Program-made: the position numbers and the translations under genes | Notes under the pieces: model-generated | What the model was told of the DNA's origin: nothing | The model's database searches: none | Seen by the model: the letters and a program-made list of their open reading frames with translations, nothing else | In this document: positions 1 to 64,000 of the stretch, one piece after another | Position numbering within the stretch: the first letter of the stretch is position 1 | How the letters are laid out: every line of letters starts with the position of its first letter | From: Candidatus Omnitrophota bacterium | GTDB taxonomy: Bacteria > Omnitrophota > Gorgyraeia > Zapsychrales > Aceulaceae | Direction: 5' to 3' | DNA: 64,000 nucleotides | Assembly (NCBI GenBank): GCA_029564765.1 | Contig: JAKQPK010000019.1 | Span: forward strand, 27,919 to 91,918

Positions 1-28
1 TGGCATCTTATCTGATCAAATCACGCTT

Positions 29-574
29 CTAATACCGGTCATAAATCGGCCAAATAGGGTCAGGGGCCCACTTTGCAGCAGCCGCGCCAGGATCAATAGA
101 TCCTTCTTTCTTCTTCAAGGCATCCACAGAGCTAGTGATATCAAAGATCAAGTCTTTTTTCTCACCCGTCGCGATGACCGTAATATCTAAATTATCGAAA
201 TAGCGGCTATTGGCTGAATAATACGCCTCAACTTCTTGATGGCCCCTGAATATCCAATCTATTTCCGGACGCCCAAATCTTTGCGCAAGGTACAGCATTT
301 CACCTTCAAAAACCGCTTTCTCAAAGATATCTTCCGCGCATTCCCATGTATCACAAGAAGAATAATCACCAATATCGTGCAGCAAGATCGCTTGATCAAA
401 ATTCTTACCGTCTCCATCGTCATGTAAATATCTCTGAAAAGCTTGGCTTTGCCCGCAGACGACATCTGCGCACAACAAAGTAACCACGCAACATAGAACA
501 CCAGCGGATACCCCAACTTTTTTAATAATCACATCCTTAGAAGATATTCTGAAAATTTTCTTGGGCGCAGTCAT
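29..574 (-). CDS. hypothetical secreted protein. The ORF track starts at a TTG at 601. An ATG at 572-574 forms a 4-nt ATGA overlap with the stop of the upstream gene.
   Basis: Minus-strand ORF with an N-terminal hydrophobic signal-like segment. No recognisable catalytic motif. Start chosen from the ATGA coupling with the NUDIX gene. Confidence 0.4.
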   Translation of the reverse strand: MTAPKKIFRISSKDVIIKKVGVSAGVLCCVVTLLCADVVCGQSQAFQRYLHDDGDGKNFDQAILLHDIGDYSSCDTWECAEDIFEKAVFEGEMLYLAQRFGRPEIDWIFRGHQEVEAYYSANSRYFDNLDITVIATGEKKDLIFDITSSVDALKKKEGSIDPGAAAAKWAPDPIWPIYDRY

Positions 575-1065
575 AAAACTCCGCAAAAAGTTAAAGCGCA
601 AACAGTTTTTCCATCAACGATCTTCCCTTCGCGAAACATCCTTTGCACTTGCGCGCGCGAAAGAACAACAGGCTCAAGCAACTCATCATCATCTTTCTGA
701 GCAGATGCGCAGGCAAGATCATAAGCAGCATATATATGGATCACTTCCGTTGAATACCCCGGGACGGGATATATGAACCCTTTGTACATAAAGCGCCTTG
801 CCTGGTAGCTGGTTTCTTCAGCGAGTTCGCGTTTCGCGCATGCAAGGCGCGATTCACCCGACTCAAGGGTTCCTGCCGGAAGCTCATAAATATATTTTTT
901 AAGAGTTGCTCGATACTGACGGATAAAAACGATCAAGGAAGGTTTCAAAAAAGGAACGAGCACGACAGCTCCAGGGTGAATGACCTTCTCCAGCCTCACG
1001 CGCATACCGCTGGGAAGGCGAACAAACTCTTGAACATAGGTAAATTTCTTTCCCTTAACCCTCAT
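571..1065 (-). CDS. NUDIX hydrolase (ADP-ribose pyrophosphatase-like)
   Basis: Nudix box GTLESGESRLACAKRELAEETSY (GX5EX7REUXEEXGU). 4-nt overlap with the upstream gene. Confidence 0.8.
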   Translation of the reverse strand: MRVKGKKFTYVQEFVRLPSGMRVRLEKVIHPGAVVLVPFLKPSLIVFIRQYRATLKKYIYELPAGTLESGESRLACAKRELAEETSYQARRFMYKGFIYPVPGYSTEVIHIYAAYDLACASAQKDDDELLEPVVLSRAQVQRMFREGKIVDGKTVCALTFCGVL

Positions 1066-1787
1066 GTCCGTTTCCTTTTCTCCAGCAAAAAAAGTGTTGG
1101 TCTTTTATCAACAGACGGCATATTCTCACGCCAGCGCTCAATGGTCATCGTTTTAATAAACTGATTTGCTCCGCACAGATCACAGGCAATGCATAGCCAC
1201 GTATCCTTGTCACAAAAGGAGAAGACATCGTTCAACAAACTTTCATTGCGATAAGGGGCTTCCATGAAGATCTGTGTTTCTCTGTCCTGCCAGGAGCGTT
1301 GTTCAAGGCCCTGCAAGGCGCGGATGCGCTCGTTCTTATCCTTAGGCAAATATCCATGAAAACAAAAGCGCTGTCCGTTGAGCCCTGAGGACATCAAGGC
1401 CAACAGGATCGCGGAAGGGCCGACCAACGGAACAACTTCTGCTCCGCGGCGATGAGCCTCCAGAACGATCTGATTGCCAGGGTCGGCAACGCATGGGGCA
1501 CCCGCTTCCGATAACAGTCCGCAATCCCGAGCTCCGATCTCATCGAGGATCTTCAATGCCTCACCTGCAAGATGATGCTCGTTATAAACAAAAAAGATCG
1601 CCTCGCGCAATGGAAAATCCTTAAAAAGACTTTTGAGATAGCGTCGAGCAGTTTTCTCCTCTTCAACGATGAAAATGCGCAATCCCTGGACGATCCTAGA
1701 AACGCTCTCAGGGATATCCTGCGACTGACCTTCATCATGGATAGAGGTTGGAATAAGATATAATTTAGCCATTTTGCTAGAGTTCAT
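1062..1787 (-). CDS. tetrapyrrole-methylase family SAM-dependent methyltransferase, RsmI-like (16S rRNA C1402 2'-O-methyltransferase-like)
   Basis: Motif VPLVGPSAILLALMSSGL...FCFHGYLPKDKNER resembles the RsmI/TP-methylase C-terminal region. The N-terminal LYLIPTSI resembles the RsmI LYVVPTPIGN motif but is divergent. Confidence 0.6.
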   Translation of the reverse strand: MNSSKMAKLYLIPTSIHDEGQSQDIPESVSRIVQGLRIFIVEEEKTARRYLKSLFKDFPLREAIFFVYNEHHLAGEALKILDEIGARDCGLLSEAGAPCVADPGNQIVLEAHRRGAEVVPLVGPSAILLALMSSGLNGQRFCFHGYLPKDKNERIRALQGLEQRSWQDRETQIFMEAPYRNESLLNDVFSFCDKDTWLCIACDLCGANQFIKTMTIERWRENMPSVDKRPTLFLLEKRKRT

Positions 1788-1808
1788 TTCTTCATATCGA
1801 AAACTGAC

Positions 1809-2516
1809 TTACAAAGATAATCCTTGGTACAGATCCGCCTTGCGCAATAAGAATATCATGACAGGCAGAAAAATATATACCAAAACAATGGTCCAGGCAA
1901 AAATGGAAATTGTGATCGACAAAAAATCTGTCAAAATATGCAAGAATCGCCATCTTGGTTGCAGATCATCAAAAGCATTACGCACGCCCTTCTTCTTATC
2001 TTCGATAGCCTTCAACTCGTAGATCTTTTTTGTATGAACGATCTCACCGCTCAACGCATCCTTGAGGATATTTAAAAACATCTGATTGTATTGGCATTTT
2101 TCTGGCGTATGTGTTCCGGCCACGTACTTGCAATCACACTCAGAGCAATACGAGTCGTATCGCATATGAAAAAAATTAGAATCTAGCAAATTATAGATAA
2201 GCCACGGAAGGTTAAAAATATCAGAAAGGTTGAACGGCCTTATCAGAAAACGATCATACTCGCGACCATACTGAAGAAGGTGCTTGTTGATCCGGTGTAT
2301 CATGGTTATGGATTTATCGCCAAAATAGCTGGCGAAGATATACTGCATATGACGGTCAACATGACCGATATTCTTTCCCTGAACATAGCGCCTGATAAAA
2401 CGCTTGCGCGTGTGCATCAGCGCTTCTTCCATGGATATATCGACCAAGTCCGCCCCGCAATGACTACAGCACATTCCCGTGCTGATAAAGATATAACACT
2501 TCGGACAAACACGCAT
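1809..2516 (-). CDS. zinc-ribbon protein with C-terminal transmembrane anchor, function unknown
   Basis: N-terminal CPKC...CSHC zinc ribbon and a second Cys cluster CSECDCKY...EKCQ. C-terminal hydrophobic helices (ITISIFAWTIVLVYIFLPVMIFLL). Confidence 0.5.
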   Translation of the reverse strand: MRVCPKCYIFISTGMCCSHCGADLVDISMEEALMHTRKRFIRRYVQGKNIGHVDRHMQYIFASYFGDKSITMIHRINKHLLQYGREYDRFLIRPFNLSDIFNLPWLIYNLLDSNFFHMRYDSYCSECDCKYVAGTHTPEKCQYNQMFLNILKDALSGEIVHTKKIYELKAIEDKKKGVRNAFDDLQPRWRFLHILTDFLSITISIFAWTIVLVYIFLPVMIFLLRKADLYQGLSL

Positions 2517-2522
2517 AAACGG

Positions 2523-3149
2523 CTACGCTCCTAAAACATCTTCTGGACGGCTTATTTTCTCCCACATTTTAAAGATCATTAAGAAAGGAGTGATGGTCAA
2601 GGTTAAAAGGCTTGCCACAGGAAAGAAATCCGCAAGGCAAATAGCTAATAATGAAAAAATGATGCAGAAGACCAGCAACCTGCGCTGTTTGACGATGACC
2701 GCGGCAGGAAGGTTTTCATGCACCAGGCGATGCTTGTGTGTCGCGTAAGCCCAATGGGCATAAAAAAGAACATTGATAATAAGAATGTTGACCTCAAAGG
2801 CAAGGATGGGGAACAAAAAGTGTCCATGATTGCCAAGCATTAAAGATGACAGCGGGATAAAAGAAACGAACATCAAAAGGGCGAGGTTTAAGAATATGAA
2901 CATCGGATCAACTGATCGGATAAAATGTGATTGCCGATGATGCTCCAACCATAAAACCCCCAGCAAAAAGAAGCTAAGGCCATAAGCAAAGAAATTAGTA
3001 TCAAGCTGGATAAAAAATAAAAAAAAGTCCCTCTCGCTTTGAGGCGCTCTTTGAACAAAAACTTCACTAAAATTCAAGACCAAAACGGTCATGACAATCG
3101 CAAAAATCCCATCAACTAAAGTTTCCAATCGGTTTGTTTTTAAACGCAT
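2523..3149 (-). CDS. DUF1211/TMEM175-family putative potassium channel
   Basis: N-terminal RLETLVDGIFAIVMTVLVL matches the DUF1211 TM1 signature (RLxxFSDGVFAIAITLLVLEL). Six predicted TM helices. Confidence 0.65.
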   Translation of the reverse strand: MRLKTNRLETLVDGIFAIVMTVLVLNFSEVFVQRAPQSERDFFLFFIQLDTNFFAYGLSFFLLGVLWLEHHRQSHFIRSVDPMFIFLNLALLMFVSFIPLSSLMLGNHGHFLFPILAFEVNILIINVLFYAHWAYATHKHRLVHENLPAAVIVKQRRLLVFCIIFSLLAICLADFFPVASLLTLTITPFLMIFKMWEKISRPEDVLGA

Positions 3150-3152
3150 ATA

Positions 3153-4310
3153 CTACCTTCTCTTGCAAGATTTTAACAACTTCGCCGCTCTGCTTCCTAA
3201 AAGACACGTGATCTCATAACTGATCGTACCCGCGATACGCGCGAGCTCATCAGCGCAGATCTCATTCTTTCCTTGCCGCCCCAAAACACAGACCTCATCA
3301 CCGATCTTGACACGCGCAACATGGCTTATGTCTGCCATGATCTGGTCCATCGTGACGGTCCCTAAGACAGGACATCTTTGGCCATGAATCAGAACGTCTG
3401 TTTTATTAGAGAATGTCCGTAAATATCCGTCATTATAGCCGATCGCGATCGTAGCGATCCTCATCCCTTGAGACGCTATGAAGCGATGTCCATAGCTAAT
3501 ACCTTGGCCCTTTGCAACTTTCTTCACAAAGGTAACGCGGGATTTCACGCTCATAACAGGCCTTAATGAGATCCTTGCCCTAACATTAGAGGCTGGATAT
3601 AGGCCATATAAGATAAGGCCTGCCCTTGCCATCGTAAAACCCTTAAGAGGGTAAACTGCGATCCCCATGCTGTTAGCTGCGTGGATGTGCTCAAAATGAA
3701 TAGAAGTATTCTTTTGGATATCTCGCACAATAGATAAAAATTCTTTTTGCTGGCGCAAGGTAAAGGGGCGGTCTTTATCGGACAACGGAAAATGCGTGCA
3801 AATGCCTTCGATCTTAAGCCAAGGGAGATCTGATATGCTGCGCGTAAAAAATAAGGCGTCTTGAGCAGCAACGCCCAAACGCCCCATACCCGTATCGACC
3901 TTGATATGAACAGGAATCTTTCGATGTTGTTTCGCCCCTAAAGCATTAAGCGCTTGAGCAAGCTCGTCCGTACAGATAATGGGAGTGATCTTATTTTCAG
4001 CTAAATATTTTGCGTGCTCAACAAGAGTGTTCTCGACCATTAAGATCGGGACTTTTATGCCTGCCTTGCGCAACGCGATCCCTTCATGCAGGTCAGAGAT
4101 CCCCAGCATATCAACGCCTCTTCGTTCCAGCAATTTCGCGATCGGGATATTTCCATGACCATACGCATCAGCCTTGATGACGCACAACACCTTAACTTGT
4201 TGGCCCGCGGCTTTCTTGATCACTGAAAAATTATGCTCAACAGCCTTCAAGTCGATCTCTGCCCATGCCATGGCAGGCGCGAATCTTTCTTGCGTGCTAG
4301 GGCTATTCAT
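3153..4310 (-). CDS. alr: alanine racemase
   Basis: PLP-lysine motif VIKADAYGHG. Start taken at the ATG forming an ATGA overlap with the tsaB stop (the ORF track extends 5 codons further). Confidence 0.85.
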   Translation of the reverse strand: MNSPSTQERFAPAMAWAEIDLKAVEHNFSVIKKAAGQQVKVLCVIKADAYGHGNIPIAKLLERRGVDMLGISDLHEGIALRKAGIKVPILMVENTLVEHAKYLAENKITPIICTDELAQALNALGAKQHRKIPVHIKVDTGMGRLGVAAQDALFFTRSISDLPWLKIEGICTHFPLSDKDRPFTLRQQKEFLSIVRDIQKNTSIHFEHIHAANSMGIAVYPLKGFTMARAGLILYGLYPASNVRARISLRPVMSVKSRVTFVKKVAKGQGISYGHRFIASQGMRIATIAIGYNDGYLRTFSNKTDVLIHGQRCPVLGTVTMDQIMADISHVARVKIGDEVCVLGRQGKNEICADELARIAGTISYEITCLLGSRAAKLLKSCKRR

Positions 4311-4996
4311 CGTTTCACCTGGCAATCTTGAGGATAAAGATACAATGGAACGATCGTCCGGCTATCGTCATATTTTCTTTGCTCGAATCTTGTCAATGAT
4401 AGTACGGCTAGCTGCTCAGCCTGAGGCAGCCAATGATTTTCATTCTCAAAGGAAACCTTGGACAAGCCGCGCGCAAAATGATGCTCGATGAGCGGTTGAT
4501 ATACGGCTATTCCATCACCAACAAAGATCGTTTCTTTCTTGATCAATGGAAAAAGATCCTTGATCCCGGCAAGAAAATAGCGCGATCTTCTTCTAAGCCC
4601 TTTAGATGACTTTGTATAAAATGCTGCGTAAACCATCTGTCGCTTGGCATCCGTAATAACGCAAATGTCTTGCGCCGCGGCCGTATTCACATTCATGGCG
4701 ATCGCATCCAAGCTTGAAATACCCACAACAGGTTTTTTGGTCGCAAGGCAGAACCCCTTGATCGTTGATAACCCAACCCGCAAACTTGTAAAAGAACCAG
4801 GCCCAAGCCCTACCGCGAACCCATCCAGCTTGGATAACGGCATTTTGGCTTTCTTTAATATCGAGTCAATAGCCGGGATAATGGAATCCGAAAGGATCTT
4901 ATCCAAGACAACATTATGGCTTGCTGCCGGCTCATTGTTCTTAAAGACCGCTAAACTAAAATTTTTCGTTGAAGTATCCAAAGCTAAAATATTCAT
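4307..4996 (-). CDS. tsaB: tRNA threonylcarbamoyladenosine biosynthesis protein TsaB (inactive Kae1/YeaZ paralog)
   Basis: MNILALDTSTKNFSLAV... YeaZ-type N-terminus. Adjacent to tsaE. Confidence 0.8.
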   Translation of the reverse strand: MNILALDTSTKNFSLAVFKNNEPAASHNVVLDKILSDSIIPAIDSILKKAKMPLSKLDGFAVGLGPGSFTSLRVGLSTIKGFCLATKKPVVGISSLDAIAMNVNTAAAQDICVITDAKRQMVYAAFYTKSSKGLRRRSRYFLAGIKDLFPLIKKETIFVGDGIAVYQPLIEHHFARGLSKVSFENENHWLPQAEQLAVLSLTRFEQRKYDDSRTIVPLYLYPQDCQVKR

Positions 4997-4997
4997 A

Positions 4998-5459
4998 TTA
5001 CACCTTGATCATTTCAAGAATGGCACATCCCCTGTCGCCATGGCCATAAAAAGTCATGTGCCTTTTCTCGCCTGCCTTATGAGTAATAACGATCTTTAAG
5101 CACTCTTTGGGCATGAACGCGCCTAGTTTATCCGCCCACTCGACCACGCAGATCCCTTGGCCGTATAAAAAGTCCTCAACGCCTATACCGGCGAGTTCGC
5201 GATCGCTCTCGATACGGTATAGATCAAAATGGTAAAGATCTTTTTTGCCCTCATAGACGTTTAGGAATGTAAATGTCGGGCTGCTAACCGCATTCTTGCC
5301 GAACCCTAACCCCTGGGCAATGCCTTTGGTCAAAACCGTCTTGCCACATCCTAGATCGCCCAGAAGACAAATAATATCTTTTGGCTTCAGCAAGCGTGCC
5401 AGTTGCTTGCCAAATTTAAGAGTTGCATAAGTTGATGGCGATAGAAATTCTTTGTGCAT
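4998..5459 (-). CDS. tsaE: tRNA t6A ATPase TsaE (YjeE)
   Basis: P-loop LLGDLGCGKTVLTKGIAQGLG. Size ~150 aa. Synteny with tsaB. Confidence 0.8.
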   Translation of the reverse strand: MHKEFLSPSTYATLKFGKQLARLLKPKDIICLLGDLGCGKTVLTKGIAQGLGFGKNAVSSPTFTFLNVYEGKKDLYHFDLYRIESDRELAGIGVEDFLYGQGICVVEWADKLGAFMPKECLKIVITHKAGEKRHMTFYGHGDRGCAILEMIKV

Positions 5460-5460
5460 A

Positions 5461-6366
5461 CTAGAAATGCGTATATCCTTTTGGCTTCAAGGCTTTCAGA
5501 TATCCCCTGTTATCCCGAAGAAAAAGCTTCCTCGGCCCGCGAACGATCTCTCCGATGCAAAAAACCTTTAATGCGTTCTGCCCAAAAAGCTTTTTGGCCA
5601 CTCCTGCAGAGGTCGTAAATAAAAGTTCAAAATCCTCTCCATCAAATAATGCATTATCAAGCGTAGCATCTTTACTGAGAGGGATCGATGTGACATCGAG
5701 AATAGCGCTTTTCTCACTTTCCTGTAAAATATGACCCAGGTCCGCGGCCAATCCATCAGAAATATCGATCATCGCGCTCGGTTTAAAGGACTGGACCAAT
5801 TTTCTGGCCTCAGAAAGCCTTGGCGTGAACGAAAGATGTTTTTTGGTCGGAAAAGACCTCCCTAGCGGACCTGTAACAAATATCTTATCACCGGCCTTTG
5901 CGCCGGAACGCAACACCAGATGCGATCTTTCTACTTCCCCCAGCAAGGCGACATTAACGATCAAACAAGGGCTTTGTATCGTATCCCCGCCTACAATGCT
6001 CACGCAGAACTCCTTGGCCAATCCATTCATGCCGCGATAAATATCCTCAACATAGCGCAAACGGCATGTTTTTGGAAGGCCGATCGAAACAACGGCCGAT
6101 GTGGCCACTCCTCCCATAGCCGCGATATCACTTAAAGAACAAGCTAAGGCTTTACGTCCCACAAGACGTCCATTCTCTTTTGCGGAAAAATGAACGCCAG
6201 CGCACAAAAGATCTGTCGTGAAAAGAAGATGTTTTTCTTTTGTGAACGGCAAAACCGCAGCATCATCACCAATTCCTTTGATGATATTTTTCTGCAAATG
6301 GATACCTTTCGCTAAACGCGCGATAAGTCCAAACTCCCCTATTTCAGAAAGCGTCCTAGCGGTCAT
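5461..6366 (-). CDS. thiL: thiamine-monophosphate kinase
   Basis: AIR-synthase-like fold, N-terminus MTARTLSEIGEFGLIARL typical of ThiL. Confidence 0.8.
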   Translation of the reverse strand: MTARTLSEIGEFGLIARLAKGIHLQKNIIKGIGDDAAVLPFTKEKHLLFTTDLLCAGVHFSAKENGRLVGRKALACSLSDIAAMGGVATSAVVSIGLPKTCRLRYVEDIYRGMNGLAKEFCVSIVGGDTIQSPCLIVNVALLGEVERSHLVLRSGAKAGDKIFVTGPLGRSFPTKKHLSFTPRLSEARKLVQSFKPSAMIDISDGLAADLGHILQESEKSAILDVTSIPLSKDATLDNALFDGEDFELLFTTSAGVAKKLFGQNALKVFCIGEIVRGPRKLFLRDNRGYLKALKPKGYTHF

Positions 6367-7405
6367 GGCCTATAAAATGCTTATAAATATTTTTCTTAAA
6401 CGAAGGACGAATGATCCCCTTCTCTGTCACGATACCCGTGATCAATCTATGCGGCGTAACATCAAAAGATGGGTTGTATGTCTTGACGCCCAAGGGCGCA
6501 ATGCGTTTCCCGGCAAGAAAAGTGATCTCCTTTCCATCGCGCTGCTCAATGACGATCTGTTTTCCGGATTGAATATTCTTATCAAAGGTCATCTCTGGAG
6601 CAACAATATAGAATGGAATACGATGATAATGCGCCAAAACTGCCAAACTGTACGTGCCGATCTTGTTAGCTGTATCACCGTTCGATGCGATGCGATCCGC
6701 TCCTGCAAAAATAATATCGATCTGGCCCTGAGCCATAAGACTTGCGGCCATACTGTCGCAGACGAGTGTCGTATCGACCTTCTCGCGCGTCAACTCCCAA
6801 GCAGTAAGCCTTGCCCCTTGCAAAAGCGGCCTCGTTTCACAAGCAAAGACCTTAAACTTCTTTCCTGCTTTCTTGGCTGAATACATGACACCTAACGCTG
6901 TTCCAAAATCCACGGTCGCAAGAGAGCCGGCATTACAGATCGTCAGGATACGCGAACCATTTTTGATCAGCTTGGCCCCGTGGATACCCATTTGGCGACA
7001 TACCCATCGATCTTCTTCAAAGATCGCCATGGCCTCTTGAAACAAAAGTTTTCTTGCTTTAAGAACAGATGCGTCAGGATGGTCTCTTAAGATGCACTGC
7101 ATACGGTCCAACGCGTTAAAGAGATTGACGGCGGTTGGACGTGACGAACCGATATAATGACAAAGCTTTTTTATCTGCGCGTCAAAACTTTTACGCTCTT
7201 TTGTCTTGATCTGCTTGAGCCCTAACAAAACCCCAAATGCGGCTGCGGCTCCCAAGGCTGGAGCTCCCCGGACAGCAAGGGTTCTAATCGCACGCCAAAG
7301 CTGGCTAACATTTTTGCAAGTAACAAATTTTAGCTGGAGAGGAAGTTTACGCTGATCAATAATGCGAATATGGTTTTGCGACCAGACAATCGTTGGGATA
7401 GCCAT
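6356..7405 (-). CDS. mtnA: methylthioribose-1-phosphate isomerase / eIF-2B-family sugar-phosphate isomerase
   Basis: IIDQRKLP...GAPALGAAAAFG motif of the MtnA/aIF-2BI family. No other methionine-salvage genes are nearby, so the substrate is uncertain. Confidence 0.7.
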   Translation of the reverse strand: MAIPTIVWSQNHIRIIDQRKLPLQLKFVTCKNVSQLWRAIRTLAVRGAPALGAAAAFGVLLGLKQIKTKERKSFDAQIKKLCHYIGSSRPTAVNLFNALDRMQCILRDHPDASVLKARKLLFQEAMAIFEEDRWVCRQMGIHGAKLIKNGSRILTICNAGSLATVDFGTALGVMYSAKKAGKKFKVFACETRPLLQGARLTAWELTREKVDTTLVCDSMAASLMAQGQIDIIFAGADRIASNGDTANKIGTYSLAVLAHYHRIPFYIVAPEMTFDKNIQSGKQIVIEQRDGKEITFLAGKRIAPLGVKTYNPSFDVTPHRLITGIVTEKGIIRPSFKKNIYKHFIGHDR

Positions 7406-7413
7406 AATGTCCT

Positions 7414-8916
7414 TTATGCAGCCTCTTGCTCGATACGAGGAAAGAGGGCGTCATGACTCTTAAGCGTCACGCCTGATATCAGCTTGCCCCACACAGGCTC
7501 TGCGCCTTTCGCGCTTAAAATATCTAGAATGGTATCGGTCCTGGATGGCATAACAGGCGATAAAAGAACGGCGCTGATGCGCAAGCTTTCGGTCGCGACA
7601 TAAAGAATAGTCCCCGCGCGAGGCAGGTCCGCCTTAGCGACCTTCCAGGGAGCCTGTTTTTCAAGATATGCATTCACAAAACGCACGAGTTTCATGACCT
7701 CCTCGATAGCGTCATGCACCGCAAAACACGCGACAAGCTCTTTGACCTTTTCCGGTAACGCTTTAGCGATCTGCGTGACAGCCTCATCATCAGCGCTCAA
7801 GGTCTCACATCCGGGAATATTCTTATCAAAATATTTACCGATCAGGCCGCTCACGCGATTCAAGAGATTACCAAAATCATTTGCCAGGTCGCTGTTATAG
7901 CGCTTCACGAAAGCTTCCAGATTAAAATTCGCATCCTGCCCCAAGACCATTTCGCGCATGAGAAAGTAGCGTACCGCATCAACGCCATACTGATCGATCA
8001 GGTCCAGCGGGTTAACAACATTCCCTAAAGACTTGCTCATTTTGGTCTCACCGATAAGCCACCAACCGTGCGCAAAGATCCGCTCCGGTAAGGGCAAGCC
8101 TAAAGAGAACAACATCGTCGTCCAATAAACCGAATGCGTTGTCAGGATATCCTTAGCCATTAAATGGACCGTCGCGGGCCACCACATCTTAAACTTCTCT
8201 TCATCAGCGCCATACCCAATACCCGTCACGTAATTTAAAAGCGCGTCAAACCAGACATACGTGACATACTCTTTATCGAATGGCAGCTCAATACCCCAGC
8301 TCATGCGTGCCTTAGGCCTGGAGATGCACAGATCTGCCAATGGTTTTTTAAGAAATCCCAGGATCTCATTCTTGCGATGGTCTGGCTGAATAAATCCAGG
8401 ATGCGCGTTGATGTGATCGATCAGGGCTTGCTGATATTTGCTCATACGAAAGAACCAGTTGCGCTCTTTGAGCATCTTAACATCACGGAACGCGCCTGAT
8501 TCCTTTTCAGCTTCCGTTATAAATCTTTCCTCCGCGACAGAATACCATCCTTCGTATTCATCGGCATAAATATCCCCTTTGTCATAGACTTTCTGCAAAG
8601 CATCCTGCACAACCTTCACGTGACGGTCTTGGGTCGTGCGGATAAAGTCGCTGTATTCGATCCCTAATTTTTTCCACAGGTCCAGAAAGCGTGGTGCCAG
8701 ATCATCGCAATGCGCCTGCTCTGACATGCCGCGCTTCTGCGCAGCTTGCTGAACCTTCTGGCCATGCTCATCGAGTCCTGTTAAGAAAAAGACCTCGTCA
8801 CCCGCGCGTCGATGAAAACGCGTCAGAACATCCGCCAGGATCGTCGTGTACGCATGGCCGATATGCGGCTTATCGTTAACATAATAAATAGGGGTTGTGA
8901 TATAAAATTTACTCAT
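7414..8916 (-). CDS. metG: methionyl-tRNA synthetase (short form)
   Basis: HIGH motif HIGHAYTT and KMSKS motif KMSKSLGN. Start taken at MSKFYITTPIYY (the ORF track extends 5 codons upstream). Confidence 0.9.
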   Translation of the reverse strand: MSKFYITTPIYYVNDKPHIGHAYTTILADVLTRFHRRAGDEVFFLTGLDEHGQKVQQAAQKRGMSEQAHCDDLAPRFLDLWKKLGIEYSDFIRTTQDRHVKVVQDALQKVYDKGDIYADEYEGWYSVAEERFITEAEKESGAFRDVKMLKERNWFFRMSKYQQALIDHINAHPGFIQPDHRKNEILGFLKKPLADLCISRPKARMSWGIELPFDKEYVTYVWFDALLNYVTGIGYGADEEKFKMWWPATVHLMAKDILTTHSVYWTTMLFSLGLPLPERIFAHGWWLIGETKMSKSLGNVVNPLDLIDQYGVDAVRYFLMREMVLGQDANFNLEAFVKRYNSDLANDFGNLLNRVSGLIGKYFDKNIPGCETLSADDEAVTQIAKALPEKVKELVACFAVHDAIEEVMKLVRFVNAYLEKQAPWKVAKADLPRAGTILYVATESLRISAVLLSPVMPSRTDTILDILSAKGAEPVWGKLISGVTLKSHDALFPRIEQEAA

Positions 8917-9706
8917 CGCTGCCTTGACCAAAAATAACCTTTGTTGTTTTTCCTTCCCCTAGATCAACTTTAACGCTACGCTCAAGATAATTAACATCAA
9001 CGACCTCTCCTTTGCCTTGGGGAGTGTTGATCTTAGCGCCGCGTTTAGGCATGCCCTTGGCATATTGTTTATATAGGGGGAATTCATATCCCATGCAGCA
9101 TTTAATACGTCCACAAACTCCTGAAATGCGCGATGGGTTGATCGGCAGGTCCTGCTCTTTGGCCATTTTGATCGTAAGCGGAATGAATTCACGCATATAC
9201 GATGTGCAGCACAAAACCCGGCCGCAACATCCTACGCCCCCGACAGATTTAGCTTGATCGCGAACCCCTATTTGTTTTAACTCAATACGCGCGTGAAAGA
9301 GGCCCGCCAGCTCTTTGACAAGATTGCGAAAATCTACACGCTCCTCAGAGATAAAAAAGAAAACGACCTTACTGTTATCGAAGCTGTATTCCCCATGAAC
9401 GATCTTCATCGACAATTTCTGCTCTGCAACTTTCTTTTCGCAGGCCGCGACTGCTTCCTTGGCCTTCTCTTTATTGCGAGCGATACGATTAAGGTCTTCC
9501 ACAGAGGCGAGCCGAATGACCTTTCCTGGCAGGTTTTCGATGCGCCCGTCAGGAGAAGCTTCCAGCTCACAAACAACCTTGCCATACTCAGTTGAGCGCT
9601 CAACAGATAAGATCACCATGTCTCCGCGCTTACATTCCACATCCTTAAGATTATATAATCCTAACCCTCGATACTCTCCTAGATGTATTTGAACTACCTT
9701 TTCCAT
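8909..9706 (-). CDS. PSP1 C-terminal domain protein (RicT/YaaT-like)
   Basis: PSP1 domain with a conserved Cys cluster (GVCGRIKCCMGYE). Gene order holB-ricT-metG as in Firmicutes. Confidence 0.75.
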   Translation of the reverse strand: MEKVVQIHLGEYRGLGLYNLKDVECKRGDMVILSVERSTEYGKVVCELEASPDGRIENLPGKVIRLASVEDLNRIARNKEKAKEAVAACEKKVAEQKLSMKIVHGEYSFDNSKVVFFFISEERVDFRNLVKELAGLFHARIELKQIGVRDQAKSVGGVGCCGRVLCCTSYMREFIPLTIKMAKEQDLPINPSRISGVCGRIKCCMGYEFPLYKQYAKGMPKRGAKINTPQGKGEVVDVNYLERSVKVDLGEGKTTKVIFGQGSDE

Positions 9707-10662
9707 GTTCTCTCCTTCAACAACGCCAAAGGAACTTTCACATTAAAGTTCTCTTCTAAGGCTTTACGGGTTTTAACGATATCGCTTATGATCTCCTCGA
9801 TCTCTTCAAAAGTATATCGCTCCTTCATTACTTTTAGATCCGTCAGGCGATCAATATTCATTACATGAACGCTTTCAACGTCAATCTTAAGCAAAGAAAT
9901 GTCTTTAAACCAACAAAAAAGAAAATGTAGCATCTCCTTAACCTGCGCCGGATCCTTTAGGATATCTTTAACATACATATCATCATCGCGGGTTAAAAGA
10001 AATTGGTCGATCACAAGGTTTCTACGCTGCACAATAGCCTTTGCCTCTGCGCTAGGGATGCGCCCCGGACAACCTTCGGCCAAACATGACAAAAAATGGG
10101 CCTCGGCTTGTGTGACCTGGCCGGCCGCGGCTAAGCGGTCCCTGAGAGACGTCCGGCCTAAAGGAAACAAATACAAGGTCTGGCATCGTGACTTTATTGT
10201 GCCTAAAACGCTGTCTGGGATGGACGTTGTAAGCAAGATAAGCGTATTTTTTGCCGGCTCCTCCAATGTTTTCAAAAGCGCATTAGCTGCCTCCAGGGTA
10301 AGCCGCTCAACGTTTGGGATAATAAAGACTTTCGTTCTTGCCTCAAAAGCGCGTAATTGAACCTGCGACAAAAGATCCCTGACATCCTCGATCTTGATCG
10401 ACTCATCATCCTCTTGTCCAAGGACATGGACATCCGGATGCATGCCGCTAGTGATCTTAACGCATGCTGGGCAAGCATCGCAAAAGGTCGCGTGAGCAGC
10501 TCGTTCGCAATTCACAAGCTTGGCAACCGCGAGAGCTGTCTGCTTCTTGCCGATATGCTTAGGGCCTATCAAAAGATACGCATGTGCCAAGCGTCCAACC
10601 TTTAAAGCTTGGGCAAAACGCTCAAGGATCATCTCTGATGCAAATTTTTCTGTAGCTATCAT
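9694..10662 (-). CDS. holB: DNA polymerase III delta' subunit
   Basis: AAA+ Walker A HAYLLIGPKHIGKK. Position downstream of tmk. Confidence 0.8.
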   Translation of the reverse strand: MIATEKFASEMILERFAQALKVGRLAHAYLLIGPKHIGKKQTALAVAKLVNCERAAHATFCDACPACVKITSGMHPDVHVLGQEDDESIKIEDVRDLLSQVQLRAFEARTKVFIIPNVERLTLEAANALLKTLEEPAKNTLILLTTSIPDSVLGTIKSRCQTLYLFPLGRTSLRDRLAAAGQVTQAEAHFLSCLAEGCPGRIPSAEAKAIVQRRNLVIDQFLLTRDDDMYVKDILKDPAQVKEMLHFLFCWFKDISLLKIDVESVHVMNIDRLTDLKVMKERYTFEEIEEIISDIVKTRKALEENFNVKVPLALLKERTWKR

Positions 10663-11285
10663 GGCAAAAGCTTTCGAATATCGTTTTCGATGATCCGGCG
10701 GATCGCTTCACGGCTTTGATGACCAGCGATCACCTTGATACGCTTCGGCTCTTGACGAGCGATCTTCAAATATCCTTGACGGACACGATTATGGTATTGC
10801 AACGATCGCTGCTCAATACGGTCTCTAGGTTTCTGAATGCGCGACAACCCCTTATGAGTGGGAAGATCAAGCAAAAATGTAATGTCTGGAAGGATATCTT
10901 GTGTCACATAAGAACCGATCGATCTAATGAAACGGATATCCTCACCGCAACCATATCCCTGATAGGCGATCGTTGAGTCCAGAAATCTATCACAAACCAC
11001 GATCGATCCTTTCCTAAGCGCAGGAAGGATCTTTTCATGAACAAGCTGAGCCCTGGCCGCCATGTACAACAAAACTTCACAAGGCCTAGCCATCTCCTTG
11101 TTCTTATCATCAAGCAAAATGGTGCGGATCTTCTCGCTGATCTTAATGCCCCCTGGTTCACGAATATGCAAAACATCCCTTTTTTCACGCTTAAGAAAGT
11201 CACACAGCAGTTTTACTTGCGTGCTCTTTCCGCATCCTTCCGAGCCCTCAAACGTGATGAACAGTCCCTTTAACCTCTTCGCCAT
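10659..11285 (-). CDS. tmk: thymidylate kinase
   Basis: LFITFEGSEGCGKSTQ P-loop and DRF motif (VCDRFLDS). Confidence 0.9.
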   Translation of the reverse strand: MAKRLKGLFITFEGSEGCGKSTQVKLLCDFLKREKRDVLHIREPGGIKISEKIRTILLDDKNKEMARPCEVLLYMAARAQLVHEKILPALRKGSIVVCDRFLDSTIAYQGYGCGEDIRFIRSIGSYVTQDILPDITFLLDLPTHKGLSRIQKPRDRIEQRSLQYHNRVRQGYLKIARQEPKRIKVIAGHQSREAIRRIIENDIRKLLP

Positions 11286-12661
11286 TTTTGCCCTTCCTTG
11301 CCGTCTTCGACGATAATACCGCGAGCTTTCAGCGCGTCCCGCAGCTCATCCGAACGTTTAAAATCTTTTTGATGACGGGCGATCTCTCTTTCTTTGATCA
11401 AGGATCCCTCTTCTTCCGTCAGATCAACTTCTTTCGTGATAAAAACAATTCCAAAAATATCCCTTAAGATCCCCTGAAGCTCCTGTGCGACTTTTTTAAC
11501 GATCGATGGATATTCTTTCTGGGATTTTAACTTGTATGTTTCGCTGACCATTTCAAATAAAGCGGCTAAAGCGCGAGGTGTGTTAAAATCATCATCCATC
11601 GCTTTAATAAATTCTTGATAATGCTGGTCAAAAGCCTTTATCGCAGGGTCTATCAGCGCACCCGAGGGCTGAACGGTACGGGCTTCTGCGAAGAAGATAG
11701 AAAAACGCTCAAGATTTTTACGCATATCGATCATTTTTTCTTCGGTAAAATCTAACGGACTTGCGTAATGAGAAGACAAAAAGAAAAGCTTGAGCGCGTC
11801 TACTCCGTATCTCGACAAGGCATCAGAAACAGTAATAAAATTCTTTAACGACTTCGACATCTTCTGGCCATTGATCGTCAGAAGCCCGTGATGGATCCAA
11901 CACCTCGCAAAAGGTTTTCCGGTCAAAGCCTCGCTCTGGGCGACTTCATTCTCATGATGAGGAAAGACCAGGTCCCGTCCGCCAGCATGAATATCCAAGG
12001 TTTCTGCTTGGGCGTATTTCATGCTCATCGCAGAGCATTCGATATGCCAACCCGGACGCCCTTTTCCCCATGGGCTTTCCCAAAAAGGCTCGCCCTCTTT
12101 AGACCTTTTCCAAAGGGCGAAATCAAGAGGATCCTTTTTCTTGTCGTCTTTTTCAATACGTACCGCTTCCTGCATCTTCTCGATGCTTTGCCCTGAAAGC
12201 TTGCCATAATCTTTAAATTGCCGTACGCTAAAATACACATCGCCATCTTGAGGATACGCGAAACCCTTCTCGATCAACCCCTCGATATGCTTGATCATCT
12301 CAGGGATGTTCTCTGTCGCTCGCGGCTCTGCATCGGCATCCAGGATGCCTAAAGCACGCAAATCTTCTCGATACGCTTGTATGTTGTCATCAACAACGAT
12401 CCTCCAATCTTTCTTCAGTTCTTGCGCGCGGTTGATGATCTTATCGTCAATATCCGTGATATTACGGATAAAACGAACATTATATCCGCGGAACATCAAA
12501 TAGCGGCGGATAACATCAAAGATATAGAGACTGCGGGCATGGCCAATATGACATCTATCATACACTGTCACGCCGCACGCATACATGCTCACCCGCTTGT
12601 CTTGAATTGGAACAAGGATCTCTTTTTTATTAGAAAGCGAATTATGAATTTGGATATGCAT
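11270..12661 (-). CDS. cysS: cysteinyl-tRNA synthetase
   Basis: HIGH (CHIGHARS) and KMSKS (KMSKSLKN) motifs, with zinc-binding Cys. Confidence 0.9.
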   Translation of the reverse strand: MHIQIHNSLSNKKEILVPIQDKRVSMYACGVTVYDRCHIGHARSLYIFDVIRRYLMFRGYNVRFIRNITDIDDKIINRAQELKKDWRIVVDDNIQAYREDLRALGILDADAEPRATENIPEMIKHIEGLIEKGFAYPQDGDVYFSVRQFKDYGKLSGQSIEKMQEAVRIEKDDKKKDPLDFALWKRSKEGEPFWESPWGKGRPGWHIECSAMSMKYAQAETLDIHAGGRDLVFPHHENEVAQSEALTGKPFARCWIHHGLLTINGQKMSKSLKNFITVSDALSRYGVDALKLFFLSSHYASPLDFTEEKMIDMRKNLERFSIFFAEARTVQPSGALIDPAIKAFDQHYQEFIKAMDDDFNTPRALAALFEMVSETYKLKSQKEYPSIVKKVAQELQGILRDIFGIVFITKEVDLTEEEGSLIKEREIARHQKDFKRSDELRDALKARGIIVEDGKEGQKWRRG

Positions 12662-12664
12662 ACA

Positions 12665-13342
12665 TTATTTTTTCTTTTCTTCCAAGCTGGCTAAACGTTG
12701 CTTGAGTTCTTCTAACTCCTGGACAATAGGATCCAAGATCTGCGCGTGATCCATCATCCGATCCATGCGCTTTCCATCTTGCTTGGTCACATGGCCAGGA
12801 ACCCCCACCACCGTCGTGTTGGGAGGAACGTCCTTGATGACGACAGCGTTCGCGCCAATATATGAATTGCTGCCAATCGTTATGTTTCCCAGCACTTTCG
12901 CGCCCGCTCCAACAACAATGTTGTCGCCTAAGGTCGGATGTCGTTTGCCAACCTCTTTGCCGGTTCCTCCGAGCGTGACTCCCTGGAACAGCGTCACATT
13001 CTTTCCGATAATCGCTGTTTCTCCAATGACGACACCCATACCATGATCAATGAAAAGACCACGGTCGATCTTTGCTCCAGGATGGATCTCTATCCCTGTA
13101 AAAAAACGAGCTGTCTGAGAGATCAAGCGCGGAAAAAATGGCATCTTGTGTTTCCATAAAAAATGCGCTAAACGATACGCAATGATCGCGTGCAACCCTG
13201 CGTACAAGAAAATGATCTGAAAATTCTCCTTAGCAGCAGGGTCCTTATCGCGCGCGGACCTGATCTCCTGGACGAACATCGTAGAAACAAAGAAATACCA
13301 CAATAAAACAAGTAGGATAAAATTAAGCAATAATAATGTCAT
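12665..13342 (-). CDS. cysE: serine O-acetyltransferase (short-type) with N-terminal hydrophobic segment
   Basis: Left-handed beta-helix hexapeptide repeats, [12 protein letters not shown]...GGTGK SAT signature. Start taken at M6, preceded by GGAGGG SD. The first ~25 residues are hydrophobic. Confidence 0.8.
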
Positions 13343-13381
13343 GATCTTTCCCTCCATTAATCATACATATGATCAAACGAC

Positions 13382-13858
13382 CTATATTGAAAGCAGAACA
13401 ACAGCATACACAGCGATAGCCTCTTCGGCATTAGGCCCAAAACCCAACCCTTCTTGTGTTTTTGCCTTCACGCTGATCACATCCTCTGATAAAGACAAAG
13501 CTTGTGCCAGACATGAACGAATTTTAGGCTTAAAAGGTTTTAGGTTCGGCTCTTCCGCGATGATCACTGTATCAATATTAACGATCTTGTACCCTTTTTG
13601 ACGAATAAGTCCGTGAACTTTCTGAAGCAAAAAGATGCTGTTCGCGTCCTTGTAGGCAGGGTCTGTATCTGGAAAATGCTCACCGATGTCACCCTGACCC
13701 GCAGCGCCTAACAAAGCGTCGCAGATCGCGTGCGTTAGAACATCCGCATCCGAATGACCCAAGAGGCCTTTCTTAAACGGGATCTCTAATCCGCCTAAAA
13801 CAAGTCTTCGCCCATCCACCAGGCGATGCAGGTCATATCCTAAGCCGATCCGCTGCAT
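13382..13858 (-). CDS. ispF: 2-C-methyl-D-erythritol 2,4-cyclodiphosphate synthase
   Basis: GYDLHRL...HSDADVLTHA motifs. Confidence 0.9.
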   Translation of the reverse strand: MQRIGLGYDLHRLVDGRRLVLGGLEIPFKKGLLGHSDADVLTHAICDALLGAAGQGDIGEHFPDTDPAYKDANSIFLLQKVHGLIRQKGYKIVNIDTVIIAEEPNLKPFKPKIRSCLAQALSLSEDVISVKAKTQEGLGFGPNAEEAIAVYAVVLLSI

Positions 13859-14541
13859 ACTTTTCTCCTTGATAAAAGATACTCCGCAAAAGCTACGTCT
13901 TCTGGCGCAGTGATCTTGATATTGTCATAGCTTGAGAGAACGATCTTCACCTGAGAGCCTGCCTGTTCGACTAGCTGAGCGTCATCGGTTGGAGTAATGG
14001 ACGAAAGCGCGCTGTAAGCCCGATCAATGATCTTGCGGTCAAAAACTTGGGGCGTCTGGATCTCCCAAAGATCTTCACGATTAAGCGTAGCCCAAACGAC
14101 GCCGGTTTTAGTGCATACTCGCTTGATCGTAGACGTGACAGGAACAGCGGCCACAACAGCCTTGTCTTTTCTTCCAGCACGAATACAACGCCTTAACAGA
14201 TCATGCGTAATAAAAGGCCGAGCTCCATCATGAACAACAACAAGTTTTGTGTCGGCATCTAATCGTCGCAATCCATTACGGATAGAGTCACAGCGCCTTG
14301 CTCCGCCTGCCACACACATCACTTTCTTGTGTATGCCAGACTTCTTTATGGCCTTCTCAAAGACCGTGCGGCCTGCAGAAGGGACAACAACGATGACGCT
14401 GTCGATCAAAGAACATTGAGCAAAAACTTTTAAGCTATAAAATAATATCGGCTGCCCCTTGATCGCCAACAACGGCTTAGGAACCTTGCTTTTTAATCTT
14501 GTGCCTGCCCCCGCGGCGGCAATGATAGCTTGGACCTTCAT
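13840..14541 (-). CDS. ispD: 2-C-methyl-D-erythritol 4-phosphate cytidylyltransferase
   Basis: AIIAAAGAGTRL nucleotide-binding motif. Adjacent to ispF. Confidence 0.85.
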   Translation of the reverse strand: MKVQAIIAAAGAGTRLKSKVPKPLLAIKGQPILFYSLKVFAQCSLIDSVIVVVPSAGRTVFEKAIKKSGIHKKVMCVAGGARRCDSIRNGLRRLDADTKLVVVHDGARPFITHDLLRRCIRAGRKDKAVVAAVPVTSTIKRVCTKTGVVWATLNREDLWEIQTPQVFDRKIIDRAYSALSSITPTDDAQLVEQAGSQVKIVLSSYDNIKITAPEDVAFAEYLLSRRKVCSGSA

Positions 14542-15518
14542 GTGCGCACTTTTCCAAAGATCATGCGGCCTGCCTGTGTCTGGATCGCCGATGTGATCTC
14601 GACTGATACATCATGGCCGATCAAATGCCGCGCATCAGCCACAACGATCATCGTCCCATCATCCAAATAACCAACGGCTTGCTGATGCTCCGTACCTTCT
14701 TTGACCAACTTTACCGTGATACGATCACCTGGAAAAACAACAGGCTTAACCGCGTTAACAAGCTCATTGATATTCAAGATCTTTATCCCCTGGATACCGG
14801 CATTGCGGTTGAGGTTAAAGTCTGTCGTGCAGATCTTTGCTTCAATGCGTTTGGCCAGATGCAACAACTTATCATCAACATCCTGAATATCTGGAAAATC
14901 GTCTTCATGGACCTTGATGTCGATCGCGGAATCTTTTTGCATGTTGCGCAGGATCTCCATCCCCCGACGGCCACGCTCACGTTTTATGGCATCCTTGGAA
15001 TCCGCCAGAGTTTGAAGTTCTTTAAGAACAAAGCGCGGGACAACGAGCCTCGCCTGAAAAAAATCCGTCTTGCAAATATCAGAAATACGTCCATCAACGA
15101 TCGCGCTCGTATCTAAAATAACGACGTTTTCAAAAAAATTCTCCTTTCGAAACCTTACATAAGGAATAATGAGATTGAAATCATCCTTGCCACGCAAGGC
15201 CATCGTGACCCCCAGATAACAGAAGATGATCATTAAAATAACACGGAACAAAGAGATATGGTAATCTCCCAAAGGTAACAAAGCCAAGATATCCGTGATC
15301 AACTTAGCGATGACCATGCCCAGCAATAAACCAAAAACCATGCTGGACAAACCCCTCAAAGAAACACGGTACATCTTTGTTTCAAGGAAGATCAGCAAGA
15401 GGCCAAAGATCCCTCCGCCGGCTAGGCCTATAGTGCCAAAACCTGAGATATCACCTATCTGATGACCAACGGTCATGCTGACAATAAGAAAGAAAACGCG
15501 AATGATGAATAATGTCAT
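14538..15518 (-). CDS. membrane-anchored PIN + TRAM domain protein (YacL-like)
   Basis: N-terminal TM helices, a central PIN-like domain and a C-terminal TRAM-like beta-barrel. Sits upstream of ispD as yacL does in Bacillus. Confidence 0.7.
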   Translation of the reverse strand: MTLFIIRVFFLIVSMTVGHQIGDISGFGTIGLAGGGIFGLLLIFLETKMYRVSLRGLSSMVFGLLLGMVIAKLITDILALLPLGDYHISLFRVILMIIFCYLGVTMALRGKDDFNLIIPYVRFRKENFFENVVILDTSAIVDGRISDICKTDFFQARLVVPRFVLKELQTLADSKDAIKRERGRRGMEILRNMQKDSAIDIKVHEDDFPDIQDVDDKLLHLAKRIEAKICTTDFNLNRNAGIQGIKILNINELVNAVKPVVFPGDRITVKLVKEGTEHQQAVGYLDDGTMIVVADARHLIGHDVSVEITSAIQTQAGRMIFGKVRT

Positions 15519-15536
15519 AACTTCTCCTTTATGATT

Positions 15537-16895
15537 TTATAAAATATCCAAAGCCTGCTTAACGGTCTCAACACCGACACACTCGATCTTTTCTTTCCTG
15601 ATCTCCTTCGCCTTTAAATTATTCTTAGGCAGGATGCAGCGCTGAAAACCTAATTTTTGAGCTTCGTTGATACGCGTTAAAACATGACTGATGCTACGCA
15701 CTTCCGATGATAATCCGACTTCCCCTAAGACAACAACATCATGAGGCATCTTTCTGTCAAGAAGGGCTGTAGCAATGGCTAATGTCACCGCCAGGTCTGC
15801 GGCTGGATCCACAACCTTCACGCCGCCGACAACGTTCAGAAAAATATCTTTATCCTGCAATGACAGCCCTATTTTCTTCTCAAGCACAGCGGCTAAGAGA
15901 GAAAGGCGATTCGCGTCAAAACCTTGAGCCTTTTGCCGCGTTACGCCGAAACTCGCCCGGCTTACCAACCCTTGGATCTCAACCAAAAATGGCCGCGTCC
16001 CTTCCAGTATGGGAACAATGACTGACCCTGAAGCATCATGAAGACGCTCTGACAAAAAGATCTCAGAAGGATTCTTGACCTGTCGCAATCCTTCAGCTGT
16101 CATCTCAAACACACCGATCTCGTTCGTTGATCCAAAACGATTCTTTGTGGCTCTCAATACGCGATACATCGAATAGCGCTCGCCCTCAAAATATAGCACC
16201 GTATCCACCAAATGTTCTAAAACGCGAGGCCCAGCCAGCATTCCTTCCTTTGTCACATGACCAATCATAATAACGGCAACACCTCTTGTTTTGGCGAACT
16301 GTGTCAATAACGAAGCACATTCCCGGACCTGGCTCACGCTACCGGGAGAAGAAGAAATATTTTTCTGAAAGACAACCTGGATCGAATCCAAAATAACAAC
16401 ATCCGGTTTTAGCTTCTCAATATGCTGAAAGATCACATCCAGATCGATCTGATTAACGATATAAAGCTTACTGCTGTCTTTTTCTAAAAGACGATCCGCG
16501 CGCATTTTCGCCTGCTTCACGGATTCTTCCCCGCTAATATAGAAAATTTTATGTCCTTTATGCGATAACAGGCATCCTGCCTGCAAAGCCAAGGTAGACT
16601 TGCCGATCCCTGGATCCCCGCCAAGCAAAATGACAGAGGCAGGAACGATCCCACCGCCTAAAACACGATCAAGCTCATCATTTCCTGTACAGAACCGATT
16701 TTCACCATGGCTGACAACATCATTAAGAAGCATCGGCTCCTCTTTGCAAGTAAGGGAAGGTCGCGCTGTGCCTTCCATCGGTTGCAAGCTTTCTTCAACG
16801 AACGTATTCCAGTTCTGACATCCTGGGCAACGACCAAGCCATCCGGAGGATTGCGTCCCACACTCTTGACATATAAAGACTGTTTTTATTTTCAT
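15537..16895 (-). CDS. radA: DNA repair protein RadA/Sms
   Basis: N-terminal C4 zinc finger (CQECG...CPGC), RecA-like Walker A GDPGIGKST, KNRFG motif and Lon-like C-terminal domain. Confidence 0.9.
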   Translation of the reverse strand: MKIKTVFICQECGTQSSGWLGRCPGCQNWNTFVEESLQPMEGTARPSLTCKEEPMLLNDVVSHGENRFCTGNDELDRVLGGGIVPASVILLGGDPGIGKSTLALQAGCLLSHKGHKIFYISGEESVKQAKMRADRLLEKDSSKLYIVNQIDLDVIFQHIEKLKPDVVILDSIQVVFQKNISSSPGSVSQVRECASLLTQFAKTRGVAVIMIGHVTKEGMLAGPRVLEHLVDTVLYFEGERYSMYRVLRATKNRFGSTNEIGVFEMTAEGLRQVKNPSEIFLSERLHDASGSVIVPILEGTRPFLVEIQGLVSRASFGVTRQKAQGFDANRLSLLAAVLEKKIGLSLQDKDIFLNVVGGVKVVDPAADLAVTLAIATALLDRKMPHDVVVLGEVGLSSEVRSISHVLTRINEAQKLGFQRCILPKNNLKAKEIRKEKIECVGVETVKQALDIL

Positions 16896-16991
16896 AAATG
16901 AGCACGTGATTTATGGAACACAGTGATCATAAATCACTGTGCGAATTTATCCCAGGAAGCGTTAGCGACCGTGGGGTTTCCTTTGGAAGAA

Positions 16992-17960
16992 TCAAAACTT
17001 AATACTACGCTGGATCGTTAACATCCCCGTTTCTTCAGCGCCCGCATTTTCCCGTTCACGCCGTAATCGATACTTGAACTCTGTCTCGCCCGCGTCCTTG
17101 CCTCCAGATCCTTTACGGATCGTCCATTCACGATCGACATTCGTCTGTCGGATCAAAGGCAACATCTTCATTTTGGCTAGCTGCTGAGCAAAATCCTTAA
17201 AATCCTTGGAAAGATCAATTTGTCCTTCTAAAAAGAAACTAACACCGTTGGTTTCAGTAACGCTTGCGTCGATCAAGCGCACCATAGGATAAACACCTTC
17301 TATCCCGGTGGTGATCTCGTCATAACGAAAATTTCCTATCTGACCTGAAGAGGCAAGCCGCCCCTTAATAAGCAATCTTTCAATAAATCCTGTAACGCGT
17401 ATTTGACCGCTTACGTCTCCCATCACGCTTTCCTGGGCCTGGTTGAGCCAAGCGAACAGATCGCTTAATAACATGTCTTTGGCTAAAAAAGTCAGGTCCA
17501 TATCATAAGGCGGCAAAAAAGAAACCTGGCCCTGGCACTGGATCCCAGCGCCACGTAGCTGCCGTACAAAGATCTTGTCATCCACGATGTCGAGTTTACC
17601 CTGAATACCCTTATGGGATAACGCCGGAACCTGATCTTCTTCTTGAGATAACATTACCTCGACAAAAGATACACCGTCCGAAGGCTCAACAACCCTTATT
17701 GATCCTGACGCCTCAGCTGCAATGTGAAAGATCAGCGCCTGCAAACTTTTTGCAGAAAGCCGAAACTGAATAGACTGATCATCGCGCACCTCTGCTGAAA
17801 AGCTTATTTTCCCGTTATTAGAAAAAGAGCAGTCCGCCTGCACGCTTCGCCTTGAAACATCCCACAATCCTTGAAATGTGCAGATATTTTGAGCAAGGAC
17901 GGCAGAAACTGTTATAAAGCTAAAAACCACCGCTAAGAATAACGATCGAAGGGCTGTCAT
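16992..17960 (-). CDS. hypothetical secreted/periplasmic protein
   Basis: N-terminal signal peptide (LFLAVVFSFITVSAVLAQ). No recognisable domain. The reading frame is contiguous with the clpC stop. Confidence 0.5.
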   Translation of the reverse strand: MTALRSLFLAVVFSFITVSAVLAQNICTFQGLWDVSRRSVQADCSFSNNGKISFSAEVRDDQSIQFRLSAKSLQALIFHIAAEASGSIRVVEPSDGVSFVEVMLSQEEDQVPALSHKGIQGKLDIVDDKIFVRQLRGAGIQCQGQVSFLPPYDMDLTFLAKDMLLSDLFAWLNQAQESVMGDVSGQIRVTGFIERLLIKGRLASSGQIGNFRYDEITTGIEGVYPMVRLIDASVTETNGVSFFLEGQIDLSKDFKDFAQQLAKMKMLPLIRQTNVDREWTIRKGSGGKDAGETEFKYRLRRERENAGAEETGMLTIQRSIKF

Positions 17961-20383
17961 TATTCAAAAAACAAGATATCCTTGTTTTTATCGCGCTTCA
18001 CAATGATACTGCTTCCTTCGACGAACCTGCCTCCAATAATTTCCTCCGCCAAGGGATCCTCTAAGAATCGCTGGATGGTTCTCTTAAGTGGCCTGGCCCC
18101 AAACGTAGGGTCAAACCCTCTTTCGATAAAGAACTCTACAGCCTCTGGCGTAAGATTGATGGTAATATTTTTATCTTTGAGACGTTCTGTTACCTCTCGG
18201 ATCTCCAAGTTCACGATATGCTCTAAGTTTTCTTTCGTCAAAGATTGAAAAACGATGATATCATCCAAACGATTCAAGAACTCAGGCTTAAAGGTCTTTT
18301 TGATCTCATCCAACAACCGCTGCTTCATATCCTGATACGTAACTTCTTTATCTTGAGATGCAAACCCTAAAGAGCCTTTCTGGCGCAAGATCTCCGCTCC
18401 TACGTTGGATGTCATGATCACGATCGTATTGCGAAAATCCACGCGACGGCCTAAGCTATCCGTTAATCGTCCATCCTCTAAGACCTGTAGCAGAAGATTA
18501 AAAACATCCTGATGGGCCTTCTCGATCTCATCTAGCAAAACAACCGCATAAGGTCGCCGACGTACTTTTTCTGTCAGCTGGCCTCCCTCTTCGTAGCCTA
18601 CGTATCCTGGAGGAGCGCCCACTAAGCGCGAAACATTAAATTTATCCATATACTCAGACATATCGATCTGAATGATGGCATTCTCATCGCCGAACATGAA
18701 CTCAGACAAAACCCTAGCTAACAGGGTCTTGCCAACACCCGTTGGCCCCAAAAACATAAAAGAACCGATAGGCCGTAATGGATTTTTGATCCCGGCGCGA
18801 GAACGACGTACCGCGCGGGCGATCGCACTGATCGCCTCTGCCTGGCCAATGACCGACTGAGATAAATTTTCTTCAAGCTTAAGAAGCTTTTCGCTTTCCT
18901 TCTGCTCAAGACGAATTAAGGGGATCTTGGTCCACTGCGAGATAACGCGCGCGACATCTTCGTCGGTGATCGTTGGAATAAGCGAATCGCGCTTTTGCAA
19001 CCATTCGCGTCTTTTGGCCTCTAACTGTTCGCGTGCTTCACGCTCTTTATCGCGCATTTGAGCTGCTTTTTCAAAATCCTGGCTCTTTATATACGTTTCT
19101 TTTTCTTCTCGAAGCTCCTCGATCTTTTCTTCCATTTCTTTGATCTCTGGAGGAACAACCATAACGCTTAAACTTGCGCGCGCACCCGCTTCATCAAGAA
19201 TATCAACAGCTTTATCTGGCAAAAAGCGGCCCGTCACGTAACGATCCGTTAGTTTCGCTGAAGCCTCTAGGGCTTCGTCCGAATATTTTACGCGATGATG
19301 AGCCTCGTATTTATCGCGCAAGCCTTGCAGGATCTGGATCGTTTCTTCCACTGATGGAGGCTCGACCATGATCGTTTGAAAACGCCGTTCAAGAGCGGCA
19401 TCTTTTTCAATATTCTTACGATATTCATCGATCGTTGTCGCGCCAATGCATTGGATCTCTCCGCGCGCCAAAGCTGGCTTGAGAATATTCGCCGCATCGA
19501 TCGCCCCTTCGGCGGCCCCCGCACCGACTAACGTATGGATCTCATCAATGAACAAAACGATCTTCTTGGAACGCTTGATCTCATCCATGATCGCCTTGAT
19601 ACGCTCCTCGAATTGGCCGCGATACTTTGTCCCAGCGATCATCATAGCCAGATCTAAAATAATGATGTTCTTATCGCGAAGGTTCTCTGGCACCTCCCCA
19701 TTAACAACTAACTGTGCCAATCCCTCGACGATAGCCGTTTTTCCGACACCTGCTTCACCAATAAGGACAGGATTATTCTTTGTGCGGCGGGTCAATATCT
19801 GCACAATACGTTCGATCTCACCCTTGCGTCCGATCACAGGGTCAAGCTTTCCTTCCCGCGCCAACTTATTCAAATTACGGCCATAAGCATCGATTGCTGG
19901 AGTTTTTCCTTTCTTAGCAGTTTCCTGAGTACCAAATCCGGGGATCCCCGAACCCAAAAGCTCCATGACCTCGTTGCGCACACGCTCTAGGTCAACACCC
20001 ATATTCAAAAATACGCGATAAGCAACCCCCTCACCTTCACGAATAAGCCCAAGCAAAAGATGTTCCGTGCCGATATAATTATGACCTAAGGCGCGAGCTT
20101 CCTCCGCAGCTAATTCCAGCGCTTTCTTGCTGCGTGGCGTGAACGGAATATCTCCCATGACCTGCGTCTGCGGACCGGGCTGGACAACCTTTTCGATCTC
20201 GATGCGGATGGATTCCAGATCAAGTCCAAGTTTTTGCAAAACAGCCGCGGCAACACCCTCTCCCTCGCGAATGAGCCCAAGCAAAAGATGTTCCGTGCCG
20301 ATATAATCATGATTAAATCGCTTAGCCTCTTCTTTGGCTAGAACGATCACTTTACGGGCCCGCTCTGTAAACCGGTTAAACAT
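17960..20383 (-). CDS. clpC: ATP-dependent Clp protease ATP-binding subunit ClpC
   Basis: Duplicated N-terminal Clp repeat (GTEHLLLGL x2), two AAA+ modules and a UVR motif linker. Confidence 0.9.
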
Positions 20384-20415
20384 ACAACCTCCTAAAATTA
20401 ATTGTTACGTATCTC

Positions 20416-21465
20416 TTATGCTTTTAGTTTCTCACGAATAACGCTTGCGCGCTTAACATCCCTCTCCAGCGGGTCAAGCTTCTTGCCTTCGATCTTCTGC
20501 AGATGAGCCGGCTGGATCATAATGAACAACTCGTTCACCGTCTGCTTACTAACATGCTTGATCACGCCGACATCAATCCCTAGACGCACCATCGAAAGCA
20601 GATCAACTGTTTCTTGACTAGAAATGATATGAGCGCTCTTTAAAATGCCGTACGAACGGCTGATCTTATCCTCCAGAACAGAACGGTTTTGGACAAGCAA
20701 GGCCTGCCGTGCCTGCTCTTCCTGCTCAACGATCTGGCGCACCAGACCGTTAATATTCTGCAAAATATCTTCTTCGCTGTGGCCTAAAGAGACCTGATTG
20801 GAGATCTGAAAGAAATTCCCTGTCGCTTGCGTTCCTTCCCCATAAAAACCGCGGGATGTGAAGCTTAATTTCGCAATGGCCTCCAGAACTTTGTTGATCT
20901 GCTTAGTCATCACCAATGCCGGCAAATGCAGCATGACAGAGCCTCGAATACCTGTTCCGGTGTTCGTCGGACATGCCGTTAAATATCCCCAATTCGCATC
21001 ATAAGCGTAAGGGATCTTCGCAGACAAGATATCATCGATCATGTTGATGATCTTCCATGTCTCCCGAAGGTCAAACCCTGACTGCATGACCTGGATCCTC
21101 AGGTGATCTTCTTCGTTGATCATGATGGAAAGGATCTCTTCTTTGGAGATGAGGATCGCTCTTCCTTCGCTGGTCGCGGCATGATCGTGGCTCATCAAAT
21201 GCCTCTCGATAAAGAACTGCTGGTCCAAGGCATCAAGCTCATTGATCTTCAAGAGCATCGCATTTTTGAAATATTCCGAAGAATCAAAGGCAGCCTTTGC
21301 GATCCTTACGATCTCTGCTAGATCTTTTTTATTAGCGCGGGCTGGAAAAGGTATCTTTTCAACGTTTCGAGCCAGGCGGATCCTTGATGACATGACAATA
21401 TGTGATTGAGGACCCGCTCCTTTTAGCCACTCTCCGGTATGCGTGATCAGATCATCGATCTTCAT
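20416..21465 (-). CDS. mcsB: protein arginine kinase McsB
   Basis: ATP:guanido phosphotransferase domain. Position between mcsA and clpC. Confidence 0.85.
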   Translation of the reverse strand: MKIDDLITHTGEWLKGAGPQSHIVMSSRIRLARNVEKIPFPARANKKDLAEIVRIAKAAFDSSEYFKNAMLLKINELDALDQQFFIERHLMSHDHAATSEGRAILISKEEILSIMINEEDHLRIQVMQSGFDLRETWKIINMIDDILSAKIPYAYDANWGYLTACPTNTGTGIRGSVMLHLPALVMTKQINKVLEAIAKLSFTSRGFYGEGTQATGNFFQISNQVSLGHSEEDILQNINGLVRQIVEQEEQARQALLVQNRSVLEDKISRSYGILKSAHIISSQETVDLLSMVRLGIDVGVIKHVSKQTVNELFIMIQPAHLQKIEGKKLDPLERDVKRASVIREKLKA

Positions 21466-22013
21466 AGTTGTTTTTCCTTTTCTTTTTTCTCAAGAATGCG
21501 GATCTTGTCCCTAAGGATAGCTGCCTGCTCAAAATTCTCAGATAAAACAGCGTGTTGTAGTTTCGTTTTTAGCTCTTGAAGTCCTTCTTCCTTCACAACA
21601 GTGGTCTTGACAGCCGCTGCTTTTAAGGATGGCGCTGCAGGCAAAGGAGCCGGACGACCAATAGGTTTTTTGCCTAAATGCTGGCCGGACCCGTGGATCT
21701 TTTTTAGCAGTGATGATAAATGCGCACGAAAAGCGTTATAGCACTCACTGCAACCCAAACGTCCGAATTTACGAAAATCCTCATAGCCCAACGCGCAATT
21801 CGGGCACTGCAGCTTGCTTTTTTCTTCTGTCTTGATTTGCTTGCCAAAATCAGAGAGCCCTGCCAAAAGGTCCGCAAGGCCAAACTGCTGCTCCATCTGA
21901 ACGCTACGCTCTTTAGCGCAATCCTCGCAGATATGCATCTCTGCCATTTTGCCATCCACGATCTCGGTCAAATGCACAGTGGCTTTCTTTTTTTTACAAA
22001 CATCACAGATCAT
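21462..22013 (-). CDS. mcsA: McsA-like activator of McsB (zinc fingers + UVR domain)
   Basis: CDVC...CEDC and CPNC...CSEC zinc-finger pairs. C-terminal UvrB/C motif. 4-nt overlap with mcsB. Confidence 0.75.
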   Translation of the reverse strand: MICDVCKKKKATVHLTEIVDGKMAEMHICEDCAKERSVQMEQQFGLADLLAGLSDFGKQIKTEEKSKLQCPNCALGYEDFRKFGRLGCSECYNAFRAHLSSLLKKIHGSGQHLGKKPIGRPAPLPAAPSLKAAAVKTTVVKEEGLQELKTKLQHAVLSENFEQAAILRDKIRILEKKEKEKQL

Positions 22014-22043
22014 AAAATACTCCTTGCGATGATGATCGCTTCG

Positions 22044-22907
22044 TTAATATTTCACACCGTCTTTGGACGTGATCGTATGAAAAGCTTTGATAAGCTTTAA
22101 TGTAATGGGTCCTGGAACACCATCGCCAATCACACGCCCGTCAACCTTGACGATCGGAATGATCTCAGCGGCTGTCCCTGTCAAAAAACATTCTTCCGCG
22201 ACAAAGATCTCATGACGTGTCATCAACTTCTCGCTGACCATTATTTTTTGTTTTTTCGCTAATTCCATGACCGCATCGCGCGTGATCCCCCGCAGACGAG
22301 CATTGGGAGGCGTCAAGAGCTCACCTCGACGAACAATGAAAACATTGTCCCCGGTACACTCCGCGACAAATCCCTGCGCGTCCATCATCAAGGCTTCCAT
22401 GCAGCCAGAATTCGTGGCTTCAATCTTTGCCAAAATGTTGTTCAAATAATTCAAGGACTTCAGCTGAGGATTAACGGCCTCATTAAGGTTGCGCACGGTC
22501 GGAACCGTGATAATCGCCATCCCTTTTTGATAAAGTTCTTGAGGATAAAGCGTGATCTTATCCGTGATCACGATAACGGTCGCTGTGCCCTGGCATTTGC
22601 GAGGATCTAAGCCTAAATCCCCTTCTCCGCGGCTGACAATAACCCTGATGTAGGCATCTGACAAATGATTGCTCTTCAATGTCCTCACGACCGCATCGAT
22701 CATTTGGGCTTGAGTTAAAGGTATTTTTAGCATCAATGTGTGCGCTGATTCATAAAGCCTTTGAATATGTTCTTGCAGCTTAAAAACATTACGCTTATAA
22801 GACCTGATCCCCTCAAAGACTCCATCCCCATAAAGAAATCCGTGATCAAAAACGGAAACCTTGGCATCTTTCTTCTCCACAAATTTTCCATTAAGATAGA
22901 TCTTCAT
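22044..22907 (-). CDS. ilvE: branched-chain amino acid aminotransferase (class IV)
   Basis: MKIYLNGKFV...FDHGFLYGDGVFEG N-terminus. Start moved to the ATG preceded by AAGGGG SD (the ORF track extends 19 codons upstream). Confidence 0.85.
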   Translation of the reverse strand: MKIYLNGKFVEKKDAKVSVFDHGFLYGDGVFEGIRSYKRNVFKLQEHIQRLYESAHTLMLKIPLTQAQMIDAVVRTLKSNHLSDAYIRVIVSRGEGDLGLDPRKCQGTATVIVITDKITLYPQELYQKGMAIITVPTVRNLNEAVNPQLKSLNYLNNILAKIEATNSGCMEALMMDAQGFVAECTGDNVFIVRRGELLTPPNARLRGITRDAVMELAKKQKIMVSEKLMTRHEIFVAEECFLTGTAAEIIPIVKVDGRVIGDGVPGPITLKLIKAFHTITSKDGVKY

Positions 22908-22921
22908 AAGCCGCCCCTTTG

Positions 22922-23602
22922 TTAGTTTGAGTTGGTAATTTTTCCATCTTGAATATGGACACATCTCTGTGCTTGTTGCGCGATCGCAAGGTCGTGCGTC
23001 ACGATCACGACGGCCTGGCCTTGCTCCTGATTCAACTTACGCAACAGCGCGATGATACTCTCTCCTGACTGCGAATCTAGATTGCCTGTTGGTTCATCAC
23101 ACAAAATGATCTTTGGGCTGTTCATGAGGGCACGCGCGATAGCGACCCGCTGCTGCTCCCCGCCCGAAAGCTGTTTGGGTTTATGCGAAAGCCTGTGTTG
23201 CATACCCATTTGCCTTAGTAAAGACGCGGCCTTTTGTTCGATCATAGGCCGCTGCGACATCCCATCCCTGATAAAAGCGGGCAGCATCACATTCTCGATC
23301 GCGTTGAACTCAGGCAATAAATGATAAAATTGAAAAACAAACCCGATCTTTGTGTTGCGCAACGCAGAACGTTTACGATCATTCAAGCGCTGTACTTCTT
23401 CACCGTCGATAAAAACTTTTCCTTGAGTTGGAAAATCCAATCCTCCAAGAATATGCAACAGCGTCGATTTTCCAGCTCCAGATGGGCCAGTTAAGCTCAC
23501 GAATTCTCCCGGTTGCATAGAGAAATCGACACCTTTTAAGACCGCTAAAGGAGCTCCGGTCTCAATATAAACTTTATGGATATTCTCAGCTCTTAACATC
23601 AT
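22922..23602 (-). CDS. lolD: lipoprotein-releasing ABC transporter ATP-binding protein
   Basis: Walker A GPSGAGKST, ABC signature LSGGEQQR. Adjacent FtsX-like permease. Confidence 0.8.
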   Translation of the reverse strand: MMLRAENIHKVYIETGAPLAVLKGVDFSMQPGEFVSLTGPSGAGKSTLLHILGGLDFPTQGKVFIDGEEVQRLNDRKRSALRNTKIGFVFQFYHLLPEFNAIENVMLPAFIRDGMSQRPMIEQKAASLLRQMGMQHRLSHKPKQLSGGEQQRVAIARALMNSPKIILCDEPTGNLDSQSGESIIALLRKLNQEQGQAVVIVTHDLAIAQQAQRCVHIQDGKITNSN

Positions 23603-24798
23603 TCGTACCGAAGCGCTTCCACAGGCTCAAGTCGTCCTGCCATCTTCGCCGGATAGATCGTCGCAAGATACGTGATCATCATGGCCGCTCCCGCGATCAT
23701 CAGAAGATCGTTTAATTCTAGGACAACCGGAAGCTTATCTAGATAATAAATATCCGGAGGCAATTTAATAAATTGATATTCTTTCAGCGCTAGGCTTAAG
23801 CTGATGCCGCCTACGCAACCCCAAAACGTTCCCATAAAGCCAATGGATAACCCTTTAAAAACAAAAATGCGCTCGATCGCCTTGCGTGGAACGCCAACGG
23901 CCTTCAATGTGCCGATATCCTTGATCTTTGTTGTGACCGTGACGATCAGCGTGCTGACGATATTGAACGACGCCACAAGAACGATCAAGGTCAGGATAAC
24001 GAACATCGCGAACTTCTCAAGTTTTAGTGCCGCAAAAAAGTTCTTATTCATATCGATCCACGTTTTGACCAGAAAACTATATCCCAGCGTCTTATAGATC
24101 ATTTTCTTTACATGCGGCGCTTGATACACGTCATCAAGCTTAACAGCGATACCGGATACGGTTCCAGCAGGCATCCGATAGATCTCTTGGGCCTTGGTAA
24201 GGCTGATCAAAACAAGGTTCATATCATAATCGTACATGCCTGAACTAAAAACACCGACAATGGTAAGTTCATGTCGCCATCCACCACCAGCCAGTCCTAA
24301 AGCCGGAGCGATCAAGGTGATCTGATCCCCCACCTCTTTCCCGAGATAAATCGCCAGTTCTCGGCCAATGATAGCGCCGCGCTCATTCAATGCCTCCAGC
24401 CGACCCTCCCGCAGATACTCCCTGGCTTTTGTGACCGTTGCTTCTGTGGCTGGGTCAATACCACGGCCCATAACGCTCATTGATTGACCGGCATACTCCA
24501 AGAAAAGAGGGCCTTGCACATACGGCGTCGTTGCTTTCACGCCTGGTATGCTAAGAAGCTCTTTCTGGGTTTGGGCAATATTCCCAACGCCTACTTCTTT
24601 TTCAACAACGATATGCGCGTTGGTGCCTATGATCTTATCCCGCAGATCACTGTCAAATCCTGTCATGACCGCAATGACGATAATAAGCGCCGCGACACCG
24701 ATCGCGACACCCGCGACAGCGATAAAATTGATCACGGCTAAAAAAGGTTCTTTTTTGGCAAAAAGATACCGGATCCCGATCCATCCCTCGTAGGTCAT
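23599..24798 (-). CDS. lolC: lipoprotein-releasing system permease (LolC/LolE, FtsX-like)
   Basis: MacB-like periplasmic domain between TM1 and TM2, with a C-terminal FtsX domain. Confidence 0.75.
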   Translation of the reverse strand: MTYEGWIGIRYLFAKKEPFLAVINFIAVAGVAIGVAALIIVIAVMTGFDSDLRDKIIGTNAHIVVEKEVGVGNIAQTQKELLSIPGVKATTPYVQGPLFLEYAGQSMSVMGRGIDPATEATVTKAREYLREGRLEALNERGAIIGRELAIYLGKEVGDQITLIAPALGLAGGGWRHELTIVGVFSSGMYDYDMNLVLISLTKAQEIYRMPAGTVSGIAVKLDDVYQAPHVKKMIYKTLGYSFLVKTWIDMNKNFFAALKLEKFAMFVILTLIVLVASFNIVSTLIVTVTTKIKDIGTLKAVGVPRKAIERIFVFKGLSIGFMGTFWGCVGGISLSLALKEYQFIKLPPDIYYLDKLPVVLELNDLLMIAGAAMMITYLATIYPAKMAGRLEPVEALRYE

Positions 24799-26261
24799 GT
24801 CAATTCTTCTTCTTTTTTTGTATGCGGCTTGAGCAAAGGAAATAAAATAACATCACGGATCGAAGGGGCATCTGTCAAGATCATGACAAGGCGGTCGATC
24901 CCGATGCCTAATCCGCCCGCTGGGGGCATGCCATATTCCAGCGCGTGGACAAAATCTTCGTCAATAGTTCGCAATCCTGTTTCCGTGTCATCCTTAAGGT
25001 CTTCTGTTAAACGCGCGCGCTGCTCGACAGGATCATTAAGCTCTGAATACGCGTTACCAACTTCCATGCCGGCGATAAAACACTCAAATCGTTGCGCTAA
25101 AAGCGGGTTATCCGGCTTGGCCTTGGCCAAGGGTGAAAGAAAAGTAAAATAATCGATAAGGAATAAAGGGTTGTTTGTCGCGTCTTCATCCAAAAAGTCT
25201 TCAACGAGCTTCATGATGCCAGAGCGCGTCAATGTCTCATCGGCGGCAACCTTTTTTCTCGCCTTCACCTTAGCCAGCATTGTTTTAGCATCGTCGCCAG
25301 GATCAATATCAAATTTATCTTTAACAAGCTCCGCGAATGACCTTCTTTTCCAAGGGGGCGTAAAATCGATCTCCTTGCCTTGATAAATGATCTTGTATCC
25401 TCCGGTCATCGTTTGGACCGCGGAGCTGACCATGTCCTCGGTCAATTTCATCATATCGTTAAAATCCGCGTAAGCCTGATAGACTTCCAGCATGGTAAAT
25501 TCTGGGTTGTGACGTGTCGATATACCTTCATTACGGAAATTACGATTAAGCTCGTACACTCTCTCTAATCCGCCGACCAAAAGACGCTTGAGATACAGCT
25601 CAGGAGCGATACGTAAAAAGACTTCCATATCATAAGCATTGTGAAGACTTTTAAATGGCCGTCCTCTCGCCCCGCCAGCCATAGGCTGCAGCATGGGAGT
25701 TTCAACTTCCAGAAAGCCGCGCGCGTCCAGGAAAGAGCGAATAAAACTAACGATCTTACTGCGCTTAACGAACACGTCTCGAACATCTTTGTTCGCCAAA
25801 AGATCGACATAGCGCTGACGATAGCGGATCTCAACATCCTTGAGTCCATGCCATTTCTCAGGAAGACACATCAAAGATTTTGAAAGAATGGAGAACTCAA
25901 GCACGCGGACACTTTCTTGCCCTGTCTTTGTCCTAAACAGTTTGCCTTTAACTCCAGCGATATCGCCAATATCCACTTGATGCTGGACTAGATGAAAAAG
26001 GTCCTCGCCAACATTGTCCAATTTGACAAAAAGCTGGATCTTGGCATTTTGGTCCATCAGGTCTAGAAAGATCACCTTGCCATGAGCGCGATTGGCCATA
26101 ATACGGCCAGCCAAGACAACATCTTTTTCCTCTTCAAAAGCTTCCAGGGACTGCGCGATGGTCGCTGTTGTAACAAACTTCCCTCCATAGGGATTAAAAC
26201 CTTTGGATGCCAAAAGACGTGCTTTTTCTTCTCGGATCTTCTTAATTTCTTCGATTTCCAC
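24795..26261 (-). CDS. lysS: lysyl-tRNA synthetase (class II)
   Basis: OB-fold anticodon-binding N-domain and class II motifs. GTG start preceded by AGGAG SD. Confidence 0.9.
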   Translation of the reverse strand: MEIEEIKKIREEKARLLASKGFNPYGGKFVTTATIAQSLEAFEEEKDVVLAGRIMANRAHGKVIFLDLMDQNAKIQLFVKLDNVGEDLFHLVQHQVDIGDIAGVKGKLFRTKTGQESVRVLEFSILSKSLMCLPEKWHGLKDVEIRYRQRYVDLLANKDVRDVFVKRSKIVSFIRSFLDARGFLEVETPMLQPMAGGARGRPFKSLHNAYDMEVFLRIAPELYLKRLLVGGLERVYELNRNFRNEGISTRHNPEFTMLEVYQAYADFNDMMKLTEDMVSSAVQTMTGGYKIIYQGKEIDFTPPWKRRSFAELVKDKFDIDPGDDAKTMLAKVKARKKVAADETLTRSGIMKLVEDFLDEDATNNPLFLIDYFTFLSPLAKAKPDNPLLAQRFECFIAGMEVGNAYSELNDPVEQRARLTEDLKDDTETGLRTIDEDFVHALEYGMPPAGGLGIGIDRLVMILTDAPSIRDVILFPLLKPHTKKEEELT

Positions 26262-26296
26262 GATTAACTCCTATTTATATTAATATTAAGTAGCTT

Positions 26297-26325
26297 ATTA
26301 TATAGAAAAAGAATAGGGGTGTCAA
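26297..26325 (-). promoter_or_regulatory. sigma70-type promoter of lysS (TTGACA-N17-TATAAT)
   Basis: Minus-strand reading gives TTGACA CCCCTATTCTTTTTCTA TATAAT. It lies ~35 nt upstream of the AGGAG SD and GTG start of lysS. Confidence 0.5.
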
Positions 26326-26366
26326 TTAAAGGGATGCGAAATGAAGGTCGGTTCCTAACAAAAAGA

Positions 26367-26960
26367 TCAGGAATATCTACGGATGCTCGTTATAACCTTG
26401 CCGATCAGGCTGACATCTTCATTGACGGGAATGGGCTGATAAGCGCTATTGGCAGGATGAAGATAAAAATTCTTCCCTTCTCTGACAAGATGCTTGACCG
26501 TGGCTTCATCACCGATCAAGGCCACGACCACATCACCGATCTCGGCAGCTTGCTGACGGCGGACGAGGACCAGGTCATCTGGCATGATCCCGGCTTCGAT
26601 CATGCTGTCACCTTTGACGCGCAAGGCAAAAATATCCGCATCAGAAAAGAAAAGATCGTTGAGGTCAACATATCCTTCAATATCTTCCACGGCCAATGTC
26701 GGACTTCCGGCAGCAACAGCTCCTAAGACAGGGATCCGAAAAGCATCCTTAACAAGCTCAATGGCGCGTGCCTTGCCCTCATTGATCTTGATGTAGCCTT
26801 TATCCACAAGCGCTCTGAGATAATCACGGACAGTTCCGGTGGATGAAAAGCCAAACTCCTCCGCGATCTCACGAATCGTTGGAGGAAGCTTATCATTTTT
26901 GATCTTATTAAAAATGAATTGAAGAACGTTCTTTTGTTTTTCTGTAAGTTCTTTGATCAT
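26367..26960 (-). CDS. lexA: LexA repressor
   Basis: N-terminal winged HTH and C-terminal S24 peptidase with the Ser-Lys dyad region (GDSMIEAGI...). Confidence 0.85.
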   Translation of the reverse strand: MIKELTEKQKNVLQFIFNKIKNDKLPPTIREIAEEFGFSSTGTVRDYLRALVDKGYIKINEGKARAIELVKDAFRIPVLGAVAAGSPTLAVEDIEGYVDLNDLFFSDADIFALRVKGDSMIEAGIMPDDLVLVRRQQAAEIGDVVVALIGDEATVKHLVREGKNFYLHPANSAYQPIPVNEDVSLIGKVITSIRRYS

Positions 26961-26966
26961 AAAAAT

Positions 26967-26996
26967 AATTTACCACACAGATGTATGGTATGTCAA
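26967..26996 (-). promoter_or_regulatory. candidate lexA promoter (TTGACA-N18-TAAATT) giving a leaderless or near-leaderless mRNA, with an imperfect inverted repeat TACCAC-N8-ATGGTA in the spacer (candidate operator)
   Basis: -35 TTGACA at 26991-26996 and -10 TAAATT at 26967-26972. The lexA ATG at 26958-26960 is 7 nt after the -10 and has no SD. Confidence 0.35.
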
Positions 26997-27010
26997 GAAG
27001 CGTTTTATTA

Positions 27011-27050
27011 TTGTTAAAAATGGGCGCATCCTTTTTAAAAGGATGCGCCC
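27011..27050 (-). terminator. rho-independent terminator downstream of htpX
   Basis: Perfect 14-bp-arm palindrome GGGCGCATCCTTTT T AAAAGGATGCGCCC (27022-27050). On the minus-strand transcript it is followed by AUUUUUAACAAUAAUAAAA. Confidence 0.55.
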
Positions 27051-27073
27051 CAAAACCCCTATCCTCTCTTTTT

Positions 27074-28033
27074 CTAGCTCAATGACGACAAATGCTTAAT
27101 ACGTTTCAACATGTTCGGATGCGTGCTTAAAAGTTCCATCATTTTCTCGGAAGAACTAAGACGGGGATGCGCGTTACGCAAAAGCGCTAACTCCCCAGCA
27201 TCAATTGATCCATTGCGATCATAATCTATCTGGCTTAATTCTTTGATCTCGTTTCGCGCATTTGAAGGGTCATTGACAAAAAATGCCTTCATCCCTTCAG
27301 CTTCCTGCACAGCTTCACGAGGCATACGCGCAGAACCATAGACAAGCTTATAGAGCGCGGAAGCCAAGCTCTCCGGACGGTTCCCAAGCTCTACAGACCC
27401 TTTGTCAGCAAAATACTCGCGGATCCTTGAGGCGTACAGAACGAGAAGATTGGTCAAGAAATAAAAAAGGAACGCTGCCAATCCGATCAATGCTGTATTT
27501 GCGCCATCACGGGAACTTCGGCGATTGCCGAAAAAAAGAAATTGCCAAGCGATCCGATAAAGGATCATCGGAATAATGGAAAGAAGGGTGATGGTCAGAA
27601 CATCCCGATTGCGTAAATGAGAGATTTCATGCCCAATAACAGCTCTAAGTTCCTGATCGTTGAGGAGGCTCACGATCCCTTTCGTTACACATACCCTGCC
27701 ATCGGAGATCCCGCGGCCAAAGGCAAATGCGTTAGGAATAGCCATCTGGGAGATCCCAACTTTGGGCATAGGGATACCGGCACGAGAGGCTTGATCCTCG
27801 ACCATTTGATACAACTTAGGATTTTGTTCACGGGTAACATATTTGACGCCCATGGACCATTCAACGATCTTAGGCCCGATCAGATACTGAAAGAACATTA
27901 GGGCGATCGATATGCCAAGATAAAAATAAAAATTGCTGAGGCCCATGAACTGACCTACCACAACAACAGCCGCATAGATAATGCCGAACAAGATCGTCAT
28001 CATCAACCACAAGCGAAACTGTAACGAGAACAT
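27074..28033 (-). CDS. htpX: M48 zinc metalloprotease HtpX with C-terminal EF-hand calcium-binding loop
   Basis: HEISHLRNRD zincin motif, four TM helices, and a canonical EF-hand loop DYDRNGSIDAGE near the C-terminus. Confidence 0.8.
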   Translation of the reverse strand: MFSLQFRLWLMMTILFGIIYAAVVVVGQFMGLSNFYFYLGISIALMFFQYLIGPKIVEWSMGVKYVTREQNPKLYQMVEDQASRAGIPMPKVGISQMAIPNAFAFGRGISDGRVCVTKGIVSLLNDQELRAVIGHEISHLRNRDVLTITLLSIIPMILYRIAWQFLFFGNRRSSRDGANTALIGLAAFLFYFLTNLLVLYASRIREYFADKGSVELGNRPESLASALYKLVYGSARMPREAVQEAEGMKAFFVNDPSNARNEIKELSQIDYDRNGSIDAGELALLRNAHPRLSSSEKMMELLSTHPNMLKRIKHLSSLS

Positions 28034-28089
28034 AAAACCTCCTTTTCAGAAAAGCCATATAAAAACCAGCGATTTTCAAATGACAATTA

Positions 28090-28129
28090 TAACCAAAAGC
28101 CTGCCAAAGTAAATATTTTTTGGCAGGCT
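28090..28129 (-). terminator. candidate rho-independent terminator after the PNPOx-like gene
   Basis: Inverted repeat AGCCTGCCAAA / TTTGGCAGGCT (28098-28129) followed on the minus transcript by UUUUGGUU. A TATAAT for htpX lies just beyond. Confidence 0.45.
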
Positions 28130-28162
28130 CCTTGATGTTTCTAAACTGTTTCTACAACAGTC

Positions 28163-28570
28163 TCAGATCTTGATCGCTCTATAATCGTAAGTCGCGTGAT
28201 GAAAAACACGCACATTCTTAGGCTTCATACGCAAAACAACCAGCATGGGATCACTAGGAGTCTCATAAAACTTATGCAAGGACAGGACATTGCTCCATAG
28301 TCTTGCTTTATCCTTAAGCGATGTGCTTAACATACACGGCCCCGCGATTCGCACATGCGCTCCGTCGGGTGCTGCAAAACAATACTCCGCGTACGGGACT
28401 TTTTTAAGGTGGTCGATCTTTTCTTGTCCTTCTTCAATACCGCACCAAAGCTCTTTGCCAGCCCAATAAAGAGCGCGCACAGGACGGACACCGACGCGCT
28501 TGCCATCAGACGTCGCCAGCATTCCAAAAGGAACGCTTTTCATAAATTCCTGTAATTGATAGAATGTCAT
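28163..28570 (-). CDS. pyridoxamine 5'-phosphate oxidase-like FMN-binding split-barrel protein
   Basis: PNPOx-like pattern (VPFGMLATSDGKRVGVRPVRALYW...). Start taken at the ATG (28568-28570) directly after the stop of the upstream small ORF. The ORF track extends to 28630. Confidence 0.5.
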   Translation of the reverse strand: MTFYQLQEFMKSVPFGMLATSDGKRVGVRPVRALYWAGKELWCGIEEGQEKIDHLKKVPYAEYCFAAPDGAHVRIAGPCMLSTSLKDKARLWSNVLSLHKFYETPSDPMLVVLRMKPKNVRVFHHATYDYRAIKI

Positions 28571-28574
28571 ATGA

Positions 28575-28763
28575 CTACTTGCAACAGCAGCTTCCGCCAG
28601 CTGCGGTCCTTTTAACCATGCTGGAAACAATAAAGAAAGCTAGCGCAATAAAAATGACTTGATTGTCCGATGCTGGCAAGACATCAAAAGCTGCTGCCAG
28701 TAAAAGCATAATTCCACAGCCCTGCAGAAGGACTGTGATCGTCTCAACAGGTTTTGCCTTCAT
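28575..28763 (-). CDS. small membrane protein (62 aa, two TM helices, C-terminal CCCK)
   Basis: Strong SD AAGGAGGG 6 nt upstream of the ATG. Its stop abuts the PNPOx-like start. Confidence 0.4.
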   Translation of the reverse strand: MKAKPVETITVLLQGCGIMLLLAAAFDVLPASDNQVIFIALAFFIVSSMVKRTAAGGSCCCK

Positions 28764-28834
28764 AATACCCTCCTTTGTATGAGATTCCCCTTAACGCTAT
28801 TTTTTTAAGATAAAAGATCAAGCTGATCATGCCA

Positions 28835-29596
28835 TCACTTTCTTTTTGCTGAAGCCTGTAAATTTACAAAAAATTTCTGAAAACATAGCACGTGAAAATG
28901 CAAATGCTTTCTCTGGTCCTGTCTTCTGAAAAGAAATCCCTGATCATAAAGTTCAGCTAAAGAAAGTTTGTTGTCTTCTTTTTTAGTCAAGATCCCCTGG
29001 GCAGCTCTATGCATCTGTTGAGCTACCGCTTCTCTGCCTAAGGAAAGAAAGATGTTGGCAAGCTCTTCATACGCGAGATATTCATCTTCCCTGGTGCGGG
29101 TTAAAAAGGACATAAAGTCCTCAAGAACGATCTGCGGACCCATGGCCTCCCGGAAATCATCATTCCGAAGAAAACCTGCATACATGCCCACTGTCTTTGG
29201 TAAAACATCTATGGCTTTCTGTAATAAAAAAATCGCTTTTTCAAATTCCTTTTTCTGACTATAGATCATGCCCTGATCCCAATAATAAGAATACTGATTC
29301 GGATTAATAGTAATTGCTTTATCATACATAGCGATCGCTCGATCAAGATCACCTAAATAATAGTAACAAAATCCTTGGTTAGCATACGCATGATCGAATG
29401 GGCCTAAGGTATCTATAAGCTCTTGATAATACTGAATGCACCACCTTAATTCATATGCAGTAAAATCTTGGTTCTCGTTAATTTTATGAACGATTTCTGC
29501 TTCTAAGCGCTTTTTATATGCAATGGAAGAAAGCTTGGCCACCACTGGCTCTTCTCTGAAGAAAACAAAGAAAATCATTAAAACCAGCAAATACAT
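28835..29596 (-). CDS. TPR-repeat protein with N-terminal membrane anchor
   Basis: TPR-like repeats (YYYLGDLDRAIAMYDKAITINPNQ...) after a TM segment. Start ambiguous: ATG at 29674 lacks an SD, ATG at 29596 has a weak GGTGG. Confidence 0.55.
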   Translation of the reverse strand: MYLLVLMIFFVFFREEPVVAKLSSIAYKKRLEAEIVHKINENQDFTAYELRWCIQYYQELIDTLGPFDHAYANQGFCYYYLGDLDRAIAMYDKAITINPNQYSYYWDQGMIYSQKKEFEKAIFLLQKAIDVLPKTVGMYAGFLRNDDFREAMGPQIVLEDFMSFLTRTREDEYLAYEELANIFLSLGREAVAQQMHRAAQGILTKKEDNKLSLAELYDQGFLFRRQDQRKHLHFHVLCFQKFFVNLQASAKRK

Positions 29597-29622
29597 AACA
29601 ATCCACCGATGGCAGAAATGTT

Positions 29623-31845
29623 TCACGGTGCTGTCTCCTTGTTTCGGTGGACTAAAAGAAATATAAGATAGCATAGGAAACCCACATGCATACTAAGAAT
29701 GAAAAAATAGAAAGCTTGCCCTCCAAAAGGCTTGTAATCGAAAATCACCACATTTTCACCAGCAGGCAGAAAGATCCCTTTAAAAGCTAAATTAGCCCTA
29801 TAAAGAGCGACTGCCTTGCCGTTAACGCTTGCCCTCCATCCAGGCTGAAAACTATCTGTATAGACCAAAAACTTATGTTGAAGAAAATGTGTCCGTATTT
29901 TGATCGTATTAACACTAAAAGAAAGTATGTCAAATTGCTCTGAAGGCCCTGTGATGGCAGCTGTGAGGTCCCTCTTTAATGATGTGTCCGAGCTCAAGGA
30001 TAGTTTTCGTAAGCCTTCTTCGCTATTATTGCTTTCTGCGGAAATAAAAGCAAGATTGGTCAGGCTGGGAAATTTGCTTGCCTGTTGAAAATAAAATGAA
30101 TCATCGCTCACAAAACGAATATGATCATAAAGATGAAACTTATATTTTGTATATTGACTTACGGTATGCAAAGGAAAATGCTTCTTAAGATCATAAGACC
30201 ATTTCGGAGGGTATCCTGCCGCTGTCAGAGGAAATCCGGACGCGTCTTTCATTTGGATATATGCGCGATGCGCATCATAAACATCAAAATCCTCCACAAG
30301 CTCAGGACGAGTAAATGAAAACATGGGACTTGTCGACGGATAAGAACAATTTTGAATGATCCTATCCTTGTTAACATCCATATGCTCTAAAGCCTCATGG
30401 AGCTTCCAAAAGACCTCTACAGGCTGGACAACAACACCTGCGATCAGCAGCAAGAACCATATCGGCTTGTAGGAAAGTTTTCCAAGGACAACAAGGCTAA
30501 AAAATAAAGCGCTCAGCAATATCGCGACATGCGTTGTTGCGATCATTGGCTGTCTTCTTAAAAGAAGCCAAATGCCAAGATGAACAAAAAATACCACAGC
30601 TAAACCCCTATAGCGTGGCATGTCCATCTTTTGTTTTAAAATAAATTTCAGTTGCATTGCCATGAAGAGGATCAGCAGCGGACCTATGATCCCATAAAAC
30701 GATCCTACGCCATGGATCATCTTAAAGAATGGAAAATAATAAAAGAAAGATTTGCACAGCGGAGTCTGATCCCCTAAGGCAACAAAAAACAGTACCGTGG
30801 TCAGCAAGAACAAGATAAAGGATTTACGTGTGATACATACCCAAGAGCCGAGAGCCAAAACACAAAAAACAAAGATGGAAAGATAGCGAGGGCCAAAACA
30901 GACCGAGAGATCATCAAGACGAAAGAACATCTGACGAAAAGTTGTTTGGGCCGTCACGCATAAGGCCGCGATCTTTTCATATGCAACATTAATACCGCCC
31001 TGGTAAACATCGTCCCCGGCTATCTTGCGGTCCAAAGCCAGAACATCCCCCGCGCGCATGATGCTATAACCTTTCAGAGAAACTGCCGCGGCTAACCCCA
31101 AAGCTAAACAACAAACGATAACCAAGCGCCAACGATGCTTAAGGAAAAGCCTGATCGCCCGCGCGTTACTAGCCAATTTTTCACGATAAAATACGCAATA
31201 AAGAAAACACACCAGAAAGAAGACAGTCCACCAATAAAAAGGCAAATAGCATCCTACAATGATCATCATCGTAAAAACAAGGCCGACAAAAAAACGCTTT
31301 TCAAAGGATTGCCAGAACCGGACAAGAAAATAAAAGAACCACGCCATGGGCACGCCGATAAAAACGCTGTTGGGACTATTAAAAATGATCATGCTGGTAA
31401 AAGAAAAAAGAGAAACCAGAAATGCTATGTAAGCGACCAGGTTGTCTTTGAGAATAGCTTTAGCAAGGTAATAGAACCCGATCTGGCCAATAAAAAAATA
31501 CCCTAAATAAGTCCACAAAAATGCGAAATAAAAACTAATTCCTATCTTCTGAAAAATAAGGATCAGAAGCCACATCGGGTTAAATGGCCCGAAATATTGG
31601 AATTCTGCAAGCGTTGGAAATCCCCAGAACAAAAAAGGGGTCCAAAGCGCGAAAACACCCTGTGCCAAATTATCTGTAAAAAATTTAACCGTCGCATAAA
31701 AACTACAAGTATCGCCAACGATGGTGATCCTGCCAAGAACGATCGGATAAAAAAGGATGAGCCAAAGGCCAAAAGGAAGAATAAATTTAAGAAAAGAGAC
31801 TCTTAAAAAAAAGAAATGAATGATATGGCGGAGAAAAGAAGACAT
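29623..31845 (-). CDS. large polytopic membrane protein, GT-C fold glycosyltransferase-like (YfhO/ArnT/PMT-like)
   Basis: 740 aa with ~13 N-terminal TM helices followed by a ~250-aa soluble C-terminal domain. This architecture is typical of GT-C (lipid-linked sugar donor) glycosyltransferases. Confidence 0.55.
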   Translation of the reverse strand: MSSFLRHIIHFFFLRVSFLKFILPFGLWLILFYPIVLGRITIVGDTCSFYATVKFFTDNLAQGVFALWTPFLFWGFPTLAEFQYFGPFNPMWLLILIFQKIGISFYFAFLWTYLGYFFIGQIGFYYLAKAILKDNLVAYIAFLVSLFSFTSMIIFNSPNSVFIGVPMAWFFYFLVRFWQSFEKRFFVGLVFTMMIIVGCYLPFYWWTVFFLVCFLYCVFYREKLASNARAIRLFLKHRWRLVIVCCLALGLAAAVSLKGYSIMRAGDVLALDRKIAGDDVYQGGINVAYEKIAALCVTAQTTFRQMFFRLDDLSVCFGPRYLSIFVFCVLALGSWVCITRKSFILFLLTTVLFFVALGDQTPLCKSFFYYFPFFKMIHGVGSFYGIIGPLLILFMAMQLKFILKQKMDMPRYRGLAVVFFVHLGIWLLLRRQPMIATTHVAILLSALFFSLVVLGKLSYKPIWFLLLIAGVVVQPVEVFWKLHEALEHMDVNKDRIIQNCSYPSTSPMFSFTRPELVEDFDVYDAHRAYIQMKDASGFPLTAAGYPPKWSYDLKKHFPLHTVSQYTKYKFHLYDHIRFVSDDSFYFQQASKFPSLTNLAFISAESNNSEEGLRKLSLSSDTSLKRDLTAAITGPSEQFDILSFSVNTIKIRTHFLQHKFLVYTDSFQPGWRASVNGKAVALYRANLAFKGIFLPAGENVVIFDYKPFGGQAFYFFILSMHVGFLCYLIFLLVHRNKETAP

Positions 31846-31873
31846 GCTTGACGCCTCTGAGATTTCTGTGTTG

Positions 31874-32797
31874 CTATTTTTGCTCTACAAAATCCATCGT
31901 GGCAGCCGCGATCTTATTGGCAGAAAGCCCGTAACAATCTTTTAGGGATTCATAATCCGCGTAGGCAACACAAAACTGATCGTTGATCCCTAACCGTTTT
32001 AAGATCGCCTCATCGTGGCTTTGTGCCAACACTTCCGCGACGGCGCTTCCCAGCCCTCCAATAACACTATGATTCTCGATGGTAATAATTTTCTTTGTTT
32101 CACGCGCAGCTTTTAAGATCTGCTTATCGTCAAGGGGCTTAATCGTGTGGAAATTAAGCAAGCGAACAGAGAGGCCTTCCGCGCTTAATTTTTTTACCGC
32201 CATCAAAGCATCCCAAACCAGATCGCCTGTAGCCATAAGTGTCACATCATAGCCTTCCTGCAAGACAACTGCCTTACCGAGCTCGAAAGAATGATCGCCC
32301 TCATAAACAACATGCTCTTTATTTGTTCCTAGCCTTAGATACACCGGCCCTTGAAGGTGGGCGGCAAGTTCCGTTGCCTTACGTGTTTCTTTGGCATCTG
32401 CTGGCGAAAGGATCGTGATATTTGGTAAGACGCGCATAAGCGCTAAGTCTTCGATCGCATGGTGCGTTGGGCCTAGCGTAGAATATTTAAGGCCTGCGCC
32501 AATGCCGACGATCTTGACATTCATCTGCTGCAAGCAAATATCGTTGCGGATCTGTTCATAAGCCCGCATGACAAGAAATGGGATGATCGTATAAATAAAT
32601 GGAATGGCCCCGCACGAAGCCATTCCGGCCGCGACACTTGTCATCGTAGCTTCCGCAATGCCAAAATTCACAAAATTACGCGCAAAATCTCGACGATAAT
32701 CGTCAAAAACAATAGCGCCATTATCCCCTACCATGGAATAGATTTTGGGGTTTTCTTTTGTGAGCTTTGTAATAGTTTCAATATAGGCGGTTCTCAT
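31874..32797 (-). CDS. transketolase, C-terminal subunit (pyrimidine-binding + C-terminal domains)
   Basis: Matches the transketolase Pyr and C-terminal domains. 4-nt overlap with the N-terminal subunit gene. Confidence 0.85.
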   Translation of the reverse strand: MRTAYIETITKLTKENPKIYSMVGDNGAIVFDDYRRDFARNFVNFGIAEATMTSVAAGMASCGAIPFIYTIIPFLVMRAYEQIRNDICLQQMNVKIVGIGAGLKYSTLGPTHHAIEDLALMRVLPNITILSPADAKETRKATELAAHLQGPVYLRLGTNKEHVVYEGDHSFELGKAVVLQEGYDVTLMATGDLVWDALMAVKKLSAEGLSVRLLNFHTIKPLDDKQILKAARETKKIITIENHSVIGGLGSAVAEVLAQSHDEAILKRLGINDQFCVAYADYESLKDCYGLSANKIAAATMDFVEQK

Positions 32798-33627
32798 AAA
32801 CTTTTGAGGTCTTCTTCGGATAATTGCAGGTCTTTTAGCGCGATCTTCAGCTCTTCGGTATTCGGCATGCGATAATGCCAGATCGGCGCATTTTCCATAA
32901 AAGAAATCCCCTTGCCTTTTACAGTATGCGCGATGACCATGCTGGGCTTGCCTTTTTTAAATGGAACTTTCTTAAGCGCGCAAGAAATATCTTCTGTATC
33001 ATGTCCGTTCACCTCGACAACCTCCCAGCCAAATGCTTTCCATTTGTCCGCCAAAGGTGACAGGCTGCCGACATTATCTAGAAAATCAATGGCCTGCAAT
33101 TTATTATAATCAGTAATCGCGACCAAATTATCTAACTTATGTTGAGCCGCGAAAATAGCTGCCTCCCAAACACTTCCCTCTTGGCACTCCCCATCCCCTA
33201 AAAGGCAATAGACCTTATAATCTTTTTGATCTTGCTTACCGGCAAAAGCAATGCCCGCGCCATAAGGAAACCCATGCCCTAAAGACCCTGTCGAAGCATC
33301 AACGCCAGGCACCTTGACCATGTCCGGATGCCCGCCGAGGGGGCTTCCTAAATGACACGCAGAGGCCAACAGTTTGCGGTCAAAAAAACCTTTCATAGCT
33401 AACACAGAAAAAAGCGCAACGCCTGCGTGGCCCTTGCTGAGGATGAACCTGTCGCGGTCTTGCGCATGAGGATCTTGCGGATCAACACGAAGAAATCGAA
33501 AATAAAGGACAACAAGGATCTCCGCGATAGAAAGGCTTGAGGGTATATGCCCTCCTCCTGCCCAATAAATGGTCTTGAAAATAAGTTGGCGCAATTCCTG
33601 CGCACGTTGAGCTAGCTCGTTGGTCAT
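32794..33627 (-). CDS. transketolase, N-terminal subunit (ThDP-binding)
   Basis: ThDP-binding motif GDGECQEGSVWEA and a GH motif. Split two-gene arrangement. Confidence 0.85.
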   Translation of the reverse strand: MTNELAQRAQELRQLIFKTIYWAGGGHIPSSLSIAEILVVLYFRFLRVDPQDPHAQDRDRFILSKGHAGVALFSVLAMKGFFDRKLLASACHLGSPLGGHPDMVKVPGVDASTGSLGHGFPYGAGIAFAGKQDQKDYKVYCLLGDGECQEGSVWEAAIFAAQHKLDNLVAITDYNKLQAIDFLDNVGSLSPLADKWKAFGWEVVEVNGHDTEDISCALKKVPFKKGKPSMVIAHTVKGKGISFMENAPIWHYRMPNTEELKIALKDLQLSEEDLKSL

Positions 33628-33631
33628 TTCT

Positions 33632-35200
33632 TTATGAATTTTTCGCGATCATAAAACCAACGCCGCCGAACAGCGAGCGTTTTGTCCAATCCCACACAAG
33701 ATACAACGGCATCAAATACCGTAAAACCGGAAAAATCCTTTCATACGGGGGCTTGCCGTACAACAAGAAACCTTGCGCGACAAGTTTATTGTTTTCCTCT
33801 AAAGAATTCTTCAAAAGATGCTTCACGCGAGCAGTAAATAAAGGGCGCACAAGCTCTTGCAAAAGCGATGTTTTGATCAACTGAATTTCTTTAAAGTCAG
33901 AAAATAAATCTACAAGCTCTTGGGTCGAATAGCGACGGTAATGTCCCATCGCGCGGTCCCAATCATTATACAATGCCTTACCTAAAACTGTTGTGCAAAT
34001 TATTATCCCATCTTTCTTTAAAAGTGCACGCATATTACGCAGCAATATTTTATCATCTGGCACATGCTCAAGAAGGCCGTTGCAAACGATCATGTCCCAC
34101 TTGCGATCGACAATCGCTACCTGCTTTTCATCTAAAATATCCAAAGATAGAACCTCTATCTTGCGGTTATCTGCAAAATATTCCTTGGAAAAATCAAGAG
34201 CCGCTGGCAAGTTATCCAGCAGCGTTCCTTTTGGATAATCATCTTCTTTTAAATATTTAAAAATAGATTCCAGGCCAGGACCGACCTCAAGGACGCCTTG
34301 AGGTTGATACTTTCGCACTAAGGTTATTTCGACAAGATATTCAATATACCGATATAAACTGCAGGGTTTCTTAGGAACCAGAAAATCGCGCCCCAAGATC
34401 ATAATATCTTTTAATGAAACAAAAGGTGATCGGCAAGAATTCATAATGTTCATGCTGCTATTAGCGATGCGTTTAACTGGAAAATGGTCATACTGCCTGC
34501 GGTTCTTGATCTCAACATCCCAAAAAAGACGCATCAAGGTCGCGCACACTTTAATGATGTTCTTGATTTTAAACGCCTTTGTCTTTCGTTCCCCTGGACT
34601 TTTGATACAGATCGGTACCTCGATGAAACTGTGCCCCAAACGGATCAATCTTACAAGCAGAGTCGACATAAAAGCAAAATCCTTGCATGTCAGATCAACG
34701 CCTTTCAAGAGTTCTCGTCGATGGATGGCGGGTCCCGTGTAATAACGCAAACCGCAACGAAAGGCCATGTTCAAAACAAAAACGTAGAGCTTAGAAATGA
34801 TCTGGCGCGAAAACGGGCGCACGTTGACATTGGTCGTAAAAGGAACAACGATATCTGCTTTTCCGACGTAGCGGAATATTTCCGTGATACTCTTTTCTTC
34901 GTGCTCGTTATCTCCGGGGAGGATACACACGTAACCCATGCGCGCCATAGGAACGCCACAGCTAAACGCATATCCAAAGCCTTGATTCCTTTCGTTGTGG
35001 ACGGCAATGATCTTTGGATTCTCTTGGGATAACTGATCGATCAACTGTGGCGTGGCATCCGTACTCTTATCATCAAAAATAATGATCTCATAATCATCGA
35101 ACTGATTGCTCTGAATAGCCGACAAAGCAACTTGAACTGTGCCTGCGATATTCTTTTCTTCATTATAGGCCGCGATGATAACAGAAATCGTTTTAGACAT
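33632..35200 (-). CDS. bifunctional GT2 glycosyltransferase / class I SAM-dependent methyltransferase fusion
   Basis: N-terminal GT-A (ISVIIAAYNEEKNI...DDKSTD) domain of ~260 aa. C-terminal methyltransferase motif I VLEVGPGLES and post-I acidic LDxxD. Confidence 0.7.
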   Translation of the reverse strand: MSKTISVIIAAYNEEKNIAGTVQVALSAIQSNQFDDYEIIIFDDKSTDATPQLIDQLSQENPKIIAVHNERNQGFGYAFSCGVPMARMGYVCILPGDNEHEEKSITEIFRYVGKADIVVPFTTNVNVRPFSRQIISKLYVFVLNMAFRCGLRYYTGPAIHRRELLKGVDLTCKDFAFMSTLLVRLIRLGHSFIEVPICIKSPGERKTKAFKIKNIIKVCATLMRLFWDVEIKNRRQYDHFPVKRIANSSMNIMNSCRSPFVSLKDIMILGRDFLVPKKPCSLYRYIEYLVEITLVRKYQPQGVLEVGPGLESIFKYLKEDDYPKGTLLDNLPAALDFSKEYFADNRKIEVLSLDILDEKQVAIVDRKWDMIVCNGLLEHVPDDKILLRNMRALLKKDGIIICTTVLGKALYNDWDRAMGHYRRYSTQELVDLFSDFKEIQLIKTSLLQELVRPLFTARVKHLLKNSLEENNKLVAQGFLLYGKPPYERIFPVLRYLMPLYLVWDWTKRSLFGGVGFMIAKNS

Positions 35201-35202
35201 AT

Positions 35203-36627
35203 TTACCCTAACAATCGTCGAAAATTCTTAAGGCTGAACCAGATCATTTTTAAAAAGTCCTTACGCTCAGCCCGCACATAGACCAGAAAATACATAAAAC
35301 CGAACCATAGTTTAAATAAAATATTAGGCTTCATGTGGATCAACTTCTTAATAAACGGAAAAGTCCAGGGCAACAAAACAGCCGTCTGAAAAAATTTCTG
35401 CAAATTTTCCAGTTCGCGGATATGCGGATGCCGTGTCAGATTGGATGCGGCAAAAAAAGAACTCGCAAGACAATCAATGTTGTAATCTGCCGGCAAAAGC
35501 CCGCTTTCGATCGCCTGCTGTGTAAGTTTTGTTCCAGGAAACGGCATGAACACCGCACACCATGGAAAATCTGTTTTAATATCAATGTTAAACTGTACCG
35601 TTGTCAATGCCTGAGAAAGGGTCTCTCCCGGCAGACCTAAGATATTGAACGTCCGAAACGGAATACCCGCTTTATGCAGGGACTCAGCAGCCAAAAGGAT
35701 ATGATTGTTACTCACATTCTTTTTTAAGACTTCATTCCTTAAAGATTCGTCACCGGATTCAATGCCGAAAGAGACCATCTTGCATCCGCTTTGCGCGAGA
35801 AGCGCGGCATACTCTGCGTTCTTGGCTAAAACATCCGCGCGCACTAAACAAAAAAATGGCAATCCCACCTTGCTGCTGTATTCGCTTAAGAATTCTTTCT
35901 GCCAAGACATATTAAGGCCAAAGACATCGTCGGAAAAGAAAATGATCTTTGTTCTGTATTTATCACGTAGCTCTTGGCATTCTTCGATAACGCTTGCGAC
36001 ATTCCGGAATCGCACATATTTTCCTTTGTCGCGATAGATCTCGCGCATTGCCTCATTAAAACAAAATGTACATTGATAAGGACAACCGCGAGACGTGATC
36101 ACATGCCGCACGCTAAAATCGATCTTTTTTTCTAGTATCTGATACAGTTCTCTATCCGGCGCTGGGTATCGATCAAGATCTTCTGATAGAGCGCGGACAT
36201 CGTTACGGTAGATCTGCCCATTTTCTTTGACCCAAAGATTTCTGATCGAGCAAGGATCTGTCTTTTTATCAAAACAGTTCAATAGTTCCAGGATCGCGTC
36301 TTCGCCTTCACCTCGAATGACAATATCGACGCCATCTTTTTCAATGAGATCGGGAAAATGTGTCGGATGAGGCCCTCCAAAGATACTTTTGATGCTATAT
36401 TCGGCCTTGATCGCCCGCGCCATTTCCAAAGCCCAAAGATGACTTCCACTCATGACGGAAAACGCGATAAAATCAGGCTGGAAATCTTTTATGGATGCTT
36501 GAAAATCCGTCAACGTTGCGCCTATGGATAAACGAACTTCATGTCCATTCTTTTTCAGATAGGACGAAATACACGCGGGCCCTAAAAACTCAAATTCCAG
36601 GTCTTGTAAGAAAAGAAGTCGTGCCAT
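35203..36627 (-). CDS. B12-binding radical SAM enzyme (class B rSAM, putative C-methyltransferase)
   Basis: N-terminal cobalamin-binding Rossmann-like domain and radical SAM cluster motif RGCPYQCTFC. Confidence 0.8.
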   Translation of the reverse strand: MARLLFLQDLEFEFLGPACISSYLKKNGHEVRLSIGATLTDFQASIKDFQPDFIAFSVMSGSHLWALEMARAIKAEYSIKSIFGGPHPTHFPDLIEKDGVDIVIRGEGEDAILELLNCFDKKTDPCSIRNLWVKENGQIYRNDVRALSEDLDRYPAPDRELYQILEKKIDFSVRHVITSRGCPYQCTFCFNEAMREIYRDKGKYVRFRNVASVIEECQELRDKYRTKIIFFSDDVFGLNMSWQKEFLSEYSSKVGLPFFCLVRADVLAKNAEYAALLAQSGCKMVSFGIESGDESLRNEVLKKNVSNNHILLAAESLHKAGIPFRTFNILGLPGETLSQALTTVQFNIDIKTDFPWCAVFMPFPGTKLTQQAIESGLLPADYNIDCLASSFFAASNLTRHPHIRELENLQKFFQTAVLLPWTFPFIKKLIHMKPNILFKLWFGFMYFLVYVRAERKDFLKMIWFSLKNFRRLLG

Positions 36628-36634
36628 AAGGGTA

Positions 36635-37702
36635 TTAAATAAAGTTGACGTGGGCCGAAGGATTCTTCAATTCCCACAAATATCGATTCACTTCATCCAT
36701 GCGGCAATTGACACGGCAACGGCAGGGATGAAGATTTTTTTTAGCCCAAAGGAGAGATCTTTTTCGTCGGCTCCCCTCCCAGATCTGCTGGAATGTTTTT
36801 TGATAAAGATTACCGTAATAAAATTTTGGGTTTCCTAAGAAAACGCTGCATCCCCACACATCGCCTCCGGCATCAACATAAGACCAAAACGGAAGACCCA
36901 GGCATCGTTCATAGGCAGGCCTGGATTCATCCCATTTTTGCATGGTGTTCAGTCGAAAGATGGTAGAAAAAGAAGATGAGTTCAATCCCTGCAGGTCTTT
37001 CTTAAGTTTTTCGTAAGGCTGATACTTGATCGCCTGATAACGCTTCGTAATACTCTGCGGATGCTGTGAATAAGGTTTGATAACAAGATAGTCCATGCCA
37101 ATTTTTCTTGCTTTTTTAGCAAGCAACAACACTTCTCTGGCGTTGTCCGGGAGCAAAACCATCTGCATGCCTAGCGTACAGGAAAATCCTTTATCTTTAC
37201 GCAAAGCTGCTGCATAACTCATATTCTGGATCACCATATCAAAGTCTTTTTCCGGGCATCGATGGATCTTGGCATACGTTTCTTTCGCGCCTGCGTTGAT
37301 GCTGACCTTGATCCACGTGCACGAGCGCAGAAGGTCAGATGCAACTTCTTTTTTTAACAGAACACCATTTGTTGTTAGCGCTGCATCGATACCACAGGCT
37401 CTTGTCTTCTGGACAATGCTCACAATATCCTTGTGCAACAAAGGCTCCCCTTCTCCTGCGTACATAATGCTTTTGAGGCCTAAGCGTCCGAACTCTGTTA
37501 AACGTTTTAAGAAAATACTTGTATCTAAATATCGTGGTTGATACTTCATAAAATCCAACCCGCAATAAACACATCGATGATTGCAAGCGCCTGACGGACT
37601 AGCTTCCATATAGAGAGGATAAATATTCTTTCCTTTTACCCAATCCGAAACTCTCTGCGGATGATATAAAAGCTTATGACTATCGATACGGTACTTATCC
37701 AT
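36635..37702 (-). CDS. radical SAM enzyme with Cys-rich C-terminal (SPASM/twitch-like) extension
   Basis: CNHRCVYC (CxxxCxxC) motif. C-terminal Cys cluster GGDVWGC...HPCRCRVNC. ATG at 37700-37702 chosen (the ORF track extends 60 codons upstream into the GT9 gene). Confidence 0.7.
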   Translation of the reverse strand: MDKYRIDSHKLLYHPQRVSDWVKGKNIYPLYMEASPSGACNHRCVYCGLDFMKYQPRYLDTSIFLKRLTEFGRLGLKSIMYAGEGEPLLHKDIVSIVQKTRACGIDAALTTNGVLLKKEVASDLLRSCTWIKVSINAGAKETYAKIHRCPEKDFDMVIQNMSYAAALRKDKGFSCTLGMQMVLLPDNAREVLLLAKKARKIGMDYLVIKPYSQHPQSITKRYQAIKYQPYEKLKKDLQGLNSSSFSTIFRLNTMQKWDESRPAYERCLGLPFWSYVDAGGDVWGCSVFLGNPKFYYGNLYQKTFQQIWEGSRRKRSLLWAKKNLHPCRCRVNCRMDEVNRYLWELKNPSAHVNFI

Positions 37703-38633
37703 AAAGCTCCTTGTACAGCCGACGGCAATATTGTTCAACAGTTTTAGGCAATATCTCTTCCATGCAGGGTTTTTTATATTGGCAAACCGGCAAGAAACAA
37801 GGTCTGCATGGACATGTCGAAGGTGACAAAATAATATGCGTTCCTGGAACCCCCGCCATACGCCTGTGGTTCGTTGGGCCAAAAAGTGTAACCGCAGGCT
37901 TGCCGAGAGCCTGAGCGATGATCTGGCCCAATGAATCAGATGTAGCGATCATCCGACAGCTGTCGATCCAGCGGATATACTGATGCAAATTCTTATGCCC
38001 TTGCTGCCAGCTGATCTTAAAATCTTTTTTAAGCCGACACTCAAGATCTTTCCAGTTTTTCATAGGCCAACCTTTTGTTGGCCACTTGGAGCCGACCGCA
38101 TAATTAAGTCCAATATCATATATTTCCTTACTGCGCTTCCTTGGCCTTAAAATAGGCCCTCGTCCTGTCCAGCTTCTTCCTACCGCCCTGCAAAGAATTT
38201 GAGCTGTGTTACCCGTCATCTTGTGATGATTTTCTTGACCGGCAAGCAAAAGGCGCGTAGGTGAACGATAAACCGCAATATCTTGCGATTGGTCGTTAAA
38301 ATAAAATCCGTATTTCTTTTTTGCCTTCACATCTTGAAGAAAGGCGCAGATCCCAATATCTTTTTCAAGGTTGATAAAGATATCATAATGTTTGCGCATG
38401 ATGGGACCGAGTGCCTTACTCCCAAAGACAACAAGGCGCTTGATACAGGGATTATTCTCAAGAAGCTCCTTGGCTGCGGCTGATACGACCCATGTCACTT
38501 CATCATCTTTATAAAGATGTAAAAGGGTCGTACAAAAGAGAACATCACCGAGGCTGACAACGGTCGAAACACCTCTATCGAGGAATTCTGAAAACCCTGT
38601 CTTAATAATAAGTATTTTCTTGTGTTTTTTCAT
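37695..38633 (-). CDS. glycosyltransferase family 9 (heptosyltransferase-like)
   Basis: ILIIKTGFSEFLDRGV...GDVLFCTTLL N-terminal GT9 signature, GT-B fold. C-terminal CPCRPC motif. ATGA overlap with the upstream rSAM stop. Confidence 0.75.
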   Translation of the reverse strand: MKKHKKILIIKTGFSEFLDRGVSTVVSLGDVLFCTTLLHLYKDDEVTWVVSAAAKELLENNPCIKRLVVFGSKALGPIMRKHYDIFINLEKDIGICAFLQDVKAKKKYGFYFNDQSQDIAVYRSPTRLLLAGQENHHKMTGNTAQILCRAVGRSWTGRGPILRPRKRSKEIYDIGLNYAVGSKWPTKGWPMKNWKDLECRLKKDFKISWQQGHKNLHQYIRWIDSCRMIATSDSLGQIIAQALGKPAVTLFGPTNHRRMAGVPGTHIILSPSTCPCRPCFLPVCQYKKPCMEEILPKTVEQYCRRLYKELYG

Positions 38634-39535
38634 AAAAAACGAATATCCACAGAACAATAACCATCTTCCTGAAGATGGTTTGTCTTGATCTTAATATCGC
38701 AGGGGCTACATAAACCATACGACGCGCAGTCGCGATAATCGTGCTCGATTCTCAAGTCTGGGTCAAGCAAATTGCCGATCGCCAGATCATCCCGCTTGGC
38801 ATAGAGGTCCGCGTGACAACGATAGATCGTTCCTTCTGGTGAGATTGGCAGAACAGTATTCTTGCACTGCACACTTTTGCCAACATTCTTTCCACAGCAG
38901 GCATCAGAATATCTATACTGACCATAAAGCTTCCCTTGCCATGAACCTAAAAAGGCTTTTGTGCGAAACTCCACGCCTTGGCTTTTAGCATACGCGCCGA
39001 TTTCTTGTGTGAGCTCAGGATAACCAGGATGTTCAATGTGAAAAAGTCCGATCGACAAGATCTTCTGCAGGTCTTTAATGCGATCGATCAAGTTTTTGTA
39101 GTCGTTCTGCCCATTATGAAAACTTACGCGGATCGTTGGATAAGGCGCTGGTCGCTTGTTCCACTCAAGAGTTCTTAATTTCAAAAATCGTTCCGGGGTC
39201 ACATGAGCTGGTAAGGCCGTCAAGATATCGATCTTCTGGTGAACATTTTCTAGAATTTCCCATATTCCTTGATGTAAAAAAGGCTCTCCGCCCTGCAAGG
39301 TAACAGGAACCCCGCTCGGGAGGTTGAGACGATCTAAAGCCTGGATCCACTGGGCAGCGCTTAACTCATCAGAAATTTTAAGGTTATGATTAATATAATT
39401 ATTTATATAATTTGTAATGCAATAAGGACAGGCAAGAAAACAACGACGGGTTAAATAAACGCCCACATAATCTGTTTCTGAAGGGACTTCGACCTTAGGT
39501 AAATCTTTGTGAGTGAATGGTTTAGATAATGCCAT
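38630..39535 (-). CDS. radical SAM enzyme with C-terminal auxiliary-cluster (twitch-like) Cys motifs
   Basis: CFLACPYC CxxxCxxC motif. C-terminal CC...C...C...CSPC cysteines. ~300 aa, comparable in size to BtrN/anSME-type carbohydrate-oxidising rSAMs. Confidence 0.7.
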   Translation of the reverse strand: MALSKPFTHKDLPKVEVPSETDYVGVYLTRRCFLACPYCITNYINNYINHNLKISDELSAAQWIQALDRLNLPSGVPVTLQGGEPFLHQGIWEILENVHQKIDILTALPAHVTPERFLKLRTLEWNKRPAPYPTIRVSFHNGQNDYKNLIDRIKDLQKILSIGLFHIEHPGYPELTQEIGAYAKSQGVEFRTKAFLGSWQGKLYGQYRYSDACCGKNVGKSVQCKNTVLPISPEGTIYRCHADLYAKRDDLAIGNLLDPDLRIEHDYRDCASYGLCSPCDIKIKTNHLQEDGYCSVDIRFL

Positions 39536-39554
39536 AAAAACCTTGAGTGTGATT

Positions 39555-39583
39555 ATTATACATTATCTAAAAAAGTTCTCCAA
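39555..39583 (-). promoter_or_regulatory. candidate promoter of the rSAM/glycan operon (TTGGAG-N17-TATAAT)
   Basis: Minus-strand reading TTGGAG AACTTTTTTAGATAATG TATAAT, ~22 nt upstream of the first rSAM ATG. AT-rich 110-bp intergenic after the sulP stop. Confidence 0.35.
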
Positions 39584-39646
39584 TAAATATTCTAAAGAGC
39601 TGACCATCGCTAATCGAGATCTATAAAAAGATCAGAAACAGAAAAA

Positions 39647-41326
39647 TCAAGACTTTGCTGTAGCCGTTGCCGGGCTGCTCTCAATGATCTCAATTGACCT
39701 GGCCAAAGCTAACGGCACATCAGCTAAGATATTTTCCATGCCGATACGACTGACAACATCGGATTTGTGCAAGATCTTGAAAACGCGCTTACTAACACCC
39801 GCAAAAACAACAAGGATCTTGCCGCGCTGGCAGCTCTCCACAAAGCGGACCAACGCGCTAACGGCCGTTGCGTCCACCGTTGGAACAGCGCTCATGCGCA
39901 AGATGATGACCTTCGGGTTCTTTTTAAATGAGGCGATCGCGTCTCGAAATTTATCCGCAGCTCCAAAAAAGAATGGCCCATTGATCTCAAAGATCTCAAT
40001 TCCCTCTGGAACTCCGGTGTATTCACGCAGGCGGTCATCTCCCGCGGCATCGTCAACCAAATGGACGTTTGTCATTTCAGCCATGCGATGCATGAACAAG
40101 AACGCTGCCAATACAACACCGACCTCGATCGCTACGGTCAGATCCACTAAAACGGTAAGAAAGAACGTCAATAGTAAAACAAGGATATCTCCTCGTGAAC
40201 TTTTCAATAAGCTGCGAAAATGACGCCACTCGCTCATGTTATAAGCAACAACTATCAAGATCCCCGATAAAGTAGCCAGAGGGATCAAGCCAGCCCATTT
40301 CGCGCAAAAAAGGAAGAGAATAAGAATGACAAGCGCGTGGACCATACCCGCAATGGGCGTACGTCCACCATTCTTAATATTCGTCGCCGTACGCGCAATA
40401 GCACCGGTCGCAGGAATCCCGCCGAACAAAGGCGAGATGATGTTCGCGACTCCCTGACTGATCAACTCCATGTTCGAACGATGCCGTGTCCCCAACATAC
40501 CATCAGCGACGACAGCGGAAAGCAAGGATTCAATACCTGCCAATAGCGCGATCGTCAAGGCGCAAGATCCCAGCTTAGCCATGGTCGCCAGATCCAGATG
40601 AGGGAGGCGCGGGAAAGGAATATGATGTGGCATGTGGCCAAAACGCGTGAAGATCGTCTCGACTGGGAGTTGCAGCCATTGAACAAGGATAGTCGTCACA
40701 ATGATCGCGATCATTGTCCCGGGAATGCGTTTTGTCACGCGCGGCCAAAAATAAATAACGCAGATCGTAAAAATGCTCAAGCCCAAAGCCCAAAAATTGA
40801 TGCTTGGCATGCTCTGGAAATATGCGAACCATTTATCGATAAAATGACTCGGAACATTGGACATGCTGAGGCCTAGAAAATCGCGTATTTGGGTCGCGAA
40901 GATAACAAGGGCGATCCCGCTTGTAAACCCAACGGTCACAGGATATGGGATATATTTGATCACATCTCCCAGGCGCAAGGCACCCATAAGGACCAGCAAA
41001 ATGCCCGCCATAAATGTCGCGACCGCAAGACCCTCATAACCATGCTGCTGAACAATCCCGAAAACAATAACAATAAAGGCCCCTGTCGGCCCTCCGATCT
41101 GCACACGGCTTCCTGATAAAAGCGATATCAGAAACCCTGCAACGAACGCCGTTATCAATCCTTGTTCCGGCTTGACGCCAGAAGCGATCGCTAAAGCGAT
41201 CGAAAGCGGAAGCGCCACGATCCCGACAACGATCCCAGCTAGAATATCATTACATAGCTGATGAAAGCTATACCCTTCCCGAAAAACTGTAATGATCTTA
41301 GGTTCAAATGTTTTCATGCGCATCAA
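39647..41326 (-). CDS. SulP-family anion (sulfate/bicarbonate) transporter with C-terminal STAS domain
   Basis: Polytopic SulP core and STAS domain (EGIEIFEINGPFFFGAADKF...). Confidence 0.85.
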   Translation of the reverse strand: MMRMKTFEPKIITVFREGYSFHQLCNDILAGIVVGIVALPLSIALAIASGVKPEQGLITAFVAGFLISLLSGSRVQIGGPTGAFIVIVFGIVQQHGYEGLAVATFMAGILLVLMGALRLGDVIKYIPYPVTVGFTSGIALVIFATQIRDFLGLSMSNVPSHFIDKWFAYFQSMPSINFWALGLSIFTICVIYFWPRVTKRIPGTMIAIIVTTILVQWLQLPVETIFTRFGHMPHHIPFPRLPHLDLATMAKLGSCALTIALLAGIESLLSAVVADGMLGTRHRSNMELISQGVANIISPLFGGIPATGAIARTATNIKNGGRTPIAGMVHALVILILFLFCAKWAGLIPLATLSGILIVVAYNMSEWRHFRSLLKSSRGDILVLLLTFFLTVLVDLTVAIEVGVVLAAFLFMHRMAEMTNVHLVDDAAGDDRLREYTGVPEGIEIFEINGPFFFGAADKFRDAIASFKKNPKVIILRMSAVPTVDATAVSALVRFVESCQRGKILVVFAGVSKRVFKILHKSDVVSRIGMENILADVPLALARSIEIIESSPATATAKS

Positions 41327-41520
41327 ACACTCCTACAGCTTATCAAATTTTTAAATAAAATATTTCTGGCTTAGATTATTCTCTATAGATATCCGAAAGA
41401 GTTCGGGAAGGAAAGCATTGTCATCACCTGCTCTACAAAAAACAGGCATCCATTTCTTTGACTAACTCTCACCTGATTGAGCCATCATAGCTCTTTTCCT
41501 CTGAGTCGTCCATTAAACAT

Positions 41521-42849
41521 TCAAGATTTCTTGCGCCAAAGATGCTTCTGGGTCTCGCTGACAAGAATATCATTCAACGCCCATAACGCAATGAGATTTG
41601 GGATCGCCATCAAAGCATTAGCGACATCCGCAAAAGACCATACAACTGGCAGTGTCGCAACAGACCCCACCATCACCGCCCCAACCCATAGATAGCGATA
41701 GAACACAATAACTCTGTGCCCCCAAAGATATTCAACAGCTTTTTCTCCGTAATATGACCAACCCAGGATCGTTGATAGAACAAACGTAAAAAGACCAATG
41801 GTAAGGATCACAGGCCCAACTATGTCAAGGCGGGCAAAAGCTGCTTTTGTGAGCGCCGCGCCGTTTAACCCATTCATCCACTGGCCAGAATTAACAAGAA
41901 CAAGACCTGTTAAAGCGCACACAACTACTGTGTCCCAAAAGGTTCCTGTTGAAGAAACAAGGGCTTGGCGAACAGGATTGCTTGTTTTTGCCGCAGCCGC
42001 AACAATAGGAGCGCTTCCCATGCCTGATTCATTAGAAAAAAGTCCTCGCGCAATGCCGAATCGCATGGCTTCTCTTAAGCCTGCACCCAAAAAGCCCCCA
42101 ACGGCTGCCTGACCTGTAAAAGCGCTAGAAATGATAAGCCCAATGGTTCTGGGTATCGTTTCCCATCCGATGACAAGAAGAGCACAGCATCCGGCAATAT
42201 AAAAGATCATCATCACGGGAACTAATCGCTCACATATACGCGTGATCGAGTGGATCCCTCCTAAAATAACAAAACCTGTAAATAATGTGATAATGCTGCC
42301 TGTGGCCCATGGTGACAGGCCAAAAGTTTCTTTAGCAAGAGAAGCGATCGAGTTCGCCTGGACAGTGTTGCCGATGCCAAAAGCGGCCACAGCGGTCAAA
42401 AACGAGAACGTAATAGCCAAACCCTTATTTTTCATGCCACGCTCCAGAACGTACATCGGCCCTCCAGACATATGTCCTTTTCGGTTGGTCACACGAAATT
42501 TTACGGATAATAAGGCTTCCGCATACTTGGTTGCAATGCCAAAAAATCCTGTCAGCCACATCCACAAGACCGCCCCTGGCCCCCCAGACGCGACAGCAGT
42601 GGCAACGCCAACGATATTTCCCGTACCGACCGTTGCTGCCAACGCTGTTGTCAGCGCGCCAAAATGGCTAACGTCCCCCTCGTCCTCATGACTCTTCTGG
42701 AACGAAAGCTTAATCGCGTAAAAAGTATACCGCTGGATGAACTTAAGGCGAAAGGTCAAGAAAACATGCGTTCCAAAAAGAAAAAACAACATGGCCGGAC
42801 CCCAAACCATGCTGCTTAAATTGCTTAAAAAATTCTCAAAAAGATCCAT
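41521..42849 (-). CDS. alanine/glycine:cation symporter (AGCS family)
   Basis: N-terminus MDLFENFLSNLSSMVWGP and overall AGCS topology. Confidence 0.85.
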   Translation of the reverse strand: MDLFENFLSNLSSMVWGPAMLFFLFGTHVFLTFRLKFIQRYTFYAIKLSFQKSHEDEGDVSHFGALTTALAATVGTGNIVGVATAVASGGPGAVLWMWLTGFFGIATKYAEALLSVKFRVTNRKGHMSGGPMYVLERGMKNKGLAITFSFLTAVAAFGIGNTVQANSIASLAKETFGLSPWATGSIITLFTGFVILGGIHSITRICERLVPVMMIFYIAGCCALLVIGWETIPRTIGLIISSAFTGQAAVGGFLGAGLREAMRFGIARGLFSNESGMGSAPIVAAAAKTSNPVRQALVSSTGTFWDTVVVCALTGLVLVNSGQWMNGLNGAALTKAAFARLDIVGPVILTIGLFTFVLSTILGWSYYGEKAVEYLWGHRVIVFYRYLWVGAVMVGSVATLPVVWSFADVANALMAIPNLIALWALNDILVSETQKHLWRKKS

Positions 42850-42956
42850 AAATACTCCCGCGCTCCTGCGACGATCCGTGTACGATACAGTATTCCAAGT
42901 TCCTTATATTATAGATTGACCCCTTAGAATATCAAGAAGTGCAGAATGATTTTTTA

Positions 42957-42985
42957 TTGACCATCCAATAAGCAGGCGCTATGAT
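42957..42985 (+). promoter_or_regulatory. candidate sigma70 promoter (TTGACC-N17-TATGAT) for the DUF4126 gene, near-leaderless
   Basis: -35 at 42957-42962 and -10 at 42980-42985. The ATG at 42995 is ~10 nt after the -10 and has no SD. Confidence 0.4.
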
Positions 42986-42994
42986 ATCTTCGCT

Positions 42995-43612
42995 ATGGAT
43001 ATGCTGCAGTCAATCGGTGTCCTATTAGGAAGCTCTTGGTCGTCTGGGATCAATCTATACATGACAACTGCGACCCTGGGCATCGCTGAAAAAATGCATT
43101 GGTTGACCCTGCCGGAAAACATGAAGGTCCTATCCCATCCTTTCGTGATCCTTGTGGCGATTTTGTTGTATGCGATCGAATTCGTTGCGGATAAAATCCC
43201 TTTTGTGGACAATGTCTGGGATTCTATCCATACGATCATTCGACCGGCTGGAGGAGCCGCGCTAGGATATCTGGCCGCGACCCCTATGGGCCCAAGCGGA
43301 CAAATTCCGATCGCTGTTCTGACCGGAGCCATTGCCGCAAGCGCGCATCTGACAAAAGCAACATCCCGCGTTGCGATCAACAGCACTTCTGTGCCCGGGA
43401 CAAATATTGTTGCCAGCGTCGGTGAGGATGCATCTGTAGGGATGATGTTCTTTTTTATTATCAAGCACCCTATCATCGCTGGGCTGATCGTCGTCTTATT
43501 CCTTATCTTCGCGGTGTGGTTCTTAAAAAAAATGTTTCGTTTTTTGAGAAAGATCTTTGGTTTCATGTTGCGCAAAGACCAGGCTGCTTCCAGTCTCTCG
43601 CAGAGCAATTAA
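42995..43612 (+). CDS. DUF4126-family inner membrane protein
   Basis: Hydrophobic with conserved FVADKIP and similar motifs. Preferred over the overlapping antisense 209-aa ORF, which has low-complexity junk-like composition. Confidence 0.65.
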   Translation: MDMLQSIGVLLGSSWSSGINLYMTTATLGIAEKMHWLTLPENMKVLSHPFVILVAILLYAIEFVADKIPFVDNVWDSIHTIIRPAGGAALGYLAATPMGPSGQIPIAVLTGAIAASAHLTKATSRVAINSTSVPGTNIVASVGEDASVGMMFFFIIKHPIIAGLIVVLFLIFAVWFLKKMFRFLRKIFGFMLRKDQAASSLSQSN

Positions 43613-43654
43613 TCCTTTCGCAACCCGCATAGATGAACAGAGGGCAAAACAGCA

Positions 43655-44098
43655 ATGAGCTCATTATTCTTTTTTATCAAAAACACCGCTTTCAAGATCA
43701 CAAACTTTCTGATCGGACATACGCCCTTTTTTATCTTTATATTCGGATGGTTTCTGATCATTACCGGTCTTTTGTTCTTAACACAGCCTGAAAAAGCCCG
43801 TAAAAAATTGCTTCGCCAGGGATCCTACATGGCCTTTGGGGCCATGCGCATCCTCATTATCTATATCGCGATCCTTCTCCTCGGGCTAGGATGGAGACTC
43901 TCAACTACGGCTTCGATCATGATCAGCCTGCTAGTTGTTATCCTGCTTATCAAACTATTTTTTTCACTTAAAAGAATAATTTTTAAGAAATTCGAAGAGC
44001 GATTCGCCCTGATACCGATCTCTGCCTTGAAAATTTACGCCTGGGGCCAGGTCATCGTTGGTACGCTCATGGTCATGCTGGGAAGACGCATTTGGTAG
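43655..44098 (+). CDS. hypothetical membrane protein (4 TM)
   Basis: Plus-strand ORF following the DUF4126 gene. Hydrophobic helices. Terminator immediately downstream. Confidence 0.5.
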   Translation: MSSLFFFIKNTAFKITNFLIGHTPFFIFIFGWFLIITGLLFLTQPEKARKKLLRQGSYMAFGAMRILIIYIAILLLGLGWRLSTTASIMISLLVVILLIKLFFSLKRIIFKKFEERFALIPISALKIYAWGQVIVGTLMVMLGRRIW

Positions 44099-44104
44099 GA
44101 GAAA

Positions 44105-44150
44105 ACAAAAAGGCCCAGATCGCTTTAAGGCGATCCGGGCCTTTTTTAAA
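44105..44150. terminator. bidirectional rho-independent terminator between convergent genes
   Basis: GGCCCAGATCGC tttaag GCGATCCGGGCC hairpin (11/12 bp) flanked by an A-tract on the 5' side and TTTTTT on the 3' side. Confidence 0.6.
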
Positions 44151-44155
44151 AATTC

Positions 44156-44323
44156 TTACGCTTTTTTATCAGTCAAAACTAACCATAAAGCGTGAATCAT
44201 GCCTGGAAAACCAAGGCAAAGGGTCGCGACGATATTGATCCAGAAATGCGTCGTGACGCCCACCTGCATGTAAGCTGCGACAGGGGGAAGTATGATACAA
44301 AGTACGATTTTCACTATCTGCAT
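44156..44323 (-). CDS. Pmp3/YqaE (UPF0057) family small membrane proteolipid, 55 aa
   Basis: My own translation of the minus strand gives MQIVKIVLCIILPPVAAYMQVGVTTHFWINIVATLCLGFPGMIHALWLVLTDKKA. It has GGAAGGTG SD. It is below the 60-aa cutoff of the ORF track. Confidence 0.7.
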   Translation of the reverse strand: MQIVKIVLCIILPPVAAYMQVGVTTHFWINIVATLCLGFPGMIHALWLVLTDKKA

Positions 44324-44394
44324 ATTCACCTTCCTTTCTATTGTTATATTTTATTCTATGGTATGCTAACTTAAAAAGCAATGCTTTTTACCTT

Positions 44395-45219
44395 TTAAGC
44401 CGCGACTATGCAGATCTTGCGTTTGTTAGCGATCGCCAGACATTGATCCAAGTCAATAATAAGCGTTTTTCCGGCCTCAACCGCTAAGCAGGATGCTTTA
44501 ACTATGGACATATTCTTAAGCGTGCGCGGACCAATAACGGGAATATCGAAACGAAGATCCTGCTGCGGCTTGCTCATCTTGACAACGACCGCATGACCTC
44601 GCGCAATAGCTCCGCCTCGCAAAATAGCCTTATCTGTGCCCTCCATGGCTTCGATCGCAACAATCGCTTTGTCCTTAACAACGACGGTCTGCCCAACATC
44701 AATGCCACCCATCAGCTTAGCGATGGTCCGCCCAAATTCAATATCTGCCAATTCTTTCTCGCTTGGCCCGCGCCTCGTCAACGTTCCTTTGGGGGCCATG
44801 TGATCAGACAGCAAGAATGTCGAGCTTAAAAGCTCCATGCCGTTTTCTTTCAGCTTATCAGCAACAGCGGAAAAGATCGTATCCGCCTTGCGGTCTTGCA
44901 AAGCGTTAAACAAATGACGAAATTCTTCATCAATGGGAAGACGATCATTGAACAGATTCGCCGGGTTCACCTGGCCTGCCATGACAACCTGCTTGATATT
45001 TTGCGATCTTAAGAACGAAAAAAGTCGATTCAGCTCCCCGGGGCCAACCCACAACATTTGATCAACAAAAGAAGAAAGAAAAAATGAAGTGTCCCCTTTT
45101 ATGGCGACAGCGATAACTTTGTAATTCTGACGACGGGCTTGTTGAGCAAAGAGAAATGGAAATTTGCCGTTTCCGGCGATAAGGCCTAGAATTCTTTTAT
45201 CTTGCGGCATCAGCTGCAT
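44395..45219 (-). CDS. lpxI: UDP-2,3-diacylglucosamine pyrophosphatase LpxI (DUF1009)
   Basis: LGLIAGNGKFPFLFAQ N-terminus typical of LpxI. Located immediately downstream of lpxA. Confidence 0.75.
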   Translation of the reverse strand: MQLMPQDKRILGLIAGNGKFPFLFAQQARRQNYKVIAVAIKGDTSFFLSSFVDQMLWVGPGELNRLFSFLRSQNIKQVVMAGQVNPANLFNDRLPIDEEFRHLFNALQDRKADTIFSAVADKLKENGMELLSSTFLLSDHMAPKGTLTRRGPSEKELADIEFGRTIAKLMGGIDVGQTVVVKDKAIVAIEAMEGTDKAILRGGAIARGHAVVVKMSKPQQDLRFDIPVIGPRTLKNMSIVKASCLAVEAGKTLIIDLDQCLAIANKRKICIVAA

Positions 45220-45983
45220 AGTCCTCGCTGTGAGGTTTGCACAAAATGTAAAAGATGCTCGATCTCAGGAGTGGAGGAAATTTGACTCTTGATCTCTTCG
45301 ACAGCTTTTGTCTTGGTCAATTGCGAGAAAAACAATATCTTGAACGCCTGTTTTAGCAAACGTACTGTGTCTGGTTTGAATCCGGAACGTTTAAGGCCAA
45401 CCAGGTTCAGCCCGTAAACGCGCGCCGGATGCCCATCGCAAGTCGAAAAAGGCGGAATGTCCTGAACGACCTTGGAGCAGCCTCCAACGATCGAAAATCG
45501 GCCAAGCCGAACGAACTGGTGGATAGCCGTCAGTCCACCGATCACAACATAGTCCTCTAAGGTAACGTGTCCTGCCAAGGTCCCCACATTAGCCAGCGTG
45601 CAGTGATCGCCAACAACACAATCATGGGCCACGTGAGAATATGCCATAAAAAGATTATGATCACCGATCTTTGTCTTTCCACCGTCCCCTGTGCCAGGAT
45701 TCATCGTAACATACTCGCGAATGATGTTGTACTCCCCGATCTCAAGATACGTTTTTTCATCTTTTTTAAATTTTTTGTCCTGCGGAATGCTTCCGATAAC
45801 AGCACCAGTAAACACTTCACAGCCCTTGCCGATCGATGTGCGTCCTTCGATGACGCAATGAGACCCGATCTTGACCTCAGAAGCCAAGATGACATCCTCT
45901 CCGATAACAGTATATGGACCGATAACGACATCTTTGGCAATATCTGTCTTAGGATGGACTACAGCTGTCGAATGGATACTCAT
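45210..45983 (-). CDS. lpxA: acyl-ACP:UDP-GlcNAc O-acyltransferase
   Basis: Hexapeptide-repeat left-handed beta-helix plus C-terminal helical domain. Operon position. Confidence 0.9.
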   Translation of the reverse strand: MSIHSTAVVHPKTDIAKDVVIGPYTVIGEDVILASEVKIGSHCVIEGRTSIGKGCEVFTGAVIGSIPQDKKFKKDEKTYLEIGEYNIIREYVTMNPGTGDGGKTKIGDHNLFMAYSHVAHDCVVGDHCTLANVGTLAGHVTLEDYVVIGGLTAIHQFVRLGRFSIVGGCSKVVQDIPPFSTCDGHPARVYGLNLVGLKRSGFKPDTVRLLKQAFKILFFSQLTKTKAVEEIKSQISSTPEIEHLLHFVQTSQRGLCS

Positions 45984-47320
45984 GATGACCCCTGCAAATA
46001 AGCAACATCCGTGAACGAAAACATCAGGTCAGCTTCTACGACGACCTTGTCATCGACCTTAGCGACACCTTTTACTTGGGCGATGCGCGATTTACACTTT
46101 AAGACGTCAACCTCAAAGACCAACTGATCCCCCGGCTCAACAACTTTACGGAACTTGACATTATCGATCGCCATGAACAAGGCAAGTTTATCTTTATTCT
46201 CAATATCCGTCAAAACAGCGATCCCGCCGACCTGCGCCATGGCCTCAACCATAAGCACGCCAGGCATGACAGGCTTGTCTGGAAAATGCCCTTGAAAAAA
46301 AGATTCATTAGCCGTGACATTCTTGATCGCAACGGCACGCTTTCCAGGCTGAAGATCAATGACCCGATCGACCAACAAGAAAGGATAACGATGAGGCAAT
46401 ATCTTGCGGATCCCTGTAATATCAATAGCGGTCTTTGTCGCGTAGTCATGTCCTCGCGGCGTGAACTTCTTTTCATATTTCTCGTGCTGCGCGACGATCT
46501 TCTGCAATAGCTTACGATTAAGACGATGGCCGCTCTTTACACCCAACACATGTCCGCGAACAGGCCTGCCCAGAAGGTACAGGTCACCAATAAAATCTAA
46601 AACCTTATGCCGGGCAAACTCATCTGAAAAACGTACCTTATTGTCCTTGACACCCTTATCCGTAATGACGAGCGTGTTTGTCAGGTCAGCTCCCTTTCCT
46701 AAACCCTGACTTTTCAAGGCTTGGGCTTCTGATTCCAAGCAGAATGTGCGTGAGGGCGCGATCTCCTTGCGAAAACTTTCCAGTGTGATCGCTTGGCTAA
46801 AAAATTGCGCGCCAAGACCAGGGTGAGGATAGCTCAAAAGATAGGACACCTTAAAATCTGATGCGGGTGTTATCAAAAGCGAAGAATCATTTTCTTCAAG
46901 ATAGATCGGTTCGTGAATGTCGATGAATTGCCGTTGGGCATCTTGCGGGGCTAAGCCACCCTTGGAAAGAATATCATAATAATCTTGCCCGCTGCCATCA
47001 AGGCCTGGAAGCTCTGGTCCGTTGATCTCAATGACCAGGTTATCTATCTCCAGTCCGCATAATACGGCCATCACGTGCTCAACGGTATGGACAACCGCAT
47101 CCCCTTTGGCCAAGGACGTGCACCGCGACAAGGCCTGGTCCTGGACGACATTTTGATACTCCGCTTTCACGCACGGATGATTCGGCAGGTCAACGCGAAC
47201 AAAACAAATACCGCTATTCACCGCGGCAGGCTTAAAAACGACCTTGGTTTCCTGACCAAGATGAAGCCCTTTTCCCTGAGCGCAAACTTCTTTATGAATG
47301 GTCTTTTGCTGAATGTTCAT
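45980..47320 (-). CDS. lpxC: bifunctional UDP-3-O-acyl-GlcNAc deacetylase / 3-hydroxyacyl-ACP dehydratase (LpxC-FabZ fusion)
   Basis: N-terminal LpxC domain (~280 aa) fused to C-terminal FabZ hot-dog domain (LPHRYPFLLVDRV...GHFP). Confidence 0.9.
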   Translation of the reverse strand: MNIQQKTIHKEVCAQGKGLHLGQETKVVFKPAAVNSGICFVRVDLPNHPCVKAEYQNVVQDQALSRCTSLAKGDAVVHTVEHVMAVLCGLEIDNLVIEINGPELPGLDGSGQDYYDILSKGGLAPQDAQRQFIDIHEPIYLEENDSSLLITPASDFKVSYLLSYPHPGLGAQFFSQAITLESFRKEIAPSRTFCLESEAQALKSQGLGKGADLTNTLVITDKGVKDNKVRFSDEFARHKVLDFIGDLYLLGRPVRGHVLGVKSGHRLNRKLLQKIVAQHEKYEKKFTPRGHDYATKTAIDITGIRKILPHRYPFLLVDRVIDLQPGKRAVAIKNVTANESFFQGHFPDKPVMPGVLMVEAMAQVGGIAVLTDIENKDKLALFMAIDNVKFRKVVEPGDQLVFEVDVLKCKSRIAQVKGVAKVDDKVVVEADLMFSFTDVAYLQGSS

Positions 47321-47324
47321 CGTC

Positions 47325-48359
47325 TTAGGAACTGACCTTCTTCTCTAATAGAATGATTTTTTGTTTTAATTCTTGAATGGTTTTAACATATTCCGGTAGC
47401 CGTTGCAATGCCGCATTGACTTTTTTTGCTTTCTCGTGGGGCTTCGCCGGATAACCTGAAACAAATGTTTTCGCTGGAACGGATTTTGTAACCCCAGCCT
47501 GCGCCGCGACCACAGCACCCTCACCAATGGTCAAATGTCCCGCAATGCCAGATTGGCCAGCAAGGATAGCGCCATCTTTGATCTCAACGCTACCGGAGAT
47601 CCCTGCCTGAGCGACAATGATGCAGTGGCGGCCGATGATAACATTATGCGCGATCTGAACAAGATTATCGATCTTTGTTCCCTGGCCAATAAATGTTTTA
47701 TCAAATCGGGCTCTATCCACGGTCACGTTCGCGCCGATCTCAACATCATCCTCAACAACGACTGTCCCAACTTGAGGGATCTTGTAATGAACACCTTCCA
47801 CATTGGCAAATCCGAATCCATCAGCGCCAATAACTGTTCCTGAGTGGATAATAACCTTACATCCTATGCTGACACGTTCTCGAATAACAACGTTTGGGTA
47901 AAGAAGGCACTTCTGTCCAATAACGGTTTCATGCCCGATAAAACAACCGCTGTAAATGATAGTTTCATCACCGATCACAGCCTTATTTTCGATCACGGCA
48001 TAAGCGCCAATATGAACATTCTTGCCGATCTTGGCATCCGGAGCGATGACCGCTGTTGGATGGATCCCTTTGACGCAATGCTCCTGTTCCCCTAAAACGT
48101 ACGAAACGATCTTCGCAAATGCGAGCGATGGATTGTCAACGATGATCAAATTTTTGCCGACAGCACTTAAGACTGAAGGGGCAATGATCGCTGAGGCTTT
48201 GGTCACTTCAATAAGAGGAAAATACTTCGCATTAGCGACAAACGTAATGTCCCCCTCGCAAGCTTCTTTAATACCGGAAATGCCGCGAATGACAACATGT
48301 TCATCGCCTTGGACCTTGCCTGAAAGATATTGCGCGATTTCCCTAATGGTCTTTTGCAT
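47325..48359 (-). CDS. lpxD: UDP-3-O-acylglucosamine N-acyltransferase
   Basis: LpxD N-terminal domain plus hexapeptide repeats. Confidence 0.9.
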
Positions 48360-48369
48360 GAATACAAGC

Positions 48370-48888
48370 TTATTTCTTTGGCGCTGCTGCGTTCAAAGAA
48401 TCCAAGATTCTCTGTGTAAGATCAAATGATTCCGCCCCATAGATCAAGACGCGATCGTTAAGAATGATATCGTATTTCTCTCTCTGCGCATAAGCTTTCA
48501 CAACGGATTCGATCTCCAGCAAGATCTCCCGTATCTTATCATCCCTGTCCTTGCGCAACTCTGTTTGTTTCTTTTGATCAAAATCCATTAATGCCTGCTT
48601 ATCTTTCTCGATCTGCTGGGCGACCTTCATGCGCTCTTCCTCTTTCAACAAAGTGATCCTTCTTTCAGCTTCTTGAATCTTAGCAACAAGGTCATTGCGC
48701 TGCTTTTTATAATCCGTACTTCTCTGCTCTAAAACTTTATCGTAATCGACTGTCTTCTGATATTTATCAAAAATAACCGTTAGATTAACATACCCAATTT
48801 TCAAAGCACTGCTCTGAGCAAAGCTCGTTTGAACAAAGCAAAGCATAAGAAAAATCATTAACCAAAATGTGCTCATACGTCGTTTCAT
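48370..48888 (-). CDS. skp: periplasmic chaperone Skp (OmpH)
   Basis: Signal peptide plus coiled-coil-rich ~170 aa. Position between bamA and lpxD. Confidence 0.8.
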
Positions 48889-48907
48889 GCGTCCTCCTTA
48901 TAAAGTT

Positions 48908-51274
48908 TTAAAATGATCGGCTAATGCTGAAATAAAATTTACCTGACCGCTCGTCTTCTCCGGGCTCATCATTCAACGGATACCCATAATCTAGATTGAT
49001 CGGACCGATAGGCGTTTTGACGCGCAAGCCAAGACCGGTACCGGATTTGAATCCTCCATTGCCAAAATCTCCGATCTTTGGCCACACATTTCCTGAGTCA
49101 AAAAAGATCGCGACCTTAATAAAATCAATAACAGGAATGATATACTCAATATTATTAACAAGCATGCTGTCGCCACCGATCGGATCTTTAGATGCCGGAT
49201 CTAAGGGCCCAACCTTGCGCTCGTTATATCCGCGGATAGTGTAGGCGCCGCCAGCGAAGAATCTTTCGTAGATCGGAACATAGCTAGAGTCTCCATAGGA
49301 ATCAACCACGCCTGCTCTTAAGCGATACTCCAAAACAGACCCACCAGCCAGAGGAATGTCATAACTGCCCTTTATCTTCAGGCGGTAAAAATCTTTATCT
49401 CCGCCTAAGGCCCCTCCCGCGAGATCAAAGGTACCACCCAACAGAAGGCCCTTGGTGGGGTTAAAAACATCATCGCGTGAATCATGGGTCAAACCAAAAC
49501 CCAAACTGCTGATCTTATTTTTCCCTCCCTCGCGTGTCAATTCGCTGCTCACGCCATCAGCAAAATTATCGATCTTGATCTCTTCTAGGCGATATATTGT
49601 ATTCGCCGAAAGATACTCGCTCAATTCTTTACCGAACCTCAGATCAAACCCTGTGCGCGCTTCATCATAAGCATAGCCAACATCTGATTCACGGCTAATA
49701 CGGCTACGATAAAGATCAAAACCGCCTGAGATCGGCATATCAAAGATCCATGGTTCTGTAAAGCTTAGGATCGCATTATTACGGATAGAGCCGACCTCGC
49801 CCCGAACTGTCAAGCTCTGGCCACCGCCAGTAAAGGAAGGCCAGTTAGTAAAATCAAAATTTTTTTGCTGGACCTCAATAAACCCGACTAGCTGATCGAC
49901 GGTACTGTATCCACCGCCAAAGCTTAAGCTTCCGGTCTTAGATTCCTTGACCTGAACAACAAGGTCTTTCTGATTAGGATATTGCGTATCCTGGATATCA
50001 TAATTGATCTCTTCAAAATATCCTAGATTCTTCAAGCGTTCTTTCGTGCGGCGCAACTTCGTCCCATCAAAGGTATCGCCAGGGTTCAAGCGAACTTCGC
50101 GACGGATGACAATATCTCTCGTGCGGCTATTTCCTTCTACCTTAACCTTGTTGACATAGGCGATCTCGCCTTCTTTGATATCAATGCGGACATCAACCTT
50201 ACCTGTCTGAGAATTGATCGACGTTGATTCCCTTGCATCAGCAAAAATATATCCTTTATCAAAATAAGCGGAGCTAATATCCGCGATATCTTTTTCAAGC
50301 TTCTCCTGAGTGAAAACTCCGCCCTCTTTTAATTCTTTAAATATCTTAAAAATCTCTTCTTTGGTCAGGATCTTCAGGTCCCCCTCAACCATTAAATTCC
50401 CAACGTAATAACGTTTCCCCTCGCTGATCTGAACATTCACGAGCAACCGCGAACGAGGAGCATTCTCAAGATCATAACGTGCTGTTGCGTCCAGGAATCC
50501 TTCGCTAGCGTAAAACGCTTTTAAACGCAGCATATCTTCCTCAAGAATGTCTTCTTTAAGATATCCCGAGTTAAAAATGCCATCTGGACGGGTTTTAATG
50601 ACCTTCATTAATCGTTTATACTTAAATGTTGTATTGCCAGCAAAATTGATCTTCTTGATCTTAACGCGCTCCCCTTCCTTGACGATATAGTGAAGCGTAG
50701 CCCCGTTATTCGCAGCATCTATCTCTGTATCGATTTCAACGGTCGCGTTCGTTAAGCCTTTCTTTGAATACAACTCTTTGATGATCCTCTCATCTTCTTT
50801 CAAATTGCGGCGATCAAAAAAGCGCCCCTTCTTGCTTTTGATCTTCAGCTCCAGGCTGCGCGCGCTATAATAACGCGTCTTGGAGAAAGTGATCTTTTTA
50901 ATGACAGGCTTTTCAGCCAAGTTGATCTTCACCCTTAGCCCACCTGTCACATTCTCTGCTTCGACGGTAATATCGGAAAAATATCCTGTATTATAAAGAC
51001 GCTTGATATCATCGCTGATAATGTTGGAAGAATAGGCGTCCCCAACACGCGTCTTGATCCTAGATAGGATCGTTGTCATGCCGATCGTTTTATTGCCTTG
51101 AATGTCGACCGCCTTCACGATCTTGCCTGACTCAGAATGAAAGGCTTCAGGCCTGAAGGCAGGGTCTTGGATCTCAGGAGCTTGCCCTTGGACTTGCGAA
51201 CTCTCTTCTTGGGCGATGCCAAATGAAACAAGACTCATCACAAATAAAGCTGCTAATACTATTCTTTTCATCAT
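48908..51274 (-). CDS. bamA: outer membrane protein assembly factor BamA
   Basis: Five POTRA domains plus C-terminal Omp85 beta-barrel. Start at MMKRIV, preceded by AAGGGAG SD (the ORF track extends 12 codons upstream). Confidence 0.9.
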   Translation of the reverse strand: MMKRIVLAALFVMSLVSFGIAQEESSQVQGQAPEIQDPAFRPEAFHSESGKIVKAVDIQGNKTIGMTTILSRIKTRVGDAYSSNIISDDIKRLYNTGYFSDITVEAENVTGGLRVKINLAEKPVIKKITFSKTRYYSARSLELKIKSKKGRFFDRRNLKEDERIIKELYSKKGLTNATVEIDTEIDAANNGATLHYIVKEGERVKIKKINFAGNTTFKYKRLMKVIKTRPDGIFNSGYLKEDILEEDMLRLKAFYASEGFLDATARYDLENAPRSRLLVNVQISEGKRYYVGNLMVEGDLKILTKEEIFKIFKELKEGGVFTQEKLEKDIADISSAYFDKGYIFADARESTSINSQTGKVDVRIDIKEGEIAYVNKVKVEGNSRTRDIVIRREVRLNPGDTFDGTKLRRTKERLKNLGYFEEINYDIQDTQYPNQKDLVVQVKESKTGSLSFGGGYSTVDQLVGFIEVQQKNFDFTNWPSFTGGGQSLTVRGEVGSIRNNAILSFTEPWIFDMPISGGFDLYRSRISRESDVGYAYDEARTGFDLRFGKELSEYLSANTIYRLEEIKIDNFADGVSSELTREGGKNKISSLGFGLTHDSRDDVFNPTKGLLLGGTFDLAGGALGGDKDFYRLKIKGSYDIPLAGGSVLEYRLRAGVVDSYGDSSYVPIYERFFAGGAYTIRGYNERKVGPLDPASKDPIGGDSMLVNNIEYIIPVIDFIKVAIFFDSGNVWPKIGDFGNGGFKSGTGLGLRVKTPIGPINLDYGYPLNDEPGEDERSGKFYFSISRSF

Positions 51275-51290
51275 TCTCTCCCTTAGTTGA

Positions 51291-52673
51291 TTATCCTTGA
51301 GATTGGGCAAGGTTCTCGAACTTCATATATTCTTTAATAAACGTCGTCTTAATGGTTCCTGTCGGCCCATTACGTTGCTTGGCGATAATAAGCTCAGCGA
51401 TACCTTTATTTTCTTCTGTCTGAAAATAATACTCTTCACGCATCAACAGAACAACCAAGTCTGCATCTTGTTCTATAGCCCCAGATTCACGTAGGTCAGA
51501 CAGCTGCGGACGATGGTCCTGACGGCTCTCAACAGCTCGAGATAACTGGCTAATGCCGATTACAGGAACGCGTAACTCTCGGGCAAGCGCTTTTAATGAT
51601 CGTGAAATATCTGAGATCTCCTGCTGACGGCTTTCCACGCGCTGTGTGCCACGCATCAGCTGCAGGTAATCCACGATCAATAATTGAACATCGTGGGCTG
51701 CTTTTAAGCGACGCGCCTTTGTGCGCAACTCTAGAACAGAGATCGCTGGTGTATCATCGATGAAGATCGGGGCTGCGGAAAGTTTGCCAGCGGCCGCTGT
51801 TAATTTGGGCCAATCAGAAGGGAGTAGATACCCTGTGCGCACATTGTGCGCATCGACGCGCGCGTGAGAGCATAACATGCGCTGAACGAGTTGTTCCTTA
51901 GACATTTCAAGACTGAAAACAGCAACGCCGATACGGTTCTGGACGGCGGCATGTTCAGCAACATTCATGACCCAAGCGCTTTTTCCCATCGACGGGCGTC
52001 CTGCGACGATCACGAGATCAGATCGCTGCAAACCAGATGTCATTTTGTCAAACTCAAAAAATCCTGTTGGAACGCCGGTGACATATTCTTTCTTTTGGTA
52101 AAGATTGTCTATCGTTTGGATCGTTTCCTTGATCAGCTCCTTGATGTGGACAGCTTTTTGACGTTCACGCGCTGTCGCGATCTGAAAGATCAACTGCTCC
52201 GCACCATCAACAAGCTCATCGATGTCAACGCCTGGCTGATAACTTTCGCTAAGGATCTGTGTTGCATTGCGGATTAGCTGACGTTGAATACTTTTTTCTT
52301 TCACGATCCCCGCGTAATATTCAACATTCGCGGCGGATGGGACGAGATCGATCAAAAGGGTTAGATAGCTAACGCCCCCGATGCTTTCCAAAAGCCCTTG
52401 CGACTTTAGCTCATCGGAAAGCGTGATGAGATCAACATTCTTCTGATCATTATACAGCTTTAAGATCGTCGCAAAGATCTTCTGATGGGCTGGAAAATAG
52501 AAAAAAGTTTCGTCCAAGATCTCAACAGCCATCCCGATCGCATCTTGATCAATGATCATGGATCCAAGGACAGATTTTTCAGCTTCCAGGTTCTGCGGAG
52601 CTACCTTGCCTTCATAGTTCGATAGCGCAGGATCCTTAGGCTTAAGCGCAACTTTTATTTCTTGGTCACCCAT
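51291..52673 (-). CDS. dnaB: replicative DNA helicase
   Basis: DnaB N-terminal domain, Walker A GRPSMGKS, RecA-like C-domain. Confidence 0.9.
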   Translation of the reverse strand: MGDQEIKVALKPKDPALSNYEGKVAPQNLEAEKSVLGSMIIDQDAIGMAVEILDETFFYFPAHQKIFATILKLYNDQKNVDLITLSDELKSQGLLESIGGVSYLTLLIDLVPSAANVEYYAGIVKEKSIQRQLIRNATQILSESYQPGVDIDELVDGAEQLIFQIATARERQKAVHIKELIKETIQTIDNLYQKKEYVTGVPTGFFEFDKMTSGLQRSDLVIVAGRPSMGKSAWVMNVAEHAAVQNRIGVAVFSLEMSKEQLVQRMLCSHARVDAHNVRTGYLLPSDWPKLTAAAGKLSAAPIFIDDTPAISVLELRTKARRLKAAHDVQLLIVDYLQLMRGTQRVESRQQEISDISRSLKALARELRVPVIGISQLSRAVESRQDHRPQLSDLRESGAIEQDADLVVLLMREEYYFQTEENKGIAELIIAKQRNGPTGTIKTTFIKEYMKFENLAQSQG

Positions 52674-53098
52674 ACTTTGATCTTCGCGATAACGTCCGAA
52701 TGCAGTTTAATACCAACCTCGAAAATACCAAGCTCTTCCAGCGGTTTCTCAACAACGATCATCTTTTTATCGATATCAAATCCTTCATCTTTAAGCGCCT
52801 TGACGATCTCCGCGTCGCTTACAGCGCCATAAAGCTTTTCTAGATCGTTGACCTCGACACTGATCGTACAAGAAACATTTGATAATTTCTTAGCAAACTC
52901 TTGTGCTTGCGCCTTCAGATTCTCTTGCTCGGCTTTTTGCTTCGCCTGGACCTTTTCAATGCGCTTTAAATTCTCAGGAGTTGCCGCATAAGCTTTCTTT
53001 TGAGGGATCAGGAAATTACGCGCAAATCCTTCCTTGACCGTGATCACATCGCCAACCTTGCCAACATTAGGGACATCTTGAGAGAGAATAACTTTCAT
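52655..53098 (-). CDS. rplI: 50S ribosomal protein L9
   Basis: MKVILSQDVPNVGKVGDVITVKEGFARNFLIP N-terminus. Confidence 0.9.
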   Translation of the reverse strand: MKVILSQDVPNVGKVGDVITVKEGFARNFLIPQKKAYAATPENLKRIEKVQAKQKAEQENLKAQAQEFAKKLSNVSCTISVEVNDLEKLYGAVSDAEIVKALKDEGFDIDKKMIVVEKPLEELGIFEVGIKLHSDVIAKIKVWVTKK

Positions 53099-53101
53099 GG
53101 A

Positions 53102-53371
53102 TCAAAACCTCTTTCCTGAGTTGCCTACAGAAAGCAATGATAAATACTTTGCCCTCTTGACTGCCTGGGTTAATTCGCGCTGTTGCCGTGAAGTTGCTCC
53201 TGTGAAGCGCTGAGAGAGAATGCGCCCGCTGGGTGTTGTTAACTTATGTAATAGCTCTAGATTCTTATAATCGATCCTTATGTCCGCGGAAGTCAATACC
53301 TTAGCACGCGGCCTTCTAATTCTTTCTTTCTTATCCCTGCCCTTGCGATCTTTCTTTTCTGATTTTCTCAT
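53102..53371 (-). CDS. rpsR: 30S ribosomal protein S18
   Basis: [48 protein letters not shown]. Start taken at the ATG with AAAGGA SD (the ORF track extends 13 codons upstream, overlapping ssb). Confidence 0.85.
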
Positions 53372-53387
53372 GACATTATCCTTTATG

Positions 53388-53819
53388 TTAAGCAACGTTT
53401 TCTTCTTCATCCCAAGAAATATTCTCAGGCTTTACTTGATCATCGACGGCAACTCCATCAACCTCTGCCAATTTTGCGCCCGAATCTTTTGCTGAACCTA
53501 AAAATTGAACACGCTCGGCGCGCACTTCGATCGTGCTGCGCTTTTGGCCATTAGCTTCCCAAGACCTTGATTGAAGGGTTCCTTCAACAAAAATAGGGCT
53601 TCCTTTCTTAAGGTATTGGTTGCAGGCCTCCGCTTGTTTATCCCAAGCTGTAACCGTTAAAAAACACGTTTCTTCTTTAAGCTCCCCAGAAGCGCGGTCA
53701 CGAAAACGACGATTCACAGCAATGCGTAAATTCACGACCCCAATACCGTTGGGAGTGTAACGCAGCTCTGGGTCCTTTGTAAGATTTCCTATTAAAAAAA
53801 CTTTATTCAAGCTCGCCAT
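53388..53819 (-). CDS. ssb: single-stranded DNA-binding protein
   Basis: OB-fold [25 protein letters not shown]... with acidic C-terminal tail. Confidence 0.85.
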
Positions 53820-53837
53820 AAATCCTCTCCTTCGCCG

Positions 53838-54125
53838 TTATTCAGTAACCGTGATCAAAGAACGTAAGACATCCTCGTTCAAAGCTAATGCTTGTCTGAT
53901 CTTCGCGATCGCGTCTGCTGCCGCTTCCATATTCAACAGATAATAAGTCCCTTCCGTGCGCCGCTTGATCTTGAATATAAACTTTTGTTTCACTAGCCAG
54001 ACTTGGTTGTTGATCACTTTTCCACCAGCTTTCGCGATAGCGTCTGTGACCTTCTTGATGATGGCGTCTTTTTCATCCTTGCTCAGCTGCCCATCAACAA
54101 TGATCGCAATTTCATACTTTTTCAT
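53838..54125 (-). CDS. rpsF: 30S ribosomal protein S6
   Basis: MKKYEIAIIV... S6 fold. rpsF-ssb-rpsR-rplI order conserved. Confidence 0.85.
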   Translation of the reverse strand: MKKYEIAIIVDGQLSKDEKDAIIKKVTDAIAKAGGKVINNQVWLVKQKFIFKIKRRTEGTYYLLNMEAAADAIAKIRQALALNEDVLRSLITVTE

Positions 54126-54721
54126 TGTATTGTTTCCTCTTTCTTGGTCTTTTTGTTAAACTCGGCCATGGTGTGGCTTATTCCCGATACTAAAAATGAT
54201 CGACAGCCGTTGGCTGCGCGATCAATAATTTTAATGAGTTGTTTTTTTTCCGATGCTTTAAATTCTGATAATACAAAATCTGTAACCTGATCTTTGCTTT
54301 TTGGGCTGCCTATGCCGAGTCGCAACCGTGAAATCTCTGAAGTCCCAAGCTGCTCGACAACAGAGGATAGTCCGTTATGTCCTCCGGCACTACCTTTGGC
54401 GCGAAAGCGTAATTCCCCAAAAGCAAGCTGAAAGTCATCGCACACGATCAATATATTTTCATGCGCGATCTTCTTTTCAGTAACAAAAGCTTTGACGGCT
54501 ACCCCTGAAACATTCATATAGGTCGTTGGCAAAAGAAGATAGACTTTTTTTTCATCGACCACGCCTTGTGCTAAGAGGCCATGATATTTACTGCTGCGCA
54601 CAAAATCCATATGAAAAAGATCAGCAAAATGTCGCGCGATCAAAAAACCCGCATTGTGCCTTGTCCATGTATATTCTTTGCCGGGATTGCCCAGCCCTAC
54701 TAGAAGATAATCGCGCAACAA
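54122..54721 (-). CDS. pth: peptidyl-tRNA hydrolase
   Basis: LLVGLGNPGKEY...HNAGF motif. Confidence 0.9.
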   Translation of the reverse strand: MLRDYLLVGLGNPGKEYTWTRHNAGFLIARHFADLFHMDFVRSSKYHGLLAQGVVDEKKVYLLLPTTYMNVSGVAVKAFVTEKKIAHENILIVCDDFQLAFGELRFRAKGSAGGHNGLSSVVEQLGTSEISRLRLGIGSPKSKDQVTDFVLSEFKASEKKQLIKIIDRAANGCRSFLVSGISHTMAEFNKKTKKEETIQ

Positions 54722-54738
54722 TGAACAAACCTTTGATA

Positions 54739-55437
54739 TTATCCTTTAGTTTCTTTGGCTTTCGCAGCTGCTTGACCTTCAGCAGCAGGCTCTTCCTTCT
54801 TCTTCTCTTTAGTGACCTCAGGCTCTTTTGCCGTTTGCTCTTCCGCTGCCGTCGCTTCTACTTCTTTCATCGGCGGCACAACGGTCACGACAACAGCGTC
54901 AGGGTCATGGTGCGCAACGACACCTTCTGGCAACTTCAGATCCCTGACAAAGACCGCTTGATTGATCTCCAAATGTGAAACGTCAACATCAATATGTTGC
55001 GGAATCTGTGTCGGCAAGCAAACGATCTTTAATTCCCACAGTTGATGATCAACAGACCCACCATCCTTCTTGACGCCGACAGGCTCACCCTGAACAGCAA
55101 TAGGAACCTTGACCTCGATCTTTTCCGTTAAAGAAATACGCGCAAAGTCAATATGCGCGATCGCGCTGCTCACGGGGTTATGCTGCGTCTCTTTGATGAC
55201 CGCAGGAAAATCTTGGAGCTTCTTTTCTTGATCAAGCACAGTGATGTGGAAAATAATGCTTTCCCCGCGATGCCCACGGGTCACGCGCTCAAAACTTCTT
55301 CGATCAACAGACACTGTTACCGGCTTCTGCTTTCCGCCATAAACAATGGCCGGGATCCCATCGGATCTGCGTACTTTTTTTGAGCCTGATTTCCCTAGCT
55401 CGGCTCGAAGCTGAACATCCAATTTAATTTCTTCCAT
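54739..55437 (-). CDS. rplY: 50S ribosomal protein L25 / general stress protein Ctc
   Basis: L25 beta-barrel N-domain plus Ctc-type C-domain and E/K-rich tail. Position upstream of pth. Confidence 0.85.
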   Translation of the reverse strand: MEEIKLDVQLRAELGKSGSKKVRRSDGIPAIVYGGKQKPVTVSVDRRSFERVTRGHRGESIIFHITVLDQEKKLQDFPAVIKETQHNPVSSAIAHIDFARISLTEKIEVKVPIAVQGEPVGVKKDGGSVDHQLWELKIVCLPTQIPQHIDVDVSHLEINQAVFVRDLKLPEGVVAHHDPDAVVVTVVPPMKEVEATAAEEQTAKEPEVTKEKKKEEPAAEGQAAAKAKETKG

Positions 55438-55488
55438 TTTACCTTATAACCTGCTTTCTTGTTATGATTGTTTCATCTTTTTAATATC

Positions 55489-56427
55489 TTAAAAAAACAA
55501 ACAGCTAATCGACTTCTCATCATGAATACGCTTGATCGCTTCCGCCAGCAAAGGAGCGATGCTTAAAGTTTGAACTTTGGGATTTTTTTCAGGATCTGGC
55601 AAGGGAATACTGTTCGTGATAACAACTTCTTTGAGGGATTTGGAATTTTGGATCTTGACAAGCGCGTCCCCTGAAAGCACGCCATGGCTGACCGCCGCGT
55701 AAACATCACGGGCTCCACGACGTTTTAGCTCTTCGATCGCTTCCATCAAGGAACTGCCGGTCGCAATAATATCGTCCACAAGAACGACATTTTTATCTTT
55801 GACTTCACCTAAAATATGCATGACCTCTGTTTTTTCTGGGCTATCGCGTCTTTTATCAACGATCGCGAGGCCTGCGGAAAGTTTTCTGGCGTAAGCTCTC
55901 GCCATGCGGATACCGCCCACGTCTGGAGAAACGATCACTAAATCTTTAAATTGTTTATCAAGAAAATATTCGCAGATCGTGTTGATCGCGTACAAATGGT
56001 CAACAGGAATATCGAAAAAACCCTGGATCTGGCTCGCGTGCAAGTCCATAGTCAAAACACGGCTCGCCCCAGCAGAAGTAATAAGATTCGCAACAAGCTT
56101 TGCCGTGATCGGAACACGTGGCTGATCTTTGCGATCTTGACGGGCATATCCATAATATGGGATAACGGCTGTTACACGCCTTGCGGATGCCCGCTTCACA
56201 GCATCGATCAAGATCAGAAGTTCCATGAAATTATCATTAACTGGACGACATGTTGACTGAACAATAAAAACATCCTTACCGCGGACATTGCCCTCAACCT
56301 TAACACGGATCTCTCCCTCGCTAAAACGGCTTACAAGAGCTTCGGTCAGATTAATACCTAGCTGATCACAAATTTCTGTAGCTAACTTTGGATTTGCATT
56401 ACCGGTAATGATAGATATTTCGCTCAT
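55489..56427 (-). CDS. prs: ribose-phosphate pyrophosphokinase
   Basis: PRPP-binding motif VLVDDIIATGSS. Confidence 0.9.
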   Translation of the reverse strand: MSEISIITGNANPKLATEICDQLGINLTEALVSRFSEGEIRVKVEGNVRGKDVFIVQSTCRPVNDNFMELLILIDAVKRASARRVTAVIPYYGYARQDRKDQPRVPITAKLVANLITSAGASRVLTMDLHASQIQGFFDIPVDHLYAINTICEYFLDKQFKDLVIVSPDVGGIRMARAYARKLSAGLAIVDKRRDSPEKTEVMHILGEVKDKNVVLVDDIIATGSSLMEAIEELKRRGARDVYAAVSHGVLSGDALVKIQNSKSLKEVVITNSIPLPDPEKNPKVQTLSIAPLLAEAIKRIHDEKSISCLFF

Positions 56428-57683
56428 AATGCTTTCTTTCTTTTGATAATTTTTCCAGGAACGCCGACAACGACCTGACCCTTAAGGATCCTTTGGCCCT
56501 TGGTAACAACGCACCCAGCCCCTGTCAAAGCGCTAGCCCCGATGCTGACTGGGGCCACCAAGATCGAGTCCGACCCAATAAATGCTCCATTGGCAATTGT
56601 GGTCTTATTTTTGTTTTTGCCATCATAGTTGGCTGTCACGACACCAGCGCCAATATTCACATTTTTTCCAATAGTCGCATCCCCAATAAAGCTAAAATGC
56701 TTCATCAAACTTTTTTCTCCAAGAGTTGACCGAGAGATCTCAGCAAAATTGCCGACCTGTGCATCATCTTTGATGCGCGTTCTTGGGCGCACATGGCAAA
56801 ACGGCCCTATGAAACATCGCTTTCCAATGACAACATCTTTCTCAATGACCGTGCACGGACGGATCACGCTATCGCGTCCGATCTTCGCTCCTGCGTCAAT
56901 ATACGTCGTAGACGGATCAACAATGCTGACCCCATCCGCCATAAATTTCTCCAGAATACGTTGGCGCATGATCGCATCAGCCGCAGATAGATCTTTTCGC
57001 GTGTTAATTCCCAACCCCTCGCGTGCATCGGACAATCTACTGGCAGCAACTATTTTCCCATCTCTTTTCAAAATAGCGATAATGTCCGTAAGATAATACT
57101 CTTTTTTCTTTTTATTCAACGCTATTCGGCTCAGTCCCAACGACAAGTCTTTAGCGCGAAAACAATAAACACCTGTATTGATCTCCTGGATATCCTTTTC
57201 TTGAGGGCTTGCGTCTTTTTCCTCGCGGATCGCGACCACCTGCCCCTTATCATCGCGAACGATACGGCCATACTGCGCCGCGTCAGGAACAATAGCTGTC
57301 AAAATAGTGCAGGCAGCCCTCTGTTTACGATGCATCGTCAATAGACGCTTGACGCTTTCTTTCTTTAAAAGCGGTGTGTCCGCGCATACGATGACCACAT
57401 CGCCTGAATACTTCTTGAGCTCAGGGACAACGGCACGGATCGCGTCAGCAGTACCCAAAAGTTTCTTTTGATGAACAATCTTAACGCGATGGTCAAGATG
57501 ACAGCAAAGCTTCTGTGCTTGATGCCCAACGACAACATAGATCAAAGAACTGATCTCTCTGGCCATGCCTAAAACATGATCTACCATTGGCTGGCCGCAG
57601 ACAGGATGCAAAACCTTTGGCAAGTCGGATCGCATCCGCGTGCCTTTTCCCGCTGCTAAAACGATCGTTCGCACTTGCTCCAT
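56424..57683 (-). CDS. glmU: bifunctional UDP-GlcNAc pyrophosphorylase / GlcN-1-P N-acetyltransferase
   Basis: N-terminal LAAGKGTRM nucleotidyltransferase plus C-terminal hexapeptide acetyltransferase. Confidence 0.9.
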   Translation of the reverse strand: MEQVRTIVLAAGKGTRMRSDLPKVLHPVCGQPMVDHVLGMAREISSLIYVVVGHQAQKLCCHLDHRVKIVHQKKLLGTADAIRAVVPELKKYSGDVVIVCADTPLLKKESVKRLLTMHRKQRAACTILTAIVPDAAQYGRIVRDDKGQVVAIREEKDASPQEKDIQEINTGVYCFRAKDLSLGLSRIALNKKKKEYYLTDIIAILKRDGKIVAASRLSDAREGLGINTRKDLSAADAIMRQRILEKFMADGVSIVDPSTTYIDAGAKIGRDSVIRPCTVIEKDVVIGKRCFIGPFCHVRPRTRIKDDAQVGNFAEISRSTLGEKSLMKHFSFIGDATIGKNVNIGAGVVTANYDGKNKNKTTIANGAFIGSDSILVAPVSIGASALTGAGCVVTKGQRILKGQVVVGVPGKIIKRKKAL

Positions 57684-57694
57684 AACTTACTTTC

Positions 57695-58081
57695 TTATGC
57701 TGCCTTTAAAACAAGTCTTGCTGTATAAAATCCAAAAAAAACTGCCATCAGTCCTAAAAAATTTGTCGCTACGATATTCACTGCTGCGGCCCTCAATTCG
57801 CCATCGCGCAAAAGACCAAGGTTCTCCAAAGCAAAACTTGAGAATGTCGTATAGCCACCTAACAGGCCAATAAAAATGAACAGTCGAGCACCTGTGGCGA
57901 TATTGATCTTCTCGCAAAGTCCCCACAAAAAACCAATGGCCAAAGATCCCGTTATGTTCACCATCAAAGTGCCAATGGGAAAGATCCCTTGAGAAAAACG
58001 GTGATCTATATTGGAAACCATATAACGTAATATGGTTCCTATCCCCCCGCCAAATCCGATCCAAAGAATTTTCGCCATCAT
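57695..58081 (-). CDS. crcB: fluoride ion channel CrcB/Fluc
   Basis: GFGGGIGTILRY and LxVNITGSLAIGFL motifs. Start set at MMAKILW, preceded by GAGGAGGG SD (the ORF track starts 10 codons upstream). Confidence 0.8.
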   Translation of the reverse strand: MMAKILWIGFGGGIGTILRYMVSNIDHRFSQGIFPIGTLMVNITGSLAIGFLWGLCEKINIATGARLFIFIGLLGGYTTFSSFALENLGLLRDGELRAAAVNIVATNFLGLMAVFFGFYTARLVLKAA

Positions 58082-58157
58082 AATTAACCCTCCTCTTGCT
58101 GTAGGAGTCATCAGCCCTTCAAGGACGGTTAACGGCGAACTCCATCACCAGATCAAG

Positions 58158-58228
58158 CTGCCCAGCCAGGACTCGAACCTGGAAAAGCAGATCCAAATTC
58201 TGCTGTGTTACCATTACACCACCGGGCA
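58158..58228 (-). tRNA. tRNA-Gln (anticodon TTG)
   Basis: Manual cloverleaf fold on the minus strand. Acceptor TGCCCGG/CTGGGCA with U1-A72 and discriminator G73. D-arm GTGT-AATGGTA-ACAC, anticodon stem GCAGA/TCTGC, loop ATTTGGA (anticodon UUG). T-arm CCAGG-TTCGAGT-CCTGG. 71 nt, no encoded CCA. Coordinates +/-1. Confidence 0.75.
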
Positions 58229-58234
58229 ATATTC

Positions 58235-58657
58235 TTATAAAACGTCATCATCAGCCAAGTCGCCAGGCTCATGAGGCGATGATTCGCCTTTGGCTACTTG
58301 TTGCTCGTACGCTTCTAAAACTTTATTTTGCAGATATTCCCTGAATTCTTTTGTGACAGGATGCGCGATATCACGGTGGTCCGCCTTAGCATCTCGAGGC
58401 TGCTTGAGGGCGTCCTGAGCTGGAAGCTTTGCCCCGCAATGACTACAAAATTTCGATCCTGCGTCGTTCTTGAAATTACATTTCGGACAACTAAACTTCA
58501 TTTTCCTCGACGGCATCGCCATGAAAGAACCGTTGGCGGAATTGATCACCTTAATGTTACGCACAACAAAGCAATGATCGAACGTGACCGTCGCATAGGC
58601 TTTAAGCTTCTTATCCTGACCGTCTTTTAGAAATACTCGGATCTCTGTGATTTCCAT
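58235..58657 (-). CDS. spoVG: SpoVG-family protein with a ~40-aa zinc-ribbon insertion
   Basis: MEITEIRVFL...TVTFDHCFVVRNIKVI...FMAMPSRK and RDIAHPVTKEFREYL match SpoVG. The segment CPKCNFKNDAGSKFCSHCG (C-x2-C...C-x2-C) is inserted in the loop. Confidence 0.8.
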   Translation of the reverse strand: MEITEIRVFLKDGQDKKLKAYATVTFDHCFVVRNIKVINSANGSFMAMPSRKMKFSCPKCNFKNDAGSKFCSHCGAKLPAQDALKQPRDAKADHRDIAHPVTKEFREYLQNKVLEAYEQQVAKGESSPHEPGDLADDDVL

Positions 58658-58683
58658 AAGCTGCGCTCCTTGTTGATTGTCCC

Positions 58684-59550
58684 CTACAGCGTTCGCACCA
58701 CAACAACATACGCATAGTGCCGGCCTAATTTTTCAGCAATGACCTGGGCCTTCTTTCGCGTTGGGACCAAGCCAAAAATGGATGGCCCACTCCCCGAGAA
58801 ACAGACATCAAGCCCTGAAATACGCTGAATATTGTTCTTTATGGTACGAAGTTGCGGATGGACGCGCACAATAGCTGCCTCCAAATCATTCGACAGGAAC
58901 TGACTCACCTTTCGGAGATCTTTTTTCCTCAATTCGTGAGTTAGGATATTAGCATTATCATTTCTTTTTGTCAACTTTCTTTTGACCGCTCTAAACACCT
59001 CTCCTGAATAAACTTTCAGGCGTGGCGTAATGATCACGTGCCACAATTTTTTGTTGATCCTGACCTTCCGGATCCTGTCCCCGCGCCCTGTTCCTATACA
59101 AAAATTATATTTATATATAAATAAAGGGACATCGCTGCCCAAGCGCTTAGCATACGCGATCAACGTTTTAGGGGGTAAATGCAGGTGCCAAAGCTTATTA
59201 AGCCCCAAAAGCGTGCTTGCGGCATTACTTGAGCCTCCCGCTAAGCCCGCGGCTACGGGGATACGCTTTGTAAGGTGGATATCAACACCCTGAGAAATGC
59301 CAAAATCCATCTGAAGCATCCTGGCAGCTTTGTAGATCAAATTCTTGGGCCCACAAGGAATGGACGGGTGGTCGCAGAAGATGCGGATCTTTCCGGAAGA
59401 CGTCAAAACAAAACGCAAATCATCATACAAAGATATTTTTTCAAACAGCGTAGAAAGATCGTGGTATCCATCAGGGCGCTTGTTGAGGACTTTTAAACAA
59501 AGATTGATCTTGGCTGGAGAGCGAAGAAAGATGCTTTTCATAAAACACAA
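58684..59550 (-). CDS. ispE: 4-diphosphocytidyl-2-C-methyl-D-erythritol kinase
   Basis: GHMP kinase motifs (PAKINLCLKV, PVAAGLAGGSSNAA). Confidence 0.85.
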   Translation of the reverse strand: MCFMKSIFLRSPAKINLCLKVLNKRPDGYHDLSTLFEKISLYDDLRFVLTSSGKIRIFCDHPSIPCGPKNLIYKAARMLQMDFGISQGVDIHLTKRIPVAAGLAGGSSNAASTLLGLNKLWHLHLPPKTLIAYAKRLGSDVPLFIYKYNFCIGTGRGDRIRKVRINKKLWHVIITPRLKVYSGEVFRAVKRKLTKRNDNANILTHELRKKDLRKVSQFLSNDLEAAIVRVHPQLRTIKNNIQRISGLDVCFSGSGPSIFGLVPTRKKAQVIAEKLGRHYAYVVVVRTL

Positions 59551-59553
59551 ACG

Positions 59554-60561
59554 CTAAGGTTGGTTCAAAAGAGGCAATTTTCCGCTATGTTCAACGGCTT
59601 TTATTTTATTAAGAATATCTTCTTGGCCAGGCAGCATCTCCAAGGACTTCTCCCAATGTTTTAGTGCCGCTGCCGCATCATTCATCCGAAGGTACGTATC
59701 CCCCAAATGATCATAAATAATAGGATCCTGCATGAACTTTAAAGCGCGTTCTAGGAAAAGACGCGCTTTTTCATAATCACCTTTTTTATAATACGCCCAT
59801 CCCAAACTATCCAGATAAGCCCCATTCTCAGGGTCGATATCTAAAGCGCGCTGGACCAACGCCACGGCTTCATCCAAATTAATTCCATCTTCCGCATACA
59901 TGTACCCTAAAGAATTCAAACTGCCGTCATTATTGGGATCCAGATCAATGGACTTCTGAAAACAAGCAGCAGCTTTATCCCGGTCAGGAAGCTCAATATA
60001 GAGTGAGCCCAATATAGAATACAGCTCCGGGCTGGGGCCATTCATTAAAAGCGCTTTTTCAAATTCGTCGATCGCCTGCTTGATCTTTCCCTGAGAAAAA
60101 TATAGCTGACCAAGAAAAGCTGGAATATCCCCGCTATCCGGATTTTGTTCAGCGATCCGCCTTAAAACAAACTCATACTCCTTGTCCGCCTTATCATCAT
60201 TGGATTGAGAAGAGTAAATGATCGCAAGCAGATAGTGAGCTTCGACATCTTTAGGGTTAAGCTCCGCAGCTTTTTTAAGTTCATCGACTGCTTTATCTAA
60301 CTGGCCTAGCTTGCCATAGCCGATGCCAAGCCGCAAACGGATCGTATAGTTATCCGGCTCAAGGGCGGCGGCTTTCTGATATTCCTCCAGCCCCTGATCT
60401 TCTGTTTCATTCCACTCGTTCAAAAGACCCATCGTATAATGGGCTAGGGCTTCCGCCTTGATGTTCCTTTCAGCGGAAAAGCAGGGCGAAGATAAGAAAA
60501 AAACCCCTCCAAGCCAAAAGGCGCACGCCTTTAAGAGTGTTGTTCGAAAATGACTATTCAT
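59554..60561 (-). CDS. secreted TPR-repeat protein
   Basis: Signal peptide MNSHFRTTLLKACAFWLGGVFFLSSPCFSA followed by ~8 TPR repeats. The ORF track starts at an upstream TTG (60618). Confidence 0.6.
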   Translation of the reverse strand: MNSHFRTTLLKACAFWLGGVFFLSSPCFSAERNIKAEALAHYTMGLLNEWNETEDQGLEEYQKAAALEPDNYTIRLRLGIGYGKLGQLDKAVDELKKAAELNPKDVEAHYLLAIIYSSQSNDDKADKEYEFVLRRIAEQNPDSGDIPAFLGQLYFSQGKIKQAIDEFEKALLMNGPSPELYSILGSLYIELPDRDKAAACFQKSIDLDPNNDGSLNSLGYMYAEDGINLDEAVALVQRALDIDPENGAYLDSLGWAYYKKGDYEKARLFLERALKFMQDPIIYDHLGDTYLRMNDAAAALKHWEKSLEMLPGQEDILNKIKAVEHSGKLPLLNQP

Positions 60562-60675
60562 GAGAGATGATTGTTTTCGCAAAGAAAGCTCGATCACTTT
60601 TCGTATGCTTGCTACCAAGCAAACTGACGATCTCAGCGCATGACGCCCTTAGGCGTCATGCGCTAAAACACTGTC

Positions 60676-60774
60676 CTAGTGATCTCTTTTCTTCAAGTGA
60701 CGCATTGCCTTTCGTCGTTTCTTGCGCTTATGCGTCGAGATCTTCCTGCGTTTTCTTTTTTTACCACAAGGCAT
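60676..60774 (-). CDS. putative 32-aa extremely basic small protein
   Basis: My translation MPCGKKRKRRKISTHKRKKRRKAMRHLKKRDH (20 of 32 residues are K/R/H). ATG is 14 nt after a weak AAGGG. It lies in a 185-bp gap between the TPR gene and hisG. Confidence 0.35.
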   Translation of the reverse strand: MPCGKKRKRRKISTHKRKKRRKAMRHLKKRDH

Positions 60775-60802
60775 AATGTTAACCCTTTCGTTATAAGATC
60801 GC

Positions 60803-61678
60803 TTAATAAATAAGTTTATTTAACGCGTACTCAATGATTCCTTGGGCGCCAGCATCCTTAAGCTGCGGAATAAGCATCCGCACGGTACCCTCGCTGATCA
60901 CTGTTTCAATAGCAACCCATCCGTCTTTAGCCAGCGGAGCAATCGTTGGATTTTGCAAAGCCGGCAGAACTTTAAGGATCTTACCAAGATCTTTTTCTTT
61001 GGCGTTCATTTTAAGGCCAACCATATTTTCCGCCTCAAGCGCCCCTCGAAGTAACATAATGATCTGGTCCATTTTCTTACACTTCCAAGGATCTTTACAA
61101 GCCTTATTATTAGCGATGAACTGGGTAGTGGATTCACAGACCGTTGAGACAATACGAAGCTTGTTCGCACGTAAGCTACTACCGGTCTCCGTCAATTCAA
61201 CGACCGCGTCCACTAAGCCGGAAGCAACCTTGGCCTCTGTTGCCCCCCAGCTAAACTCGACCTCCGCCTTGACTTTATTTTTCTTGAGATATTTCTCAGT
61301 GGCTTTGACCAACTCTGTTGCGATACGCTTGCCCTTCAGATCTTTGACGGTCTTCATTGACGACTCTTCCGGAACAGCCAAAACCCAGCGCACTTTAGAA
61401 GCGCTTTGTTTTGCATACAATAGGTCCGCTAGATGCGCAACGCGAGAACCATTCTCTTCGATCCAATCTGCGCCAGTGATGCCACAGTCCAAAGCCTCAT
61501 CTTCAACATAGCGCGACATTTCTTGAGCACGCAAGAGCACGACCTCAATCTCGTCATCGTCGATCATGGGAAAATACGAACGGCTTGAAACACGGATCTT
61601 AAACCCGGCTTTCTCGAACAAGCTGAACGTTGCCTCTTGAAGGCTTCCTTTGGGCAGGCCTAATTTAAGCTTCTTCAT
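60803..61678 (-). CDS. hisG: ATP phosphoribosyltransferase, long form with C-terminal regulatory domain
   Basis: HisG catalytic domains ([10 protein letters not shown]...) plus ~75-aa C-terminal ACT-like domain. Confidence 0.85.
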
Positions 61679-61739
61679 ATATGTTTCCTTTTAAAATATT
61701 AATAATGGTATTCATTATAACAGAAAAACAAGAAACCGC

Positions 61740-61768
61740 ATTATACATTTGTCAAAATTGATTGTAAA
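61740..61768 (-). promoter_or_regulatory. candidate hisG promoter (TTTACA-N17-TATAAT)
   Basis: Minus-strand reading TTTACA ATCAATTTTGACAAATG TATAAT, ~60 nt upstream of the hisG ATG. AAAGGAAAC SD-like sequence before the start. Confidence 0.4.
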
Positions 61769-61926
61769 GAGAAGAATAAAACGAGCTCTTAAGCTCTAGG
61801 TCCTAAACCCTAAATCCTAGACAGATCTAAATGTTCAAATGTCAAATTTCCGAAACAAAACGTTTTGGCGTTTATCCTTAGGATTTTAAATTTGTTTAGA
61901 GTTTCGGATTTCGTGCTTCGAATTTC

Positions 61927-64000
61927 TTAATTAAGGCTTACTTTTTCCGTCTCGCGGGCAGGATCGAGACTGCGGGCAGCCCTTAACTGCTTTTCTTCTT
62001 CAGGGGACAATCCTAAAAGCGGAAAAATATTAATGATGGGCGTGATGCTGATGATGACCGGTGCCAGGCCATCGATGTGGCTCCAATCGATGTTTTGGAA
62101 TGTTGGAGCCGTATCTAGTATCTGGTCGTTAGTATTTAGCGGTTTGCCATCACTAAATACTAAATACCCTTCACTATTCACTGGTCTCTTTATTTTCACA
62201 TTCATATTATCAGCGTTAAAATCGATCCCGCCTTTTGTTTTTTCCACCCCACCTTGTGGTAAGCTTACCGAACCATCCCCGGCTTGCGCTTCTTTAAGCT
62301 TCCGATAAATATCCGGATAATAAAGATAGAGATACCTTGGGCTTCCGGCGAATAACTCTGCTTCATTATCGATAAGTTCTTCAAACCGCTCAAAATCCAT
62401 GCTCCAAAATTCATCAATTTCATGAAGATTGTAATGCTTTTGAACTTGATCCATTTCTTCTTCGGAAAGTTGATAAGCATACGCTGTTGTAAATTCTTTA
62501 ATTTCCTCGCGCTTAATCCCGTTGGCTCCTGAAATCTCTAACAATCTTTCCTTGTTGATATGGATCCCGGCCTCTTCGTGGGCTTCCCTCAAGGCAGCCT
62601 CCATTGGGGATTCTCCCTCGTCAAGGTGCCCGCTCACTGAAACCTGTAATTTGCCGGGAGAGGTTCTCTTCTTTGCGCTTCTTTTTTGAAGCAACAGACG
62701 GCCTTGGGGGTCAATAAAATAAATGTGCGCGGTCGCGTGCCACAAGCCTTGACGATGAGCCTCCTCATAGCTAGCAACCTCATCTTTAAAACTTCCATTT
62801 TCATTTACAAGTCTTACCGGAGCGCTTTCTTGATCGTTTGTAGTTATTCCTTCTTTGCCGCCTTTTATGATTCTGATACCTTGCAACATAGCCTTAGAAG
62901 AAAATTTTTCTCCTTCCGTCTGTCCAAAGCCCCACGCCCCATCGGAAATTGGACTGGACATCATTGGCGAAAGAGCTTGATCATCAAGCGATTGGTTCGT
63001 AAAAACATAGATCGCTTTGTCTTTGTCCGTGTTCCAGATAAAATCTGTCGCTGGATAATCTTCGGGTGGATTTTCAAAAAGATCAAGATAGTGAAATCCT
63101 ACATTTTCAAGACCGGCTCTAAATCTTTCAAACGTTCCTGTATCAAAACGCGCTAAGCGCAGAAAAAGGATCGCGTTTTGCGCTGACAATAATCTGATCT
63201 CCGCGAAATAATTTTCCATGTCTCCATCTGGGTCAGGGGCGTTCATAAAGATCCAATCAAATTTCTTGTCCGCATGCCGGGCCACAATATCAGGAGCGTC
63301 TCCCTGATCGACTTCCTCCATCACAAAAACATCTGTGCCGTCTATTTTTTCTGTCGCAGAAAAATTCATCTTGCGAAGTTTTTCCACATCAAGAGCATAA
63401 ACAGATTCTTCATCAAGGATCGGTCGGTACCTCTCACTAAAAAGATCCTGCATAAACTGACCATCGCTACCAAAATCCAAAACCCTCACTTTGTCTTTCG
63501 GATTACGCATATAGGATGTAGAAAGGAAACTAAACGTATCTGTCGTTGGGATCTTGCCGAACATAAACGCGTTTAGATCTACACGACCGCGCGACGCGTT
63601 GACCGCTGAGCTGACGGGCACAATCTTTAGAGCCTCTTGCCGAATGGCTTCTTCCGATGAAAGTTCTTTATCCATAACAGCTTTCACTTGCGGCGAAAGA
63701 TCATAAAGCGTGGCTAGAGGTCTGCTCGTATGAAAAATAACCGGGACCTCAGGGAATCGCCTTGCCATTTCTTGCGCAAGCCAATCCCCGCCCTTGCTTG
63801 GCATTTCAAAGTCGGTCATGACCAGATGGACATTTTGGTCAGCGAGCTTGCGCAAAGCTTCTTCAGGCCCGCTTGCTTCAATGACCTCATAATCTTTAAT
63901 TAACGCCTTTTTTAGAAATGCTCTCCAGCGCTCTCGATTATCAACGACAAGAACCTTGGGGCGAGACTCCGCGACAGGATCCTTGCCTGGCTTGGCGAAT
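61927..64000 (-). CDS. response-regulator receiver (REC) - methyltransferase-like domain - Nudix hydrolase fusion protein, N-terminus beyond the window edge
   Basis: The frame stays open to position 64000. My translation of 63856-64000 gives ...KVLVVDNRERWRAFLKKALIKDYEVIEASGPEEALRKLADQNVHLVMTDFEMP, a REC domain with DD-like and phospho-acceptor Asp motifs. The middle has the Rossmann-MTase motif I VLDFGSDGQF. The C-terminal part has the Nudix box GHLDEGESPMEAALREAHEEAGI. Confidence 0.6.
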   Translation of the reverse strand, partial: FAKPGKDPVAESRPKVLVVDNRERWRAFLKKALIKDYEVIEASGPEEALRKLADQNVHLVMTDFEMPSKGGDWLAQEMARRFPEVPVIFHTSRPLATLYDLSPQVKAVMDKELSSEEAIRQEALKIVPVSSAVNASRGRVDLNAFMFGKIPTTDTFSFLSTSYMRNPKDKVRVLDFGSDGQFMQDLFSERYRPILDEESVYALDVEKLRKMNFSATEKIDGTDVFVMEEVDQGDAPDIVARHADKKFDWIFMNAPDPDGDMENYFAEIRLLSAQNAILFLRLARFDTGTFERFRAGLENVGFHYLDLFENPPEDYPATDFIWNTDKDKAIYVFTNQSLDDQALSPMMSSPISDGAWGFGQTEGEKFSSKAMLQGIRIIKGGKEGITTNDQESAPVRLVNENGSFKDEVASYEEAHRQGLWHATAHIYFIDPQGRLLLQKRSAKKRTSPGKLQVSVSGHLDEGESPMEAALREAHEEAGIHINKERLLEISGANGIKREEIKEFTTAYAYQLSEEEMDQVQKHYNLHEIDEFWSMDFERFEELIDNEAELFAGSPRYLYLYYPDIYRKLKEAQAGDGSVSLPQGGVEKTKGGIDFNADNMNVKIKRPVNSEGYLVFSDGKPLNTNDQILDTAPTFQNIDWSHIDGLAPVIISITPIINIFPLLGLSPEEEKQLRAARSLDPARETEKVSLN

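Follow-up and report, generated by a model that had tools for sequence, protein, structure and literature searches.

This locus raises the question of what is produced by an operon of an uncultured Omnitrophota bacterium in which radical-SAM enzymes, glycosyltransferases, and a split transketolase-like enzyme are encoded together. Within the window, i.e., the whole stretch of 64 kb that was analysed, the operon runs on the minus strand from 39,535 to about 28,160. It encodes a radical-SAM enzyme (g1), a GT9 glycosyltransferase (g2), a radical-SAM/SPASM enzyme (g3), a B12-binding radical-SAM enzyme (g4), a GT2::methyltransferase fusion (g5), the two halves of a transketolase (TK-N, g6; TK-C, g7), a GT-C protein (g8), and a TPR protein (g9), followed by two small genes. 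Every domain call of the preliminary description was confirmed, including its three glycosyltransferase folds (GT-B/GT9, GT-A/GT2, and GT-C). The operon is real: all of its genes lie on the minus strand, and genes called separately on L071, a contig of 98% identity, have the same boundaries. The genes overlap by 4 nt (ATGA) at g1/g2, 8 nt at g2/g3, 4 nt at g6/g7, and 4 nt (GTGA, with an AAGGAG Shine-Dalgarno sequence) at g8/g9, and are separated by 7 nt at g3/g4, 2 nt at g4/g5, 4 nt at g5/g6, and 28 nt at g7/g8. Gaps of 71 nt and 31 nt precede the last two genes. Of the first eight junctions, seven are thus joints of at most 7 nt as described earlier; the one between TK-C and GT-C is not, nor are those of the last two genes. 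A promoter-like site (TGGAGA-16-TATAAT; 39555–39582, minus strand) is located inside the 111-nt gap 5' of g1 and is a consensus match only (10/12 matches in a consensus scan), and a terminator-like 12-bp hairpin (28098–28129), a pattern match only, lies at the end of the co-directional block.

The first gene, R1 (g1; 38630–39535), encodes a compact radical-SAM enzyme of 301 aa with a twitch-like C-terminal Cys cluster and is the signature gene of a cluster family. Translationally coupled to it is g2 (37695–38633; 312 aa), a GT-B enzyme of family GT9 (Pfam Glyco_transf_9 42.2 bits; gathering score 22). The g2 family profile matches the GT9 structure 3tov (E 2.6e-15), WaaF, and WaaC, and its invariant features are LGD (D30), G-x-K-W-P-x-K, and a 4-Cys motif at the C-terminus (C274/C279/C284/C290; spacing C-x4-C-x4-C-x5-C). 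R1-like domains are also found fused to GT9 (four proteins), GT2 (three proteins), methyltransferases, and a sugar dehydrogenase, and one is fused to an RfaE-domain-II-like heptose-1-phosphate adenylyltransferase domain (E 2e-32). These fusions to glycosyltransferase and sugar-enzyme domains argue for a sugar pathway.

The R1-GT9 pair, a twitch-type R1 beside a GT9 with a 4-Cys tail, marks a gene-cluster family in several phyla. Sixty-three non-redundant related loci were collected from Omnitrophota, Planctomycetota, Kiritimatiellia, Fibrobacter, Geobacteraceae, and others; all come from metagenome-assembled genomes (MAGs), so the family is known from genes alone. The two genes are immediately adjacent in 35 of the 63 loci and within 9 kb of each other in 16 more, and since the pair recurs in this way, the arrangement is non-random. 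It is followed by either a g3 orthologue (≥45% identity; 15/63 loci) or a short-chain dehydrogenase/reductase (SDR; 22/63), never both (Fisher p=5.8e-4, a statistic that ignores phylogeny), although an SDR and a distant radical-SAM/SPASM enzyme occur together in four loci, which counts against reading this as displacement. The next slot holds either TK-N (25–26/63 loci) or the E1 alpha gene of a pyruvate-dehydrogenase E1 alpha/beta pair (17/63), with both in one locus (p=1.9e-4, again ignoring phylogeny). After these slots come variable genes for nucleotide-sugar tailoring. The classic nucleotide-sugar genes of the related loci encode SDR epimerase/dehydratase, PseB/CapD-type dehydratase, DegT aminotransferase, TylC3-like C-methyltransferase, and YerE-like ThDP enzyme. 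Since the PseB/CapD, DegT, TylC3-like, and YerE-like genes are hallmarks of nucleotide-sugar tailoring, they indicate a sugar pathway, and this part of the earlier proposal of a sugar or glycoconjugate pathway acting on LPS or a glycoprotein stands.

Only R1, GT9, the radical-SAM/SPASM enzyme, and the split transketolase are widely co-conserved. When co-conservation of the operon's genes, whose absence would have spoken against the earlier proposal, was checked, the core was found to be kept across phyla, whereas GT2, GT-C, and TPR are joined to it in a subset, namely the source genome and at least seven other loci (Omnitrophota MAGs and MAGs labelled Planctomycetales). The last two genes are peripheral and lineage-specific. 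One is a 62-aa two-helix membrane ORF ending in ...GGSCCCK (28575–28763), which is preceded by an AAGGAGG Shine-Dalgarno sequence, is called as a gene in L071, and has counterparts only in L071 and L006, both close relatives. The other encodes a PNPOx-like flavoprotein (28163–28570; 126–135 aa depending on the start codon; Pfam Pyrid_ox_like 35.5 and PNPOx_N 34.9 bits) and, among the loci compared, is present only in L071; L006 ends before that point. The operon is proposed to combine a conserved module with a lineage-specific one. No description of the R1-GT9 family, no report of a GT9 paired with a radical-SAM enzyme, and, as had been supposed, no characterised cluster with this gene combination was found in the full-text literature; an NCBIfam scan likewise gave no curated family matching the operon.

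Two further radical-SAM enzymes are encoded in the operon. The g3 protein (36635–37702; 355 aa; Pfam Radical_SAM 70.8, SPASM 26.6 bits) has BlsE, MoaA, SpeY (7wzv), and DesII as its nearest solved sequences, and it is proposed to be the anaerobic counterpart of the SDR found at the same position in sister clusters. The g4 protein (35203–36627; 474 aa; Pfam B12-binding 66.8, Radical_SAM 81.5 bits) belongs to a B12-radical-SAM ORF cluster present in 24 related loci. The C-methylation initially assigned to it is only one option: among solved relatives, the diol dehydratase AprD4 (E 2e-16), not a methylase, matches it best, ahead of MgmA (9ccb), CysS, OxsB, and TokK, so that g4 may be either a C-methylase or an AprD4-like dehydratase.

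The split transketolase reported earlier is indeed encoded as separate TK-N and TK-C subunits, but it is not canonical. In g6 (32794–33627), the N-terminal ThDP/PP-domain subunit (Pfam Transketolase_N 157.8 bits; NCBIfam transketolase NF004559 296.7 bits), the GDG...N ThDP motif read from the sequence is intact. The C-terminal subunit g7 (31874–32797; Pyr and C domains) matches its counterpart chain in 6yaj, the split transketolase of Carboxydothermus, at 243 bits. Where 6yaj has ATHAGLTVGEDGASHQ, however, g7 has GIGAGLKYSTLGPTHH; the 'HAG...GEDG' of the former becomes 'GAG...STLG', and the equivalents of transketolase His461 and Asp469 are missing. Both residues are also missing in the 13 g7 orthologues (≥38% identity) from which the motif was retrieved, one of which has a Glu at the adjacent position. 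In canonical transketolases, His461 and Asp469 bind the sugar phosphate and the C2-OH. Their loss predicts an altered acceptor pocket and hence a different acceptor.

The remaining three genes are those proposed to load and transfer the sugar. The g5 protein (33632–35200) fuses a GT2 domain (about residues 1–235; Pfam Glycos_transf_2 86.5 bits) to a class-I SAM methyltransferase domain (about 290–440; Pfam Methyltransf_23/_12/_11). Over residues 2–232, the GT2 domain aligns to 5mlz, a dolichol-phosphate mannose synthase; it also aligns to ArnC and the GtrB-like sll0501. The polytopic g8 (29623–31845; 740 aa) has a confirmed GT-C fold, with a TM bundle (1–485), a periplasmic β-rich domain (about 560–705), and a final TM helix (710–734), and is a distant relative of YfhO (26.7 bits against a threshold of 28.5). 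Its probable partner is g9 (28835–29626; GTG start at 29626; 263 aa; Pfam TPR_1/TPR_2), a TPR protein predicted to be membrane-anchored by a hydrophobic N-terminal segment. L001 has a GT-C/TPR gene pair as well and L009 has two, and in P0249 (1065 aa) YfhO-like and TPR parts are naturally fused, which supports this partnership.

These features suggest, as the likeliest reading and with roughly even odds, that the operon encodes an oxygen-sensitive radical pathway for an unusual carbon-extended, methylated sugar attached to the cell envelope. The substrates, products, and acceptor proposed are as follows. A common nucleotide sugar, perhaps UDP-HexNAc or ADP-heptose, would enter the pathway, and g3 would generate a carbonyl or otherwise activate a sugar carbon, as the displacement pattern suggests; in sister clusters, the NAD-dependent SDR epimerase/dehydratase would do this job. 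To that carbonyl, g6/g7 would add a ThDP-borne two-carbon (dihydroxyethyl/glycolyl) unit, and the E1 alpha/beta pair of sister clusters an acetyl unit, giving a two-carbon-branched or chain-extended sugar. C-methylation or deoxygenation by g4 and O- or N-methylation by the g5 methyltransferase domain may follow. R1, putatively through radical chemistry on the nucleotide sugar, and GT9, putatively by transferring a sugar on the cytoplasmic side, would act on the invariant part of the chemistry. Judging from fold and family, the g5 GT2 domain would then load the finished sugar on polyprenyl phosphate and, after flipping, g8 with g9 would transfer it to a periplasmic or outer-membrane acceptor, somewhat more likely a protein than LPS.

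The tight translational coupling and the end-to-end likeness of the GT2 domain to dolichol-phosphate mannose synthase and ArnC favour this reading. ThDP enzymes such as YerE, AviB1/AviB2, and Pau11/Pau12 are documented or proposed to put two-carbon branches on nucleotide-linked keto sugars (PMC4753412, PMC9306805), and the combination of a YfhO-type GT-C, a GT2, and a lipid carrier is an established mechanism (PMC5836110, PMC8035078). Several points count against it. The nearest structures to R1 include peptide-modifying and sugar-modifying enzymes at equal distance. Transketolases normally take aldehydes, not ketones, as acceptors. No strong TM segment was found in g5 (hydropathy maximum 1.49, threshold 1.6), and with GT2 and GT-C as the transfer pair, GT9 is left with no explained job. 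Since no nucleotidyltransferase, 4,6-dehydratase, or recognisable flippase is among the operon genes, the start of the pathway and the flipping step are unaccounted for.

An LPS-directed pathway, in which GT9, working at the cytoplasmic face, would place a modified heptose on the Kdo/lipid A inner core and GT2 and GT-C would then decorate lipid A or core further in an Arn-like manner in the periplasm, is unlikely. It would suit the GT9 membership of g2, the LGD and K-W-P motifs that it shares with WaaC and WaaF, and the RfaE-like fusion. The lpxD, lpxC-fabZ, lpxA, and lpxI genes also lie about 5 kb away; however, this lpx/bamA proximity, previously taken as a hint of LPS, is not kept outside close relatives, and the Aceula locus L001 has different flanks. 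Being lineage-specific, it does not speak for LPS as the acceptor. Moreover, g2 reaches only 16–28 bits against heptosyltransferase equivalogs with cut-offs of 135–569, no gmhA-, hldE-, or gmhB-like gene occurs in any fetched locus, and R1 relatives occur in Pacearchaeota, which are archaea and have no LPS. TPR partners and fusions are more typical of protein-directed transferases.

Alternatively, protein glycosylation could take place in the cytoplasm, with GT9 placing the sugar on flagellin or another secreted protein before export, as modelled by the TibC/AAH heptosyltransferases and FlmG. The Pirellulales cluster L036 directly follows flgK-, flgL-like, and TPR-glycosyltransferase genes, and shared ORF clusters hint that L029 (Sedimentisphaerales) and L037 (Phycisphaerae) may be arranged alike. 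In a deltaproteobacterial MAG, the cluster has flgM, neuB, and a CMP-transferase gene as neighbours. Giant TPR-GT9-GT-(MT)-R1 fusions and the 4-Cys tail, an analogue of TibC's Cys4 iron finger, point the same way. Nevertheless, this is quite unlikely for the present operon: no flagellar genes lie within the 64-kb window, TibC is absent from the sequence matches of the GT9 profile, and the GT-C enzyme and the membrane-anchored TPR protein to which the cluster is coupled act, by family analogy, outside the cytoplasm.

A secreted aminoglycoside-, nucleoside-, or cyclitol-like glycoside is improbable. The antibiotic-pathway enzymes BlsE, DesII, AprD4, BtrN, SpeY, and AbmM are among the closest solved relatives of g3, g4, and R1, and ThDP two-carbon branching is best known from antibiotics, but the cluster has no scaffold-forming enzyme, resistance gene, or exporter, its GT-C with a TPR partner points to an envelope acceptor, and it is set among housekeeping genes and spread over many small-genome uncultured lineages. 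Hardly any weight falls on RiPP-like maturation, in which R1 and/or g3 would cross-link or epimerise a peptide that is then glycosylated: as noted earlier, no precursor-peptide ORF is present, R1 has no conserved small ORF as a companion in the 63 loci, the 62-aa ORF is a two-helix membrane protein confined to close relatives, the neighbours are nucleotide-sugar enzymes, and DesII and BlsE score almost equally with peptide maturases. Equally remote is a housekeeping pentose-phosphate transketolase placed partly fortuitously in a glycan operon, for although both halves together reach 520 bits against NF004559 (cut-off 488) and g7 resembles a characterised split transketolase, TK-N keeps company with R1 in several phyla, where E1 alpha/beta is its alternative, the cluster-linked orthologues examined have replacements at two substrate-binding residues, and 4-nt coupling exists on both sides of the gene.

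Compared with known systems, the proposed route to an envelope-attached sugar combines familiar parts. Among solved enzymes, those nearest to g3, g4, and R1 by sequence or fold are BtrN and SpeY (twitch dehydrogenases), DesII, BlsE, and AprD4, and R1 shares a twitch-like auxiliary Cys cluster with such enzymes. The split-gene transketolase of Carboxydothermus hydrogenoformans (6yaj/6yak) has the same two-subunit architecture and intact ThDP motif, but g7 differs in the acceptor segment. In the pathways to the two-carbon-branched octoses yersiniose (YerE), eurekanate, and paulomycose (AviB1/AviB2, Pau11/Pau12; PMC4753412, PMC9306805), a ThDP enzyme is likewise found among nucleotide-sugar tailoring genes, and sister loci have ThDP enzymes of just these kinds, E1 alpha/beta and/or YerE-like. 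Here, however, the enzyme is transketolase-like, its donor would be glycolaldehyde-derived rather than acetyl, a radical-SAM/SPASM enzyme stands in place of the 4,6-dehydratase, and the branched product is putative.

The three-component transmembrane systems CsbB/GtcA/YfhO (lipoteichoic acid), ArnC/ArnE-F/ArnT (lipid A), and Ppm1/Pmt load a sugar on a lipid carrier, flip it, and transfer it on the outside (PMC5836110, PMC8035078). The operon resembles them in encoding a DPM-synthase/ArnC-like GT2 with a GT-C transferase that has a large extracytoplasmic domain. It differs in that it carries no recognised flippase gene, its GT2 has no TM helices, unlike GtrB, ArnC, and CsbB, and is fused to a methyltransferase, its GT-C is only a sub-threshold YfhO relative with a dedicated, sometimes fused TPR partner, the host is a Gram-negative-type Omnitrophota, and the sugar would be made by an attached radical-SAM/ThDP tailoring block. 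Finally, g2 shares GT-B/GT9 motifs, including the catalytic Asp of LGD, with the GT9 heptosyltransferases WaaC and WaaF (LPS) and TibC and AAH (autotransporters), and a Cys4 metal-type motif near the C-terminus with TibC (iron finger, PMC4358343); the link to ADP-heptose is the single RfaE-II-like::R1 fusion. Yet g2 misses every equivalog cut-off, its Cys residues, at the very C-terminus, are spaced differently from those of TibC, and g2-type GT9 enzymes are obligatorily paired or fused with a radical-SAM enzyme.

The operon consists of nine core genes and two smaller ones, all encoded on the minus strand. In transcription order, the core genes are g1, which encodes a compact twitch-type radical-SAM (rSAM) protein termed R1 (39535–38630); g2, GT9-like (38633–37695); g3, rSAM/SPASM (37702–36635); g4, B12-rSAM (36627–35203); g5, a GT2::methyltransferase fusion (35200–33632); g6 and g7, for the TK-N (33627–32794) and TK-C (32797–31874) subunits of a split transketolase-like enzyme; g8, for a 740-aa membrane protein (31845–29623); and g9, for a TPR protein (29626–28835) with a GTG start and an AAGGAG Shine-Dalgarno sequence. 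These are followed by a 62-aa membrane ORF with two helices, a strong Shine-Dalgarno sequence, and the C-terminus ...GGSCCCK (28763–28575), and by a PNPOx-like gene with two possible starts (28570/28543–28163). Since both are confined to close relatives, they were left out of the core model. The block reported in the preliminary description is real, since the ORF listing and an independent gene call from Logan contig L071, which is 98% identical to the window, agree on these genes. From g1 to the last gene, the junctions are −4, −8, +7, +2, +4, −4, +28, −4, +71, and +31 nt. The spacing of at most 7 nt claimed earlier is thus found at seven of the eight leading junctions, but neither between the TK-C and GT-C genes nor at the last two junctions. 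A promoter-like site lies 5′ of g1, and a 12-bp hairpin lies 3′ of the last gene. The GC content is 0.41 across g8–g9 versus 0.45–0.48 through most other parts of the window. All Pfam domains named at first reading score above their gathering thresholds, except YfhO (26.7 vs. 28.5 bits). An NCBIfam scan of R1, g2, g3, g4, and g8 gave no match near any family cut-off.

The rest of the window contains housekeeping genes. Ribosomal proteins, DnaB, BamA, Skp, LpxD, an LpxC-FabZ fusion, LpxA, LpxI, a Na/Ala symporter, and SulP are encoded upstream, and HtpX, LexA, a class-II aminoacyl-tRNA synthetase, a MacB/FtsX-type ABC transporter, McsB, and a Clp ATPase downstream. The fusion is a single 446-aa protein of LpxC and a FabZ/FabA-type dehydratase (45980–47320, minus strand) in the row lpxD, lpxC-fabZ, lpxA, lpxI; this row contains LpxI, and the annotated parts of the window have no LpxH-family gene. 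At 17960–21465 (minus strand), a McsB-like protein arginine kinase (ATP-gua_Ptrans), a UVR-domain protein, and a ClpC-type ATPase are grouped, an arrangement best known in Firmicutes. At its high-coordinate end, the window enters a very large gene (61927–64000, minus strand), for which the matching contig L074 (1–747) encodes a 2823-aa unannotated product.

Radical SAM enzymes have a partial TIM barrel and a CX3CX2C motif ligating the SAM-binding [4Fe-4S] cluster, and Pfam PF04055 lies above its gathering score in all three candidates, g1, g3, and g4. In R1, C32, C36, and C39 are invariant, and the structure model superposes on rSAM cores; R1 and g3 also have the C-terminal Cys-rich domain for auxiliary Fe-S cluster(s) typical of SPASM/twitch proteins. 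The R1 family is small: in a set of 1.84 billion sequences, each standing for one 50%-identity cluster, 77 match at E ≤ 1e-30 and 267 at E ≤ 1e-10. Homologues number in the hundreds at 55–91% identity, and their labels are no more specific than generic radical-SAM. R1-like domains are fused to a TPR-GT9-CgeB-like glycosyltransferase with or without a methyltransferase (P0337, P0347, and P0371), to GT1-GT9 (P0365), to GT2 (P0272, P0378, and P0382), to class-I methyltransferases (six proteins), to a GFO/IDH/MocA sugar dehydrogenase (P0373), and to a B12-rSAM (P0374). In P0292, the partner domain is nearest to the heptose-1-phosphate adenylyltransferase half of HldE (TIGR02199, E 2e-32, below the cut-off). 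These partners link R1 to glycosyl transfer and possibly to ADP-heptose. The first four proteins are giants of 1100–1740 aa, in which the R1-like domain shares a chain with TPR repeats, GT9 (one domain or two), a CgeB-like glycosyltransferase, and a methyltransferase; they appear to be single-chain forms of the R1-GT9 gene pair. ADP-heptose may be the R1 substrate, a lead that comes from two observations, the GT9 membership and the P0292 fusion; no RfaE-domain-II-like gene was found in the window or in any related locus retrieved.

The partner g2 is a GT9 protein (Pfam PF01075, 42.2 bits vs. a gathering score of 22), a GT-B family characterized by a catalytic Asp (LGD) in the N-terminal part and by G-x-x-x-K-x-WP as the nucleotide-sugar motif. 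The g2 family keeps D30 and G181/K183/W184/P185 without variation, and its profile matches 3tov, WaaF, and WaaC. LPS heptosyltransferases I/II/III are defined by an equivalog match, an ADP-L,D-heptose donor, and a Kdo/heptose-lipid A acceptor; at the equivalog level, g2 is not WaaC, WaaF, or WaaQ (NCBIfam, 16–28 bits vs. cut-offs of 135–569). Its tail (37695–37830) contains an invariant C-x4-C-x4-C-x5-C motif (C274, C279, C284, and C290), absent from the GT9 structure 3tov. Judged from the sequence, this motif may be a putative metal or Fe-S site relevant to the rSAM partnership. The protein heptosyltransferase TibC has a Cys4 iron finger (PMC4358343), and the likeness to the g2 tail is an analogy rather than demonstrated homology.

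A scan of species-representative genomes with the R1 alignment yielded 65 loci, belonging to Omnitrophota, Planctomycetota (Phycisphaerae, Sedimentisphaerales, and Pirellulales), Kiritimatiellia, Victivallales, Fibrobacter, Geobacteraceae/Desulfuromonadaceae, other Deltaproteobacteria, Dependentiae, and Pacearchaeota. All 65 genome matches are metagenome-assembled genomes, with no cultured organism among them. After heuristic ORF calling and clustering, 63 loci were non-redundant. GT9 is located directly 3′ of R1 in 35 of these and at most 9 kb away in 16 more. Following R1-GT9, a g3 orthologue occurs in 15 loci and a GalE-like SDR epimerase/dehydratase in 22, never together (Fisher p = 5.8e-4, kinship ignored); four loci have an SDR alongside a distant rSAM/SPASM (25–29% identity). 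The next position is occupied by a split transketolase in 25 loci and by E1 alpha/beta in 17, with both in a single locus (p = 1.9e-4, kinship ignored). The proposed check on neighborhood conservation thus turned out in favor of the cluster, since R1-GT9, g3, and the split transketolase recur across the non-redundant loci in several phyla. From this mutual exclusivity, we infer functional equivalence of g3 with the SDR and of the transketolase with E1 alpha/beta, an apparent non-orthologous displacement in each case. The variable tail comprises a 220-aa class-I methyltransferase (19 loci), B12-rSAMs (24), extra rSAM/SPASM enzymes, TylC3-like Zn C-methyltransferases (9), YerE-like ThDP enzymes (8), alcohol dehydrogenases, APH-type kinases, DegT and class I/II aminotransferases, a cupin, and RmlD-like reductases, and a PseB/CapD-type dehydratase is immediately 5′ of R1 in four loci. 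Genes of these kinds are typical of nucleotide-sugar tailoring.

Among solved sequences, g3 comes closest to BlsE, MoaA, the twitch dehydrogenase SpeY, and DesII. Class B radical-SAM methylases combine an N-terminal B12-binding domain with an rSAM core and transfer methyl groups via methylcobalamin. In g4, both domains score above gathering, and the scores against NCBIfam equivalogs all fall far short of the cut-offs; its best solved relative is AprD4, a 1,2-diol dehydratase (E 2e-16), followed by the methylases MgmA, CysS, and TokK. A role for g4 in hopanoid or ladderane lipids was rejected, as HpnJ and the lipid B12-rSAM, although the highest-ranking NCBIfam names for g4, reach only 102–105 bits against cut-offs of 360–578, and the cyclase and lipid genes of such a pathway are absent.

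A transketolase is recognized by a GDG...N ThDP motif, PP and Pyr domains, and equivalents of His461 and Asp469 (E. coli). The domains and the ThDP motif are present in g6 and g7, whose summed NF004559 score is 520 against a cut-off of 488, and g7 matches the C-terminal chain of the Carboxydothermus split transketolase with 243 bits. However, where Carboxydothermus and human transketolases read H-x-G...G-E-D-G, g7 reads G-A-G...S-T-L-G, with Gly and Leu at the positions equivalent to the transketolase His and Asp. We take these to be His461 and Asp469 of the canonical enzyme (E. coli numbering), which bind the substrate phosphate and C2 hydroxyl. Both residues are also missing in 13 of 13 cluster-linked orthologues (at least 38% identity, motif retrieved), with a Glu adjacent in one. 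Accordingly, the split transketolase of the preliminary description stands as to its two-subunit domains and ThDP motif but not as to its canonical substrate residues (His to Gly, Asp to Leu), and g6/g7 were classed as transketolase-like. The loss of both residues predicts, at the sequence level, a different acceptor.

In g5, the GT2 domain can be aligned over residues 2–232 with dolichol-phosphate mannose synthase, as well as with ArnC and a GtrB-like enzyme, and the protein has no TM helix. A GT2 gene is part of the ORF cluster in six loci, and the fused GT2::MT occurs in the window and in its close relative L006. The g8 protein belongs to the GT-C/YfhO class, which is defined by a polytopic membrane fold whose N-terminal module is conserved, by an acidic residue located in the first outside loop, and by a donor linked to lipid phosphate. 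The GT-C assignment was obtained by fold comparison, as sequence searches of the PDB, including profile searches, gave no match to g8. Similar proteins occur in L001, L006, L009, L021, L028, and L033, and in P0249, a g8-family protein and TPR repeats are naturally fused. In L009, titled "uncultured Planctomycetales bacterium", two successive GT-C/TPR pairs (3649–9900) lie immediately 5′ of an R1 gene whose product is 68% identical to that of the window, which suggests one sugar pathway with two acceptor specificities. A longer YfhO-like relative (908–957 aa) is found in L013, L016, and L017; the L016 member, the one compared, matches g8 at the C-terminus (27% over 110 residues). In L013 and L016 (about 15.6–19.7 kb in L016), a flavin amine-oxidase/UDP-galactopyranose-mutase-like protein follows the long protein, and the pair replaces the GT2/GT-C/TPR set.

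Collectively, the operon very probably encodes some glycan synthesis-and-transfer pathway. In the proposed scheme, g3 would activate one carbon of a common nucleotide sugar, standing in for the SDR, and g6/g7 would give the sugar a two-carbon unit. The B12-rSAM g4 and the methyltransferase domain of g5 would modify it further, and R1 with GT9 would act in some way on the invariant core of the chemistry. Loading of the finished sugar onto polyprenyl phosphate would fall to the GT2 domain of g5, and g8 with g9 would transfer it outside the cytoplasm. This sequence of activation, two-carbon extension, lipid-carrier loading, and transfer has about even chances of being correct as a whole. The acceptor leans to protein because of the TPR partner of g8 and the TPR fusions, and LPS stays in play because of the Arn-like logic and the GT9 membership.

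A heptose pathway directed to LPS is an unlikely alternative. Glycosylation of cytoplasmic proteins or flagellin is well supported elsewhere. In L036 (1–9212), a Pirellulales MAG, the R1 cluster lies directly 3′ of flgK-/flgL-like genes and a TPR-glycosyltransferase row (TPR-GT4, short GT9-like, and GT2-TPR), suggesting a flagellin glycosylation island; a similar arrangement is suggested for L029 and L037 by the ORF clusters that their upstream halves share with L036, and flgM and neuB accompany a deltaproteobacterial cluster. For the window, however, this explanation is unsupported and improbable, as the Pfam lists on matching contigs, covering about 55 kb of the 64 kb, contain no flagellar genes. 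A secreted small molecule is less probable still as the product. RiPP maturation is scarcely credible: a RiPP cluster has a precursor-peptide gene beside its maturase, whereas, as the preliminary description had it, such an ORF is absent here, both from the 111-nt leader and from the junctions of the coupled genes, and no small ORF is conserved across loci. The 62-aa ...CCCK ORF was rejected as a precursor, being membrane-embedded and specific to close relatives. Chance placement of a housekeeping transketolase is equally far-fetched.

The statement that the gene combination matches no characterized cluster held up in the full-text literature, where radical SAM, heptosyltransferase/GT9, transketolase, flagellin glycosylation, and Omnitrophota led to no description. 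Nucleotide-sugar tailoring with lipid-carrier glycosylation is already known as a type of system. Four elements are new, with no description found: the R1 family, the way it is coupled to GT9, the substitutions of rSAM for SDR and of transketolase for E1, and the GT-C/TPR pairing in Omnitrophota. If correct, the glycan pathway would be a radical, cofactor-rich route to branched or higher-carbon sugars, with three rSAM enzymes, ThDP, and possibly B12; such sugars are otherwise made with NAD-dependent dehydratases. A bolder and doubtful reading is that R1 founds a new rSAM family, complexed with a metal-binding GT9 on an ADP-/UDP-sugar, that the re-tooled transketolase produces unseen C8–C9 branched or chain-extended sugars, and that GT-C/TPR attaches these to envelope proteins; this oxygen-sensitive protein glycosylation would be common to Omnitrophota, Planctomycetota, other PVC-group lineages, and Geobacteraceae, and re-used for flagellin in flagellar-linked loci. 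As a compact family coupled or fused to GT9 and lacking a curated model, R1 is a clear target for rSAM enzymologists, and the apparent displacements could be used for predicting chemistry. Omnitrophota are uncultured, often host-associated nanobacteria, and their surface glycans may mediate cell–cell contact. The operon opens no long-standing question, and unknown glycan clusters are frequent in metagenomes.

Pairing a GT2 with a GT-C is the principle behind the CsbB/GtcA/YfhO, ArnC/ArnT, and Ppm/Pmt systems (PMC5836110, PMC8035078). Such three-component lipid-carrier systems consist of a polyprenyl-phosphate sugar synthase GT2, a small GtrA/GtcA/ArnEF-type flippase, and a GT-C transferase. 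The operon has a GT2 domain, though without TM helices, and the GT-C-fold g8, but no flippase family was detected in it; the sole candidate is the non-conserved 62-aa two-helix ORF, which could be a putative flippase subunit or lipid-carrier accessory protein. Yersiniose (YerE), eurekanate, and paulomycose (AviB1/B2 and Pau11/12) are cases in which a ThDP enzyme is known or has been proposed to add a two-carbon unit to a nucleotide-linked keto sugar (PMC4753412, PMC9306805). In YerE/AviB1/B2 acyl-branching, an NDP-hexose 4,6-dehydratase yields a 4-keto sugar, to which the ThDP enzyme adds a two-carbon acyl unit. Yet, the window has no dehydratase, and its ThDP enzyme is TK-type, neither E1- nor ALS-type. 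The sister loci, by comparison, contain an SDR with E1 alpha/beta and/or a YerE-like enzyme, and the enzyme types of the YerE, AviB1/B2, and Pau11/12 pathways match their YerE-like and E1 alpha/beta genes exactly.

Follow-up and report, generated by a model that had tools for sequence, protein, structure and literature searches.

A gene runs off the end of the window (the whole 64,000-nucleotide stretch of DNA analysed here), and the 690 codons of it that lie inside most likely form the C-terminal end of a modular Omnitrophota protein. This protein, of about 3,150 residues, belongs to a lineage-specific family with a three-part organisation. As judged from sequence, members of the family carry a signal peptide with a conserved N-terminal domain of about 320 residues (the N-domain), then an enzyme cargo that varies widely, and finally a C-terminal tail that is again conserved (GGID[LF]...PVIINIxP...LG). 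The protein is probably exported. Its features within the window are given below; the codons of the frame used throughout start at 63999, 63996 and so on, on the minus strand. L007 is one of four public assemblies identical to the window, and L001 is a syntenic orthologue.

61927..64000, minus strand: 3' part of the open reading frame, the C-terminal 690 codons and the TAA stop
63961..63999, minus strand: linker FAKPGKDPVAESR from the preceding PrmA-like module (translations of L007 and L001)
63625..63960, minus strand: receiver (REC) domain, aa 14-125 (Pfam PF00072, phmmer, MAFFT alignment with CheY)
63601..63612, minus strand: junction motif SSAV, at the boundary of the receiver and the middle module
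62980..63591, minus strand: middle module, aa 137-340, with a predicted class I methyltransferase-like Rossmann fold (AlphaFold2, Foldseek)
62947..62958, minus strand: junction motif SSPI, bordering the variable cassette on its left
62260..62940, minus strand: variable cassette containing the Nudix domain, aa 354-580 (blastn and BLASTP, window against L001)
62383..62739, minus strand: Nudix hydrolase domain, YfcD/DR_0079/IDI-like (Pfam PF00293, PDB matches)
62563-62631, minus strand: Nudix box, aa 457-479, G-HLDEG-E-SPMEAAL-RE-A-H-EE-A-G-I
61930..62244, minus strand: conserved C-terminal tail, aa 586-690 (tail HMM, aa 586-676)
62215-62232, minus strand: tail element GGIDFN
62008-62064, minus strand: tail element APVIISITPIINIFPLLGL

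Extent of the reading frame and its conserved ends

The frame has its TAA stop at 61927-61929 and is free of stops up to 64000, the edge of the window. Four independent public assemblies (L007-L010; two from JGI, one from NCBI and one from Logan) are 100% identical to window positions 54001-64000, over 10 kb, and in these the frame continues for at least 2,134 codons farther upstream, which confirms the view of the first-pass annotation that the gene is cut by the window edge. The visible protein is therefore at least 2,824 residues long, and it is still open at all four contig ends. A stop or frameshift just past the window, which would have separated the receiver from the rest, is not present in any of the four. 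The NCBI record of the protein is HOD11832.1 (Candidatus Omnitrophota), and the identical NCBI protein has 2,779 residues.

The upstream sequence recommended as a check was thus obtained in good part, but the N-terminus is still incomplete at every contig end. All assemblies end at the identical upstream position, because the N-domain is multi-copy. When the metagenome collection was scanned for exact DNA matches to the first bases shared by L007 and L008, there was no match, and P0015, P0017 and P0018, which belong to the cluster, are fragments from the interior that yield no 5' end. The match to the N-domain profile described below implies that about 320 residues are missing, giving the estimated complete length of about 3,150 residues. 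At the other extreme, the TTG at 63855 is only a mechanical ORF start and would cut the receiver in half; the frame upstream of it encodes receiver, as had been noted from the sequence.

In order from the N-terminal side, the ORF encodes XRE-like HTH repeats (HTH_3/HTH_31), a NagB/PIG-L-like region (NagB-like NF002557, E 1.7e-25), a PrmA-like class I methyltransferase (aa 1968-2060 of the L007 ORF, outside the window; Pfam PrmA/MTS/Methyltransf_31), a pseudo-receiver, a methyltransferase-like module and a YfcD-like Nudix domain. Pfam finds no SecA-like, C39 or S8 peptidase or dockerin domain in the visible 2,824 residues, and no strong hydrophobic segment is evident in them except for a stretch in the tail.

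The tail HMM matches the target with 62.3 bits (E 3.5e-19), and the tail terminates in a charged stretch, ...DPARETEKVSLN. A search with the tail profile returned 46 proteins; the organism is named for three of these, and all three are Omnitrophota. A scan of metagenomes with a degenerate DNA pattern gave at least 120 tail-bearing loci, with ORFs of up to 2,917 residues, and in every one of the loci listed the core tail motif lies 7-58 residues from the end of the reading frame. In the target, too, it is within 60 residues of the stop. One locus, L103, has an in-frame stop in its tail. Neither the tail nor the N-domain has a match in Pfam, NCBIfam or the PDB, and literature searches, including a full-text motif search, returned nothing relevant on the tail motifs or on an Omnitrophota sorting signal.

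Two candidate explanations of the tail were considered and rejected. The first is a transmembrane anchor: the Kyte-Doolittle peak in the target is 1.95, yet relatives are charged at this position (PVILDIHP). The second is a folded domain, for which AlphaFold2 finds no compact fold (pTM 0.30).

At the other end of the family, the N-domain is found in 42 of the 58 tail-bearing ORFs of at least 700 residues among the matches listed. It starts at residue 18-55, behind a hydrophobic leader with an AxA site. The family N-termini have a short h-region, followed by a consistent AxA|(Q/D/E)(D/E)F motif; signal peptides were assessed by eye and not by SignalP. In an HMM built from 28 N-domains, positions 283-322 of 322 match residues 2-41 of the target ORF (34.6 bits). 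The target therefore has the N-domain ending (IPRKYFxGG), seen through the last 40 positions of the HMM, the rest lying past all contig ends. P0020 is a complete member of the family: its 1,272 residues include the N-domain and the tail as well as the middle module found in the target. Between the two ends the cargo is very diverse: among those listed, 38 members contain 68 Pfam families, including Response_reg, HATPase_c, GNAT, methyltransferases, PGM and PGK.

In the target itself the signal peptide is putative, predicted from family members only.

[quoted passage not shown] The cargo, being overwhelmingly of cytoplasmic enzyme types, would suit such a scaffold, as would the visible 2,824 residues, which have no evident TM helix other than the hydrophobic stretch of the tail. 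However, short h-regions followed by AxA|(Q/D/E)(D/E)F are typical of cleaved Sec signals, and a conserved signal at the extreme C-terminus is seen more typically in proteins that are sorted or secreted; we regard the scaffold as rather unlikely.

Receiver, middle module and Nudix cassette

The receiver was correctly recognised in the first-pass annotation, but does not extend to 64000 as proposed there. Pfam Response_reg (PF00072) matches residues 16-93 with 41.7 bits (cutoff 30.2), and the match is lengthened to residue 113, reaching beta5, by phmmer with hybrid kinases. The domain begins at about 63960, and the 13 codons between this point and the window edge are linker. It lies at about residue 2150 of the ORF of at least 2,824 residues and is therefore not N-terminal.

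Alignment with CheY using MAFFT places the five active-site positions at D20, N21, D63, T91 and K111. The metal-binding acidic pair is thus Asp-Asn (D20-N21), the second, directly metal-binding acid having been lost to Asn, in a domain of normal (beta-alpha)5 length. The receiver of another family member, L100, is also Asp-Asn. A pseudo-receiver has been defined as a PF00072 fold that lacks one of the five catalytic residues, and Asn is given as a frequent replacement of DD2 (bioRxiv 10.1101/2025.06.23.661182). Because its second acid is Asn, the receiver counts as a pseudo-receiver under this definition, as far as its residues indicate. It keeps D63, T91 and K111, and residual or unusual phosphorylation chemistry is conceivable. 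Compared with a canonical response regulator, the target has the PF00072 domain, and has neither the full set of five catalytic residues nor an N-terminal receiver with a conserved output. Atypical response regulators share with it the same fold and the absence of one catalytic residue, but differ in that the target domain sits as a module inside a multi-kaa protein, one that is probably exported, and has no dedicated output.

Neither Pfam nor the PDB gives a significant sequence match for the middle module (aa 137-340). Its AlphaFold2 model, built from seven homologues, is confident (pLDDT 89.5, pTM 0.88). The top 50 Foldseek matches to this model in the PDB are all class I SAM methyltransferases (among them RlmI-like 3vse/1wxw, UbiG 5dpm and the SAM sensor SAMTOR 7vkk), which is the only class matched by the predicted fold, although the matches are weak (E from 3e-4, TM 0.3-0.47, 9-20% identity). 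The predicted model has the seven-stranded Rossmann-like methyltransferase fold, by a weak match with TM below 0.5. Structure prediction thus agrees with the methyltransferase-like module proposed from the sequence. The Gly-rich SAM loop proposed with it as motif I, which is VLDFGSDGQF in the window and LDMVSEGQF or FDLASSGEF in homologues, is degenerate, does not fit E/DxGxGxG and, in contrast to class I methyltransferases, is not conserved. No Pfam methyltransferase model passes, Methyltransf_24 (E 0.012-0.016) being under cutoff. The motifs that are conserved in the homologues are IF(M/L)NAP, which is NPPY-like and stands at the equivalent of motif IV of class I methyltransferases, and DYPxTDFI. 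On the basis of the model, the module could be an enzyme that has diverged, a pseudo-enzyme, or a sensor of SAM.

Among 1.84 billion representatives, homologues of the middle module form five real clusters, with P0025 as an additional fragment; all of them lie in long proteins. In P0019-P0022 the module is present without any receiver. Among the at least 120 matches listed, the other tail-bearing ORFs contain neither the middle module nor close relatives of the Nudix domain. The exhaustive search also returned P0023 and P0024, which are low-complexity or repeat matches and not homologues.

The Nudix box had been called bona fide, and it is: it matches GX5EX7REUXEEXGU exactly, and NUDIX (PF00293) matches residues 421-539 with 56.7 bits (cutoff 21.1). 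The best PDB relatives are YfcD 2fkb (33 bits, E 6e-7) and DR_0079 1q27. Together with type 1 IPP isomerase, E. coli YfcD and D. radiodurans DR_0079 are the closest proteins in sequence, and the N-terminal extension of the IDI-like clade is common to them and the target, but the identity of the Nudix cassette to YfcD and DR_0079 is low. A type 1 IPP isomerase is recognised by a Cys in (T/S)N(S/T)xCxHP and a family score above cutoff. In the cassette the position of the catalytic Cys is Ser (SVSGHL), and NCBIfam PRK03759 gives 55 bits (cutoff 127); an isomerase was accordingly rejected. The Ser, together with the intact REUXEE glutamates, points to a hydrolase rather than an isomerase.

In L001, whose flanks are 88% identical, an unrelated segment of 635 residues stands in place of the Nudix cassette. 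Receiver and middle module are both retained in L001 (88% identical), whose reading frame is unbroken across the different cassette. On this comparison of sequences, the Nudix segment is a replaceable cassette. Among the loci listed, the other hisG-adjacent members (L033, L034, L041, L091 and L101) carry different cargo with neither receiver nor Nudix, and cargo turns over at this chromosomal site.

These observations bear on the function first proposed, namely that the Nudix domain is under two-component phosphorylation control. Transferred to the larger protein, this would be a receiver that truly accepts a phosphoryl group and exerts allosteric control over the neighbouring methyltransferase-like and Nudix domains. 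Asp63, Thr91 and Lys111 are all present in a receiver of normal length, HATPase_c in other family members means that kinase-like partners exist within the family, and receivers fused to enzymatic outputs are frequent in bacteria. Against this, the second metal-binding acid is Asn, the receiver is internal, and a junction motif stands between it and the middle module. In addition, L001 keeps receiver and middle module without the Nudix cassette, the other hisG-adjacent members lack both receiver and Nudix, and the middle module is receiver-free in P0019-P0022. With five hybrid kinases as queries, phmmer detected neither HisKA/HATPase_c nor a further receiver in the 64 kb of the window, although a partner may be encoded elsewhere in the genome. 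Finally, intact family members bear signal peptides, and classical cytoplasmic phosphotransfer is therefore unlikely. Phosphorylation control of this kind is in our view improbable. It would have meant a new signalling output, and the reading fails; the first-pass annotation was right in its three domain calls and is unsupported in its functional reading.

A chimeric contig or pseudogene fusing unrelated genes in one frame, as the shared upstream break and the in-frame stop in the L103 tail might suggest, is scarcely credible, given four independent assemblies identical over 10 kb with 2,824 codons open, an L001 frame that continues through a different cassette, and a multi-copy N-domain that explains the break.

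Proposed role and related systems

With due caution, we put forward as one possibility that these proteins form an undescribed, Omnitrophota-specific cargo-export system, in which the Sec signal, N-domain and tail bracket exchangeable modules of cytoplasmic type, for presentation at the surface or delivery to a host or prey cell, in a MARTX-like or polymorphic-effector-like manner, in ultra-small episymbionts. More firmly, we consider it likely that a family protein begins with a Sec-type signal peptide and an N-domain of about 320 residues ending ...IPRKYF(S/A)GG, continues with a string of highly variable, independently folding cargo modules, and ends in the tail, GGID[LF] ... GFxPVIINIxP ... 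LG, for which no compact fold is predicted. The target probably leaves via Sec, with the tail as a putative signal for sorting, secretion or docking. Outside the cytoplasm of the producer, either on its own envelope or in a host or prey cell, each module would probably work as an enzyme or binding unit of its own, and the receiver is probably a phosphorylation-independent interaction or conformational module, not a two-component input gating the Nudix domain.

It should be noted that a SAM-dependent methyltransferase, Nudix, receiver and HTH (and PGK and kinases in relatives) are typically cytoplasmic, and that their cofactors are scarce extracellularly, which speaks against export; with cytoplasmic-type cargo in need of cofactors, a cytoplasmic-face or in-host site therefore fits better than a periplasmic one. 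No machinery recognising the tail has been identified, which likewise speaks against the proposal. HMMs of both ends could be used to count the family per genome, and phylogenetic profiling to seek the tail-reading machinery.

MARTX and polymorphic toxins are large, secreted proteins with conserved ends, in which central effector modules are swapped between close relatives. By analogy, the target family appears similar, in its conserved ends, its swapped modules and the recurrent short motif between them. It differs from MARTX in that RTX GGxGxD repeats, a cysteine protease domain and T1SS genes were not seen with Pfam, and in that export is apparently by Sec. Cargo of the Bacteroidota T9SS shares with the target family an N-terminal Sec signal and a conserved C-terminal signal on highly diverse proteins. 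The C-terminal domain of T9SS cargo folds as an Ig-like beta-sandwich (PMC12618676, PMC11285876), whereas the tail of the target has no predicted compact fold and no sequence similarity to that domain, and comes from another phylum.

The closest precedent is within the Omnitrophota. Two preprints describe long Omnitrophota proteins that mix methyltransferase, NUDIX and receiver modules, PF00072 occurring in 105 of 916, and 94% having a signal peptide or TM helices (bioRxiv 10.1101/2023.11.21.568195; bioRxiv 10.64898/2026.06.07.730766). The architecture, taken at first to be undescribed, has in this sense already been reported. West-Roberts et al. (2023) named such proteins 'Archaeovorins', and Nielsen and Lui (2026) described a 'multi-enzyme metabolic cluster' class; like the target, both are Omnitrophota polypeptides tiled with unrelated Pfam domains. 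They also share with the target family methyltransferases, NUDIX, GNAT-like and receiver modules, frequent signal peptides, and contigs that break within genes. At about 3 kaa, the target is far smaller than the 10-kaa or 30-kaa thresholds used in these sources. Of the characteristics of an 'Archaeovorin', it has the Omnitrophota origin and the mixed enzymes including methyltransferases and NUDIX; it does not have a gene of >90 kb (>30,000 aa), nor, in the visible 2,824 residues and thus leaving aside the N-terminal 320 or so, a SecA-like/C39/S8 domain with many TM helices. The N-domain and the GGIDL...PVIINI tail do not appear in the passages of the giant-protein papers on signal peptides, termini, conservation and secretion, as judged from the content of these passages.

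The protein is thus a mid-sized, tractable case of the long modular Omnitrophota proteins already described, and the conserved ends are the part that deserves follow-up. Both are conserved across the family and can be modelled, the cargo turns over at a fixed chromosomal site, and a short motif marks the junctions, all of which could make the function of these long proteins testable. A member of 3 kaa, or P0020 with 1.3 kaa, is expressible, unlike proteins of 30-150 kaa.

Similarity between the window and L001 stops two residues past SSPI. The pattern SS[SAP][IV], which covers both junction motifs, occurs five times in the 2,824 residues, where 0.27 are expected, at ORF positions 85, 680, 1852, 2264 and 2482. 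If the proteins are exported as cargo carriers, the modules could possibly be freed by processing at these SS[A/P/S][I/V] junctions. In the family as a whole, among the at least 120 loci listed, SS[SAP][IV] is enriched about 4-fold in the ORFs.

Extent and domain composition of the protein

The target gene lies on the minus strand, and its frame in the window consists of 690 codons, from the window edge, without a stop, to a TAA at 61927-61929. The TTG at 63855 is merely the first start visible to a mechanical ORF finder, and is positioned inside helix 2 of the receiver. The first-pass annotation stated that the gene leaves the window. This is confirmed by four independently assembled contigs (JGI twice, NCBI GCA_035358335.1 and Logan), reached via the neighbouring HisG protein. 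Window positions 54001-64000 are 100% identical in all four, and in each of them the ORF extends 6.4 kb further upstream and reaches the contig end without a stop. One of them, L007, holds 2,824 codons of the ORF (L007:2-8476). The NCBI entry is HOD11832.1, annotated as 'NUDIX domain-containing protein' of Candidatus Omnitrophota bacterium. Because of this long ORF and the modules that precede it, the receiver is one of the internal modules, near residue 2,150.

Features of the target protein (minus strand; window-frame numbering unless stated)
Upstream of the receiver: XRE-type HTH repeats (HTH_3/HTH_31)
Upstream of the receiver: NagB-plus-PIG-L-like region (NCBIfam NF002557, E 1.7e-25)
Upstream of the receiver, ending just before it: PrmA/MTS-type class I methyltransferase
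aa 16-93: receiver (Pfam Response_reg, 41.7 bits, cutoff 30.2)
aa 137-340: middle module
aa 421-539: Nudix domain (Pfam NUDIX, 56.7 bits, cutoff 21.1)
aa 457-479: Nudix box, exact fit to the consensus
Last ~100 residues: conserved tail
L007 ORF aa 85, 680, 1852, 2264 and 2482: SS[S/A/P][I/V] motif, the last two at window nt 63601-63612 and 62947-62958

The earlier domain calls (receiver, methyltransferase-like, Nudix) were thus right, given the Pfam matches, the exact Nudix box and the predicted fold of the middle module. Among solved structures, E. coli YfcD and D. radiodurans DR_0079 come closest to the Nudix domain, followed by IPP isomerases. Assignment as an IPP isomerase was rejected; because the isomerase Cys is replaced by Ser and the scores fall short of the isomerase family cutoffs, the domain is a predicted YfcD-like hydrolase.

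The middle module has no significant sequence match in Pfam or PDB, and phmmer, run exhaustively against 1.84 billion representatives, gave just eight matches: five true homologues in proteins of 982-4,275 aa, one 171-aa fragment and two repeat artefacts. The AlphaFold2 model, from seven input sequences, is confident (pLDDT 89.5, pTM 0.88). All of its best 50 Foldseek matches in the PDB are class I SAM methyltransferases, these matches being weak (E from 3e-4, TM 0.3-0.47). The homologues conserve IF(M/L)NAP, which resembles NPPY, and DYPxTDFI, and do not conserve the glycine-rich SAM loop. A methyltransferase-like fold is supported by the model. In P0020 and P0025 the tail directly adjoins the middle module. 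A further protein, P0001 (982 aa), carries this rare middle module at 58% identity, and its HTH-like repeat modules and junction motifs are similar too. It is labelled in NCBI as an 'Oscillospiraceae bacterium' MAG; the Firmicutes label could reflect a mis-binned Omnitrophota contig or horizontal transfer.

Conserved ends and variable cargo

The tail has the conserved form GGIDFN ... APVIISITPIINIFPLLGL ... DPARETEKVSLN. A profile built from five tails identified 46 proteins, and the three with a named organism all come from Candidatus Omnitrophota. A degenerate DNA pattern for GFxPVIINIxP matched at least 120 metagenome loci. Among the matches listed, the motif is 7-58 aa from the end of the reading frame in 120 of 120, GGID[LF] usually precedes it, and the ORFs are up to 2,917 aa long. 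AlphaFold2 predicts no compact fold for the tail (35 tails, pTM 0.30). In a 1,399-aa family ORF (L103), an in-frame stop falls within the most conserved motif (PVIINI*P), which might mean that the gene is a pseudogene, that it is recoded, or that the sequence contains an error.

Tail ORFs also have in common a domain of about 320 aa at the N-terminus. A hydrophobic leader, in which there is an AxA|(Q/D/E)(D/E)F.LP.PG site, precedes the domain, whose last residues read IYQxYLxAFKKGxYNYIKEExDPxTQxxIPRKYFSGG. Among the matches listed, 58 tail ORFs reach 700 aa or more, and 42 of these contain the domain, starting at residue 18-55. Neither conserved end matched in Pfam, NCBIfam or PDB, and a full-text motif search of the searchable literature found neither. 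An HMM of 28 N-domains matches target residues 2-41 with its last 40 positions (34.6 bits), which puts the missing part at about 320 residues; the complete protein would be near 3,150 aa.

All four contigs break inside this conserved domain, within ~100 nt of one another, which is plausibly explained by a multi-copy N-domain. The shared break point suggests that there are many near-identical copies per genome, and that the family is systematically under-assembled. The genes are often in tandem (for example L054:882-10712), with a second N-domain ORF nearby in 13 loci, and 12 of the 120 loci listed have a recurrent multi-TM protein of ~640 aa in the vicinity.

Between the conserved ends the cargo is diverse: 68 different Pfam families were found across 38 tail ORFs, including HEAT, HATPase_c, GNAT, phosphoglucomutase, methyltransferases, Response_reg, PGK, aminotransferase, WD40, SNF2 and HAD. 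The target contains five copies of the motif SS[S/A/P][I/V] (0.27 expected), at apparent module boundaries that include receiver/middle module and middle module/Nudix. It is enriched about 4-fold over 120 tail-bearing ORFs among the matches listed, and might signal processing, glycosylation or a recombination junction. Many tails have SSP[V/I] or D.AM roughly 10 aa ahead of GGIDL.

Cassette exchange and the role of the receiver

A contig from a related MAG (L001) is syntenic, with the same hisG, TPR, ispE and spoVG downstream of an orthologue. This is 88% identical across the PrmA-like module, receiver and middle module, until ...SSP(I/V)xD. Where the target has a 227-aa Nudix segment, the orthologue has 635 aa of unrelated sequence that matches nothing in Pfam; similarity returns at the C-terminal tail. 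In five more metagenome loci (HisG 74-84% identical), the gene immediately upstream of hisG is a tail-bearing homologue with yet other cargo: HEAT repeats, a canonical Methyltransf_11, or no domain that could be recognised. Receiver and Nudix domain are absent from all five. Because of this swap, the other hisG-adjacent cargo, and the presence of the middle module without any receiver in four proteins (P0019-P0022), the receiver-Nudix pairing is not a conserved functional unit.

A MAFFT alignment that included CheY and five further receivers places the acidic pair at D20-N21 and the phosphorylation site at D63, with T91 and K111 also present. The second acid of the pair directly binds the catalytic metal; a pseudo-receiver is defined by the absence of any of five residues, Asn being common at the second acid (bioRxiv 10.1101/2025.06.23.661182). 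The target receiver falls under this definition. The Asp-Asn pair is also found in the L001 orthologue. Elsewhere, a 2,521-aa tail ORF (L100) has an embedded Asp-Asn receiver at aa ~1687-1771, and locus L105 has two receivers, both Asp-Asp.

The first-pass annotation had proposed a phosphorylation-controlled response regulator. This model fails, the receiver being internal and Asp-Asn and the Nudix domain being swapped in L001, and the target lies outside the canonical response-regulator class, lacking two of its defining features. The cognate histidine kinase that it suggested looking for was not found: phmmer with five hybrid kinases as queries detected no kinase and no further receiver in the 64-kb window.

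The best explanation is that the target is a modular multi-enzyme protein, probably Sec-exported, in which the receiver module would work independently of phosphorylation and the Nudix domain would be a recently exchanged cargo cassette. Long or giant Omnitrophota proteins are described that join methyltransferases, NUDIX, GNAT, HATPase_c and receivers and usually have signal peptides or TM helices; PF00072 is found in 105 of 916 long proteins (West-Roberts et al. 2023; Nielsen and Lui 2026). The target is a smaller relative of the same kind (~3 kaa versus at least 10-30 kaa). The likeness to MARTX and polymorphic toxins, and to T9SS cargo, is a functional analogy only.

Other features of the window

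Upstream of hisG is a sigma-70-like promoter (near-consensus TTTACA-17-TATAAT, 11/12; 61740-61768, minus strand), and past the long target gene a weak terminator-like hairpin (61783-61796, minus strand), each a consensus match only. The sequence suggests that the target gene and hisG may be separate transcription units. Directly upstream of a crcB fluoride-channel ORF there is a fluoride riboswitch (Rfam RF01734, 54.7 bits; 58095-58228 and 57695-58111, minus strand), which a tRNA at 58158-58228 adjoins. The SpoVG-family protein at 58235-58657 (minus strand) is extended at its C-terminus by a zinc-ribbon-like CxxC...CxxC segment and has an acidic tail; it is conserved in L001 and all identical contigs. 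Across the window, ORFs of 200 aa or more are almost all on the minus strand, and those few on the plus strand lie within or overlap longer minus-strand ORFs. GC skew is negative throughout, and at 28001-32000 GC drops to 0.41 with an AT skew of +0.17.
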